Assembly: GCF_000189295.2 (NCBI RefSeq)
Contig: NC_016803.1
Span: 1,440,001 to 1,472,000, forward strand
Source of the DNA: Pseudodesulfovibrio mercurii
GTDB taxonomy: Bacteria; Desulfobacterota; Desulfovibrionia; Desulfovibrionales; Desulfovibrionaceae
DNA: 32,000 bases
Direction of reading: 5' to 3'
Shown here: piece after piece, positions 1 to 32,000 of the stretch
Position numbering within the stretch: position 1 is the first letter of the stretch
Layout of the letters: every line of letters starts with the position of its first letter
Notes under the pieces: model-generated
Told to the model about the DNA's origin: nothing
The model's database searches: none
Seen by the model: the letters and a program-made list of their open reading frames with translations, nothing else
Program-made: the position numbers and the translations under genes

Positions 1-1
1 G

Positions 2-487
2 GTTCTCGGTTCCCTGGCCTACAGCCTGCCCTTCGGGGTTCTGCCCATGCGCGCCGCCTTCGAGAAGATCGATCCCGGCATCGTGGAGGCGGCCCGCTGC
101 TCGGGCATGACCCACGTCCAGGCCTTCCGCCACGTCATCCTGCCCAACGCCATGGGCGGGGTCACAGCCTCGGCCGCGCTCATCTTCGCGCACACCGTGG
201 GCGAGTTCGGCGTGGCCCTGATGCTCGGCGGGTCCATCCCCGGCCGGACCAAGGTGGCCTCCATCGCCATCTTCGAACACACCGAGTCCCTGGAATACGG
301 CCAGGCGGGCATGCTCTCCCTGGCCCTGCTGGTCGTGAGCTACGCGACCCTGCTTTTCATCGGACGCCACGGCCTGGCCGGACGCCCCGCACCCGCAAGG
401 ACCCCGGCGGACGTCCGGTCCCGCCGCCGCGCCTTTCAAGATACCCAGAGAGGTTTCCATGCAGACCATATCCACGCAGTACGGTGA
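2..487 (+). CDS. modB: Molybdate ABC transporter permease, C-terminal part (5' end lies outside the window)
   Basis: Frame 2 is open from the window edge; VLGSLAYSLPFGVLP precedes the first Met at 47. RAAFEKIDPGIVEAARCSGMTHVQAFRHVILPNAMGG...AHTVGEFGVALMLGGSIPGRTKV is the EAA loop and last TM helices of ModB/CysT-type permeases. An Arg/Pro-rich tail precedes the stop. Confidence 0.75.
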   Translation, partial: VLGSLAYSLPFGVLPMRAAFEKIDPGIVEAARCSGMTHVQAFRHVILPNAMGGVTASAALIFAHTVGEFGVALMLGGSIPGRTKVASIAIFEHTESLEYGQAGMLSLALLVVSYATLLFIGRHGLAGRPAPARTPADVRSRRRAFQDTQRGFHADHIHAVR

Positions 488-1313
488 ACTGATCCCCCAA
501 CACACCTCCGACGACTTACGCAAACGGGACATCCTGCCTGTGGAGTACCACGCCTCGGGAGTGGTCAAGTCCGTGCCCCTGGAGGAGCAGACCGTCATCG
601 TCACCCCGATCGGCGACATCCCCGCCGAGCTGGTCTCCTTCCACGAGAACGGCACCCTGAACCGCGTCTTTCCGCTGAACGGCAAGCTCTCGGGCTACTG
701 GAGCCAGGACGACGAGGCCGGGCTGTCCAGGCCCGTGACCCTGGCCACGCCCTTCGGCCCGATCCGCACCCGGATCATGAGCGTGGGGTTCTACGACGAC
801 CGCAGCCTGCGCAGCCTGACCCTGTGGCCGGGCGAGACCCTGTCCGTGCCCACCCCGGCCGGACCCATGGAGGCGCGCGTCGGTGTGAGCTTCACCCGGG
901 ACGGCCGGGTACGATCCCTGGAACCGGCCAAACCCACCGTCGTGCCCACCCGGGCGGGCGAGATGACCGCCTTCGATCCCGACGCCGTGGGCGTGAACGG
1001 AGACGTCAATTCCCTGGTCTTCGACGATGAGGGGAAGGTCTGCCGGGTGATCACCACCCTGACCAAGTTGACCGTGGTCCACCCGGACGGGCACACCGTG
1101 TGCCACGTCCCGGAACACCGGGAGAGCCTGTGCAGCGAGGCCGAACAGGAGGTGGTGCCCATGTGCGTGGAGTTCGACAGCGAGACGGTGCGCATCCGGA
1201 CCAACCCGGACAATGCGCCCCTGGTCCTGCCCGTGGAGGGACACGTCTTCTTCGCCGAGCCCTACCTGCCGCAGCTGGCCAATCCCTTCGTGGAGCTGCA
1301 CTGCTCCATCTAG
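459..1313 (+). CDS. Hypothetical protein built from about six degenerate 35-45 aa repeats
   Basis: The ATG is preceded by AGAGAGG and the ORF overlaps the modB tail by 29 nt. Repeats include VSFHENGTLNRV, VGFYDDRSLRSL, VSFTRDGRVRSL, LVFDDEGKVCRV and VEFDSETVRIRT. I recognise no catalytic motif. Confidence 0.6.
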   Translation: MQTISTQYGELIPQHTSDDLRKRDILPVEYHASGVVKSVPLEEQTVIVTPIGDIPAELVSFHENGTLNRVFPLNGKLSGYWSQDDEAGLSRPVTLATPFGPIRTRIMSVGFYDDRSLRSLTLWPGETLSVPTPAGPMEARVGVSFTRDGRVRSLEPAKPTVVPTRAGEMTAFDPDAVGVNGDVNSLVFDDEGKVCRVITTLTKLTVVHPDGHTVCHVPEHRESLCSEAEQEVVPMCVEFDSETVRIRTNPDNAPLVLPVEGHVFFAEPYLPQLANPFVELHCSI

Positions 1314-1317
1314 GCGG

Positions 1318-2382
1318 CTATTCCAGGCCCTGCTGCATCATGAACCGGAACACGGTCTCCACGAACTTGCCGGAGACCACGTCCGCCAGGGCGAAGTGCG
1401 GCATGTCGCCGGTCACCATGGCCCCGGTGTAGGCGAACCAGATTTCCGCCGAGATCTTGCCCAGGGCGGGGGTGATCAGCGTGCCCCACAGCCCTCCCGC
1501 GTCGCTCTGGTCCAGGCCGAAGGCGCGGCACTGGATGGGCCGGTGCTCGAAAAGCCGGCACTTGCCGTCGTCGAGCAGGGGGCAGACCGAGCCGGACTCG
1601 GACAGGCAGTACTCCCCGTCCTCCCCGTCGCCCAGGTCGCGGACCGCCCTGCGCTCGGCCTGGGCTGCGGCCACGGCCCGCTCAATGACCTTGAGGCGCT
1701 CCTCGCCGGACAGCTTCTGGTTGATGCGGTGGGAGATGTACACGGCCTCGGCCAGGGTCAGGGAGACCGGGGTGGTGCAGCACTGGCTGTGATCCAGGCC
1801 GCAGGCCAGGCCGTTGACCGCCTGGCCGCTCTCATCCACCCGCTGGACCAGCTCCATGTAATCGTTGAAGAAGGGCGACAGGTCCACCAGCCGCTTGAAT
1901 TCCAGGGACGGCTCGCGCACGGTCAGCTGGCCGGACTGCTTGCCGTACTTGCGGATGGTCCGCCACTGGACGAAGTTGGCGGGCTTGCTCTTGAGCTTCT
2001 TGAGGGCCTTCCCCGCGAGCTTGTGGCCCAGGCCGCGCCGCAGGAGATAGGCGTTAAGCACCGTGCCGGTCCGGCCGATGCCGTGGCGGCAGTGGATGAG
2101 CACCTTCTTGCCCAGGTAGATGGCCTCGTCGAGCCACTCCAGGGTCTTTTCCAGCTCGATCAGGCCCGGCGCCTCCTCGTCCTCCAGCGGCAGGTAGCGG
2201 ACCTCGAAGCCCGCGCCCTTCTCGATGTCGTGCAGGTCGCAGAACTCGCCGCACAGGTTGAGGATGGCGTCCACGCCCTGGGCGCGGATGGCCTCCAGTT
2301 GGGGATAGCTCATGGGCGCGCTGCCCACGCCGAGCTGGTCCGTGACCCAAGTGACCTTGTAGGCGAGATCGGTATCAGCCAT
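1318..2382 (-). CDS. Dual-specificity (Cys-based) protein/substrate phosphatase fused to a CxxCxxCC (YkgJ/UPF0153-type) putative Zn/Fe-binding domain
   Basis: P-loop VLIHCRHGIGRTG (HCxxGxxR) with an upstream acidic loop LPLEDEEAP. The C-terminal half has ACGLDHSQCC and CPLLDDGKCRLFEHRPIQCRAF, typical of the YkgJ family. The start overlaps the upstream stop (ATGGCTGA). Confidence 0.8.
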   Translation of the reverse strand: MADTDLAYKVTWVTDQLGVGSAPMSYPQLEAIRAQGVDAILNLCGEFCDLHDIEKGAGFEVRYLPLEDEEAPGLIELEKTLEWLDEAIYLGKKVLIHCRHGIGRTGTVLNAYLLRRGLGHKLAGKALKKLKSKPANFVQWRTIRKYGKQSGQLTVREPSLEFKRLVDLSPFFNDYMELVQRVDESGQAVNGLACGLDHSQCCTTPVSLTLAEAVYISHRINQKLSGEERLKVIERAVAAAQAERRAVRDLGDGEDGEYCLSESGSVCPLLDDGKCRLFEHRPIQCRAFGLDQSDAGGLWGTLITPALGKISAEIWFAYTGAMVTGDMPHFALADVVSGKFVETVFRFMMQQGLE

Positions 2383-4828
2383 CGCGCGACTCCGCGTCCC
2401 CGATGAACCGCTCGACCTCGGCGTCCACCTGTTCCTCGCTGTCCAGGCGCATGTCCATGAGCCGGGTCACGGCCATGAGGTAGCCCAGCCGCATGAGCAG
2501 TCGCCGGATGTCGTTCTCGGGCAGCCGGGCGCACTTGGCGTCGATCATGTCGCCCCGCGTGGCCGTCTCGAACCCGTAGCGGTCCAGGACCCGGCGGATG
2601 AACTCCAGCCGCAGGAGGCGCTGGTCGAAGCCCGCGCCGCCCCCCTTGAAGCGGAAATTGATGTAGTTGGCCCCCTGTTCCGGCCCGCAGATGGCATCCA
2701 CCACCGAGAAATGGTAGCCGAAGCGGACCATCAGATGCAGGTAGTCCGTGGAGATCAGCCCGTAGCTGGCCAGCAGCTTGGAATCGAAGCTGAAGATGCC
2801 GCCCGAGACCTTGTCGAACTCCTCCCAGTCCATGGCCGTCAGCCGCGAGGGCCACTGGACGCGCTCGTCGGACAGCCCGTACCAAAGGGCCCACATGGGA
2901 CCGCACTTGATGTCCTGGGGCGAGACGGTCTTGCCCTCGCCCGCGTTGGCGAAGAAGCCGCCGCCCAGGTCCAGGACGTACATGACCAGGGGCAGGCTGG
3001 TCTCCAGCCGCTTGGCCGAGTGCATGCCCCGCCCCTTCTTGTCCATGACGGCGAACATCTCGTTGACCGACTTCTCGTGGCAGAAGCGGACCACGTCGTG
3101 CAGGGACTTGCAGCCCATGGGGGTGAAGTCCTCGTCCTGAGGATCTGTCAGGTTCAGACGCACGGTCAGGGGCGCGACCTTGGCGTACTGGGCGATAACC
3201 CGCTCCGAGACCTGGCGGCCCTCCCGCGCGCGGGTCATGATCGCTTCCACGCAGCCGTCGTAGACGGCCCCGCCCGTGCCGTCCACGGTGACCAGCTGGC
3301 CGGGCTCGAGCCGGGCCTTGATGTCGCCGACCACCACGGGCACGCCCGATTCGCGGGCCACCGAGGCGAAATGGCTGGCCCGGCTGCCCGTGGCCGAGAT
3401 GACCCCGTTCATCCGGCCGATGAAGGTCAGCAGCGACGGCTTGAGGCTCGGGGTGACGACCACGGCCCCCTCGGGAATCTGGGCGATGCGCTCGCCCGTG
3501 GAGGCGAAATACACGGTGCCGCAGCCCGCGCCCGTGGAGGCGCGCTCCAACCCCTCGGCGATGGGACGCGTGGACACGGGCAGGGGGGCGTGCCCGGCCT
3601 GGGCCTCCTCGCGCTCCTCCTGGAGCGGGCGGGTCTGGAGGATGTACAGCTCGCCGGTGACGTCCTCGGCCCACTCGATGTCCTGGGGCCGCCCGAAGGC
3701 CTCCTCCAACCGCATGGCCAGCCGGCCCAGGCGGACCAGGGACGCCTCCGAGGGCAGGCCGCCCGCGTCCGGGGTGCAGCTCGTGTCCAGGCGCGGGGTC
3801 TCGTGGCGGGTCAGCACGGCCTTGTCCGGCGAGGTGGACCCGTCCACCAGGCCGTGGCCCAGGCCGTGCACGCCGTAAACGCCCATGGCCTCGCCCCCCC
3901 GGCAGTCCGGGTCGCGGGAGTAGAGCACTCCCGCGGTGTCCGCATCGACCATGGGGATGACCAGCACGGCCATGGCCGTCTCGCTGTCGGTCAGCCCGTT
4001 GGAGATGCGGTAGGCCACGGCGCGGGGGCAGTACTTGCCCGCCAGGACGCGTTTGTAGGCTTCGAGCACGTCGTTGGGCTGGACGTTCAGCTCCGAGGCG
4101 TACTGCCCGGCGAAGGATATCTCGCCGTCCTCGGCCAGGGCGCTGGAACGGACCGCGATGAGGTCGTCGCCGTCGATGATCTCCGAGACCCCGAAGCGGA
4201 TGCCCCGGGCGATCTCCTCCGGGACCTCGGCGGCCAGGATGAGCTCCTGCATCTCGGCGGTCAGCCGGGCCAGCAGGTCGCGGTCGCCCACGACCATCTG
4301 CCGCAGCCGCTTTTCGATCTCCTCGCCCAGGCCGTTGAAGTCGATGAAGTAGTTGAAGGCGTTGGCCGTGACCACGAAGCCGGGCGGCACCGGGATGCCC
4401 TCCAGGCTCTTGGCCCGCCCCAGGTTGGAGGCCTTGCCGCCCGCAAGCCTGGGCAGGGCGCCGGCCTCCTCCAGGGAGAGGATGTACGGCGGGCCCACCT
4501 CGGGCTGCTCCAGCTCGAGCGCCATGCGCACGTAGAAGTCGATCTTGCGGAAGTACTCGGGCAGGTCCATGTACCGGGTCGGGTTCATCTCCACCAGCTG
4601 TCCGGCCATGGTGGCCACGGCCGCGGACAAGCGGTTGGTCATCCAGACCGCGCGCTGGCGATCGGCCAGCCGCTTGCCGTAGAACATCTCCTCCAGGTCG
4701 GCGATCAGTTCCAGGGCCACGGCGTCGTGGGCAAGCAGGGACTTGAAGGCCTCGTACTTGCGCCGGAGCAGGGTGCCCGGAGCGAATACCTGGTAGGTCC
4801 AGTGCCTGAAGAGCTGTTTGAGATACAT
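2375..4828 (-). CDS. PEP/pyruvate-binding-domain dikinase family protein (PPDK_N ATP-grasp domain plus phospho-His swivel domain), substrate unknown
   Basis: LAGGKASNLGRAKSLEGIPVPPGFVVT, IAVRSSALAEDG and DIEWAEDVTGELYILQTRP mark the nucleotide-binding domain. GVISATGSRASHFASVARESGVPVVVG is the mobile domain with the catalytic His. About 120 aa at the N terminus and about 290 aa at the C terminus are unassigned. Confidence 0.85.
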   Translation of the reverse strand: MYLKQLFRHWTYQVFAPGTLLRRKYEAFKSLLAHDAVALELIADLEEMFYGKRLADRQRAVWMTNRLSAAVATMAGQLVEMNPTRYMDLPEYFRKIDFYVRMALELEQPEVGPPYILSLEEAGALPRLAGGKASNLGRAKSLEGIPVPPGFVVTANAFNYFIDFNGLGEEIEKRLRQMVVGDRDLLARLTAEMQELILAAEVPEEIARGIRFGVSEIIDGDDLIAVRSSALAEDGEISFAGQYASELNVQPNDVLEAYKRVLAGKYCPRAVAYRISNGLTDSETAMAVLVIPMVDADTAGVLYSRDPDCRGGEAMGVYGVHGLGHGLVDGSTSPDKAVLTRHETPRLDTSCTPDAGGLPSEASLVRLGRLAMRLEEAFGRPQDIEWAEDVTGELYILQTRPLQEEREEAQAGHAPLPVSTRPIAEGLERASTGAGCGTVYFASTGERIAQIPEGAVVVTPSLKPSLLTFIGRMNGVISATGSRASHFASVARESGVPVVVGDIKARLEPGQLVTVDGTGGAVYDGCVEAIMTRAREGRQVSERVIAQYAKVAPLTVRLNLTDPQDEDFTPMGCKSLHDVVRFCHEKSVNEMFAVMDKKGRGMHSAKRLETSLPLVMYVLDLGGGFFANAGEGKTVSPQDIKCGPMWALWYGLSDERVQWPSRLTAMDWEEFDKVSGGIFSFDSKLLASYGLISTDYLHLMVRFGYHFSVVDAICGPEQGANYINFRFKGGGAGFDQRLLRLEFIRRVLDRYGFETATRGDMIDAKCARLPENDIRRLLMRLGYLMAVTRLMDMRLDSEEQVDAEVERFIGDAESRDG

Positions 4829-4863
4829 GGATCGTCCTTGGCTGTACGGTGTGATTCGCGCCG

Positions 4864-5229
4864 CTATTCCCCGTCTCCGAGGACCTCGGCCACCTTGGCC
4901 TCCAGCTCCTCCTTGTTGATGGGCTTGACGCAGTATTCCTGGGCCCCGAGCCGCAGGGACTCGCGGGCGGTCTCCAGGGTGGGATAGCCGGTCAGCATGA
5001 TGGCCTTCATGTCCGGGTTGACCTTCTTGAGTTCCTCCAGGGCCTCCACCCCGGTCATCTTCTTGAGCTTGATGTCGAGGATGGCCAAGTCGATGGCCGT
5101 GGACGCCGCGTGCTTCAGGGCGTCCTCCTCCTCGGTGAAGTTCCAGACCTTGTGGCCCTTGCGCTCCAGGATGCGCTTGACCAGCATCCCGGCGTCGGAG
5201 ATATCGTCCAGTACCAATATATTCGCCAT
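4864..5229 (-). CDS. Stand-alone CheY-like response regulator receiver (no output domain)
   Basis: 121 aa. NILVLDD acidic pocket, phospho-acceptor context DLAILDIKL, then IMLTGY and CVKP (conserved T and K positions). Confidence 0.9.
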   Translation of the reverse strand: MANILVLDDISDAGMLVKRILERKGHKVWNFTEEEDALKHAASTAIDLAILDIKLKKMTGVEALEELKKVNPDMKAIMLTGYPTLETARESLRLGAQEYCVKPINKEELEAKVAEVLGDGE

Positions 5230-5232
5230 GAC

Positions 5233-7299
5233 CTACTCCTTTTCGGTCTCCCCGCTGTCCGGACCCTCGTGGTCCAGCGGGAGGTTCACTTCAAAAACCG
5301 TTCCGCCGCCCTCGGCCCCGCCCCGCGCCTGGGGGGGGAAGCCGAAGTCCTCGGGGACAGGGCTGGCGGCGTGGATATCGCCGCCGTGGTCCTCGATGAT
5401 CCCGAAGGAGACGGACAGCCCCAGACCGGTACCCTTGTCCACCGCCTTGGTGCTGAAGAACGGGTCGAAAATCTTCTTGAGCGCCTCCTCGGCGATGCCC
5501 GAGCCGTTGTCGGCCACCCACAGGGAGACGATGCCGCCCGGCGTGTCCAGCCGGGTGCGGATGAGGATGGTCCCGCCCTGGCCGCCCATGGCGTCGCGCG
5601 AGTTGGTCAGCAGGTTGATCCAGACCTGCTTGAGCTTCTCGGGGTCGCCGTAGATGATCGGGTAGCGGTCGTCGAGCTGGGTGACGATCTCCACCTTGTC
5701 GAGCTCCAGGGTGTGGCGCACCAGGGAGACCGCCTCCATGACCGAGTTGTTGAAGCACATCTCGCGCTTGGCGGACTGGGTCTGGCGGGAGAAGCCGAGC
5801 AGGTCGGCCACGATCTTCTTGCAGACCTGGGTCTGCTTCTCGATGATGGCCAGGTCCTGGTGGATCTGGCTGCCCGCCTCCACGTCCTCCTGCAACAGCT
5901 GGGCGTATCCCAGGATGATGCCGAGCGGGGTGTTGATCTCGTGGGCCACGCCGCCCGCGAGCAGCCCCAGTGACTCCATCTTCTGGGCCTGGATGAGCTG
6001 GTTCTCGTAGCGCTTGATGTCCGAGATGTCGCGGTCGGTCCGCAACAGGCCGTCGATGCGCCCCTCGTCGTTGAAGACCGGCACGCAGACCACGTGGAAC
6101 CAGTGCTCGCCGCCGCCGGTCTCGACCATGAGCTGGGTGTCCAGCCGCCGCCCGGACTGGAGGATGTCGCGGGCCGCCATGTGGCGCTTTTCGGCCTCGG
6201 CCTCGGGAAAGAGGTCGAAGTCGGTCTTGCCCTCGATCTCGGCCAGGGACATGCCCACGGACTCGGCGAAGCTCTTGTTGCACCCCCGGTAGCGCATGGT
6301 CGCGTCCACCAGGGAGACGCGGTCCGGGGAGACGTCCAGGATGGTCCGGGTCAGCCGCTGCTGGTCGCGCAGATTGCGCTCGGCGTCGCGCAGCTCCCCG
6401 ATGTGGCTCTTGAGGGTCATGGCCATGACGTCGAAGGTCTCGGCCAGGTCCTGAATCTCGTCGCCCGCGTTCTCGCGGTAGACCGGGCAATGGCGGCAGG
6501 ACTGCAGGCGGCACTGGAAGTTGCCCTCGTTGTTGCAGTCCGGGCACATGGTCCCGGCAATGTACCAGCAGCGCCGCCGGGTCTCGCCGTAGGCCGGGCA
6601 CTGGGGGGTGTTGCACTGCTGCTTCTCCCAGCAGTGGACGCCCCAGGTGGGGCCGGAAATGGTGTCCAGGTTGCCGGTCAGCATGTCCTCGGCGTGGGAG
6701 CGCAGCAGGGCCAGCCGGGCGGTCACGCGCCGGGCGAAGACCGTGCCGAGCGACGTGGCCAGGAACAGGGCCCCGGCGAACAGTCCGGCCATGAGGGTCA
6801 GCTGGCGCTGCACGGCCATCTGGATGCGCGACTGGGACAGGCCGATGCGCACGGTCCCGAGCCGCCCGTCCGAGACCAGGACCGGGGCCGCGAAGTCGTA
6901 GATGCGCCGCGAGCCGTCGGCCAGGAGCTGGATGTTCAGGGACTTGCCCGTGGCCACCTTGTTGGCGTCGATGAGGTCCACCGGGAACCCCTTCTGGAAG
7001 GTGTGGACCATGACGTAGCCGCTCTTGTCCTGGACAAAGGCGTAGATGACGTCCTCCACCGTGGACTGCTCGTCGACCATGTTCTTGAGCCGCAGGAAGT
7101 CGCGGGCGAGCATGGGGTCCACGGCGCGCACGGACAGCCCCTCGGCCAGGGCCGAGCCGCGCTTCTTGCTCTCCTCCACCAGGGAACTGGCGCTCATGCT
7201 GCCGACGAGCGGCAGGAGCAGCACGGCCATGCCCACCAGGATGGCGGACATGCCCAGGTTGAGCTTGGTGCGGAATCTGAGGCGGGGAAAGAAGCGCAT
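5233..7299 (-). CDS. Sensor histidine kinase: TM - extracytoplasmic domain - TM - HAMP with a 9-Cys insert - PAS - HisKA - HATPase
   Basis: Hydrophobic segments at aa 17-35 and 167-188. H-box GVAHEINTPL. N/G boxes NLLTNSRDAM, DNGSGI and GTGLGLS. Cys-rich segment at aa 223-271. Confidence 0.9.
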   Translation of the reverse strand: MRFFPRLRFRTKLNLGMSAILVGMAVLLLPLVGSMSASSLVEESKKRGSALAEGLSVRAVDPMLARDFLRLKNMVDEQSTVEDVIYAFVQDKSGYVMVHTFQKGFPVDLIDANKVATGKSLNIQLLADGSRRIYDFAAPVLVSDGRLGTVRIGLSQSRIQMAVQRQLTLMAGLFAGALFLATSLGTVFARRVTARLALLRSHAEDMLTGNLDTISGPTWGVHCWEKQQCNTPQCPAYGETRRRCWYIAGTMCPDCNNEGNFQCRLQSCRHCPVYRENAGDEIQDLAETFDVMAMTLKSHIGELRDAERNLRDQQRLTRTILDVSPDRVSLVDATMRYRGCNKSFAESVGMSLAEIEGKTDFDLFPEAEAEKRHMAARDILQSGRRLDTQLMVETGGGEHWFHVVCVPVFNDEGRIDGLLRTDRDISDIKRYENQLIQAQKMESLGLLAGGVAHEINTPLGIILGYAQLLQEDVEAGSQIHQDLAIIEKQTQVCKKIVADLLGFSRQTQSAKREMCFNNSVMEAVSLVRHTLELDKVEIVTQLDDRYPIIYGDPEKLKQVWINLLTNSRDAMGGQGGTILIRTRLDTPGGIVSLWVADNGSGIAEEALKKIFDPFFSTKAVDKGTGLGLSVSFGIIEDHGGDIHAASPVPEDFGFPPQARGGAEGGGTVFEVNLPLDHEGPDSGETEKE

Positions 7300-7305
7300 G
7301 CCCGC

Positions 7306-8244
7306 CTACCGGTCCAACTCGAGTTTCTCGGCCAGTTCCCTGACCGGATCGTAGTCGGCGTCCTCCGCCGGGATGATCCCCTGCATGCCCGCGACGCTCA
7401 GGATGGCCTGGTGTTCCGGGGTCTTCGTGTCCAGGGCGAACATGGCCTTGGCCACGGCGTCCACGATGGCCGGATCGAGGCCCTTGCGGGCCGCGTAGAC
7501 CCAGCCGGGATAGGAGCGGGTCTCGGCCAGGATGCGGATGGAGCCGAGGTCGATCTTGTTCCTGACCACGTCCAGGGTGCCCTTGCGGATGGTCCCGATG
7601 TCGTACACGCCCGCGTGCACGGCCAGGACGACCTTCTCCTGCTTGCCGCCCGGGCCGGGCGCGAAGTCCACGGTCTCGAAGTCGTGCAGATGGATATGGT
7701 GGTCGATGAACAACCCCAGGGGGAAGAGATAGCCGCCCGCGGAGTTCGGGTCCACGGCGATCCAGCGCTTGCCCCGGCAGTCGGCGATGGAGTTGATGGC
7801 CGCGTTGTCCGTGCGGGCGATGATCTGCCCCCGGAAGTTCGGCTCGCCCGAGGGCTCGATGACCCGGGCAAAGGCCTGGGCCCCGGCCTTGGCCAGACGC
7901 ACGTAGACGAACGGGTTGGAATAGGAGATGTCGATCTCCCCGCGCTCGACCATCTTGACGTGCTCCTCGAAGGTGTCGGGGAATATCTGCCTCAGGGGCA
8001 GGCCGGTGGTCTTGCGCAGGTATTCGAGCAGCTGCCGGTGGCGCTGGTAGGAGATGGTGTGGGAATACTGCGGCAGGTAGGCGTAGGTGATGGCGTCCAC
8101 CATGCGCGGGGCCACCAGGTCCTCGCGCTTGGACAGGTCCACCTTGACCGGCTTCTCGTCCGAGCAGCCGGAGGCCAGGACCAGCGGAAGAAGGAGCGCG
8201 AGCAGGACGGCCCAGGTGGTCATTCGGGTTTTTTTCATGGTCAT
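7306..8244 (-). CDS. PhnD-like (phosphate/phosphonate-type) periplasmic substrate-binding lipoprotein, likely sensor partner of the downstream kinase
   Basis: Signal peptide with lipobox LVLASGC. GEIDISYSNPFVYV, FRGQIIARTDNAAINSIADCRGKRWIAVDPNSAGGYLFP match the PhnD-like SBP pattern. Its stop lies 6 nt from the kinase start. Confidence 0.8.
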   Translation of the reverse strand: MTMKKTRMTTWAVLLALLLPLVLASGCSDEKPVKVDLSKREDLVAPRMVDAITYAYLPQYSHTISYQRHRQLLEYLRKTTGLPLRQIFPDTFEEHVKMVERGEIDISYSNPFVYVRLAKAGAQAFARVIEPSGEPNFRGQIIARTDNAAINSIADCRGKRWIAVDPNSAGGYLFPLGLFIDHHIHLHDFETVDFAPGPGGKQEKVVLAVHAGVYDIGTIRKGTLDVVRNKIDLGSIRILAETRSYPGWVYAARKGLDPAIVDAVAKAMFALDTKTPEHQAILSVAGMQGIIPAEDADYDPVRELAEKLELDR

Positions 8245-8415
8245 CGTCGTCGGGTCGGTTGTCTGGGCGCCCGGGGCGCCGCGTTACGGACGTTCCCTGA
8301 AACAGTACAAAAATTCCGGCCGCATTCCAACAGTTCTTATCCCTTGGCAACATCTCTTCAAGACAGTATGTACAGTGCCGAACCACCCTGACGCCTCAAA
8401 CCAAGGAGACACCCC

Positions 8416-8928
8416 ATGGCATCCATATACACCATCCCCATGAGCCGGGCCGTGCTGGCCGCCTTTCTCGCGGTCATGGCCAGCGTGGCGGCCGTGGTGG
8501 CCTGGAGCTTCAATTCCGGCCTGACCTGGACGGCCATCTGCCTGATCGCCGTGGCCGGGCCGCTGGGCCTGTTCTACTGGTACATGCTCTACATCACGCC
8601 CAGGCGGGCCTCGGTGACCGTGTCCGACGAGGGCATCCTCCTGGCCGCGCCGCCGTTCGCCTCGGCGGTCATCCCCTGGGCCTCGGTGGAGAAGGTCTTC
8701 CCCGCCGATCTCAAGCGCGACGAATCCTTCCAGATCACCAAGACCCGCAAGTACATGTCCTTCGGCGGCTACAAGTCCGGCGTGGTCGAGGTCAAGGACG
8801 GCCGCGAGGCGGTCATCGTGGCCAACCGCAACGACGTGCTCTGCATCCGGACCGGGGAGCGGTTCTACCTCATCGGACCGGCCGACCTGTCCGGCTTCAC
8901 GGCGGCCGTGGAAAAGGTCGCCCCCTAG
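8416..8928 (+). CDS. Small membrane protein (two N-terminal TM helices plus a PH-like soluble domain), function unknown
   Basis: SD AAGGAG lies 7 nt upstream of the ATG. Two hydrophobic helices (AVLAAFLAVMASVAAVVAW, AICLIAVAGPLGLFYWYML) are followed by a roughly 100-aa beta-rich domain. Confidence 0.6.
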   Translation: MASIYTIPMSRAVLAAFLAVMASVAAVVAWSFNSGLTWTAICLIAVAGPLGLFYWYMLYITPRRASVTVSDEGILLAAPPFASAVIPWASVEKVFPADLKRDESFQITKTRKYMSFGGYKSGVVEVKDGREAVIVANRNDVLCIRTGERFYLIGPADLSGFTAAVEKVAP

Positions 8929-8955
8929 ACCGCCCGGCCTGTCATATCAAAGAAC

Positions 8956-8980
8956 AAAGCCGCCCCGAGGGGCGGCTTTT
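8956..8980. terminator. Bidirectional intrinsic terminator between convergent genes
   Basis: AAAGCCGCCCC-GA-GGGGCGGCTTTT: a perfect GC stem flanked by an A-run and a T-run. Confidence 0.75.
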
Positions 8981-8995
8981 CCATTTTCGAAATCG

Positions 8996-9655
8996 CTAGG
9001 ACCCTTCGGGGACCGGCTTGCTCTCGACGAGCGCCGGCTTGTCCTTGCCGTGCCTCTTCCGGGACTGGGCGTAGCGCAGCTTGTCCTCCTCGCTGAGCAG
9101 ATCCGTGAAGGTCAGCATCTCGTCCCCGGCCTCGTTCTCCTTGACCCGCTGCTTGATGGTCCTGAAGACCGGCAGCCAGGGCTTGGAAAGGCTGAAGAGG
9201 TAGCGGACCAGGATGTAGGCCGGAATGAAGATGAAGGCCGGGCCCACCGACCCCATGAAGGGCACGGTGAAGTCCACCTCTGCGAAGCGGTAGAAGAGCC
9301 AGCCGATGGCGAAGGGAACCACCCACAGGGACGAGGCGAACAGGGCCATGCGGGCGAAGAAATTCTTGCCGAAGGCGTCGTTGGCCAGCGAGTTGCAGGC
9401 CTTCCAGGAGGTCTTGTCCTTGGCGCCCAGGGCGTGGACCGACATGTTGTGCTGGTCGATCATCTCGCGGTTCATGGTCGCGAAATGACGCTTGTTCAGG
9501 AAATAGACCCCGGCCATGCACAACTCGCCGATGACCGTGGCCGCCAGGCAGACCCAGAACAGCCCCACCGCAAACCCCACGTAGGGGTTGTCGCTGGTGC
9601 GGAAGGCCCAGATGAGCCAGGGATCGAGGAACTGATAGACGGTGGTACCGGTCAT
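8996..9655 (-). CDS. Integral membrane protein of unknown function, downstream of the TauE/SafE gene
   Basis: 219 aa with several hydrophobic helices (VGFAVGLFWVCLAATVIGELCMAGVYF, LFASSLWVVPFAIGWLFY, GPAFIFIPAYILVRYLF) and a charged C-terminal tail. Same strand as TauE, 66 nt downstream of it. Confidence 0.6.
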   Translation of the reverse strand: MTGTTVYQFLDPWLIWAFRTSDNPYVGFAVGLFWVCLAATVIGELCMAGVYFLNKRHFATMNREMIDQHNMSVHALGAKDKTSWKACNSLANDAFGKNFFARMALFASSLWVVPFAIGWLFYRFAEVDFTVPFMGSVGPAFIFIPAYILVRYLFSLSKPWLPVFRTIKQRVKENEAGDEMLTFTDLLSEEDKLRYAQSRKRHGKDKPALVESKPVPEGS

Positions 9656-9673
9656 GGAAAATCCGTTGGTTGT

Positions 9674-9699
9674 GGCGGCCGCCCTCGGGGGCGGCCGCC
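9674..9699 (-). terminator. Intercistronic 11-bp GC hairpin (partial terminator or mRNA-stability element)
   Basis: GGCGGCCGCCC-TCGG-GGGCGGCCGCC is a perfect stem. On the minus strand it has no immediate U-tract, so it is not a canonical terminator. Confidence 0.35.
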
Positions 9700-9721
9700 G
9701 TTGTTTCGTCTTTGTGCGCCG

Positions 9722-10843
9722 TTAGATGGGCAGGGCGATCCCGAAGAAGCCCTTCAGGGTGTACTTCAGACCAACGTACACGGCCAGCACGATGAAGATG
9801 CGCTTCAGCCAGATATCCGGGATGTACTTGGAGGTCTTGGGGCCGATGATGGAGCCGATGACGATGCCGACGAGCTCGGCGCCGATCAGGGACCACTCGA
9901 CCGGAGTGGAGCGCAGGATCATGTAGGAGGCGATGGAGTTGACCATGCCGACGAAGACGGCCATGGCCGAGGTTCCGGCCACCAGGTACATGGGCAGGCC
10001 CGCCACGGAGGTCAGGAACGGCACCAGCAGGAAGCCGCCGCCGACGCCCAGGAAGGAGGCCAGGGCGGAGATGAAGAAGCCGCCGATGACCGGGATCAGG
10101 GGGTTGAAGGAGAACTCGACGCCGAAGAAGGTGAATTCGCAGGAGGTCGGGGTGAACTTCTGGACCTTCACGCCCATCTCGGCCATGTCGACGGTACCGC
10201 CGGCCTGCTGTTCCTTGACGGACTTCTGGAAGGCCTCGGCGGCCTTCTTGGCGGACTTTTTCTTCGCCTGGCCGGCCGGGGTGGTTTCATAGAAGAGGTA
10301 GCAGCCCAGGAAGAGGACGAACAGACCGAAGTAGCCGATGTAGGCCTTCAGGCTGATTTTGCCGGCGGTCAGCCAGGGCACCAGCCAGGAGCCGGACACG
10401 GAGCCGATGGCCAGGGCGATGCCCAGCGGCAGCACCAGACGGCCGGCCTTCCAGTAGTTGAAGGAGGACAGGGCCGCGGAGCAGCCGACCAGCCACTGGT
10501 TGGACACGCGGATGGAGTCGGTGACGACCTTGTTCAGCTTGGCGCCCTTGCCGAAGGAGCTGGCGTAGTCGCCCAGACCGTAGATGGTGATGTGACCGAC
10601 ACCGGCCATGATGCCGCCGAACGCGCCGACGGTGGAGAAGATCCAGCCTACCCAGATCGCCCACAGGAGACCGATGATGATGTTCAGCTGCGGACCGCCG
10701 GGAATGCCCAGATAGCCGGGCTCGCCGGTGGGTTTGGCTTCGGCGATGGCGTCGGCCAGACGGCTGGCCAGAGCGGGCTCGGCCATGAGGCAGACAGCCG
10801 CAACCAGGGCCAGCATCAGGAGAGTTTTCTTGGAACGTAACAC
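9722..10843 (-). CDS. TauE/SafE-family anion (sulfite/sulfonate-type) exporter
   Basis: Polytopic membrane protein with the two-repeat TauE/SafE pattern (GGIMAGVGHITIYGL... and GGGFLLVPFLTSVAGLP). I place the start at GTG 10843, preceded by GGAGGAGG with about 5 nt of spacing. The track's ATG at 10879 lies inside the IS element. Confidence 0.8.
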   Translation of the reverse strand: MLRSKKTLLMLALVAAVCLMAEPALASRLADAIAEAKPTGEPGYLGIPGGPQLNIIIGLLWAIWVGWIFSTVGAFGGIMAGVGHITIYGLGDYASSFGKGAKLNKVVTDSIRVSNQWLVGCSAALSSFNYWKAGRLVLPLGIALAIGSVSGSWLVPWLTAGKISLKAYIGYFGLFVLFLGCYLFYETTPAGQAKKKSAKKAAEAFQKSVKEQQAGGTVDMAEMGVKVQKFTPTSCEFTFFGVEFSFNPLIPVIGGFFISALASFLGVGGGFLLVPFLTSVAGLPMYLVAGTSAMAVFVGMVNSIASYMILRSTPVEWSLIGAELVGIVIGSIIGPKTSKYIPDIWLKRIFIVLAVYVGLKYTLKGFFGIALPI

Positions 10844-10865
10844 AGTTACCTCCTCCTCGGGAATA

Positions 10866-10873
10866 AAGTTAAA
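10866..10873. repeat. Left copy of the 8-bp target-site duplication AAGTTAAA
   Basis: Identical octamer at 13055-13062, directly abutting the IS terminal inverted repeats. Confidence 0.75.
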
Positions 10874-10951
10874 CGGCATTTTAAAAAATAATGTTGCTTT
10901 TGCCGAAAAAAGTCTAACTATTTAGTATGGACTAAAAGGAGGCAAAGCGCA

Positions 10952-11998
10952 ATGTCTATTCAGGCCGTTATCAACCAGTTCAGATCGTTGAATAAAGACC
11001 AGCAGGAAGCCTGCGCCCGCCGCATCGAAGCCTATCTCCACGAGCACATCGAGGGGTTGAAGGGGTTCAGGGATACCATCGTCGAGGCGCGTTTCGCTGA
11101 TGGCAGGCACTGCCCCAGGTGCGGAAGCGTCGATGTGAAGCGTTGGGGCGCGTACAGCGACAAGAACGCCTACATGGCCCGCCAGCGGTACATGTGCAAG
11201 GATTGCGGACGCACCTTTACCGAACTGACGGGGACGCCGATGGCGGGGACCCACAAGCCCGAGCTGTGGTCCCGCTACATCCGATGCATGATCGAGGGGT
11301 TGAGCCTTCCCCGGACCGCCAAGCGGCTCGAGATTTCCATCCCCACGGCCTTCTATTGGCGGCACAAGATCCTGTGTGGCCTGAAGGCGTTGCATGCCCG
11401 GGATATCCTGTCCGGCATCGTCGAGATGGACGAAACCTTTTTCGTCGAATCCAACAAGGGAAGCCGCAACCTGAAGCACCGTCCTCCGAGGAAGCACCGG
11501 GGCGTCGCACGGAAACGCGGTATCTCGAACGAACAAGTGGCCGTGTTGGTGGGGCTCAGCCGCGATGGTGACGTGTTAAGCCATGCCGCTGGCCGGGGGC
11601 GCTTGTCGGCCGATCAGGTCGCGCGGGCCATCGGCGGCAACATCATGCCGGACAGCACGCTTGTCACGGACTCCATGTCCGGCTTCGCCACCTACGCCAA
11701 GCGCGAGGGCATCCGGCATGTCCGCTTGAACAGCCGTCAGGGCGTGTACACCCAGGGTGTCCACCACATCCAGCACGTCAACAACTACCACGCGGGTCTC
11801 AAGGAATGGATGCGCCGGTTCTGCGGCGTGGCCTCGAAGTTCCTCGACCACTACATGGCGTGGTTCAACCTGTTGCGGATCGTGACCAAGCTGGAATCCA
11901 AGAGCAGGCTGGAGGAATTCTACCGTCAGGCTTGCCGCAAGACCGCCTATGCGCCCGTCAGGGACTTCCGGGCATTCAAGGTCGGCCAGGAGCCGTAA
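10952..11998 (+). CDS. IS1595-family (ISXO2-like DDE) transposase with an N-terminal zinc ribbon
   Basis: CPRCGS...CKDCGRTF zinc ribbon, then IVEMDETFF (first catalytic D), LVTDSMSGF, and HIQHVNNYHAGLKEWMRRF..VASKFLDHYMAWF, typical of ISXO2-like transposases. AGGAGG lies upstream. Confidence 0.9.
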   Translation: MSIQAVINQFRSLNKDQQEACARRIEAYLHEHIEGLKGFRDTIVEARFADGRHCPRCGSVDVKRWGAYSDKNAYMARQRYMCKDCGRTFTELTGTPMAGTHKPELWSRYIRCMIEGLSLPRTAKRLEISIPTAFYWRHKILCGLKALHARDILSGIVEMDETFFVESNKGSRNLKHRPPRKHRGVARKRGISNEQVAVLVGLSRDGDVLSHAAGRGRLSADQVARAIGGNIMPDSTLVTDSMSGFATYAKREGIRHVRLNSRQGVYTQGVHHIQHVNNYHAGLKEWMRRFCGVASKFLDHYMAWFNLLRIVTKLESKSRLEEFYRQACRKTAYAPVRDFRAFKVGQEP

Positions 11999-12075
11999 CC
12001 GGCCAAAATGTTTCGCTCCGGGGTGGACCGCCATGCGCCATTGTCGTATGAGGTGAAAACTCATCAGGAGCGGAT

Positions 12076-13020
12076 ATGAAGGTCGAAATAGGCGAATCGC
12101 TGGTAAGGACGTGGGTACGCCATTGCAGGGGGTGCCAACTGGCCGAACTGAACTGGAAGCCGTCCCCCATATGGCCTGGGGAGATCACTGCCGAACACGA
12201 ACAGTGGTACAGGGAAGGCGCCGCCGAGTTCTCGGGAAAAGTCTTGAAAAAGACATCCAGCCTTTCCCAGTTCCTCGGCCAGGCCGAAATCGACGTACTC
12301 GGCGTGCAGTTCGTGCAAGGGATGGCAAGGAAAGTCATCGCCGCCGACATTGCCTTTCACACGAACGGGCTGCAATACGGCCCTAAAGCCGAGACCGCCG
12401 CCCGGATCGTCAAGAAGCTGTTTCGGACGGCTCTGACCATCGACATCCATTTCCCCGGCGTGCCCGCCGAGATCCTTTTCCTGTCCCCAAAGGTCAACAA
12501 CGCTACTATCCAGGGCGTGAAGGAAGCTGCCCGGATGATGGAATCCTTCTTCCGTGGACGCCGGGACGGCTTCCGGTTCCAGACCATTATCAACCAAGGC
12601 TTCAAAAACATCGTACTCGACGATGTGACCCCGCTCCAAAAGCAGGTGGCCGACACAAGCGAACTATATCTGCGAGCGGCCCAGCTCGTGGGGCTGTTTG
12701 AAGACCGTGTTCCGCGTCCCGCAAAGGCCACTGCCGCTCCAGCGCAATCTGCCCCACGCAAAACCGGGCAGACCCTACCCATCGAATATGTGCCGGGCGA
12801 CACCAAGGAATTCAAGCGCCTTCTTCTCAAGCAGGGTGCCGTCATCCAAGAACATTATGCCGACGGCAGAACCAAGGAAAGACAGTGGGATGCAAGCGGA
12901 ATGCGTGAGACATCCAGTGTCAGCGGAAACTTGCGTTCGAAGAGCTGGTACAAGGGCGGGGCTTGGCTGACCAGCGGTATCAGCAAGATCGTCGTGAAAA
13001 TCATTGGCTACGACACCTAA
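12076..13020 (+). CDS. IS passenger ORF, 314 aa, unknown function
   Basis: AGGAG lies 6 nt upstream of the ATG. The ORF is long and open in a lower-GC context, with balanced amino-acid composition unlike the GC-driven artefact ORFs. It lies inside the IS inverted repeats. Confidence 0.65.
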   Translation: MKVEIGESLVRTWVRHCRGCQLAELNWKPSPIWPGEITAEHEQWYREGAAEFSGKVLKKTSSLSQFLGQAEIDVLGVQFVQGMARKVIAADIAFHTNGLQYGPKAETAARIVKKLFRTALTIDIHFPGVPAEILFLSPKVNNATIQGVKEAARMMESFFRGRRDGFRFQTIINQGFKNIVLDDVTPLQKQVADTSELYLRAAQLVGLFEDRVPRPAKATAAPAQSAPRKTGQTLPIEYVPGDTKEFKRLLLKQGAVIQEHYADGRTKERQWDASGMRETSSVSGNLRSKSWYKGGAWLTSGISKIVVKIIGYDT

Positions 13021-13054
13021 TCGCTGAAAAACAACAGAATGTTTTAAAATCCCG

Positions 13055-13062
13055 AAGTTAAA
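13055..13062. repeat. Right copy of the 8-bp target-site duplication AAGTTAAA
   Basis: Identical to 10866-10873. Confidence 0.75.
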
Positions 13063-13117
13063 AGGACCCCAAAATGTCGCCCCGCGTCCCCCAAGGCCGC
13101 GGAGTTGATACCAGAGA

Positions 13118-13567
13118 CTATTCCGGCCGCACGAAGGTCAGGGCGTTCGCCGTGCAGCCGACAACGCAGGCAGGGGTGCCGCCGGCATCGACCCTGTCCA
13201 CGCAGAAATCACACTTCATGATCTTGCCGGTGGCGTCGTTGAACACCGGCACGGTCCACGGACAGGCCTCGATGCAGGCCTTGCAGCCGTCGCACTTGGC
13301 CATGTCCACCAGAACCAGTCCGTCCTCGCGCTTGTACATGGCCCCGGTGGGACATGCGGCCACGCACTCGGGCTTCTTGCAGTGCCGACAGTTGGTGTAC
13401 TTCAGCGTTGCCGAAGGCTTGCCGTCCTTGTCGGCGATGGGCCCCTCCGCATCGAGGCGGTTGAGGGAAAGCCCGGCGGGCACCTTGTTCTTCACCTTGC
13501 AGTGAACCAGGCACGCATTGCACGCAATGCACCGCTTCTTGTCGAATTTAATCCTGTAACCAGCCAT
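13118..13567 (-). CDS. 4x[4Fe-4S] ferredoxin-type electron-transfer subunit (DmsB/PsrB/PhsB-like), no signal peptide
   Basis: Four cluster motifs: CIACNACLVHC, CRHCKKPECVAACP, CDGCKACIEACP and CDFCVDRVDAGGTPACVVGC. Confidence 0.85.
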   Translation of the reverse strand: MAGYRIKFDKKRCIACNACLVHCKVKNKVPAGLSLNRLDAEGPIADKDGKPSATLKYTNCRHCKKPECVAACPTGAMYKREDGLVLVDMAKCDGCKACIEACPWTVPVFNDATGKIMKCDFCVDRVDAGGTPACVVGCTANALTFVRPE

Positions 13568-13661
13568 TGTTCCACCTCTGAAGACTTGGATTTGGGCGCG
13601 CAGTCTTGTTTGTAGTCCACGAATTGAAGAAAAATCCTGTGTTGGTCAACAGCCACCCCGC

Positions 13662-13679
13662 TTGTGAGATATTTCTCAA
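13662..13679. promoter_or_regulatory. Candidate CRP/FNR-family operator in the divergent FeS / Mo-enzyme intergenic region
   Basis: TTGTGA-GATATT-TCTCAA matches TTGTGA-N6-TCACAA at 11 of 12 positions. Confidence 0.3.
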
Positions 13680-13840
13680 CCAAAAGCGATCATAACCCGA
13701 TTTTTTTTCCGGTGGAAAGAAAAATCATGTTATAGATTTCACATGCCGGGTATATATTGCCCGGGGTTGACCGCCATGCCTATGGTCCAACCTAATTCAA
13801 ATAGCGCGCAGAATCATCACTGTCTGTACAGGAGGAGTGT

Positions 13841-15931
13841 ATGGGTAAGGAATATGTAAAGAGCATTTGCGGCATGTGCTCGGTACGATGTCCCATTGAG
13901 GTCGAAGTGGTCGATGGCAAGGCGGAGTATATTCAGGGCAATCCCGATGCCGCGGGCATCATGGGCTCCCTGTGTCCGCGCGGCGCTGCCGGTACGGCCC
14001 TGACCTACGACGAGGACCGCCCGCAGTACCCCATGGTGCGCACGGGCAAGCGCGGCGAAGGCAAGTGGAAACGGGTGTCCTGGGACGAAGCCCTGGACTA
14101 CGTGGCCGACGAGCTGACCCGTATCCAGGAGACCTACGGCAAGAACTCGGTCCTGTTTTCGGACCGCGGCGGCCCGTTCCGCGATTTTTACCGCGCCTTC
14201 CTGCGCGGCATCGGCACGGCCAACTACAACAACCACGACTCGGCCTGCGCGCGCAACGTCCAGAACGCGGCCCTGTCCGTGTTCGGCTTCGGCCGCAAGG
14301 GCGTGTCCTACGACCTGAAGAACGCCAAGCACGTGGTGCTCCAGCAGCGCAACATCATGGAGGCCATCAACGTGGCCGAGGTGAACAACCTGTTCACCGG
14401 CATGGAGAACGGCGCCAAGCTGTCGGTCATCGACATCCGCGCCAACGTCCCGGCCACCAAGGCGGACAATTTCTTCATGGTCCGGCCCGGCACGGACTAC
14501 GCCTTCAACCTGGCCGTCATTCATGTCCTTATAAATAACGAGCTGTACGACAAGCAGTTCGTGGCCGACTGGGTCGAGGACTTCGACAAGCTTGTGGAGT
14601 TCGTCAAGCCCTACACCCCGGAGTGGGCCGAGGCCGAGACCGGCGTGCCCGCCGCCCGGCTGATCGACTTCTGCAACCAGCTGGCCGAGGCCGCCCCGAG
14701 CGTCCTGTGGCATCCCGGCTGGATGACCGCGCGCTACACCGACTCCTTCTACATGACCCGGACCATCTACATCATCAACTCGCTGCTCGGGGCCATCGGC
14801 GCCAAGGGCGGCCTGCCGTTCATGAACAAGCCGGGCGACGTGGGTGCCAAGGGGCTGAAGAGCTTCATGGAGCTCTATCCCAAGCCCGAGGGCAAGCGCG
14901 CCGACGGCGTGGGCTGGATGGATGGCCGCAAGCACTTCGACCAGGGCCCCGGCCTGGTCCACCTGGCCTACGACGCCGCGGTGGAGAAGAAGCCCTACCC
15001 CATCAAGGCGTACATCGTGCAGCGCCACGACCCGCTCATGGCCTTCCCGGACAAGAACGACGTCAAGGCCATGTGGGACGACATCGAGCTGCTGGTCTCC
15101 GTGACCTTCTCCTGGTCCGACACCGCCTGGAACGCGGACGTGGTCCTGCCCATCTCCCCGTACCTCGAGCGGGACGAGATTCTGATGACCAAGAACGGCC
15201 CCAAGCCCGCCTTCCAGGTGCGCAAACGGGCCATTCAGCCGGTCTACGACACCAAGGCCGTGTGGGAAATCTACGCGGGCCTGGCCAAGCGCATGGGTCT
15301 CAAGGAACTCGACTACACCAACATCGAGGACATCTGGAAGTTCCAGCTCGAGGGCACCGGCGTGACCATCGAGGACTTCGAGAAGACCGGCATCGTCTCC
15401 CTGGCCTCCGATCCCCTGTACAAGCCGGTCAAGGAGGGCTCCTTCAAGACCCCGTCCGGCAAGATCCAGATCATCGACGCCAAGCTGGAAGGCGACGGCA
15501 TGCCGTCCCTCAAACCCTATGAAGCGCCCGAACGGCCCCCGGCGGGCAAGTTCCGCATCACCTTCGGCCGCTGCGCCCTGCACACCCAGGGCCACACCGT
15601 GAACAACTCCCTGCTCTTCGAGCAGATGCCCGAGAACGTCCTGTGGATCAACACCAAGCGGGCCGAGGAACTCGGCATCGCCCAGGGCGAGTACGTGACC
15701 GTGTCCAGCAACGGCTACAACGGCCGGATCAAGGCGTTCGTCACGGACTTCATCCACCCCGAGGCGGTCTTCATGATCCACGGCTTCGGCCACGACCTGC
15801 CGTGCGAGTCCCGGGCCAAGGGCCGGGGCGTCGCCGACAACCTGCTCATGCCCAAGGGCATCAAGAAGTGGGATCATGGGGGCGGAGCCGTAGCCATGCA
15901 GGAACACTTTGTCTCTGTAAGTAAGGCGTAA
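13841..15931 (+). CDS. Molybdopterin (bis-MGD) oxidoreductase catalytic subunit, Psr/Phs/acetylene-hydratase-like clade, apparently cytoplasmic
   Basis: The N terminus MGKEYVKSICGMCSVRCPI carries CxxCxxxC, with a fourth Cys in GSLCPRG. RTGKRGEGKWKRVSWDEALDYVADEL is typical of MopB enzymes. There is no twin-arginine signal. AGGAGG lies 6 nt upstream of the ATG. Confidence 0.9.
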   Translation: MGKEYVKSICGMCSVRCPIEVEVVDGKAEYIQGNPDAAGIMGSLCPRGAAGTALTYDEDRPQYPMVRTGKRGEGKWKRVSWDEALDYVADELTRIQETYGKNSVLFSDRGGPFRDFYRAFLRGIGTANYNNHDSACARNVQNAALSVFGFGRKGVSYDLKNAKHVVLQQRNIMEAINVAEVNNLFTGMENGAKLSVIDIRANVPATKADNFFMVRPGTDYAFNLAVIHVLINNELYDKQFVADWVEDFDKLVEFVKPYTPEWAEAETGVPAARLIDFCNQLAEAAPSVLWHPGWMTARYTDSFYMTRTIYIINSLLGAIGAKGGLPFMNKPGDVGAKGLKSFMELYPKPEGKRADGVGWMDGRKHFDQGPGLVHLAYDAAVEKKPYPIKAYIVQRHDPLMAFPDKNDVKAMWDDIELLVSVTFSWSDTAWNADVVLPISPYLERDEILMTKNGPKPAFQVRKRAIQPVYDTKAVWEIYAGLAKRMGLKELDYTNIEDIWKFQLEGTGVTIEDFEKTGIVSLASDPLYKPVKEGSFKTPSGKIQIIDAKLEGDGMPSLKPYEAPERPPAGKFRITFGRCALHTQGHTVNNSLLFEQMPENVLWINTKRAEELGIAQGEYVTVSSNGYNGRIKAFVTDFIHPEAVFMIHGFGHDLPCESRAKGRGVADNLLMPKGIKKWDHGGGAVAMQEHFVSVSKA

Positions 15932-15956
15932 CGCCTCTCCAAACCGAATAAGACAA

Positions 15957-15992
15957 GGGCCGACAGCGGATGCTGTCGGCCCTCCTTTTTTT
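15957..15992 (+). terminator. Intrinsic terminator of the Mo-oxidoreductase gene
   Basis: GGGCCGACAGC-GGAT-GCTGTCGGCCC followed by TCCTTTTTTTAT. Confidence 0.8.
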
Positions 15993-16018
15993 ATCGGTTT
16001 GGAGAGGCGTTTGACGGC

Positions 16019-16048
16019 GGGCGGCTTCCGAGAGCGGGCCGTCCGCAC
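16019..16048. repeat. 30-nt intergenic repeat, copy 1 (27/30 identical to 24785-24814)
   Basis: GGGCGGCTTCCGAGAGCGGGCCGTCCGCAC versus GGGCGGCTTCCGAGAGCGGACCATCTGCAC. Both copies lie just downstream of an intrinsic terminator of a plus-strand gene. Confidence 0.7.
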
Positions 16049-16240
16049 TCTTCTTCAGGCCATCCAAATGGTAATCGCTCGCGTCTAGCTCTACAGATAA
16101 TCATGTAAAAAAATTACAAATTTTCACTTGTATCTCGGCCCGTGAAGGACTAGCTTTTCGTCACTCCCAACTGACATGAGGCATTGCTCATTCAGGCATG
16201 CCTCCCATGACCGCCATCGAGTATTCCAACTGGAGATTTC

Positions 16241-16954
16241 ATGCGCCGCCTATTCCTCTTCCTCATTGGTTGTTTTCTGACCCTCACCCTGCTCCCCCTG
16301 ACCGCGTCCGCGGAAGAAAACCACTTCCGTGTAGGCCTTGTCGGCGAATATGCAAACACGCACTATGGAAAAGGCGGGACCCACCGCAATGCCTATGGGA
16401 CCGATTTCGGACTTCTGCTGGGCTACGAGAATACGATTTCAGACGATCTCTGGTTTAAAATCGACGGGAAGATCGTCCACGGCCCACGCACTACGACCAC
16501 CGGCATAAGCCCTTGGCGCAACACCGATGTCCGCACAACGGCCAAGATCGGGACGTCCTTTCACTACGGGGTCGACATCAAACCGTTTGTCGGGGTTGGG
16601 GTCAACTACACGGATCGAGACATCCGAGACAGCAATGACGAATTTTTCACGGACTACATCCTGCCGGTAGGCGTTTCCTTTGAAAAGGAAACGGACTATG
16701 GCCTGATCGGCAGCGACATCCAATATGAATATGTGGTTTATCGCGAACGGCACACAACGGACGCAAACCAAACGTGCACGACGCAGTCCTTTGGCGGCAA
16801 CGGCAATCTTGAAATCGGCCTTTTCTTCGAACCCAAAGGCACTTCCATGGGATTTCGCCCCTACTACAGGTACGAACACGAAAACTACAAGGAGCGCGCG
16901 TGGTGGCCCACCAACACCAATATCGGCGGGCTGGAAATCTACTACCGCTTCTAG
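16241..16954 (+). CDS. Outer-membrane beta-barrel protein (small porin/OmpW-like class)
   Basis: Signal peptide MRRLFLFLIGCFLTLTLLPLTASA, alternating aromatic/Gly-rich beta-strand pattern, and a C-terminal ...LEIYYRF ending in Phe. GGAG lies upstream. GC is lower than in the neighbouring genes. Confidence 0.7.
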   Translation: MRRLFLFLIGCFLTLTLLPLTASAEENHFRVGLVGEYANTHYGKGGTHRNAYGTDFGLLLGYENTISDDLWFKIDGKIVHGPRTTTTGISPWRNTDVRTTAKIGTSFHYGVDIKPFVGVGVNYTDRDIRDSNDEFFTDYILPVGVSFEKETDYGLIGSDIQYEYVVYRERHTTDANQTCTTQSFGGNGNLEIGLFFEPKGTSMGFRPYYRYEHENYKERAWWPTNTNIGGLEIYYRF

Positions 16955-17081
16955 ATTGAAAAGTGGGCATTTCGGCATTGACCAGCCGCGGTCAATCCAC
17001 GCCAAAACACGCCGATCTTATTCCTCACAAAACTCGGGGCGAACACTGCAGTCCGCGCCCGTAGCGTGAAAGACGAAAAAA

Positions 17082-17110
17082 GGCGCGGACCGAACGGTCC
17101 GCGCCTTTTT
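17082..17110. terminator. Bidirectional intrinsic terminator between the OMP gene and the phosphomannomutase gene
   Basis: AAAAAA-GGCGCGGACC-GAAC-GGTCCGCGCC-TTTTT. Confidence 0.75.
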
Positions 17111-17130
17111 ATTGATGTACGTCGTCGTAC

Positions 17131-18489
17131 CTAGCCTTCGGCGATCCAGCCTTTGAGCTTGGTTTCGAACATGGTCTTGATCTCGTCGAGGCGCTCCGGG
17201 GTTTCGGCTTCGAAGCGGAGGACCAGGACGGGCTGGGTGTTGGAGGCGCGGATGAGGCCCCAGCCGTCGGGGAAGACGGCGCGCACGCCGTCGATGTCGA
17301 TGGCCTCGAACTTGGAGCTGAAGTATTTGACGGCCTTGTCGACCACGCGCTCCTTGAGGGCCTCGGGGCAGTCCACGCGGATTTCCGGGGTGGACCAGGT
17401 CTTTGGCCAGTTGAGCTGTTCGGACATGGGCTTGTCGGACCGGGAGAGGATCTCGACCATGCGCAGGGCCGCGTAGGTGGCGTCGTCGAAGCCGTAGTAG
17501 CGGTCGGCGAAGAACATGTGGCCGGACATCTCGCCCGCGAACTTGGCACCGATCTCGCGCATGCGCGCCTTGATGAGCGAATGGCCGGTCTTCCACATGA
17601 CCGCGTTGCCGCCGTGGGCCTTGATGTCGTCGTACATGAGGTGCGAGCACTTGACCTCGCCGATGATGGACGCGCCGGGAAAGGTCTTGAGGATGTCGCG
17701 GGCGTAGATGGCCACCAGTTGGTCGCCGAAGAGCAGTTCGCCCTTTTCCGTGACCACGCCGACGCGGTCGCAGTCGCCGTCCAGGCCGATGCCGATGTCC
17801 GCCTTTTCCTTGAGCACGGCCTGTTGCAGGGCGGCCATGTTCTTCTCCACCACCGGGTCGGGATGGTGGTTGGGGAAATCGCCGTCGGGCTCGCAGAACA
17901 GGCAGACCACCTCGGCCCCGGCCTTGCGCAGGGCGTCGGCCGTGAGCAGCCCGCCCGTGCCGTTGCCGCCGTCCACGACCACCTTCACGGGCCGCGCCAG
18001 GGTCACGTCCCCGGCCAGTTCGGCCACGTACTTGTCGAGCACGTCCTCGTGCCGGACCGTGCCCGAACCCGAGGGGAAGGCGCCCTTCTCCATGAGTTCG
18101 TAGACGTCCTGAATCTCCTCGGAGTGGATGGTGCTGATCCCCTGCCAGACCTTGAACCCGTTATATTCCGATGGGTTGTGGCTGGCGGTGATCATCACGC
18201 CCGCGTGGGTCTCGAGTTTGGTCACAGCCCAGTAGAAGGCCGGGGTCGAGACCTGGCCGATGGTGATGACGTTGACGCCCGTGGAGTTCAGGCCACGGGT
18301 CAGGGCCGCGGCGTAGCCGGGCGAGGAGTGGCGGCAATCGTGGCCGACCACGGCGGTCTTGGAGCCGTTTTCCAGGAAATACTGCCCGCAGGCACGGCCC
18401 AGCCGCTCGACCCATTCCTCGTCGAAATCCCTGTCCACCACGCCGCGAATGTCATAGGTCCTGAACACTTCCCGCGAAATAGGCTTCAT
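17131..18489 (-). CDS. Phosphomannomutase/phosphoglucomutase (alpha-D-phosphohexomutase family)
   Basis: MKPISREVFRTYDIRGVV start, catalytic-Ser loop ITASHNPSEYNGFK, metal loop GIGLDGDCDRV, and GEMSGHMFF. I place the start at ATG 18489, preceded by GGGAGGA. The upstream part of the track ORF is Gly/Pro/Ala-rich and non-homologous. Confidence 0.9.
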   Translation of the reverse strand: MKPISREVFRTYDIRGVVDRDFDEEWVERLGRACGQYFLENGSKTAVVGHDCRHSSPGYAAALTRGLNSTGVNVITIGQVSTPAFYWAVTKLETHAGVMITASHNPSEYNGFKVWQGISTIHSEEIQDVYELMEKGAFPSGSGTVRHEDVLDKYVAELAGDVTLARPVKVVVDGGNGTGGLLTADALRKAGAEVVCLFCEPDGDFPNHHPDPVVEKNMAALQQAVLKEKADIGIGLDGDCDRVGVVTEKGELLFGDQLVAIYARDILKTFPGASIIGEVKCSHLMYDDIKAHGGNAVMWKTGHSLIKARMREIGAKFAGEMSGHMFFADRYYGFDDATYAALRMVEILSRSDKPMSEQLNWPKTWSTPEIRVDCPEALKERVVDKAVKYFSSKFEAIDIDGVRAVFPDGWGLIRASNTQPVLVLRFEAETPERLDEIKTMFETKLKGWIAEG

Positions 18490-18698
18490 CCGTATTCCTC
18501 CCTGCCCGTGCGCCGGGCCGTCGGTCTCGTCGGTTGATCCCGGCTCACGGCCGGGCTGCAATGCAACATGCTCCGGGGTCGCCGCCGAACGTGCATCGCC
18601 CGGCGCGCCCTCCGTACCTGACAACATATACAGACATTTTTACGGAAATTCCACCGACGGTTTCATGCAACCCGCGCAAAATCGTCACCCAACCGTCA

Positions 18699-18727
18699 TT
18701 GACATATCCGCATAAGCGGATATTAAT
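18699..18727 (+). promoter_or_regulatory. Candidate sigma-70 promoter with an embedded ArsR-type palindromic operator
   Basis: TTGACA (18699-18704), a 16-17 nt spacer, then TATTAA/ATTAAT (18721-18727). A perfect palindrome ATATCCGC-ATAA-GCGGATAT (18704-18723) fills the spacer. The arsR ATG is at 18734. Confidence 0.5.
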
Positions 18728-18733
18728 TCCCTC

Positions 18734-19084
18734 ATGGAACAACTGGCGCTTCGCTTCAAGGGGCTCTGCGACCCCACCCGGCTGAGGGTACTCCGGCTGC
18801 TCGACCACGGCGAACGGTGCGTCTGCGACCTGATGGCGGCGCTCGACCTGCCGCAGTCCACGGTTTCCCGGCACATGTCCTTCCTGCGCAACGGCGGCTG
18901 GGTGAGCAGCCGCCGCAAGGGCAAGTGGGTCTACTACACCCTGGCGGAACCGCAGGACGCGATCCAGTCCGAGGTTCTCGAGATTCTCAGGAACCGGCTG
19001 CCCGACCTGGAACAGGCGAGACGGGATCACGAACGGCTCATGACCCATCTGGCGAACAAAACCGAAGAAACCTGCTCAAACTAG
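18734..19084 (+). CDS. arsR: ArsR/SmtB-family metalloregulator
   Basis: LCDPTRLRVLRLLDHGERCVCDLMAALDLPQSTVSRHMSFLRNGGWV: the wHTH with the CVC As(III)-binding motif. First gene of the ars cluster. Confidence 0.85.
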   Translation: MEQLALRFKGLCDPTRLRVLRLLDHGERCVCDLMAALDLPQSTVSRHMSFLRNGGWVSSRRKGKWVYYTLAEPQDAIQSEVLEILRNRLPDLEQARRDHERLMTHLANKTEETCSN

Positions 19085-19099
19085 GCAGAGGAACCGGCC

Positions 19100-20203
19100 A
19101 TGCCCGAAACCGCATTGAAAAAGCTTTCCTTCCTAGACCGTTATCTGACCCTGTGGATATTCCTGGCCATGTTCGCGGGCGTGGCCTGCGGATACTTCCT
19201 CCCCGGCATGAAGCGGGTCATCGACGCCTTTCAGGTGGGGACCACCAACATCCCCATCGCCATCGGCCTGATATTGATGATGTACCCGCCCCTGGCCAAG
19301 GTGAAGTACGAGGAACTCGGCAGGGTCTTCCGCAACGGCCGGGTGCTGGCCCTGTCCCTGATCCAGAACTGGGTCATAGGCCCGGCGCTCATGTTCGGCC
19401 TGGCCGTGACCTTCCTGTCCGGGCAGCACGAGTACATGGTCGGCCTGATCCTCATCGGCCTGGCCCGGTGCATCGCCATGGTCATCGTCTGGAACGACCT
19501 GGCCGGGGGCGACGCCGAGTACTGCGCCGGACTCGTGGCCTTCAACTCCGTGTTCCAGGTGCTCTTCTTCTCGGTCTACGCCTTTGTCTTCATCACGGTC
19601 CTGCCCGGCTGGTTCGGGCTCGAGGGCGCGGCCGTGGACGTGTCCATGGGCCAGATCGCCAAAAGCGTGTTCATCTACCTGGGCATCCCGTTCCTGGCGG
19701 GCATGGCCTCGCGCTTCATCGGGCTCAAGGTCAAAGGTCGGGAGTGGTACGAGACCGTGTTCATCCCCAAGATCAGCCCCCTGACCCTGGTCTTCCTGCT
19801 CTTCACCATCCTGGTCATGTTCTCCCTCAAGGGCGACCGCGTGGTGGCCCTGCCGCTCGACGTGGTCCGCATCGCCATTCCCCTGACCATCTACTTCCTG
19901 GTCATGTTCCTGGTTTCGTTCTACCTGTCCTGGAAGGCCGACGCCACTTACGAGCAGGCGGCCACCTTGAGCTTCACCGCAGCCTCCAACAACTTCGAAC
20001 TGGCCATCGCCGTGGCCATCGCCGTGTTCGGCATCGACTCGGGCGAGGCCTTCGCCGCGGTCATCGGCCCCCTGGTGGAGGTCCCGGTGCTCATCGCTCT
20101 GGTCAACGTGGCCGTGCGCTTCAAGCGCCGCTACTTCCCCTTCGCCAAGGAAACCATCGGCGGCGTCTGCCACGTCCGCTGCGAAACCTCCAACGCAGAC
20201 TAG
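19100..20203 (+). CDS. acr3: ACR3-family arsenite efflux permease
   Basis: [25 protein letters not shown]..., [21 protein letters not shown] and [16 protein letters not shown] are typical of Acr3/ArsB(ACR3). Confidence 0.9.
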
Positions 20204-20213
20204 GAGCGACGCC

Positions 20214-20648
20214 ATGAACATTCTTTTCCTGTGCACCGGCAATTCCTGCCGCAGCCAGATGGCCGAGGGCTGGGCCAGGGCGCTCAAGCCCGAAACCTTC
20301 ACGGCCTGGTCCGCCGGAGTGGAGACCCACGGCCTGAACCCCCTGGCCGTGCGGGTCATGGCCGAGGCGGGCGTGGACATCTCCGGCCACACCTCCAAGC
20401 TGACCACCGACCTGCCCGCGGACGTGGACTTCGACTACGTGGTCACGGTCTGCGGCCACGCCAACGAGAACTGCCCCTATTTCCCGGCCAGGACCAAGGT
20501 GGTCCACGTCGGCTTCGACGACCCGCCGAGCCTGGCCAAGACACTGACCGACGAGGCCGAAATCCTGGACGTGTACCGACGGGTTCGCGACGAGATCAAG
20601 GCCTTTGTCCAGGGGCTGCCCGACTCCCTGGAGACGGACGGCCGCTAA
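20214..20648 (+). CDS. arsC: Thioredoxin-coupled arsenate reductase (LMW-PTPase fold)
   Basis: NILFLCTGNSCRSQMAEGWA P-loop, plus the downstream Cys pair in VTVCGHANENCPYFP. Confidence 0.9.
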   Translation: MNILFLCTGNSCRSQMAEGWARALKPETFTAWSAGVETHGLNPLAVRVMAEAGVDISGHTSKLTTDLPADVDFDYVVTVCGHANENCPYFPARTKVVHVGFDDPPSLAKTLTDEAEILDVYRRVRDEIKAFVQGLPDSLETDGR

Positions 20649-20658
20649 GGAGTGCGCC

Positions 20659-20769
20659 ATGAAAAAGCGCCTACGCAAACGGACCCGGCCCTGGTCGCCG
20701 CTGGCGACCTGGACCAGCTGCATCCGTTCCGGAGAAACCGGTGAACTCCGCTTCTCCCTGTTCGCCTGA
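20659..20769 (+). CDS. Candidate 36-aa small ORF at the end of the ars operon
   Basis: AAGGAG lies 6 nt upstream of the ATG, and the ORF sits between the arsC stop and the operon terminator. Peptide: MKKRLRKRTRPWSPLATWTSCIRSGETGELRFSLFA. No homology recognised. Confidence 0.25.
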   Translation: MKKRLRKRTRPWSPLATWTSCIRSGETGELRFSLFA

Positions 20770-20795
20770 CAACCCATCGCAACCGACACGCAACA

Positions 20796-20829
20796 AGGCC
20801 CGGCGGGATTCCCGCCGGGCCTCTTGTTT
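20796..20829 (+). terminator. Intrinsic terminator of the ars operon
   Basis: AGGCCCGGCGGG-ATT-CCCGCCGGGCCT followed by CTTGTTTG. Confidence 0.7.
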
Positions 20830-21612
20830 GGGAAAAATCAGAAGTTGAAGCCGCTACGCGGCGATTCGGGATGACGGGGTTCGCTCCGCCCCGGCGCCCC
20901 CCCTTTGCGCGGTCGGACAGGGCCTGGTTCAATTCGTCCGGACGACGCTGCGCGTCCACCAAATCCGTCAGGCGTTCCTTCCCTGGTCCTGTCGCTGCCG
21001 CCCCCCTGGGACATGCTTCGCCGTCCCCCTTTCTCGCTCTCACCCTCGCCCGGAAGGGATGCCCTGCAAGGGCTCCCGCCCCAGCGCACCCCCTTGTCCG
21101 ATGCCGCTCCAAAACGTGGCAAAATAGCGTCTCCGAGAAGTGCCTATACGGTGATGTTATTGGCAATTCTCATGCCAAAAACAATGTCATACAATACAAA
21201 ATAAATCATTTTTTGACACGGTGAATTTATTCAGATAGACTCTGTCAATGATTACAGACGATGCAGATAAATGAACGTTGTTTTTGATCTGTAACAAAAA
21301 GATAGAGAGATAATACAGTAATAAATCAACTGTTGCAGTTGCCACAATCTGATACAAAAAATTCTTACAGCAGATTGTGACTGTATCATCGACAAAACAA
21401 CATCATCTTCGGCTAAATCGCCAATTGTACATGCCACAGACCTCGAAATGCCATAGCGGACAGAAAACCCTGTCCAGCCCCGGACTGCGCTCGTCCACCC
21501 CGTGCGGACTTCGCGACCGGGTTCCCCTCTCCTGATCCATTTCGACAGCCTTTTTTTCCGACACTCCCCGCCCCCGGCGAGGGAGCGCGTCGTTACTTTC
21601 AACGGAGCAACC

Positions 21613-22836
21613 ATGGGACAAATCACCGTAGAAAACCTGTACAAAATTTTTGGAAGCAAACCCCAGAAGGGGCTTGAGCTGCTCAAGCAGGGGCACGACA
21701 AGGCGTCGGTCCTGGAAAAGACCGGCATGACCGTGGGCGTGAACAACGCCTCCTTCACCATCGAAGACGGCGAGATATTCGTCATCATGGGGCTGTCCGG
21801 CTCGGGCAAGTCCACCATGGTGCGCATGCTCAACCGGCTCATCGAGCCCACGGCCGGGCGGGTCCTGGTCAACGGCGAGGACGTCACCGCCATGAATGAC
21901 GACGAGCTGGTCAAGTTCCGGCTGCACAACATGAGCATGGTCTTCCAGTCGTTCGCGCTCATGCCGCACCAGACCGTGTTGGACAACGCCGCCTTCGGCC
22001 TGGAGCTGGCCGGGGTGGACAAGGCCAAGCGGCACGAACGCGCCCGCGAGGCGCTGGCCCAGGTCGGCCTGACCGGATGGGAGGACCAGTACCCCAAGCA
22101 GTTGTCCGGCGGCATGCAGCAACGCGTGGGGCTGGCGCGCGGCCTGGCCGTGGACCCGGAAATCCTGCTCATGGACGAGGCCTTCTCGGCGCTCGATCCG
22201 CTCATCCGCACCGAGATGCAGGACGAGTTGCTCAAGCTCCAGGAGGAGCACCAGCGGACCATCGTGTTCATCTCCCACGACCTGGACGAAGCCCTGCGCA
22301 TCGGTGACCGCATCGCCATCATGGAGGGCGGCAACGTGGTCCAGGTGGGCGCACCGGACGAGATCCTGCAAAACCCGGCCAACGACTACGTGCGCGCCTT
22401 TTTTCGGGGCGTGGACCCCACCGGGGTCATCAGCGCGGGTGACATCGTGCGCGACACCCATCCGACCATCACCGTGACCAAGACCGGCGGCGGCCTGCGC
22501 GCGGCCCACGAAATCCTGAGCGGCAGCGAGCTGGAGTACGGATACGTGCTCGACTCCAAGCACCGCTTCCTGGGCGTGATCTCCACCGAGGGCATCCGCA
22601 ACGCGCTTGAGGCGGGGTTGCCGGAAAAGCCCCTCAGCCAGGTCTTCCTGACCGAGGCCCACGCCGTGCACCGCGACGACTCCATGCAGGACATCCTGCC
22701 GCTGGTGGCCGACGCGGTCTGGCCCATCCCGGTGGTGGACGACGCGGGCCGCTACCTCGGCGTGGTCTCCAAAAACCGTTTTCTCAAGACCCTGCACAAA
22801 ACCGAAGTCGCCCTGTCCGAAGGAGGTGACCAATAA
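21613..22836 (+). CDS. proV: Glycine betaine/proline ABC transporter ATPase with tandem CBS domains
   Basis: Walker A GLSGSGKST, signature LSGGMQQRVGLARGL, Walker B ILLMDEAFSALD, then a C-terminal CBS pair. The start MGQITVENLYKIFG follows GGAG. The upstream part of the track ORF is rejected. Confidence 0.9.
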   Translation: MGQITVENLYKIFGSKPQKGLELLKQGHDKASVLEKTGMTVGVNNASFTIEDGEIFVIMGLSGSGKSTMVRMLNRLIEPTAGRVLVNGEDVTAMNDDELVKFRLHNMSMVFQSFALMPHQTVLDNAAFGLELAGVDKAKRHERAREALAQVGLTGWEDQYPKQLSGGMQQRVGLARGLAVDPEILLMDEAFSALDPLIRTEMQDELLKLQEEHQRTIVFISHDLDEALRIGDRIAIMEGGNVVQVGAPDEILQNPANDYVRAFFRGVDPTGVISAGDIVRDTHPTITVTKTGGGLRAAHEILSGSELEYGYVLDSKHRFLGVISTEGIRNALEAGLPEKPLSQVFLTEAHAVHRDDSMQDILPLVADAVWPIPVVDDAGRYLGVVSKNRFLKTLHKTEVALSEGGDQ

Positions 22837-23666
22837 TGTTCGACAACGCGATCATCCCCCTGGACCACTGGGTCTCGGACGCCGTGGAATGGCTGGTGGA
22901 CAACTACCGTGAATTTTTCCAGATGCTCAAATGGCCCGTGGACCGGCTGCTGACCGGCTTCGAGCACGGCCTGACCAGCGTGCACCCGCTCGTCGTCATC
23001 GGCGTGGTCTGCCTCCTGGCCTGGAAGTTCTCGGGCAAGCGGCTGGCCCTCTTCTCCCTGGCCTCCATGCTCCTGGTCGGCTTCCTCGGCCTGTGGGAGG
23101 AGACCATGATCACCCTGGCCATGGTCCTGTCCTCCGTGGTCATCTGCGCCGTGATCGGCATCCCGCTCGGGATCATGTCCGGGCGCAGCGAACGCTTCGA
23201 GGCCGGGCTGCGGCCGGTGCTCGACGCCATGCAGACCACGCCCGCCTTCGTCTACCTCGTGCCCATCGTCATGCTCTTTTCCGTGGGCAACGTGGCCGGC
23301 GTGCTGGCGACCATCATCTTCGCCCTGCCCCCCATTATCCGGCTGACAGGACTGGGCATCCGCCAGGTCCACCCGGAGCTGGTCGAGGCGGCCCAGGCCT
23401 TCGGGGCCACCCGCTGGCAGGTCCTCGTCAAGGTCCAGATTCCCCTGGCCATGCCGACCATCCTGGCCGGACTCAACCAGACCATCATGATGGCCCTGTC
23501 CATGGTCGTCATCGCCGCGCTCATCGGCGCGGGCGGGCTCGGCTCGCCGGTCATCCTGGGGCTGAACACCCTGGACATCGGCCGCGCCGTGGTCGGCGGC
23601 CTGGGCATCGTGCTCATGGCCATCGTCCTGGACCGCATCACCCAGTCAATGGCCCGAAAGAAATAA
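22836..23666 (+). CDS. proW: Glycine betaine/proline ABC transporter permease
   Basis: The ATG overlaps the proV stop (TAATG). IPLDHWVSDAVEWLVDNY N terminus and an EAA-type loop (LVEAAQAFGATRWQVLVKVQIPLAMPTILAG). Confidence 0.9.
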   Translation: MFDNAIIPLDHWVSDAVEWLVDNYREFFQMLKWPVDRLLTGFEHGLTSVHPLVVIGVVCLLAWKFSGKRLALFSLASMLLVGFLGLWEETMITLAMVLSSVVICAVIGIPLGIMSGRSERFEAGLRPVLDAMQTTPAFVYLVPIVMLFSVGNVAGVLATIIFALPPIIRLTGLGIRQVHPELVEAAQAFGATRWQVLVKVQIPLAMPTILAGLNQTIMMALSMVVIAALIGAGGLGSPVILGLNTLDIGRAVVGGLGIVLMAIVLDRITQSMARKK

Positions 23667-23691
23667 CCGCAATCGAATCCGAGGAGGTTCC

Positions 23692-24720
23692 ATGAAACTG
23701 ATGAAACTCACCCTGACCGCCCTGTTCGCGGTCCTGATCGCGACCGGCGCGTTCGCCATGGACATGCAGCCCGGCAAGGGCGTCACCGTCCAACCCGCGC
23801 GCGCCACCTGGAACACCGGCTTCTTCCAGGAAGCCCTGGTCCGCAAGGGGCTGGAGACGCTCGGCTACACCGTCAAGAAACCGCGCGACCTGTCCAACCC
23901 CATCTTCTACAAGTCCGTGACGCTCGGCGACGTGGACTACTGGACCAACGGCTGGTTCCCCATGCACGACGCGCAGCTTCCCAAGAACTTCGACCAGAAG
24001 GCGCGGAAGATCGGCTTCGTGGCCAAGGCGGGAGGCATGCAGGGCTACCTGGTGTCCAAGCGCGACGCCGACAAGTACGGCATCAAGTCCCTGGACGACT
24101 TCAAGCGGCCCGAGGTCATGAAGGCCTTCGACTCCAACGGCGACGGCAAGGCCGACCTGACCGCCTGCCCGCCGGGCTGGGGCTGCGAAAAGGTCATCGC
24201 CCACCACATGAAGGTCTACGGCCTCGATGACTACATCAACCCGGTCAAGGCCTCCTACGAGGCGGGCATGGCCGCTGCGCTTGGCGAGTACAAGTCCGGC
24301 AAGCCGGTCTTCTTCTACACCTGGACGCCCAACTGGACCGTGTTCAAGTTCAAGCCCGGCAAGGACGTGGTCTGGATCAACGTGCCCGAGATCAAGCCCA
24401 CCGAGGCCCAGGCCGCCAACGCCGACCGCATGACCGTGTCCGGCGTGGAGGGCGCGGTCTCCGACCCGCTCAAGGCCGGCTTCGTGGTCTCGGACATCCG
24501 CGCCGTGGCCAACAAGCAGTTCCTCGAAAAGAACCCGGCCGCCGCCAGGTTCCTCGAACTCTTCACCCTGCCGTTAGCCGACATCAGCGCCCAGAACACG
24601 CGCATGAATCAAGGCGAGAAGTCCGACAAGGACATTGAGAAGCATGCGGAGGAGTGGATCGCCAACAACAAGGCGACCTGGGACGGCTGGCTGCAAGCCG
24701 CCCGAGAAGCCGCCAAATAG
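23692..24720 (+). CDS. proX: Glycine betaine/proline substrate-binding protein
   Basis: Signal peptide MKLMKLTLTALFAVLIATGAFA. TWNTGFFQEAL, DYWTNGWFPMH and PPGWGCEKVIAHH are typical of ProX/OpuAC. Third gene after proVW. Confidence 0.9.
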   Translation: MKLMKLTLTALFAVLIATGAFAMDMQPGKGVTVQPARATWNTGFFQEALVRKGLETLGYTVKKPRDLSNPIFYKSVTLGDVDYWTNGWFPMHDAQLPKNFDQKARKIGFVAKAGGMQGYLVSKRDADKYGIKSLDDFKRPEVMKAFDSNGDGKADLTACPPGWGCEKVIAHHMKVYGLDDYINPVKASYEAGMAAALGEYKSGKPVFFYTWTPNWTVFKFKPGKDVVWINVPEIKPTEAQAANADRMTVSGVEGAVSDPLKAGFVVSDIRAVANKQFLEKNPAAARFLELFTLPLADISAQNTRMNQGEKSDKDIEKHAEEWIANNKATWDGWLQAAREAAK

Positions 24721-24746
24721 CTCTGCATTGTCCGGCGTAAAGATGC

Positions 24747-24776
24747 GGCGGCCCCCCTGGGGGGCCGCCTTTTTTT
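24747..24776 (+). terminator. Intrinsic terminator of proVWX
   Basis: GGCGGCCCCCC-T-GGGGGGCCGCC followed by TTTTTTT. Confidence 0.8.
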
Positions 24777-24791
24777 GCGCAGGGGGGCGGC

Positions 24792-24902
24792 TTCCGAGAG
24801 CGGACCATCTGCACATTTTCCCCGGCCGCGCCAATCATCACGTAGACAGCTACGCTGCGGTTGCCGCGGCCGGGGAAAATGCACAGCTGACCCACTCTCG
24901 AA
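24792..24902. repeat. Long imperfect inverted repeat (about 38-nt arms, 34-nt spacer). The left arm overlaps copy 2 (24785-24814) of the 30-nt repeat seen at 16019-16048
   Basis: The perfect 17-bp core CATTTTCCCCGGCCGCG (24814-24830) pairs with CGCGGCCGGGGAAAATG (24865-24881). The outer arms TTCCGAGAGCGGACCATCTG and CAGCTGACCCACTCTCGAA pair with a few mismatches. Confidence 0.65.
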
Positions 24903-24973
24903 CGCCTTGTGCCTGCGCGCTAAAAGAACCGCTGTCGGGTGCTCCGCACCCGAATTCCTCCAAAAAGATGAAG

Positions 24974-25014
24974 AAAAAAGTCTTCGACTCAATGTTGAGT
25001 CGAAGAACTTTTTT
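24974..25014. terminator. Bidirectional terminator-like hairpin in the proX / sigma-54 activator convergent spacer
   Basis: AAAAAA-GTCTTCGACTCAA-TG-TTGAGTCGAAGAAC-TTTTTT (one bulged nucleotide). Confidence 0.6.
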
Positions 25015-25076
25015 ATTATGAACCGCACCGCGAAGCGGCAATAAAAAGTTTAGGAAGGTGAAGGGGATGGGGGTCC

Positions 25077-25133
25077 GGGGGAAGGGGGAGAGGAAAGCCC
25101 TTTTTTCAAAGGGTTCCCTCTCCCCCTTCCCCC
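25077..25133 (-). terminator. Very stable G/C-run hairpin just downstream of the sigma-54 activator gene (no U-tract)
   Basis: GGGGGAAGGGGGAGAGG...CCTCTCCCCCTTCCCCC is a 17-bp perfect outer stem, with an inner CCCTTT/AAAGGG pairing. It lies 18 nt from the stop at 25151. Confidence 0.45.
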
Positions 25134-25150
25134 GGCCGCCGGAGGCGTTG

Positions 25151-27670
25151 CTAGTCTCCGGTCAGTTCGTAGCGGGTGGAGGGGCCTTTGCCTTTCTTGA
25201 TCAGGAGGCCGCGTTTGACGAAGTCCTGGAGGTCGTAGATGGCGGTGCGTGTGGGCAGGTTGCCGCCGACCAGGTCCTGGTACTGTTTGCGGGTGATGGT
25301 GCCCTGTCTGCGGATGACGTCCCAGGCCTCTTTCTGGCGCGAGTTGAGGCCGGTATCGGTCTCGGCCGGGGCGGATGGGGCCGGGGCGGCGGACGGCGCG
25401 TCCGGGGACGGGTGGTGGTTGCCGTTCGTTATGGCCTCGGCGGGCTGGGATTGGGTCGGCCAGGCGGAAAAGTCGCTTTCCAGGCGGATTTCCTCGGGCT
25501 GGATGACGTCGGTTTCGGCCATGACCGCGGCGCGGGTGATGCAGTTGACCAGTTCGCGGACGTTGCCGGGCCAGTCGTGGGACACGAGCTTGGCCAGGGC
25601 TCCCTTGCTCAGGTCCAGGTGCTCGCGCCCGGCCAGGGCCTCGGCCTGCTTGAGGTAGTAGACGGCCAGCAGCGGGATGTTCTCACGGTTCTCGCGCAGG
25701 GCGGGCGTGTTGATGGAGATGACCTTGAGCCGGTAGTAGAGGTCCTCGCGGAAGGTCCGGTCCTCGATGAGGGACTGGATGTCCACGTTGGTGGCGGCCA
25801 GGATGCGCACGTCCACGGTGACCTCGCGGTCGCTGCCGAGCGGCTTGATCTTGCGCGAGGCGAGCGCCCGGAGCAGTGACTGCTGGACCTTGGGCGAGGC
25901 GGACTGGATCTCGTCCAGGAAGAGAATGCCGCCGTCGGCCTCGACGAACGCGCCGTTGCGGTCTTCCTTGGCCTCGGAGAAGGCCCCCTTGACGTGGCCG
26001 AACAGGGCGTCGAGGAGCAGGTTCTCGTCCAGGGCGCCGCAGTTGATGGAGATGAACGGTTTTTCCGCCCGGCTGGAATGGGCATGGACGGCCTCGGCCA
26101 CCAGCTGCTTGCCGGTGCCGGTCTCGCCCGCGATGAGCACGTCCACATCCACCTGGGCGGCCTTGAGGATGTTGACCTTGAGGTTGGCCGTGGCCGAACC
26201 CACGCCGACGATCTCGGGGATGCGGCTCAGTTCGTTCTCCACCAGCAGCTCGCGCTCGCGGTCCAGGGTGGCTCGCTCGCGCTTGTTCACGTTGAGGATG
26301 GCCTCGTCCTTGGCCTGGATCTCGAGCACCTGCTGTTTGACCCGACGGATGATGTTGTTGATGGAATCCTGGAACACGGTGATGTCGTAGCCGCTGTAGG
26401 GAAGGTGAATCTCCTCCATTTCCTCCAACGAATTCAAGGTGTTCATTCGCGCCGCCAACTCACGTATGGGCTTGGTCAGGATGCGCCCGAAGAGGAAGAT
26501 GAGGACTGAGATGACCACGATGCCGCCGATGGTCACGAAGAACATGACGTCCATGTTCTTGTAGCCCGCGATGATCGGCAGCTGGCTGCGGTCCACGAAG
26601 ACCACGCCGCCGTAAATGGTGGGCGGCCCGGCCGGATCGGCCTTGAAGTAGACCGGGGCGTAGCTGAAATAGTGGAAGTCCACGCCGGACTCCTGGGGAT
26701 GGGGCTCGGACACGCGGGCCAGACCGTTCTCGCCCTTGTCCATGGCGGCCACGGCCTCCCAGTACAGGGTGTGCCGCTCGTTGGGCCGGAAGGCGGCCGC
26801 GTTGCCGGGTTTGCCCAGGGAGCCGTCGAAGCCCTCCCGGGCCAGGAAGGTGGTCAGCTCGCCGTCCTGCTTGTCGTAGTCCTCGGACTGAAAGAGTATC
26901 CACCCGTCATGATTCAGGAAATAGCTGAAGCGCAGTTCGTCGCTCCGGGGATAGGCCCACAGGGGGGACTTGCGCGAGTTGTACCAGGAGAGGATATTGC
27001 GCAGGGTGGTCGCCTCCACGGACAGGAAGAGCAGGCCCGGAGGCTCCTCGCCGTTGCCCGGACAGGCGGTATAGAAGCGGACCACGTTGGCGGTCTTGAA
27101 ACGGTTGGCGCTGCCCTCGCTGGGCATGGGATAGGACACGTCGAGGACGTCCGAGACGATCACCCGGCCCGGAGTGAGGGAGCCAAGGCGGTCCAGTTCG
27201 GCAAAGGGATTGGGCCGGACCCGGTCCAGGGCGTCCGGGGCGACGGCCCGGACGTCGTCGCCCTGCCGGACCAGGACCACGGGCTCCCCGCCCGAGGCAG
27301 GGAGATAGCAGAGTTCGAGGTACGGCTTGCCGCCCGCCTTGATGAGCCGGGCGAACTCGTCGCGCAGGGAAGCCCCGCCGGTGGGCCCACCGGCGAAGAA
27401 AAGCAGGTCCGTCCGACAGCCGTCCAGGTACTGCTCCATCTCGTGGGCCACGGCCATGGTGTTCTGGCGCACGGTGCGGCCCAGGGCGATGTCGATGAAC
27501 TCGTCCGAGACCCGGTAGGAGGCCCAGCCCGTGAACAGGAGGATGCCCACGATGGACGGCATCAGGGCCAGGAGCAGTTTGCCCCGCAACCCGAGCCTGC
27601 GTACCAGGCCGGGCAGATGCCGGCGCATCCAGTCCGACATGCGGGAACCTGAAGTGGGTGTAGACGCCAT
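25151..27670 (-). CDS. Membrane-anchored sigma-54-dependent transcriptional activator: TM - ~320 aa extracytoplasmic Cache-like domain - TM - linker - AAA+ domain - C-terminal winged-helix domain
   Basis: AAGGAGGAG SD. TM helices at aa 31-52 and 374-396. Walker A GETGTGKQLVAEAVH, Walker B GGILFLDEI, GAFSEA in place of GAFTGA (25970-25987), R-finger region WPGNVRELVN. The C terminus LNSRQKEAWDVIRRQGTITRKQYQDLVGGNLPTRTAIYDLQDFVKRGLL is wHTH-like rather than Fis-like. Confidence 0.85.
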   Translation of the reverse strand: MASTPTSGSRMSDWMRRHLPGLVRRLGLRGKLLLALMPSIVGILLFTGWASYRVSDEFIDIALGRTVRQNTMAVAHEMEQYLDGCRTDLLFFAGGPTGGASLRDEFARLIKAGGKPYLELCYLPASGGEPVVLVRQGDDVRAVAPDALDRVRPNPFAELDRLGSLTPGRVIVSDVLDVSYPMPSEGSANRFKTANVVRFYTACPGNGEEPPGLLFLSVEATTLRNILSWYNSRKSPLWAYPRSDELRFSYFLNHDGWILFQSEDYDKQDGELTTFLAREGFDGSLGKPGNAAAFRPNERHTLYWEAVAAMDKGENGLARVSEPHPQESGVDFHYFSYAPVYFKADPAGPPTIYGGVVFVDRSQLPIIAGYKNMDVMFFVTIGGIVVISVLIFLFGRILTKPIRELAARMNTLNSLEEMEEIHLPYSGYDITVFQDSINNIIRRVKQQVLEIQAKDEAILNVNKRERATLDRERELLVENELSRIPEIVGVGSATANLKVNILKAAQVDVDVLIAGETGTGKQLVAEAVHAHSSRAEKPFISINCGALDENLLLDALFGHVKGAFSEAKEDRNGAFVEADGGILFLDEIQSASPKVQQSLLRALASRKIKPLGSDREVTVDVRILAATNVDIQSLIEDRTFREDLYYRLKVISINTPALRENRENIPLLAVYYLKQAEALAGREHLDLSKGALAKLVSHDWPGNVRELVNCITRAAVMAETDVIQPEEIRLESDFSAWPTQSQPAEAITNGNHHPSPDAPSAAPAPSAPAETDTGLNSRQKEAWDVIRRQGTITRKQYQDLVGGNLPTRTAIYDLQDFVKRGLLIKKGKGPSTRYELTGD

Positions 27671-27773
27671 GAAACTCCTCCTTCGCGCGGTTGCGGCGGC
27701 CCGAAAAAACTGTCCCCCGCCTCATACATTTTTGCCGTTATGCCGCCCGCGCCCCCTTTGTCAAACTCTTTTC

Positions 27774-27788
27774 GGCACGATGGTTGCT
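27774..27788 (+). promoter_or_regulatory. Sigma-54 (-24/-12) promoter upstream of the Cache histidine kinase gene
   Basis: cGGCACG-ATGG-TTGCT versus the consensus TGGCACG-N4-TTGCW. GG to GC spacing is exactly 10 nt. It lies about 110 nt upstream of ATG 27901 and is divergent from a sigma-54 activator gene. Confidence 0.6.
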
Positions 27789-27900
27789 AAATACTCCCCG
27801 GCGTCATCATGCAAGGCGTAAAATTTGCGCAATTTTTTAACTAGTTGGAATAAATATTATTTTAACAAACATCTTGCAAAAAACATCAGGCAGACACACC

Positions 27901-29577
27901 ATGGCCAAGCAAAGCTCCTCTTGCGGGATACACAGATTGCTGCTCATTTCCATGATCGTCATTCCGGCGATCCCCCTACTCCTCTCGGTCGCCATAGGAT
28001 TTTATTCCTTTGCCGGGGAGTCCAAACGCTTCGCCGTCTCCTCCATCCGTCAGGCCGCCGTGGACCGGACCCAGCTCATCGACGAGTTCCTCCACGAGCG
28101 GCGCAGCGACCTGGAGTCGTACCTCGCCCTGCTGACCGAGGACGCCCTGAGCGGGCCCAAGGCGCAGGCGGAGGTGGCCGCCTGGCTGCGCACCGGCGGG
28201 CAGGTCTTCCAGGACATGGGCCTGATCGATCCGCAGGGGCGGCACGCGGCCTATGCCGGGCCCTTCGGCCTGGCCGACAAGGACTACAGCGACACGGACT
28301 GGTACAAGGAGACGCGGGAGAGCGGCTATTTCATCAGCGACGTGTTTCTCGGCTACCGCAAGGTGCCCCACTTCATCGTGGCCGTGGCCAGACGCATAAA
28401 CGGCCAGGTCTGGATACTCCGGGCCACGGTCAATCCCACGGTCTTCGGCAACATGGTCAACGCGCCGGGCATCGGGGACACCGGCGAGGCGTATATCCTC
28501 AACCGCGAGGGGCTGTTCCAGACCGGACGCCGGTCCGGCGGCGACCTGCTCGAACACGACGACTACGCCTACCCGGCCCAGGACGAGAATCTTGTTTCCT
28601 TCACAGGCTCGGATGGCGGCGAGGACTACCTGTTCGCCTCGGCCCGTCTCAACGACGGCAATTGGCGGCTCATTGTCCGCCAGAAGGAGGAGGAGGCCTT
28701 TCATGCCGTCGTCATGGCGGGCTACACGGTCATCTTCGTGCTGCTCTGCGGCGGGGCGGTCATCGTGGTCCTCGCACTCTTCGTCAGTCGTCGGTTGTCC
28801 GAGACCCTGCACGGCCAGGCCGAGGCGGTCAGCAAGCTGGAAGGCCAGCTGCTTCAGGCCGCCCGCCTGGCCGAACTGGGCGAGATGGCCGCGGGCTTCG
28901 CCCACGAAATCAACAACCCGCTCCAGATCATGAAGACCGACCTGGCCCTGCTGGAACTGACCCTCAAGGACGTGACCGACGAGTGCTCCAACCGCGAGGC
29001 GTGCGCCGAGCTCAAGGAAATCGCCGAGCAGTTCCAGATCCAGATCGGCCGGTGCGCGGCCATCACCCGCGAGATACTTCGTTTCGGGCGGCAGGACGCC
29101 CCCCAGGTCCAGGACATGGACCTGGCCGAGTTCCTGCCCAAGGTCGGCGACATGGTCCGCAACAAGGCCCAGGTCAACGGCATCAACGTGACCTGCGAGG
29201 TGGCCCCGGACATCCCCACGGTCCTGGCCGACCCCGGCCAGCTGCAGCAGGTCATGATCAACCTGCTGAACAACGCCATCCACGCGGTGGTGGACCGGCA
29301 CGGGGCCAAGGGCGGCCGCATCGAGGTGGTTGCCCGCCGCGACGACCGCAATCAGGCGGAGATCACCGTGACCGACAACGGCAGCGGCATCAATCAGGAG
29401 AGTCTGTCGAAGATATTCATGCCCTTCTTCACCACCAAGGCGCCCGGCCAGGGCACGGGGTTGGGCCTGTCCGTGTGCCATTCCATCATCGACTCCCTGG
29501 GCGGGGAGCTGACCGTGGCCAGCACCAAGGGCGAAGGCACGACCTTCACCGTTCGTATCCCCGGCAAGAGTGCGTAA
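27901..29577 (+). CDS. Sensor histidine kinase with an extracytoplasmic Cache-type domain (no cognate response regulator adjacent)
   Basis: TM (LLLISMIVIPAIPLLLSVAIGFY), a roughly 250-aa sensor domain (DTDWYKETRESGYFISDVF..., GEAYILNREG), a second TM, H-box GFAHEINNPL, and N/G boxes NLLNNAIHAV, DNGSGI and GTGLGLS. I prefer ATG 27901 over the track's TTG at 27874. Confidence 0.85.
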   Translation: MAKQSSSCGIHRLLLISMIVIPAIPLLLSVAIGFYSFAGESKRFAVSSIRQAAVDRTQLIDEFLHERRSDLESYLALLTEDALSGPKAQAEVAAWLRTGGQVFQDMGLIDPQGRHAAYAGPFGLADKDYSDTDWYKETRESGYFISDVFLGYRKVPHFIVAVARRINGQVWILRATVNPTVFGNMVNAPGIGDTGEAYILNREGLFQTGRRSGGDLLEHDDYAYPAQDENLVSFTGSDGGEDYLFASARLNDGNWRLIVRQKEEEAFHAVVMAGYTVIFVLLCGGAVIVVLALFVSRRLSETLHGQAEAVSKLEGQLLQAARLAELGEMAAGFAHEINNPLQIMKTDLALLELTLKDVTDECSNREACAELKEIAEQFQIQIGRCAAITREILRFGRQDAPQVQDMDLAEFLPKVGDMVRNKAQVNGINVTCEVAPDIPTVLADPGQLQQVMINLLNNAIHAVVDRHGAKGGRIEVVARRDDRNQAEITVTDNGSGINQESLSKIFMPFFTTKAPGQGTGLGLSVCHSIIDSLGGELTVASTKGEGTTFTVRIPGKSA

Positions 29578-32000
29578 GACCGTCCTCCTCCCGGGACGGG
29601 ACCCCATCGGGGGACGGGGCTTCGGACCCGTCCCCCGCCATTTTTCCCAGAGCCTCGGCGGTCATCTTGCCGATCTCGTCCAGGTAGGCCCCGTAGCGGG
29701 TCAGGTAGAAGGACAGCCCCTTGGCGAAGTTGCGGCCCACCAGCCCGTCCACGAAGAGCATGGACACGGACTGTTCCTCGCGCAAAATCTGCTGCGAGGC
29801 CAGGAACACGGCAAGCTCGTCCTCGGACATGGCCTCCAGGGCCCGGCGCAGGGCCTCGCGGGCGCGCGGCTTGTAGGCCATGATGTAGAGCAGGTCCAGG
29901 GCGTTGGCGATGACCTCGGGCACGTGGTTGAAGTTCGACTCCCGTGAGAAGGCGATGAACTCGGCGGGCCGGTTGAGCATGCCGAGCATGTCCCTGGTGG
30001 GGAAGGCGATCTCCAGCCGCGAGTAGATCTCGAAGACCTGGCGCAGCTTCTCGGAGTAGTCCCAGCGGCGCATGGCGATGTTCCGCCTGCGGTCGGCGAA
30101 CCCCTCAATGACTCCGGCCACGCAGTCCGAGGCGAGCTTGGAGATGACCGCCGCCCAGAGCTGCAGCACGGCCAGGGGATCGGTCGAGCCCGCCAGGATG
30201 AGCATGCCCTCCACGCCCCAGTTGAAGAGCATGGCGATGGGGATGGACAGGACGCTGCGGAAGAAGTTGGCTGCGGCCGCCTCCCTGGGCAGCCCCCGGA
30301 CCACGTTGTGGCTCGAGATGTACACCCCGTTGGTCAGGGCCATGATGGAGTAGAGCAGCAGCGGGTTGGTGGCCGTGGTCACGCCGAAGCCCTTGTCCAG
30401 GACCACGGACTTGCACAGCCAGTCCAGCAGGGGCACGGAGAAGCCGGTGTAGAGCAGGGACTCGGAGATACGCTCCCAGTCCAGATAATCGTTCCAGGCC
30501 AGGTAGGCCGAGCGCCGGAACCCGCCCCCGCCAAGCACGGACTGGATGACGTTGCGCAGGCCGGTGATGGAGAACCAGATGATCCCCCCGAAATAGGCCA
30601 GGACCCACCAATCCTTGGTCAGGTAGAAGGTCAGGAAGGCGGGTATGAACCCGGCCAGGATCTTGAACACGTTCTTGAGCCCGGTGTTCAGGTGGCCGAG
30701 GGAGGGACGGCGCTTGCAGGAATCCTCGGGCTCGAACAGGGACAGCCCGTTGCCCTGCCGCCGCTTGCCGCCCAGGGCGATGACGTTGCCGCCCGCCTCG
30801 GTCACGGCATAGCCGTCCACGCGCCAGCGGCTGCACGTACGGCAGACCAGCCTTCGCAGGCCAGAGACCTGGGCGGCCATGTGGACCAGCCCGCTCCACC
30901 AGCCCCGGCCCTGCCGGGGCATGACGTACTCGTTGGACCGGATGGCCGTGCCCTGCACCGGGATGCGGTCTGCGGGGCGCAGCCGGGCGGCCTCGCGCTG
31001 GGCGCGCAGGGGCAGGGTCTCAAGGACCGCGAAGCCCATGCCGTGGGTCCGGGTGGAACGCCCGGTGGAACCCGAGCCAATGCTCGTGCCCAGGGGCAGC
31101 CGCTTGTAGAATTCGAGGAGCCGGTCGAACCGCTCCAGGATGCCTTCGAGGACGCGCAGCCTGTCCTCGGACTCTTCCCCGCCCCGCTCGCGGACGGAGT
31201 CCATGCACCCCCGGATGAGGCGCTTGAGCTTGACCGCGTTCTGCTCGTTCAGGGCCTGCTGCAACTGGCTGAAGGGCATGCGCAGTAGGGTCTGTCCCGG
31301 CTCCAGATGCTTGGTGTTGAAGACCTCCAGGTGGGTGATCCGCCCCTGGCACTGGAACAGAATCTCCAGGGCGTCCTCCAGTTCGAGGTCGGCCAGGATC
31401 AGGGTCAGGTGGCTGGAGTGGGCGGCCTTGCGCAGCCTTGAAGACAGCTCGGCCGGGGTCAGGGAGAGCAGGTCGGGCATGCCCCCGGCCCGCGGCGCGT
31501 CCGGGTTCGGAATGTCCGTGTTCTCCTCCGGGGAGAGGTAGCGGGCCACCAGGGTGTCCACGTCCAGGGCGTCCAGGGACTCCACCTGCATGGCGATGGC
31601 CGCCTTGGCGTCGTAGTCGGCCTCGTCGAAGCCCCGGCGCAGGGCGGTCACCCGCTCCTCGAAGAGCGGCATGGCCAGGCAGTGGATGTAGTTGCCCAGG
31701 TGCAGCACGGACGGCTGCTCCACGCCTGCGGAGGCAGCCATTTCATCATAAGATACCGGCGGGAGCAGGACCCCGAATTCCTTGTGAATGGACTGACGGT
31801 GGCGGGTGTTGAAGGCCTCGATCACGGCCCGGACGTATGCGGACCGTGCGGCGTGCACCTCCCGGCCCCGTTCCATGAGCTCGCGCACGGCGTCCACCCG
31901 AAACAGCCCCTCTATGTCGCAGTCGTCGCGCAATCCGCCCGGACACCAGACGATCTTGACGAACCGACCCCGGTGCATTGCCCGGTATTCGATGCCGATG
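29546..32000 (-). CDS. Large (>810 aa) multi-pass membrane protein of unknown function; the frame stays open to the window edge, so it is probably 5'-truncated
   Basis: Soluble N-terminal region of about 420 aa, then at least 6 hydrophobic helices (FKILAGFIPAFLTFYL, WVLAYFGGIIWFSITGL, LLLYSIMALTNGVYI, FFRSVLSIPIAMLFNWGV, LQLWAAVISKLASDCVAGVI), then a soluble C-terminal region of about 170 aa. No stop occurs upstream of the Met at 31978, and no SD is present there. Confidence 0.6.
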   Translation of the reverse strand, partial: IGIEYRAMHRGRFVKIVWCPGGLRDDCDIEGLFRVDAVRELMERGREVHAARSAYVRAVIEAFNTRHRQSIHKEFGVLLPPVSYDEMAASAGVEQPSVLHLGNYIHCLAMPLFEERVTALRRGFDEADYDAKAAIAMQVESLDALDVDTLVARYLSPEENTDIPNPDAPRAGGMPDLLSLTPAELSSRLRKAAHSSHLTLILADLELEDALEILFQCQGRITHLEVFNTKHLEPGQTLLRMPFSQLQQALNEQNAVKLKRLIRGCMDSVRERGGEESEDRLRVLEGILERFDRLLEFYKRLPLGTSIGSGSTGRSTRTHGMGFAVLETLPLRAQREAARLRPADRIPVQGTAIRSNEYVMPRQGRGWWSGLVHMAAQVSGLRRLVCRTCSRWRVDGYAVTEAGGNVIALGGKRRQGNGLSLFEPEDSCKRRPSLGHLNTGLKNVFKILAGFIPAFLTFYLTKDWWVLAYFGGIIWFSITGLRNVIQSVLGGGGFRRSAYLAWNDYLDWERISESLLYTGFSVPLLDWLCKSVVLDKGFGVTTATNPLLLYSIMALTNGVYISSHNVVRGLPREAAAANFFRSVLSIPIAMLFNWGVEGMLILAGSTDPLAVLQLWAAVISKLASDCVAGVIEGFADRRRNIAMRRWDYSEKLRQVFEIYSRLEIAFPTRDMLGMLNRPAEFIAFSRESNFNHVPEVIANALDLLYIMAYKPRAREALRRALEAMSEDELAVFLASQQILREEQSVSMLFVDGLVGRNFAKGLSFYLTRYGAYLDEIGKMTAEALGKMAGDGSEAPSPDGVPSREEDGLTHSCRGYER

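Follow-up and report, generated by a model that had tools for sequence, protein, structure and literature searches.

The window analysed here is a 32,000-nt stretch of DNA from Pseudodesulfovibrio mercurii ND132. It carries an operon of five minus-strand genes at 1318-8244 (ORF calls), preceded upstream by a pair of membrane protein genes. The features are the following:

1318..2382, minus strand: Cys-dependent dual-specificity-type phosphatase with a YkgJ/CxxCxxCC-like domain, 354 aa
2375..4828, minus strand: atypical dikinase, 817 aa (PPDK_N, His-swivel and a family-specific C-terminal domain)
4864..5229, minus strand: receiver-only response regulator (REC), 121 aa (Pfam PF00072, no second domain)
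5233..7299, minus strand: membrane histidine kinase (HK), 688 aa (Pfam domains, His453)
7306..8244, minus strand: PhnD/PtxB-like periplasmic oxyanion-binding lipoprotein (SBP), 312 aa (Pfam PF12974, lipobox)
8245..8415, minus strand: intergenic region 5' of the SBP gene, 171 nt, presumed promoter region of the operon
8416..8928, plus strand: bacterial PH-domain (bPH_5) membrane protein, 170 aa (Pfam PF10882, E 3.8e-9)
8956..8979, no strand: bidirectional terminator-like hairpin with a 10-bp stem including 7 GC pairs, between the TM219 and bPH stops
8996..9655, minus strand: multi-pass membrane protein (TM219, DND132_1309), 219 aa, partner of the TauE gene
9722..10879, minus strand: TauE/SafE (TSUP) family anion permease, 385 aa (Pfam PF01925, E 3.6e-25)

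The five genes of the operon are tightly packed. Gaps of 6 nt (SBP/HK), 3 nt (HK/REC) and 35 nt (REC/dikinase) separate the first four, and the dikinase and phosphatase ORFs overlap by 8 nt, the phosphatase start lying inside the dikinase stop region. The ORF coordinates reproduce this spacing exactly as it stood in the original prediction, and Pfam and motif analyses confirm the identities and order proposed there (PhnD-like lipoprotein, Cys-rich HAMP/PAS kinase, receiver, dikinase, HCxxGxxR phosphatase), with a Cache domain additionally found in the kinase. No minus-strand terminator-like site was detected within 1318-8244, no sigma-70-like promoter was found, nor anything convincing 5' of the SBP gene (8245..8415). 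We infer that the five genes are read as a single transcription unit. Pfam and NCBIfam profiles detect no DNA-binding domain in the five operon proteins or in the products of the three upstream genes. Terminator scan and profile searches thus agree with the earlier claim of a cluster devoid of internal terminator and transcription factor.

In the window the permease pair forms a transcription unit of its own, set apart from the five-gene operon by the hairpin at 8956..8979. The bPH gene, which sits between them on the opposite strand, is also present at locus L051 and is absent from L003 and L036. The one hit of a PADLOC scan for defence-system components is to a generic receiver and of marginal score (E 5e-4), and a role in defence was dropped on this negative result. 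Control by Rex was likewise discarded: a single Rex-box-like site with two mismatches (13662-13679) is distant from the cluster and no better than expected by chance.

The SBP has a lipobox (ASGC, Cys27) and a Phosphonate-bd domain (PF12974, E 3e-61). It scores under the cut-offs of PhnD and of all other NCBIfam models, and its nearest PDB entries are PtxB, PhnD, HtxB and ArrX (E 2.4e-10 for the latter). We propose that this lipoprotein is a co-sensor for the histidine kinase. The kinase has a periplasmic sCache_3_2 domain, a partial HAMP, PAS_4, HisKA (E 1.9e-13) with His453 as the H-box residue, and HATPase_c (E 2.6e-21). Its HAMP domain is split by an insert bearing nine Cys (residues 223-271) that is kept in L002, L003, L008, L010, L036 and L051 and missing from L004 and L009. 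The receiver protein, strongly conserved among orthologous loci, consists of Response_reg alone (Pfam, E 1.5e-23) and its phospho-acceptor pocket is intact (D8, D9, D52, T80, K102). The window matches a classical two-component system by its kinase, with His453 and HATPase_c, and by the D-D-D-T-K receiver pocket, but differs in having a regulator with no DNA-binding or other fused output domain. The vicinity of a PhnD-fold periplasmic binding protein gene and a membrane kinase gene, 6 nt apart in the window, is shared with the AioXSR and ArrXSR systems. Their output is a sigma-54-dependent DNA-binding regulator (AioR/ArrR), whereas in the window a receiver-only protein is followed by enzymes and Pfam finds neither a Sigma54_activat nor an HTH domain in the cluster.

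The dikinase is organized in an N-terminal helical region (residues ~1-125), a PPDK_N ATP-grasp domain (PF01326, E 1.7e-68), a His-swivel domain (PEP-utilizers, PF00391, E 6.8e-16) and a C-terminal alpha/beta domain (~560-817). The swivel domain is central (451-520), with 260-300 further residues after it, and its catalytic His486 is kept in at least 95% of 69 homologues of 26-60% identity. An ATP-grasp and a swivelling phospho-His domain with a conserved catalytic His are common to PEP synthase, PPDK and RPH, and imply ATP-to-AMP chemistry with a phospho-His intermediate. The protein could be an ordinary gluconeogenic PEP synthase (PpsA) or a rifampin-type phosphotransferase placed by chance next to signalling genes, as its annotation in databases ("pyruvate, water dikinase" or "PEP/pyruvate-binding domain-containing protein") and its top PDB and Foldseek matches (PpsA, RPH, PPDK) would have it. 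The probability of such an assignment is close to nil. Pfam finds no PEP-utilizers_C (PF02896) TIM barrel, which is the PEP/pyruvate-binding domain, and the scores fall 2- to 5-fold under curated NCBIfam cut-offs: 251 versus 739.75 bits for PEP_synth (TIGR01418), 266 versus 598 for PRK06464 and 177.7 versus 999 for RPH. PDB alignments end at about residue 565, and a full-length model (pLDDT 80.7) matches PpsA, RPH and PPDK via the first two domains only. Compared to these enzymes the acceptor domain is replaced and an N-terminal helical domain is added; the central position of the His domain differs also from the RPH order, which is ATP-grasp, rifampin-binding and C-terminal His. Moreover, ordinary PPDK_N loci lack the synteny with REC, HK and TauE genes. 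Domain content, curated cut-offs and synteny effectively refute an ordinary PpsA or RPH, in line with what had been suspected from the sequence.

The C-terminal domain has no Pfam match and Foldseek retrieves nothing from the PDB at E <= 0.001; the best match of its AF2 model (pLDDT 75) has E 0.013 and TM 0.21. This domain delimits about 1,100 protein clusters. Nine of its residues, H577, D578, R581, H584, H706, G729, G730, R740 and D792, are each kept in at least 95% of the 69 sequences, and such a polar constellation suggests a catalytic acceptor site.

The phosphatase gives Pfam hits to DSPc (E 1.8e-12) and Tc-R-P (E 7.6e-18). It has the P-loop HCRHGIGRTG (HCx5R) with Cys98 and a general-acid Asp68, as expected for a Cys-based DSP/PTP enzyme. 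These motifs are near-invariant in nine orthologues, the exceptions being HCRFGIGRTG in L005 and an Asn at the Asp68 position in L009. The match to CxxCxxCC is weak (E 6.7e-4, 20.7 bits, under the 23-bit cut-off); the Cys-rich domain may add a redox or metal input. Phosphatase and dikinase genes adjoin or overlap wherever both are present and are fused in a single polypeptide in P0405 and P0452, bearing out the notion that the two enzymes are functional partners. Plants pair the same chemistry, a His-swivel dikinase with a DSP, in reversible glucan phosphorylation by a GWD-like kinase and a SEX4/laforin-like phosphatase. A bacterial counterpart of this system is a very improbable reading of the pair: neither enzyme has a carbohydrate-binding module (CBM20/45/48) according to Pfam, the domain order is unlike that of GWD, no glycogen genes are linked, and the genes that regularly accompany the pair encode a permease and two-component proteins.

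Profile and genome scans find the order SBP-HK-REC-dikinase-phosphatase at eight further loci (L002, L003, L004, L036, L051, L081-L083), which supports the syntenic conservation anticipated for the module. L009 has the same order with no SBP gene seen and L010 a permuted one. Dikinase identity is 36-60% over these ten loci, and the recurrence of the five-gene arrangement exceeds chance. Linkage was assessed more broadly with 32 dikinase-family loci bordered on either side by 3 kb or more of sequence, and with seven PPDK_N loci lacking the C-terminal domain as control. A TauE gene lies at most 6 kb from the dikinase gene in 22 of the 32 family loci versus none of the seven controls. A receiver-only gene is near the dikinase in 21/32 loci, a histidine kinase in 22/32 and either TauE or a receiver in 29/32; the control loci score 0/7 for this linkage. 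Across phyla, the signalling protein most often encoded beside a dikinase of this family is a receiver-only one. The tie of the phosphatase to the dikinase is found in one clade, those of TauE and the receiver being wider. In L068 and L052 an Alph_Pro_TM (PF09608) domain is fused to the dikinase directly 3' of the TauE gene. Several five-gene loci (L004, L081-L083) lack a TauE gene over the surrounding 8-9 kb. In a lectin-fused dikinase subfamily, TauE, receiver and kinase genes are all missing from the neighbourhood, which indicates that the permease cannot be the universal acceptor.

TM219 is 100% identical to a P. mercurii hypothetical protein, has no Pfam match, and sequence searches reached close relatives only. 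Its homologues follow TauE in L003, L036 and L051, and other clades have in its position non-homologous TM partners or an Alph_Pro_TM domain fused to the dikinase. Neither phmmer nor Pfam relates TM219 to Alph_Pro_TM or to the 230-aa protein in the partner position at Desulfobulbia loci, so that its role of "partner" is positional only.

The original prediction knew of no characterised system with this architecture. In fact, the window module is the Pseudodesulfovibrio copy of a published Desulfovibrio "nitrate cluster", DVU0251-DVU0245 in D. vulgaris and Dde_0597-Dde_0605 in D. alaskensis G20 (Korte 2014, PMC4001038), with counterparts assigned by architecture. These species belong to the same bacterial family as the window host and their clusters have the same seven-gene order and the same domains: TauE, small membrane/hypothetical protein, PtxB/PhnD-like SBP, HAMP/PAS HK, REC, PPDK_N plus mobile-domain dikinase and DSP phosphatase. 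Gene sizes are similar, with 744, 369, 119, 195 and 320 aa for dikinase, phosphatase, REC, small membrane protein and TauE compared to 817, 354, 121, 219 and 385 aa in the window. DVU0251/Dde_0598 would be the counterpart of the TauE permease by architecture and DVU0250/Dde_0600 that of TM219 by position. The window adds the bPH gene and the terminator between permease pair and operon, G20 carries an extra DUF169 gene, and in D. vulgaris the kinase gene is annotated as a pseudogene. We found no mention of DND132_130x or DND132_1310 in the literature, nor are the nitrate-cluster genes named in Price 2014 or Trotter 2023.

The evidence on the nitrate cluster is genetic. Transposon mutants in DVU0251 (TauE), DVU0250, DVU0247 (REC) and DVU0246 (dikinase) grow unimpaired in 100 mM nitrate, polarity being uncontrolled, whereas the mutant in the phosphatase gene DVU0245 is still inhibited by nitrate, with a fitness of -6.04 (PMC4001038). 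The D. vulgaris kinase mutant has little effect on the nitrate phenotype. In G20 the fitness of the phosphatase mutant is positive, not negative, and cluster mutants are mildly sick on thiosulfate (PMC4001038). A thiosulfate transporter that leaks was put forward by these authors, and PMC9723548 restates the idea. Proteomics of Dissulfuribacter shows DITHS69_1988 ("PEP synthase"), 1989 (TauE-associated TM protein) and 1990 (TauE) up in thiosulfate disproportionation (PMC13490349), and the order of these adjacent genes agrees with Desulfobulbia-type loci.

The claim that the enzyme pair is the only output of the operon is incomplete, having omitted the TauE/TSUP permease and its membrane partner upstream (8996-10879): linkage and the genetics of PMC4001038 favour these as end-point. 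We propose that they are the physiological end-point of the module, and consider the chances about even that the latter switches the neighbouring sulfur-oxyanion permease on and off by phosphorylation and not by transcription. The PhnD-like lipoprotein would bind an oxyanion in the periplasm, with thiosulfate or another sulfur oxyanion as the most plausible ligand, and signal to the Cache domain of the kinase, in a step probably resembling that of AioX or ArrX with their kinases. The kinase would phosphorylate Asp52 of the receiver, as their intact motifs and adjacency suggest. The receiver would in turn bind and gate the dikinase, a step to which the gene linkage across phyla points. The dikinase would load its swivel His486 from ATP, as all PPDK_N/His-swivel enzymes do. 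Its C-terminal domain would then hand the phosphoryl group to a membrane hydroxyl acceptor, which may be the TauE/TSUP permease, the membrane partner or a bound ligand, turning transport on. The Cys98 phosphatase would strip that phosphate, and the D. vulgaris phenotypes are consistent with such opposition.

The genetic and genomic data sit unevenly with a switch of the permease. The sensitivity of the D. vulgaris phosphatase mutant, while permease, REC and dikinase mutants are resistant, speaks for it. The positive fitness of its G20 equivalent, the location of the permease pair in its own transcription unit and the five-gene loci with no nearby TauE speak against. A kinase pseudogene in D. 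vulgaris, where REC and dikinase matter nonetheless, also fits poorly to a chain from HK to REC to dikinase.

The signalling relay initially envisaged holds in so far as the genes form one conserved module; its direction from receiver to dikinase was assumed, and the reverse, from dikinase His~P to receiver Asp, is possible. Receivers catalyse their own phosphorylation from HK, Hpt or phospho-imidazole donors. The dikinase could thus be a non-canonical phosphodonor whose His486~P is transferred to Asp52, the phosphorylated receiver being the output on the permease or on another partner and the Cys-phosphatase resetting dikinase or receiver. In distant clades a separate receiver-only gene typically precedes or follows each dikinase gene, much as a regulator accompanies its cognate kinase, with arrangements such as DIK-REC, DIK-REC-DIK and HK-REC-TauE-TM-DIK-REC; dikinase and receiver occur with no nearby kinase at L021, L030 and L063. 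The D. vulgaris kinase pseudogene with its slight mutant effect, set beside nitrate-resistant REC and dikinase mutants, goes in the same sense. However, we know of no precedent in which the swivel His of a PEP-utiliser passes phosphate to the Asp of a receiver, and an apparently catalytic C-terminal domain with a DSP-type partner suits a hydroxyl acceptor better, which makes this route rather unlikely. REC-PPDK (REC-dikinase) fusions, noted in a response-regulator census (PMC5847659) and possible members of the present family, follow the usual logic of a receiver regulating an enzyme. Beyond this census note, our literature search found nothing on dikinase and receiver systems.

The acceptor of the dikinase/phosphatase pair could also be a small molecule, either the solute of the permease in a trapping or group-translocation-like process, a lipid or a sugar hydroxyl, with the two-component system setting the flux. 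The PPDK_N/His-swivel enzymes characterised so far all have a hydroxyl of a small molecule or polymer as acceptor (pyruvate enol, rifampin, glucan, a prodigiosin precursor). The invariant C-terminal polar residues are common to subfamilies with quite different neighbours, and some dikinase members bear a ConA/LamG-like ligand-binding domain. Against this, a constitutive kinase and phosphatase acting on a metabolite would run a futile cycle, the family shows no consistent linkage to any metabolic enzyme, and sulfur oxyanions give no stable phosphomonoester product. We regard a small-molecule acceptor as quite improbable.

Phosphorylation of the permease complex, which we favour, has parallels in two types of known control. 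It is alike in principle to nitrogen-PTS/EIIA-type regulation, in which a phospho-His enzyme of the PEP-utiliser family governs a transporter post-translationally. In the window, however, the phospho-His would derive from ATP via the ATP-grasp domain and not from PEP, there is no HPr/NPr or EIIA, and a dedicated Cys-phosphatase is present. Single-domain response regulators that bind enzymes control them post-translationally, as the window receiver would; one of them is reported to activate a phosphoglycosyl transferase (PMC12802240).

Nitrate serves in industry to combat oil-field souring, and the nitrate cluster governs the response of sulfate reducers to it; their uptake of thiosulfate-type oxyanions is probably under the control of the cluster as well. 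The present analysis adds that its dikinase is not a PEP synthase and has a conserved C-terminal domain, and that it is evolutionarily tied to TauE/TSUP permeases, to receiver-only regulators and, in one clade, to a DSP phosphatase. We put forward tentatively, as a possibility somewhat short of even, that this dikinase with its new C-terminal domain founds an unrecognised class of bacterial signalling kinases, which either phosphorylates a TSUP permease complex at a protein hydroxyl or feeds a receiver and is opposed by a Cys-phosphatase with a metal or Fe-S domain. If the pair phosphorylates the permease complex or the receiver, bacteria would have a signalling kinase of a new type and transporters a mode of control not described before. 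The widespread TauE and Alph_Pro_TM gene pairs would thereby gain a function, and a two-component-linked, transcription-independent switch for anion transport would then exist in about a thousand protein clusters of anaerobic phyla.

The operon lies in Pseudodesulfovibrio mercurii ND132; the phosphatase and the neighbouring 219-aa membrane protein match proteins of that strain at 100% identity. The five genes of the operon and the neighbouring pair are:

9722-10879, TauE/TSUP permease gene, directly upstream of the operon
8996-9655, 219-aa membrane protein gene, directly upstream of the operon
7306-8244, minus strand, PhnD-like lipoprotein (SBP) gene; Pfam Phosphonate-bd, E 3e-61
5233-7299, minus strand, kinase gene; Pfam sCache_3_2, partial HAMP, PAS_4, HisKA, HATPase_c
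4864-5229, minus strand, receiver gene; 121 aa, Pfam Response_reg alone
2375-4828, minus strand, dikinase gene; Pfam PPDK_N and PEP-utiliser mobile domain
1318-2382, minus strand, phosphatase gene; Pfam DSPc / Tc-R-P and a sub-threshold CxxCxxCC match

The ORF coordinates agree exactly with the original prediction of five minus-strand genes separated by 6, 3 and 35 nt, with an 8-nt overlap of the dikinase and phosphatase genes, and Pfam bears out every domain call. Motif checks found intact the SBP lipobox ASGC, kinase His453, receiver D8/D9/D52/T80/K102, dikinase His486, and the phosphatase motif HCRHGIGR (Cys98) with Asp68. A consensus scan gives no sigma-70-like promoter; minus-strand hairpins of terminator type are also absent inside the operon, as predicted. 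Pfam and NCBIfam identify no DNA-binding domain in the five proteins or in the products of the three upstream genes, in keeping with the predicted lack of a transcription factor. The kinase carries nine cysteines between residues 223 and 271, in an insert (CWE..C....CPAYG...RRCW...C..C......C....C..CPVY) that splits the HAMP domain and is covered by no Pfam model. Most orthologues retain this insert, and loci L004 and L009 show a clean deletion of it; it resembles a sensor module for metals or redox state within the HAMP linker.

A scan of species-representative genomes provided 80 loci, whose ORFs were called and searched with the window proteins. Synteny is conserved: the full order SBP-kinase-receiver-dikinase-phosphatase is found again in Desulfobacula (L002), Desulfovibrionaceae (L003, L004), Halodesulfovibrio (L036) and Desulfovibrionales (L051). 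L009 has the same order with the SBP gene not seen, L010 a permuted one, and independent gene calls with precomputed Pfam annotation give the same five genes in L081-L083. The phosphatase P-loop, the phosphatase Cys-rich C-terminal pattern and the receiver are well conserved across loci. As a unit the operon is real and conserved, and it includes no transcription factor. Distant members of the dikinase family, from Acidobacteriota, Nitrospirota, Zixibacteria, Latescibacterota, Chloroflexota, Myxococcota and Desulfobulbia, lie in loci without the phosphatase; they usually adjoin a histidine kinase and at least one receiver-only gene and are often present as two or three tandem paralogues. Such tandem sets, accompanied by a single kinase gene and by one or two genes for receiver-only proteins, are seen in L013, L021, L025, L035, L053, L056 and L059, a layout like that of multi-kinase signalling networks.

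The dikinase is not an ordinary PEP synthase (PpsA), as NCBIfam, PDB and model comparisons agree. The NCBIfam models for PEP synthase give it 251-266 bits, where their cut-offs are 598-740, and alignments to PpsA PDB sequences span the ATP-grasp and swivel domains and end near residue 565. Membership in the rifampin phosphotransferases (RPH) failed likewise, with 178 bits against a cut-off of 999. The full-length model (pLDDT 80.7), which has an additional N-terminal helical domain, matches PpsA, RPH and PPDK through the first two catalytic domains only. No Pfam model matches residues ~560-817; a structure model of this part alone (pLDDT 75) shows an alpha/beta domain, for which the PDB gives no match at E <= 0.001. 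An exhaustive HMMER search found this C-terminal domain in 1,105 clusters (50% identity), 883 of them at E <= 1e-10; in full-length proteins, which are ~800-870 aa long, it covers about residues 550-830. Among 69 homologues (26-60% identity) the catalytic His486 is at least 95% conserved, as are H577, D578, R581, H584, H706, G729, G730, R740 and D792 of the C-terminal domain, a polar set that looks like an acceptor site, not a mere docking surface.

The original prediction that an enzyme pair is the operon's only output overlooked the upstream genes for the TauE permease and the 219-aa membrane protein. Both precede the five genes in L003, L036 and L051; in the window they are set apart from the operon by a bPH gene on the opposite strand and by a strong bidirectional hairpin. 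Among 32 dikinase-family loci flanked on each side by 3 kb or more, a TauE gene lies within 6 kb in 22, a receiver-only gene is present in 21, a kinase in 22, and TauE or a receiver in 29; none of these neighbours occurs in 7 comparable loci with ordinary PPDK_N proteins. The adjoining TauE permease is the likely end-point of the operon. Desulfobulbia-type loci have the order kinase, receiver, TauE, 230-aa membrane protein, dikinase, receiver. In these loci (L016, L023, L048 and others) a 440-aa TauE is always followed by the 230-aa protein and the dikinase, the TauE/230-aa pair spanning 5797-7825, 5829-7834 and 5863-7856, respectively. No Pfam model matches the 230-aa protein, and homology to Alph_Pro_TM or to the 219-aa protein of the window is not detectable, although the 230-aa protein is encoded at the equivalent position. 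L081 and L082, 50%-identity relatives, have no TauE gene within 9 kb; a Sulf_transp gene (20233-20454; YeeE/YedE-type, thiosulfate-transporter family) ~9 kb downstream of their operon may be a coincidence or an alternative permease partner. In the window, an IS1595/ISXO2-like transposase gene (10952-11998, plus strand; DDE_Tnp_IS1595, zinc ribbon) lies ~70 nt beyond the TauE start codon on the opposite strand and could affect the TauE promoter region in P. mercurii ND132.

Gene fusions reinforce the dikinase links to TauE and to the phosphatase. Directly after the TauE gene, L068 (Acidobacteriota) and L052 (Anaeromyxobacteraceae) encode dikinases with an N-terminal Alph_Pro_TM (PF09608), and the proteins P0405 and P0452 unite dikinase and DSP phosphatase in one polypeptide. 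A separate subfamily (L014, L019, L022, L054, L060; protein P0496) has a C-terminal extension of ~220 aa. In Pfam the L022 and P0496 extensions match the ConA/LamG-like lectin models Laminin_G_3 and Glyco_hydro_59_C, 3keto-disac_hyd matches that of L022 weakly, and that of L014 has no match. No TauE, receiver or kinase gene lies near the dikinases of these five loci. The extension suggests a different targeting of the same catalytic core.

The original prediction knew of no characterised system with this architecture; a published Desulfovibrio nitrate cluster has it (PMC4001038). Compared by architecture, the window genes from TauE permease to phosphatase correspond to its seven genes, Dde_0597-0605 in D. 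alaskensis G20 and DVU0251-0245 in D. vulgaris Hildenborough, which encode a TauE-like permease, a conserved hypothetical protein, a PtxB-like SBP, a HAMP/PAS kinase (a pseudogene in D. vulgaris), a receiver-only protein, a PPDK-type protein with mobile domain and a DSP phosphatase (Korte et al. 2014, PMC4001038). Mutations in this cluster rank among the strongest nitrate-resistance determinants in pooled fitness assays; individual D. vulgaris transposon mutants of DVU0246, DVU0247, DVU0250 and DVU0251 grow as well in 100 mM nitrate as in its absence, the mutant of the phosphatase gene DVU0245 is still inhibited (fitness -6.04), and the G20 homologue of DVU0245 has fitness +2.08 (PMC4001038). 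The same authors proposed non-specific nitrate entry via a leaky thiosulfate transporter, and G20 mutants of the cluster are mildly sick on thiosulfate (PMC4001038). In Dissulfuribacter thermophilus, adjacent genes annotated as PEP synthase (DITHS69_1988), TauE-co-occurring transmembrane protein (1989) and TauE (1990) rise together in thiosulfate disproportionation (PMC13490349). A response-regulator census notes REC-PPDK fusions (PMC5847659). Our literature search brought up no biochemical work on the dikinase or the phosphatase.

The best-supported reading runs from sensor to receiver, dikinase and permease complex, with reversal by the phosphatase. The periplasmic oxyanion-binding lipoprotein, whose nearest solved structures are PtxB, PhnD, HtxB and the kinase-partnered ArrX, would work with the Cache/HAMP/PAS kinase; the kinase would phosphorylate the receiver-only protein, which would gate the dikinase. 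The latter would load His486 from ATP and phosphorylate an acceptor associated with the TauE permease complex, and the Cys98 phosphatase, nearest to small archaeal-type PTP/DSPs of solved structure, would reverse this step. The opposite phenotypes of the D. vulgaris dikinase and phosphatase mutants fit an antagonistic pair, and the fusions are consistent with a common substrate and with a site at the membrane. A weak point is that several five-gene loci have no nearby TauE gene, and the lectin-fused subfamily argues against the permease as universal acceptor; a small molecule is a possible acceptor. It is also possible that the receiver takes its phosphate from the phospho-His of the dikinase, an alternative kept open by the D. 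vulgaris kinase pseudogene and by the pairing of dikinase and receiver genes in distant clades. AioXSR-type sensors share the front end of the window operon but not its output, and membership in the plant glucan dikinase/phosphatase pair GWD/SEX4 was tested and failed.

Elsewhere in the window, a Rex-box-like palindrome, TTGTGAGATATTTCTCAA (13662-13679, plus strand; two mismatches to TTGTGAANNNNTTCACAA), precedes the gene for a molybdopterin oxidoreductase (13841-15931) by ~160 nt. A shuffle test expects 0.48 such sites, so that it is not above chance; it is worth recording because Rex mutants likewise have a nitrate-resistance phenotype. At the left edge (47-487, plus strand) is the C-terminal part of an ABC permease, ModB/CysT-like by the look of its sequence, followed by a gene (459-1313, plus strand) convergent with the phosphatase gene, whose 284-aa product has no Pfam or NCBIfam match. 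A glycine-betaine-type ABC transporter (21502-24720, plus strand; ABC_tran with CBS, BPD_transp_1, OpuAC) adjoins a large sigma-54 activator (25151-27670, minus strand); these genes are ordinary and unrelated to the operon.

The window operon is a new example of a cluster that was described by genetics in 2014, and the dikinase family to which its dikinase belongs is broad.

Follow-up and report, generated by a model that had tools for sequence, protein, structure and literature searches.

In Pseudodesulfovibrio mercurii, a PpsA-like dikinase and a dual-specificity phosphatase (DSP) are encoded by overlapping genes whose pairing is not due to chance, because the phosphatase gene lies directly downstream of the dikinase gene in 67 of the 78 related loci with room for it and overlaps recur among them. 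The evidence supports functional coupling of the two proteins as a phosphoryl-adding enzyme and a Cys-P-loop enzyme, given the conserved synteny and overlap, two Rosetta-stone fusions, replacement of the partner by an unrelated Cys-phosphatase fold in a distant subfamily, and the opposite phenotypes of dikinase and phosphatase mutants of D. vulgaris (PMC4001038). The pair occupies the last two positions of a five-gene operon that, with a TauE permease and the small membrane protein beside it, is by synteny and domain content the orthologue of the "nitrate cluster" DVU0251-0245/Dde_0597-0605, and we tentatively propose that its products act on a transported oxyanion-type solute.

Organization and translational coupling of the gene pair

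The window analyzed is a 32,000-nucleotide stretch of the P. mercurii genome (contig NC_016803.1, positions 1,440,001 to 1,472,000), and all coordinates refer to it. The genes and their junction are as follows.

2375-4828, minus strand: dikinase gene, 817 aa, PpsA-like dikinase with a swivel His and a new type of acceptor domain (equivalent of DVU0246/Dde_0604)
1318-2382, minus strand: phosphatase gene, 354 aa, dual-specificity phosphatase with a Cys-rich tail
2375..2393, minus strand: coupling junction (GGAG 2390-2393, phosphatase ATG 2380-2382, dikinase TGA 2375-2377)

Both open reading frames and the 8-nt overlap described in the initial annotation were borne out at these positions. The shared sequence ATGGCTGA (2375-2382) belongs to the 3' end of the dikinase gene, read as ...CGC GAT GGC TGA, and to the 5' end of the phosphatase gene, read as ATG GCT GAT, and the phosphatase ATG is preceded by GGAG at a spacing of 7 nt. 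Of 69 pairs in related loci, 44 had a stop and start that overlapped by 1-20 nt and 57 had a gap of no more than 10 nt, with GGAG usually inside the dikinase 3' end; overlap length varied, the exact 8 nt being one of several. The overlap was originally taken to imply roughly stoichiometric co-expression. It supports co-translation but is by itself no proof of a 1:1 ratio, which is enforced in the two natural dikinase-DSP fusion proteins (P0294 and P0342).

Domain architecture of the dikinase

4514..4828, minus strand: N-terminal helical bundle, residues 1-105 (AlphaFold helices 2-15, 17-49, 57-81, 89-104)
3629..4447, minus strand: ATP-grasp nucleotide-binding domain (PPDK_N), residues 128-400, GGKA and VRSSAxAED motifs
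3269..3478, minus strand: swivel phosphohistidine domain, residues 451-520, His486 codon 3371-3373, motif GSRASHFASVARE
2378..3136, minus strand: C-terminal acceptor domain, residues 565-817, alpha/beta fold

Pfam matches were obtained to PPDK_N (E=1.7e-68) and to the PEP-utilizers swivel domain (E=6.8e-16), and Foldseek matched the ATP-grasp domain to PpsA, RPH and PPDK. Residues K132 and R227-S228-S229-A230 of the ATP-grasp domain are invariant, as is the catalytic His486 (20 of 20 homologues). Because it has a complete ATP-grasp domain and a swivel His domain of the PpsA/PPDK/RPH type, the enzyme almost certainly uses ATP to form His486~P, releasing AMP and Pi. Its likeness to PpsA/PPDK extends to the order of ATP-grasp and swivel His domains, the GGKA, VRSSAxAED and SH..ARE motifs, and the best sequence and fold matches; it differs in that an unrelated alpha/beta domain of ~250 aa takes the place of the PEP/pyruvate TIM barrel, a helical bundle is added at the N-terminus, and the position of the regulatory Thr, two residues ahead of the His, is occupied by Ala.

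Fold comparison had been suggested earlier for the two ends of the dikinase. The N-terminus is a helical bundle in the AlphaFold model, and Foldseek gave nothing better than E=0.03 with TM<0.25 for the C-terminal domain. The bundle had no match in Pfam, carries the conserved residues W10, P17, Y25, F28 and D35, and is kept in all dikinase subfamilies, with or without a neighboring regulator. The acceptor domain is a new fold that matches no described family, Pfam and the PDB (phmmer and profile searches) having likewise returned nothing, and it is present in 1102 clusters. Invariant His, Asp, Arg and Glu residues abound in it; a divergent alignment of 17 sequences gave H577, D578, R581, H584, E585, S688, Y696, H706, N721, GG729-730, R740 and D792 as invariant.

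Several small-molecule dikinases use the same catalytic cassette to phosphorylate or activate acceptors other than pyruvate. Phenylphosphate synthase is one, and rifampin phosphotransferase, HpeI and PigC/RedH are others; the ATP-grasp part of the P. mercurii enzyme matched the Rph and PigC/RedH NCBIfam models and the PDB structures of RPH (5hv1, 5fbs) and HpeI (9goj). However, scores fell far under the family cut-offs (Rph 178 vs 999), and the acceptor domains of these enzymes, phenylphosphate synthase included, are not detectably related to that of the P. mercurii dikinase. We know of no enzyme among them that has a Cys phosphatase as its partner or is controlled by a two-component system.

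Domain architecture of the phosphatase

1933..2355, minus strand: DSP-type Cys phosphatase domain, residues ~10-150, HC98RHGIGR104TG, general-acid D68, Cys98 codon 2089-2091
1318..1932, minus strand: C-terminal Cys-rich domain, residues ~151-354, Cys-rich core ~190-290

The catalytic domain matched Tc-R-P (E=7.6e-18), DSPc (E=1.8e-12) and also PTP-SAK in Pfam, and its nearest solved structures in the PDB were archaeal and bacterial PTPs and DUSPs; the glucan phosphatases SEX4, LSF2 and laforin were absent among the matches at E<=0.01. Residues D68, C98 and R104 were invariant in 16 of 16 homologues, so that in the homologues aligned neither enzyme shows the loss of the catalytic His or Cys that was raised at the outset as a possible objection. 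Seven Cys residues of the tail are invariant (194, 201, 202, 259, 267, 275 and 285), and the domain is a putative metal or Fe-S site; it scored 20.7 bits against Pfam CxxCxxCC, under the cut-off of 23, and the JGI name for the protein is Fe-S-cluster containing protein. The Cys-rich domain is missing from a 171-aa phosphatase partner in one related locus (L088).

Neighboring genes and correspondence to the nitrate cluster

9722..10879, minus strand: TauE/SafE (TSUP) permease, 385 aa, Pfam TauE E=3.6e-25 (DVU0251/Dde_0598 equivalent)
8996..9655, minus strand: membrane protein without family, 219 aa (DVU0250/Dde_0600 equivalent)
8956..8979, both strands: terminator-like bidirectional hairpin, 10-bp stem, from a pattern scan only
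7306..8244, minus strand: periplasmic PhnD/PtxB-like substrate-binding protein, 312 aa, first operon gene, Phosphonate-bd E=3.1e-61 (DVU0249 equivalent)
5233..7299, minus strand: sensor histidine kinase, 688 aa, Pfam sCache_3_2, HAMP, PAS, HisKA and HATPase_c (DVU0248/Dde_0602 equivalent)
4864..5229, minus strand: receiver-only response regulator, 121 aa, without output domain, Response_reg E=1.5e-23 (DVU0247 equivalent)

The operon runs from the binding protein through the histidine kinase, regulator and dikinase to the phosphatase with spacings of 6, 3, 35 and -8 nt, the kinase gene thus lying 6 nt from the binding-protein gene and 3 nt from the regulator gene. Against the NCBIfam models of PhnD and of the selenate binding protein, the binding protein of the operon stayed under the cut-offs, and no ABC partner genes adjoin it. 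The central loop of the TauE permease carries the conserved motif FTFxGVEFxFNP. The 219-aa membrane protein had no Pfam match and always adjoins TauE; the homologues that tblastn found immediately follow TauE in those loci. The terminator-like hairpin appears to close both the TauE-membrane protein unit and a convergent bPH_5 gene. A phosphoglucomutase gene was also observed 12 kb away; it is not syntenic, and an IS1595 transposase gene lies between.

The identification with the nitrate cluster rests on likeness of gene order and domains. Both loci hold TauE, a hypothetical membrane protein, a PtxB/PhnD-like protein, a PAS/HAMP kinase, a receiver-only regulator, a protein with PPDK_N and mobile domains, and a DSP, and an Oleidesulfovibrio locus with this order and these domains also has DUF169 upstream (cf. 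Dde_0597). P. mercurii differs in that the opposite-strand bPH_5 gene lies between the five-gene operon and the permease unit. The cluster controls nitrate sensitivity in sulfate reducers (Korte 2014, Front Microbiol 5:153, PMC4001038): Tn mutants in DVU0251, 0250, 0249, 0247 and 0246 were nitrate-resistant, the DvH phosphatase mutant (DVU0245) remained sensitive (fitness -6.04), and the G20 phosphatase mutant, unlike that of DvH, had a fitness of +2.08 in nitrate. G20 cluster mutants were mildly sick on thiosulfate, given there as unpublished data, and in DvH the cluster is active although its histidine kinase gene is a pseudogene (PMC4001038).

Conservation across genomes and distant subfamilies

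Synteny was surveyed at species level over 80 related genome loci, with counts taken over loci with room. In 58 of 77 the gene immediately preceding the dikinase encoded the receiver-only regulator; the binding protein and histidine kinase were syntenic with the dikinase in 49 of 68, and TauE with the small membrane protein in 40 of 64, Desulfopila-type loci among them. Identity across genera ranged over 61-96% for the regulator, 56-96% for the DSP domain and 43-95% for the dikinase. The Desulfopila-type loci have neither the two-component system nor the phosphatase but retain the dikinase next to TauE and its membrane protein, and thus tie the dikinase to the permease.

Neighborhoods of distant members, each known from a single metagenomic contig, likewise included the regulator-dikinase arrangement. 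Other family members adjoin unrelated oxyanion carriers, namely YedE with TusA (TIGR04112, 477 bits), ChrA and GDT1/TerC. In one distant subfamily the overlapping partner is an ArsC-like LMW-PTP, unrelated to the DSP, with CTGNAVRS, a C-x6-C pair and a thioredoxin-like DF domain. These partners matched ArsC models, under cut-offs, and keep the C-x6-C pair. In thioredoxin-coupled ArsC (LMW-PTP fold, PAPS reductase logic) a P-loop Cys (CX5R) enzyme with extra redox-type Cys acts on an oxyanion. The P. mercurii phosphatase, with its CX5R domain and attached seven-Cys domain, may resemble ArsC in logic only, its fold being that of a DSP and not of an LMW-PTP. One distant dikinase subfamily carries a ConA/lectin-like C-terminal extension with a weak, sub-cut-off match to Glyco_hydro_59_C (26.3 bits).

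Proposed function and alternative interpretations

We favor, at somewhat less than even probability, a module under two-component control that phosphorylates and processes a transported oxyanion-type solute, an acceptor suggested by genomic context and residue types. The pair would be the enzymatic end of the operon: the phosphoryl of His486~P would pass to a small anionic acceptor, oxyanion-type and sulfur- or chalcogen-like (perhaps thiosulfate-like in P. mercurii), that may enter the cell through the co-clustered permease, and the co-translated Cys-P-loop enzyme (DSP plus Cys-rich metal domain) would remove or further process it. The PhnD-like protein and histidine kinase would sense the external anion, and the receiver-only regulator may act through protein contact as a switch for the dikinase or for the balance between the two enzymes. 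The intact catalytic residues, tight five-gene packing, synteny over the 80 loci, fusions, ArsC-like partner, oxyanion-carrier neighbors and nitrate/thiosulfate genetics all argue for this interpretation. Counting against it are the mostly phosphoprotein substrates of the DSP and LMW-PTP families, the receiver-only regulator, with which a pure signaling switch also fits, the activity of the DvH cluster despite its kinase pseudogene, and the differing fitness of the G20 and DvH phosphatase mutants, which makes dikinase/phosphatase antagonism inconsistent between species.

The initial annotation rightly called the substrate pure inference and mentioned signaling, and a protein phospho-switch is a close rival, though an unlikelier one. 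Here the dikinase would be an unconventional protein kinase opposed by the DSP and, under control of the regulator, the two would set the phosphorylation state of a protein that gates anion uptake. Candidate targets are the TauE loop, which holds an invariant Thr, the small membrane protein, the regulator and the dikinase. The operon does hold a complete two-component system whose regulator lacks an output domain, the nearest solved phosphatase relatives are protein tyrosine and dual-specificity phosphatases, and the unusual conservation of regulator and DSP domain relative to the dikinase is expected of proteins with several partners. LMW-PTPs, moreover, classically partner bacterial tyrosine kinases; those found here, however, resemble ArsC-type thiol reductases more than Wzb-type phosphatases. 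To our knowledge all characterized ATP-grasp and swivel-His enzymes act on small molecules or glucans, never on proteins, which favors the oxyanion acceptor over a protein one. In addition, because about 12 charged or polar residues of the acceptor domain are invariant while the adjoining transporters (TauE, YedE, ChrA, MFS) are unrelated, a common small ligand class fits better than differing protein targets, and Desulfopila-type loci hold the dikinase and TauE without a nearby phosphatase or regulator. Opposite phenotypes of the DvH dikinase and phosphatase mutants (PMC4001038) favor the switch. They weigh against an improbable PTS-like relay, in which phosphoryl would move from His486 to Cys98, as an EIIB-like carrier, and on to solute at the permease in ATP-driven group translocation; the phenotypes of the same sign in G20 phosphatase and dikinase mutants favor it, as do the co-translation or fusion of the pair, its link to permeases, and the swivel His domain, a module also of PTS Enzyme I. 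His-to-Cys transfer and LMW-PTP-like EIIB folds do exist in the PTS. Nevertheless, the invariant general-acid Asp68 resembles that of hydrolytic phosphatases, and a relay leaves the conserved, separate acceptor domain without a role.

The pair had originally been likened to plant glucan-water dikinase (GWD) with SEX4/laforin. The coupling of a phosphoryl-adding and a Cys-P-loop enzyme with intact catalytic residues stands, and the two superfamilies are indeed those of GWD/PWD and of SEX4, LSF2 and animal laforin, but a bacterial glucan (glycogen) phosphate cycle is very improbable: CBM20, CBM45 and CBM48 are absent from both proteins in Pfam, the domains are ordered as in PpsA and not as in GWD, the phosphatase belongs to another clade, the conserved neighbors are a two-component system and anion permeases with no glycogen genes, and the published phenotypes concern nitrate and thiosulfate (PMC4001038). 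The lectin-like extension of one distant subfamily and the phosphoglucomutase gene could be cited in its favor, the latter set off by its transposase and lack of synteny. Least credible is the ordinary annotation of a PEP synthase beside an unrelated phosphatase; PpsA models gave the top family scores and many database records read "pyruvate, water dikinase", yet the score was 266 bits against a PpsA cut-off of 598, with only the ATP-grasp and swivel parts matched, the PEP-utilizers_C TIM barrel is missing by sequence and in the model, and the conserved partner coupling and fusions speak against it.

Korte 2014 (PMC4001038) reported phenotypes only, for genes termed poorly annotated, and the domain analysis, fusions and family survey presented here go beyond it. 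Under the oxyanion-module interpretation, wild-type nitrate sensitivity may arise because nitrate uses the system for entry or is handled there, which would account for the protection gained when the permease, regulator or dikinase is lost.

Gene organization of the dikinase-phosphatase cluster

The initial annotation had described a dikinase gene and a dual-specificity phosphatase (DSP) gene overlapping by 8 nt, and both open reading frames and their junction were confirmed in the window. The phosphatase has 100% identity to the NCBI protein of Pseudodesulfovibrio mercurii, the species of the window.

Features of the dikinase-phosphatase cluster (window coordinates, strand, feature)
9722-10879, reverse strand, TauE permease, upstream of the five-gene operon on the same strand
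8996-9655, reverse strand, 219-aa membrane protein, upstream of the operon on the same strand
8956-8979, bidirectional hairpin at the end of the TauE and membrane-protein unit
8416-8928, forward strand, bPH_5 (bacterial PH-domain) membrane protein, separating the TauE unit from the operon
7306-8244, reverse strand, binding protein, first gene of the five-gene operon
5233-7299, reverse strand, histidine kinase with HisKA and HATPase domains (Pfam)
4864-5229, reverse strand, receiver-only regulator (Pfam)
2375-4828, reverse strand, dikinase, 817 aa
1318-2382, reverse strand, phosphatase, 354 aa
459-1313, forward strand, 284-aa conserved hypothetical protein, convergent with the phosphatase gene with 4 nt between the stops

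The stop/start junction reads ...GGAGTCGCGCGATGGCTGA in the window sequence; the dikinase 3' end (GAT GGC TGA) and the phosphatase 5' end (ATG GCT GAT) have 8 nt in common, and a GGAG lies 7 nt 5' of the phosphatase ATG. Successive gaps in the five-gene operon, of which the phosphatase gene is the last, are 6, 3, 35, and -8 nt. The kinase and regulator have the makeup of a two-component system, and the translated receiver shows DD8-9, the D of ILDIKL, the T of MLTGY, and the K of VKP. A sigma-70 scan found no promoter upstream of the operon, and an Rfam search of the whole window returned no riboswitch or other family. The TauE permease has a central insertion of ~60 residues (residues ~200-260) within which FTFxGVEFxFNP was invariant in all 42 cluster-linked homologues. 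The bPH_5 gene was present in only 15 of 80 related loci, those of Pseudodesulfovibrio and a few other Desulfovibrionaceae. Downstream of the phosphatase gene, the 459-1313 frame was 84% conserved versus 73% for the opposite frame and is therefore a real gene; its product had no Pfam or NCBIfam match. The last part of an ABC permease gene (47-487) runs into this gene, which was found in the closest relatives only.

Domain architecture of the dikinase

Pfam matched the dikinase to PPDK_N (PF01326; E = 1.7e-68) and to the PEP-utilizers mobile domain (PF00391; E = 6.8e-16), and its ATP-grasp domain and swivel phosphohistidine domain with the His place it in the PEP-utilizing, or "X, water dikinase," superfamily. 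When it was aligned with 19 full-length homologues (48-90% identity), K132 (GGK132) and R227, S228, S229, E233, and D234 (R227-SSAxAED) were invariant, as was the catalytic His486 of the swivel domain (motif GSRASHFASVARE) in all 20 sequences. To judge from these residues, the protein is a functional-looking His-swivel enzyme. It reached no NCBIfam equivalog cut-off (PpsA, 266 versus 598 bits; Rph, 177.7 versus 999), and sequence matches to known dikinases in NCBIfam and the PDB spanned residues ~115-565 only. The AlphaFold model (pLDDT 83) has four parts, namely a helical bundle at the N terminus (residues 1-105), an ATP-grasp and a swivel domain, and an alpha/beta domain at the C terminus; its Foldseek matches included 2ols and 5hv6 (E ~1e-16 to 1e-19), and the whole model reached PpsA, RPH, and PPDK via the ATP-grasp and swivel modules alone. 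The helical bundle was also considered as an HPt-like module, a role dismissed since the dikinase alignment contained no conserved His there.

The C-terminal acceptor domain (residues 565-817) is new and resembles no described domain. PEP-utilizers_C (PF02896) was absent from the dikinase by Pfam, and the domain was modelled by AlphaFold as beta4-alpha-beta2-alpha2 with no TIM barrel; Foldseek matches of this model included neither a barrel nor any RPH chain. The last 267 residues had no PDB match by phmmer with a single sequence or by a 17-sequence profile. A dedicated AlphaFold model of the domain, in which residues 551-600 were badly modelled, yielded Foldseek matches at chance level (best E = 0.03, TM < 0.25), and RecJ/DHH, T3SS chaperones, and DCoH were discarded as fold relatives on the same figures (E >= 0.03, TM < 0.25). 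The structure prediction and fold comparison that the initial annotation had suggested for the two terminal domains of the dikinase yielded models of both, a helical bundle and an alpha/beta domain, but no fold match for the C-terminal one. At 50% identity, an exhaustive search counted 1102 clusters with the acceptor domain, which has a near-constant position in host proteins of 800-880 aa. Even among the most distant members, the polar set H577, D578, R581, H584, E585, S688, Y696, H706, N721, GG729-730, R740, and D792 was invariant; we infer that it marks a site of catalysis or ligand binding and not a docking surface.

Phosphatase partners of the dikinase family

The phosphatase matched Tc-R-P, DSPc, and PTP-SAK in Pfam (E = 7.6e-18 to 4.4e-10), and its PDB matches were PTPs and DUSPs. 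The Tc-R-P match raised the reading of an anti-phage defence system or toxin, which was rejected since PADLOC had no match for either the dikinase or the phosphatase. An HCX5R(S/T) P-loop with an upstream general-acid Asp assigns the protein to the Cys-based DSP/PTP superfamily, and in an alignment with 15 homologues (59-87% identity) the P-loop H97-C98-RHGIG-R104-T105-G and the general acid D68 were invariant in 16 of 16 sequences. Loss of the catalytic His or Cys in orthologues, a possibility raised in the initial annotation, was not observed, with His486 of the dikinase kept in 20/20 sequences and Cys98 of the phosphatase in 16/16. Seven Cys of the C-terminal half were likewise invariant among the 16 sequences, and the protein scored below threshold against the metal-binding domain CxxCxxCC/YkgJ (PF03692) (20.7 bits; gathering cut-off, 23). 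The catalytic site of this Cys phosphatase is intact and is accompanied by a seven-Cys domain.

A long dikinase subfamily (~1040-1085 aa) carries a C-terminal ConA-like extension, and an LMW-PTP-fold gene abuts or overlaps the dikinase start, upstream, in two of the six long-subfamily contigs read (those of the metagenomic proteins P0386 and P0385).

ArsC-like LMW-PTP genes adjoining or overlapping the 5' end of a long-form dikinase gene (contig, coordinates)
L083, 787-1491
L089, 1272-1961

These LMW-PTP-fold partners match thioredoxin-type ArsC models and retain CTGNAVRS and the C-x6-C pair; the L083 protein additionally carries, at its N terminus, a thioredoxin-like "DF family (seleno)protein" domain that scored 83 bits (cut-off, 70). 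A GST gene lies downstream of the dikinase gene in L089. Because both a DSP and an LMW-PTP were found beside members of the dikinase family, two unrelated Cys-P-loop folds have been recruited to it, and each usually carries an extra Cys-based domain.

Conservation of the pairing

Gene context was compared across 80 species-level genome loci with a dikinase relative, each count being restricted to loci with sufficient flank. The phosphatase gene lay directly downstream of the dikinase gene in 67 of 78 loci and the receiver-only regulator gene upstream of it in 58 of 77, while the PhnD-like binding protein and histidine kinase were present in 49/68 loci and the TauE permease and ~200-aa membrane protein in 40/64. 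Of 69 dikinase-phosphatase gene pairs, 44 had a stop/start overlap of 1-20 nt, and in 57 the gap did not exceed 10 nt. In two proteins from metagenomes, P0294 (1252 aa) and P0342 (1205 aa), the dikinase, DSP, and Cys-rich parts are naturally fused, and both fusion genes are preceded by binding protein, kinase, and regulator genes. The order regulator, dikinase, DSP recurred in further distant members. A 171-aa DSP that lacks the Cys-rich tail is the partner in one case, where its gene and the dikinase stop overlap by 4 nt. Maridesulfovibrio loci have the dikinase and phosphatase alone; those of Desulfopila and Desulforhopalus combine the dikinase with TauE and the membrane protein, and neither a two-component system nor a phosphatase is close by. 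Overall, the dikinase-phosphatase coupling looks obligate.

Correspondence to the nitrate cluster

By gene order and domain content, the window cluster matches the "nitrate cluster" DVU0251-DVU0245 of D. vulgaris Hildenborough (DvH) and Dde_0597-Dde_0605 of Oleidesulfovibrio strain G20; the window genes have the seven-gene order and domains given in Table 3 of PMC4001038. A locus from the genus of G20 (L056) reads DUF169, TauE, hypothetical, binding protein, kinase, regulator, dikinase, DSP, DUF169 preceding TauE just as it does at Dde_0597 in the G20 cluster. Transposon mutants in the TauE, membrane protein, binding protein, regulator, and dikinase genes are nitrate-resistant (Korte et al. 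2014, PMC4001038), the DVU0251 (TauE) mutant having a fitness of 11.44, a 2780-fold enrichment in nitrate (PMC4001038). The phosphatase mutant was still sensitive in DvH (fitness -6.04) and mildly positive in G20 (+2.08) (PMC4001038). DVU0248, the histidine kinase gene, is annotated as a pseudogene in DvH (PMC4001038, Table 3), yet regulator and dikinase mutants have strong phenotypes, so the cognate kinase is dispensable for the module to operate. The authors deemed the cluster genes poorly annotated and proposed a thiosulfate transporter that leaks nitrate inward, citing mild thiosulfate defects from unpublished data (PMC4001038).

The cluster is thus already known from the literature as a genetic locus. 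Within the searchable literature, its locus tags were found in Korte 2014 alone and in no later paper, and a search there for a characterized dikinase-phosphatase system found none. No description was found in that literature of the acceptor domain, the size of the family, the fusions, the recruitment of two P-loop folds, or the range of transporters for oxyanions, all of which appear to be new.

Transporters beside other family members

Members of the dikinase family adjoin transporters of sulfur, selenium, and chromium oxyanions.

Anion carriers beside other family members (contig, coordinates, feature)
L081, 1465-4235, YedE-family putative selenium transporter (TIGR04112, 477 bits), TusA-like gene, and Se/S-carrier protein, upstream of a fused dikinase-DSP operon
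L090, 4303-12461, stretch with a ChrA chromate transporter directly beside a long-form dikinase
L088, 3387-4604, ChrA chromate transporter directly beside a long-form dikinase

The neighbours in L081, where the same stretch also has a weakly Carb_kinase-like gene, suggest a selenium or sulfur link in that lineage. In L090 an MFS transporter gene is immediately upstream of the dikinase gene, with ChrB and an HD-domain gene a few kilobases farther upstream, and GDT1 and TerC lie beside another family member.

Remainder of the window

Other features of the window (coordinates, strand, feature)
10952-11998, forward strand, IS1595-family transposase (DDE_Tnp_IS1595 and zinc ribbon), adjoining the TauE gene
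13841-15931, forward strand, molybdopterin oxidoreductase
17131-18627, reverse strand, phosphoglucomutase/phosphomannomutase
19100-20203, forward strand, SBF-family symporter
21502-24720, forward strand, glycine-betaine-type ABC transporter
25151-27670, reverse strand, sigma-54 activator, 839 aa, first ~480 residues without a Pfam match, leaving the sensor region unassigned
27976-29607 and 29546-31978, reverse strand, large ORFs without family matches, which may be genes or not

GC content is 53-58% at 12-14 kb, 16-17 kb, and 21-22 kb versus ~65% elsewhere in the window, which suggests that the low-GC stretches past the transposase are acquired DNA. The molybdopterin oxidoreductase, phosphoglucomutase, SBF symporter, and ABC transporter genes were not syntenic with the cluster in related loci.

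Candidate functions of the pair

The initial annotation had likened the pair to plant glucan, water dikinase (GWD) plus SEX4/laforin. Both superfamilies and the add/remove logic are indeed common to the two systems, and this much of the analogy held; the glucan substrate class did not, every testable glucan-specific feature being absent. Pfam found no carbohydrate-binding module (CBM45/CBM20 for GWD/PWD) in either protein, and the His domain, which precedes a C-terminal nucleotide-binding domain in GWD, follows the ATP-grasp domain in the window dikinase. None of the PDB sequence matches of the dikinase at E <= 0.01 was named glucan, water dikinase, in a PDB set that may hold no GWD, and SEX4, LSF2, and laforin structures were not among the phosphatase matches at the same threshold. 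The glucan-phosphatase signature is C-zeta-A-G-psi-G-R, whereas the window phosphatase reads C-R-H-G-I-G-R, with His at the Ala position. The conserved neighbours of the pair provide no glycogen gene context, and the phosphoglucomutase gene was dropped as such because it is non-syntenic and lies past the IS element. A glucan cycle is accordingly very improbable, and a plain PEP synthase, with no PEP-utilizers_C, no TIM barrel, and 266 bits against a cut-off of 598, is hardly credible. A PTS-like relay, in which the phosphoryl group would pass from His to Cys, we regard as quite improbable.

Our preferred reading, held tentatively, is that the acceptor is an oxyanion-type solute of the adjoining permease: the dikinase would transfer a phosphoryl group onto a small solute brought in by the permease, the Cys-P-loop partner would remove or process that group, and the receiver-only regulator would control both enzymes through protein contact. 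The main rival, which we consider somewhat doubtful, is a permease-gating protein phospho-switch. Such a switch accords with what DSP and LMW-PTP enzymes usually act on and with the signalling context of the operon, but not with the known chemistry of the dikinase family or with a polar acceptor site conserved despite unrelated adjoining transporters. A search for phospho-acceptors in the TauE loop and its membrane partner found one invariant Thr, within FTFxGVEFxFNP, which is suggestive as a candidate acceptor but not discriminating. Unlikely, in our estimation, is a hitherto unrecognized two-step route for chalcogen-type oxyanions (such as thiosulfate, sulfite, or selenite): the dikinase would make a phospho-anhydride of the oxyanion (ATP -> AMP + Pi), by the same logic as selenide, water dikinase and APS, and the P-loop Cys would attack the activated centre and displace phosphate. 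The attached Cys-rich, putatively metal/Fe-S domain (in the ArsC-like version, the thioredoxin-like DF domain) would provide reducing or sulfur-transfer chemistry of the kind found in ArsC and PAPS reductase, the DSP would then be a reductase or transferase on a phosphatase fold, and nitrate toxicity would stem from a futile cycle of nitrate phosphorylation.

Implications

Nitrate is an industrial means of souring control, and the fitness effect of this cluster is among the strongest in model sulfate reducers. The identity of the acceptor would set a new reaction class in the PpsA superfamily, whether a novel kind of protein kinase or a novel oxyanion-activating enzyme, and would also explain both the non-transcriptional output of receiver-only regulators and the poisoning of sulfate reducers by nitrate.

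Follow-up and report, generated by a model that had tools for sequence, protein, structure and literature searches.

The 839-amino-acid protein encoded at positions 25151..27670 on the reverse strand of the window (the whole stretch of 32,000 nucleotides of Pseudodesulfovibrio mercurii DNA that was analysed) is another member of the DVU0151 family of bacterial enhancer-binding proteins (bEBPs), not a new kind of protein. Taking the evidence jointly, we regard it as likely that this protein is a membrane-integral, one-component bEBP that activates the promoter of a divergently transcribed kinase gene; it probably senses an extracellular signal and, in response, turns on the sensor-kinase gene next to its own. 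The initial annotation had proposed a one-component, membrane-bound sigma-54 activator, a reading that, as far as sequence goes, fits the divergent sigma-54 promoter present at 65 of the 81 related loci. It had also called the combination of features atypical. All the features that it described are real, but their combination has a precedent in the DVU0151 family (PMC4641369).

The gene and its family

The open reading frame begins with ATG, with AAGGAGGAG just 5' of it, and a terminator-like, bidirectional hairpin lies past the stop codon (24981..25006). Kazakov et al. (2015, BMC Genomics 16:919, PMC4641369) described DVU0151 and its orthologs DvMF_2340, Dde_0697, Dbac_2039 and DMR_42210 computationally. 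In their description, DVU0151 stands alone among the EBPs of D. vulgaris in combining GAFSEA with a winged-helix DNA-binding domain, a long "unknown" N-terminal region (labelled 'unknown sensing domain') and a divergent sigma-54 promoter, and the divergent sigma-54 operon DVU0150-0146 was independently predicted to be under its control. For this family, the GAFSEA loop, the winged-helix domain and the divergent sigma-54 promoter are thus already on record (PMC4641369). All four marks are found in the 839-aa protein, namely the GAFSEA-type L1 loop, a C-terminal winged helix (SSF46785) with no Fis HTH, the long conserved N-terminal region and divergent transcription from a sigma-54 promoter; a TTTGCGC-type motif core is shared as well. 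The assignment is based on these shared features and on context, the comparison with DVU0151 being made by its published description and not sequence to sequence. A Nitratidesulfovibrio member (L038) was used as the stand-in for DVU0151; it is 44-46% identical with the window's protein along aa ~24-836, and in the search for relatives with L038 no match bore the name Hildenborough.

Several points are new in the present study. The N-terminal region, left unnamed in the 2015 paper, is resolved here as TM-dCache-TM followed by a HAMP-like segment, and thus the DVU0151 family is predicted to be membrane-integral. The architecture and the acidic residue at L1 position 5 are constant in 81 of 81 members, across Desulfobacterota, and the divergent sigma-54 promoter recurs at the loci counted above. 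Finally, the window's protein belongs to a derived clade in which a dCache histidine-kinase gene takes the place of the divergent target, in contrast to the TSUP-transporter operon DVU0150-0146 that is the predicted target of DVU0151.

Membrane segments and the predicted periplasmic sensor

Kyte-Doolittle hydropathy (19-residue window) peaks at aa ~30-52 (maximum 2.08) and aa ~374-398 (maximum 2.87), which correspond to predicted TM1 (27515..27583, reverse strand) and TM2 (26477..26551, reverse strand). TM1 follows an Arg-rich, presumably cytoplasmic N-tail (aa 1-29), and the charges around both segments obey the positive-inside rule, with six Arg and one Lys before TM1 and K/R/R after TM2. 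Two TM segments occur at fixed positions in all 81 family members, the first at about aa 25. The stretch between them (aa ~53-373; 26552..27514, reverse strand) is a putative periplasmic double-Cache (dCache_1-like) sensor. When the sensor and the C-terminal tail were searched against PDB sequences with sequence profiles, the matches were at chance level only, and therefore a fold search was needed. The AF2 model of aa 50-375 (pLDDT 88, pTM 0.88) has the organization of dCache_1 (PF02743), in which the two TM helices enclose a long N-terminal helix and a pair of PAS-like modules, and Foldseek matched it with the dCache ligand-binding domains of TlpA, TlpC, PctD, TlpQ and HK1S (E ~3e-9). Hydropathy, model and fold matches agree with the two TM helices bracketing a Cache-like domain in the initial annotation. 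The dCache_1 Pfam profile gave no match in the window's own protein and matched four of 27 members (best E 4.5e-6), all under the curated cutoff.

Conservation within the sensor is highest in the inter-module linker (0.79), followed by the proximal module (0.59) and the distal module (0.54), the latter being the usual ligand binder. In the sensor-profile search this subtype was confined almost wholly to the DVU0151 family; matches of odd length were considered as new architectures and rejected, being truncated EBPs. The segment following TM2 (aa ~399-486; 26213..26476, reverse strand) had been annotated as a coiled-coil linker. The linker is present, but its start is a HAMP-like segment: HAMP (PF00672) gave below-threshold matches after TM2 in five of six members (E 0.006-0.015, 16-17 bits where the cutoff is 25), and among relatives P0125 reached 21.7 bits (E 2.6e-4) and P0105 has a precomputed match. 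The proposed TM1-dCache-TM2-HAMP input module is that of dCache-HAMP sensor histidine kinases and chemoreceptors (TlpA, PctD, HK1S-Z16), and one such kinase, P0251, was the weakest match of the sensor profile. The output is a kinase or methyl-accepting domain in those proteins, whereas it is an AAA+ transcription activator in the DVU0151 family.

AAA+ core and the acidic L1 loop

The sigma-54 interaction AAA+ domain and its lid (aa ~487-731; 25478..26212, reverse strand) were identified by Pfam as Sigma54_activat (PF00158, aa 491-653, E 3e-60, 203 bits, the cutoff being 20.2) and AAA_lid_14 (aa 659-731). The core matches ZraR with E 1e-64 and, along ~240 aa, is 40-48% identical with the canonical bEBPs (NtrC, ZraR, NifA, PspF and FleQ); it has all of their catalytic motifs and would likewise act at -24/-12 promoters. 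Walker A (GETGTGK, 26108-26128), Walker B (D586-E587, 25910-25915; both on the reverse strand), the R-finger and sensor II are intact, and none of GETGTGK, LFLDEI, FREDLYYRL and GNVRELxN varies among 35 members. The canonical proteins differ in having REC, GAF, PAS or V4R input, Gly at L1 position 5 and a Fis-type HTH_8, whereas the window's protein is predicted to be membrane-integral with an extracytoplasmic dCache and has Glu and a winged helix-turn-helix (wHTH) at the respective places.

The L1 loop GAFSEA (aa 562-567), located correctly in the initial annotation at 25970..25987 (reverse strand), aligns without gaps with GAFTGA of ZraR and NifA. The residues G, A, F and the final A are kept, and T is replaced by S and G by E. 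Throughout the 81 members the loop reads GAF(T/S)(E/D)(A/S/G), with Glu or Asp and never Gly at position 5. In NtrC, substitution of Lys for this Gly abolishes activation. Since position 5 is Glu or Asp in every member, we infer sigma-54 competence from context only.

C-terminal winged helix

Between the AAA+ lid and the tail lies a Pro/Ala/Ser-rich linker (aa ~732-775; 25346..25477, reverse strand), visible in the sequence as had been described and the most variable stretch of the family alignment. The tail (aa ~776-836; 25163..25345, reverse strand) is a winged helix according to its model, and a predicted DNA-binding domain, not a Fis-type HTH. The AF2 model of aa 770-839 (pLDDT 92) has the order H-H-H-beta-hairpin, and Foldseek matched it with AspA, DsrD, Fic-wHTH, TrmBL2, CadC, MarR and Fur (probability 1.0, TM 0.68-0.79); weak wHTH Pfam matches were also found among 28 family tails. 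HTH_8 (PF02954) had no match in the full-length protein at E<=1 and none in the 28 tails at E<=10, and precomputed PF02954 matches are absent from every family member and present in unrelated EBP matches. The wHTH-like tail proposed in place of a Fis-type domain is thereby upheld, and the alignment to Fis-type HTH models that would have spoken against it did not appear in the 28 tails. The recognition-helix residues R808-T-A-x-Y-D813 are invariant in the family alignment.

Divergent promoter, target genes and candidate binding sites

On the forward strand, a gene for a dCache_1-HisKA-HATPase_c sensor histidine kinase (27901..29577) is the putative divergent target, and the predicted sigma-54 promoter (-24/-12) CGGCACGATGGTTGCT that would drive it lies at 27773..27788. 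Equivalent promoters are located 70-390 nt from the EBP start at the 65 loci, when ~0.01 per locus is expected. At 53 loci the target is a TSUP-transporter operon ('type A' context), which matches DVU0150-0146; in the window, the pair of membrane protein and TSUP transporter is replaced by the dCache kinase. The kinase-linked members, that of the window included, group in a single clade that branches from within the family. The divergent targets are always membrane proteins, either small108 with TSUP or the dCache kinase, which in some cases is accompanied by a DASS transporter. The idea that the sensors of the EBP and the kinase are a duplicated domain was rejected, as BLASTP gave no meaningful similarity.

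Two candidate activator-binding sites were found. Site 1 (27820..27837) is the palindrome AAAATTTGCGCAATTTTT in the kinase leader, the core of which, TTGCGCAA, matches the published DVU0151 motif. It is the best palindrome of the window and lies downstream of the sigma-54 promoter, an unusual position, and it could equally be a roadblock or the site of another factor. Its reading as an RNA hairpin or attenuator was set aside (MFE z-score -1.4). Site 2 (27691..27724) lies ~50-80 nt upstream of the -24 box and consists of the inverted repeat TTGCGGCGG-N-CCGCCTCA; its pattern of conserved arms and a variable spacer is confined to the three closest loci (the window, L001 and L003). Sites like TTGCGCAA occur 23 times at -150..-51 of the promoter when 3.6 are expected; the k-mer enrichment is partly compositional because the background is mostly coding, and positional enrichment was seen for the 8-mer palindrome only. 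Mapping of CGCAAA/TTTGCG positions was dropped as a site definition, the positions being too scattered. The published site strings of DVU0151, DvMF and DMR are absent beside the gene in the examined loci, which are from other species, and thus there is no direct string link to the published DVU0151 sites. For the activator gene itself, a sigma-70 promoter TTGACA-N16-CATAAC may lie back-to-back with the sigma-54 promoter (27737..27764, reverse strand), and a TTGTCAA block is conserved there in 17 loci. This reading is tentative since a strict sigma-70 scanner called zero promoters over 24700-27950.

Proposed mechanism and alternative explanations

From these features we infer the following topology, ligand binding, DNA site and mode of activation. 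The protein would have a cytoplasmic N-terminus, TM1, a periplasmic double-Cache and TM2, followed in the cytoplasm by the HAMP-like/coiled-coil linker, the sigma-54 AAA+ ATPase and the C-terminal winged helix. The dCache would bind a periplasmic signal, which would be relayed via TM2 and the HAMP/coiled coil and would regulate the AAA+ ring in its assembly or activity. The protein would be tethered by the winged helix at a nearby DNA site, with TTGCGCAA as the probable core, while the GAFSEA L1 loops would contact E-sigma54 at 27773-27788 and open the promoter. The dCache histidine-kinase gene would then be switched on, and one sensor would license the expression of a second sensor. ToxR and CadC also combine a periplasmic sensor and a cytoplasmic winged-helix DNA-binding domain in one polypeptide, so that the target DNA must reach the membrane. 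However, ToxR and CadC cross the membrane once, carry their OmpR-type wHTH at the N-terminus and have sigma-70 as partner, whereas the window's protein is predicted to cross it twice, its wHTH is C-terminal and its sigma-54 module is driven by ATP.

One alternative is that the acidic GAFSEA disables sigma-54 remodelling and that the protein is a sigma-54-independent regulator, either a repressor or roadblock at the leader palindrome or a sigma-70 activator like GAFTGA-less NtrC/TyrR-type proteins. This would be in keeping with the missing Gly in all members, with the palindrome downstream of the promoter and with a 2020 review, according to which most GAFTGA mutants are activation-defective. 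However, the adjoining sigma-54 promoter is kept at 65 of 81 loci across the phylum, the loop Phe and Thr/Ser are retained together with all the ATPase motifs, and several further EBPs of D. vulgaris with D/E/H at L1 position 5 have sigma-54 regulons (PMC4641369); we consider this explanation improbable.

Another possibility, unlikely in our estimation, concerns the signal: the dCache might read a partner membrane protein and not a free small ligand, a co-sensing as in CadC-LysP and DcuS-DctA. In most members this partner would be either the TSUP transporter or the small membrane protein; in the clade of the window's protein it would be the kinase encoded next to the activator. The invariable membrane-protein targets, the near-exclusive sensor subtype and the conservation of the inter-module linker and proximal module at or above that of the distal one would suit such a partner, although the sensor has a standard dCache fold, best matched by chemoreceptor domains with bound ligand, and there is no sequence relationship between the sensors of the EBP and the kinase. 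It is very improbable that the membrane form is inactive and that signal-triggered proteolysis frees a soluble AAA+-wHTH protein, which would then act as an ordinary soluble EBP. Such release, for which the long linker could hold the cleavage site, would avoid the need of a membrane-tethered hexamer to pull the promoter to the membrane. However, the conserved HAMP-like/coiled-coil linker is typical of conformational signalling, and no protease gene is conserved near the activator in the family neighbourhoods. Moreover, FtsH, an AAA+ hexamer with two TM helices per subunit, indicates that such an arrangement is feasible.

Implications

In its fullest form, the membrane-integral activator would be an anchored AAA+ ring with twelve TM helices, fed by dCache/HAMP, contacting sigma-54 with an acidic L1, bound, in the window's clade, in the leader downstream of the promoter and licensing a second periplasmic sensor, the kinase. 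We offer this complete picture tentatively, as somewhat doubtful in its entirety. If true, it would constitute a sensory cascade from a one-component to a two-component system, and a mode of enhancer-dependent activation absent from the bEBP literature searched. The activators treated in the 2020 bEBP review are soluble and carry helix-bundle HTH domains; membrane-integral or winged-helix ones are unmentioned in it. In the DVU0151 family, a sigma-54 AAA+ engine is predicted to receive its input directly from an extracytoplasmic Cache/HAMP module and is combined with another DNA-binding fold, and a non-Gly residue at GAFTGA position 5 persists across a phylum. If these proteins are active, the assembly of a hexameric activator and DNA looping at the membrane, the gating of an AAA+ ring by HAMP and the sequence latitude of the sigma-54-contacting loop would become testable. 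For sulfate reducers, the family points to unexplored environmental inputs over TSUP/DASS transporters and a sensor kinase.

Results

The activator gene is an 839-aa open reading frame at 25151-27670 on the minus strand, with an ATG start preceded by AAGGAGGAG. The features that the initial annotation described in its product proved accurate, because hydropathy, the Pfam matches, the position of GAFSEA and a gapless alignment of the AAA+ core to ZraR and NifA agree. In the 19-residue Kyte-Doolittle profile, two segments are clearly of membrane type (aa ~30-52, maximum 2.08; aa ~374-398, TM2, maximum 2.87), and the charges around them (an Arg-rich N-tail and K/R after TM2) fit the positive-inside rule for an N-in, loop-out topology. 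Two such segments lie at the same positions in all 81 family proteins (80 relatives and that of the window). In Pfam, the sigma-54 interaction domain spans aa 491-653 (E 3e-60), with the AAA lid following at 659-731; GAFSEA occupies aa 562-567 (25970-25987), exactly where it had been located, and in the ZraR/NifA alignment LFGHEKGAFTGA stands opposite LFGHVKGAFSEA. Walker A, Walker B, the R-finger and sensor II are invariant in the family alignment of 35 members (A1). Position 5 of loop L1 is acidic in 81 of 81 proteins and Gly in none (GAFTEA 45, GAFSDA 14, GAFSEA 11, GAFTDG 4, GAYTEA 4, GAFTDS 2 and WAFTEA 1). The WAFTEA protein, from Nitratidesulfovibrio sp. HK-II (locus L038, 7836-10607), has Trp in place of the first Gly, which is invariant in the other members.

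The whole activator matched neither HTH_8 nor Cache in Pfam; A1 also supplied the excerpts for the periplasmic region (A3) and for the tail (A2). The Cache-like domain suggested between the membrane segments is borne out by a confident model of a long helix with two alpha/beta modules after it (pLDDT 88, pTM 0.88), whose matches are double-Cache ligand-binding domains from chemoreceptors and histidine kinases (E ~3e-9), and Pfam dCache_1 was matched directly in 4 of 27 members. The linker after TM2, proposed as a coiled coil, gives HAMP matches that are consistent across members but sub-threshold, and one relative carries a precomputed HAMP annotation. The tail, predicted to be winged-helix instead of Fis-type, was modeled as three helices and a beta-hairpin (pLDDT 92). 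Its best PDB matches in the fold search are winged-helix DNA binders (AspA, DsrD, a Fic-protein wHTH, TrmBL2, CadC, MarR and Fur; TM 0.68-0.79, probability 1.0). Scans of single tails gave weak matches, mostly to winged-helix families, and none to HTH_8.

With one genome scanned per species, 80 full-length relatives were found, well beyond Desulfovibrionaceae (including Desulfobacterales, Desulfarculaceae, Syntrophobacterales, Desulfomicrobium, Solidesulfovibrio, Nitratidesulfovibrio and Desulfosudis). Among 1.84 billion proteins, the sensor profile matched only 176 representatives; almost all of the full-length ones are 800-970 aa long and have the sensor at aa ~47-370. Matches of odd length were rejected as new architectures, those checked being truncated enhancer-binding proteins (EBPs); only one match is not an EBP, a dCache-HAMP histidine kinase, and it is the weakest of all.

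The plus strand carries a -24/-12 element at 27773-27788 (CGGCACGATGGTTGCT), 103 nt from the activator start and ~110 nt ahead of the start codon (ATG, 27901) of the divergent dCache_1-HisKA-HATPase_c kinase gene. An equivalent divergent sigma-54 promoter was found in 65 of the 81 loci, against ~0.01 expected per locus. In 53 loci its target is an operon encoding a Usp (not always present), a small membrane protein, a TauE/TSUP transporter and two more small proteins (type A context). Among the window's relatives it is the kinase alone, and in a sister group an operon of the kinase, a CheY-like REC, a REC-CBS and a DASS/SLC13-type transporter (L005, 2524-7789; also L007, L008, L019, L021 and L048). 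The window clade retains the kinase alone, so the gene for its response regulator must lie elsewhere. In the neighbour-joining tree, all kinase-linked activators, the window's included, form one clade nested in the TSUP-linked majority; thus, the divergent target appears to have switched within that clade. Downstream of the activator, many type A loci (L016-L080) also encode a PPDK_N/PEP-utilizer protein of ~870 aa together with a REC protein, which suggests that these neighbors are part of a larger conserved module. Beside the -24 box, a TTGTCAA block is conserved, and the activator strand there reads TTGACA-N16-CATAAC, possibly a sigma-70 promoter for the activator gene itself; a strict sigma-70 scanner did not call it.

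The analysis is weakest on the activator-binding site, for which two candidates are put forward. With up to one mismatch allowed, the palindromic core TTGCGCAA occurs 23 times over the loci at -150 to -51 from the -24 box versus 3.6 expected, an enrichment that is partly compositional because the background is mostly coding sequence. The core is also enriched directly downstream of the promoter, where six matches come from the TTGCT-CAA overlap of the promoter itself. Just one site of this type occurs in the window, an almost perfect 18-bp palindrome in the kinase leader (27820-27837; AAAATTTGCGCAATTTTT). Pseudodesulfovibrio relatives with 65-88% protein identity retain a related block, TTTTGCG(C/T)(A/G)ATTTTTTAAC, at this position, with diverged flanks; as RNA, the leader has no unusually stable fold (z = -1.4). 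The other candidate, an inverted repeat at 27691-27724, has the classical upstream position, and its arms are conserved in the three closest loci only. A second conserved leader block, TCTTGCAAAAAACATCAGGCAGA (27864-27893, and at the same place in L001-L009), directly precedes the kinase ribosome-binding site; it holds a further (T/C)GCAAAA half-site and overlaps a 14-nt imperfect direct repeat (27864-27891).

A gene at 29546-31978 (minus strand) converges with the kinase gene and overlaps it by ~30 nt. Its 810-aa product has hydrophobic segments in its central part and matched nothing in Pfam, NCBIfam or PDB sequences; the gene is syntenic with kinase and activator in 10 related loci. On the other side, an OpuA-like glycine-betaine ABC transporter operon (21502-24720, plus strand; ATPase-CBS, permease and OpuAC binding protein) converges with the activator gene. 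There is a GC-rich terminator behind opuAC (24747-24769), and a terminator-like bidirectional hairpin (24981-25006) lies between opuAC and the activator gene. The low-GC spacer upstream of the operon holds a second, leftward sigma-54-like element, TGGCATGAGAATTGCC (21162-21177, minus strand). An IS1595-family transposase gene (10952-11998, plus strand; DDE_Tnp_IS1595 and zinc ribbon) adjoins lower-GC stretches at ~12-14 kb.

Discussion

We consider the following mechanism probable as a whole. A periplasmic signal would be met at the dCache domain and passed through TM2 and the HAMP/coiled coil, which would gate assembly or activity of a membrane-anchored AAA+ ring; the winged helix would place the ring close to the divergent promoter, and the GAFSEA loops would remodel E-sigma54 so that the kinase gene is expressed. 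One could suppose that the GAFSEA variant cannot contact sigma-54 and that the protein works as a repressor or roadblock; however, the conserved sigma-54 promoter speaks against this and fits the originally proposed one-component, membrane-bound activator, an interpretation that the analysis supports. Another possibility is that dCache co-senses a partner membrane protein and not a free ligand. It finds some support in that the inter-module linker and proximal module are conserved no less than the distal module, and it would refine the activator model rather than contradict it. Release of a soluble activator from the membrane form by proteolysis found no support.

Kazakov et al. (2015, PMC4641369) cataloged 37 EBPs of D. 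vulgaris Hildenborough and singled out DVU0151, which has GAFSEA as L1 motif and alone among these EBPs lacks the Fis-type HTH; its orthologs match winged-helix superfamily SSF46785. In their catalog DVU0151 lies divergent from DVU0150-DVU0146, which has a sigma-54 promoter and encodes a hypothetical membrane protein, a TSUP transporter, two lipoproteins and a hypothetical protein; the predicted motif of DVU0151 resembles TTTTTCGCGCAAAA. Thus, three of the four features initially called atypical had already been reported for this family. The searchable literature yielded no later papers on DVU0151 and no other paper with GAFSEA, and a 2020 review of bacterial EBPs mentions neither membrane-bound nor winged-helix EBPs; within that literature, the membrane-integral dCache-HAMP input of the family has apparently not been described before. 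The assignment to the DVU0151 family rests on the shared feature set, on context, and on members from Nitratidesulfovibrio and Solidesulfovibrio that carry the DVU0150-type operon. That operon matches the type A context of the 53 loci, whereas the window's activator sits in the kinase-linked clade. The activator is a further member of the literature-flagged DVU0151 family, in a derived clade linked to the kinase.
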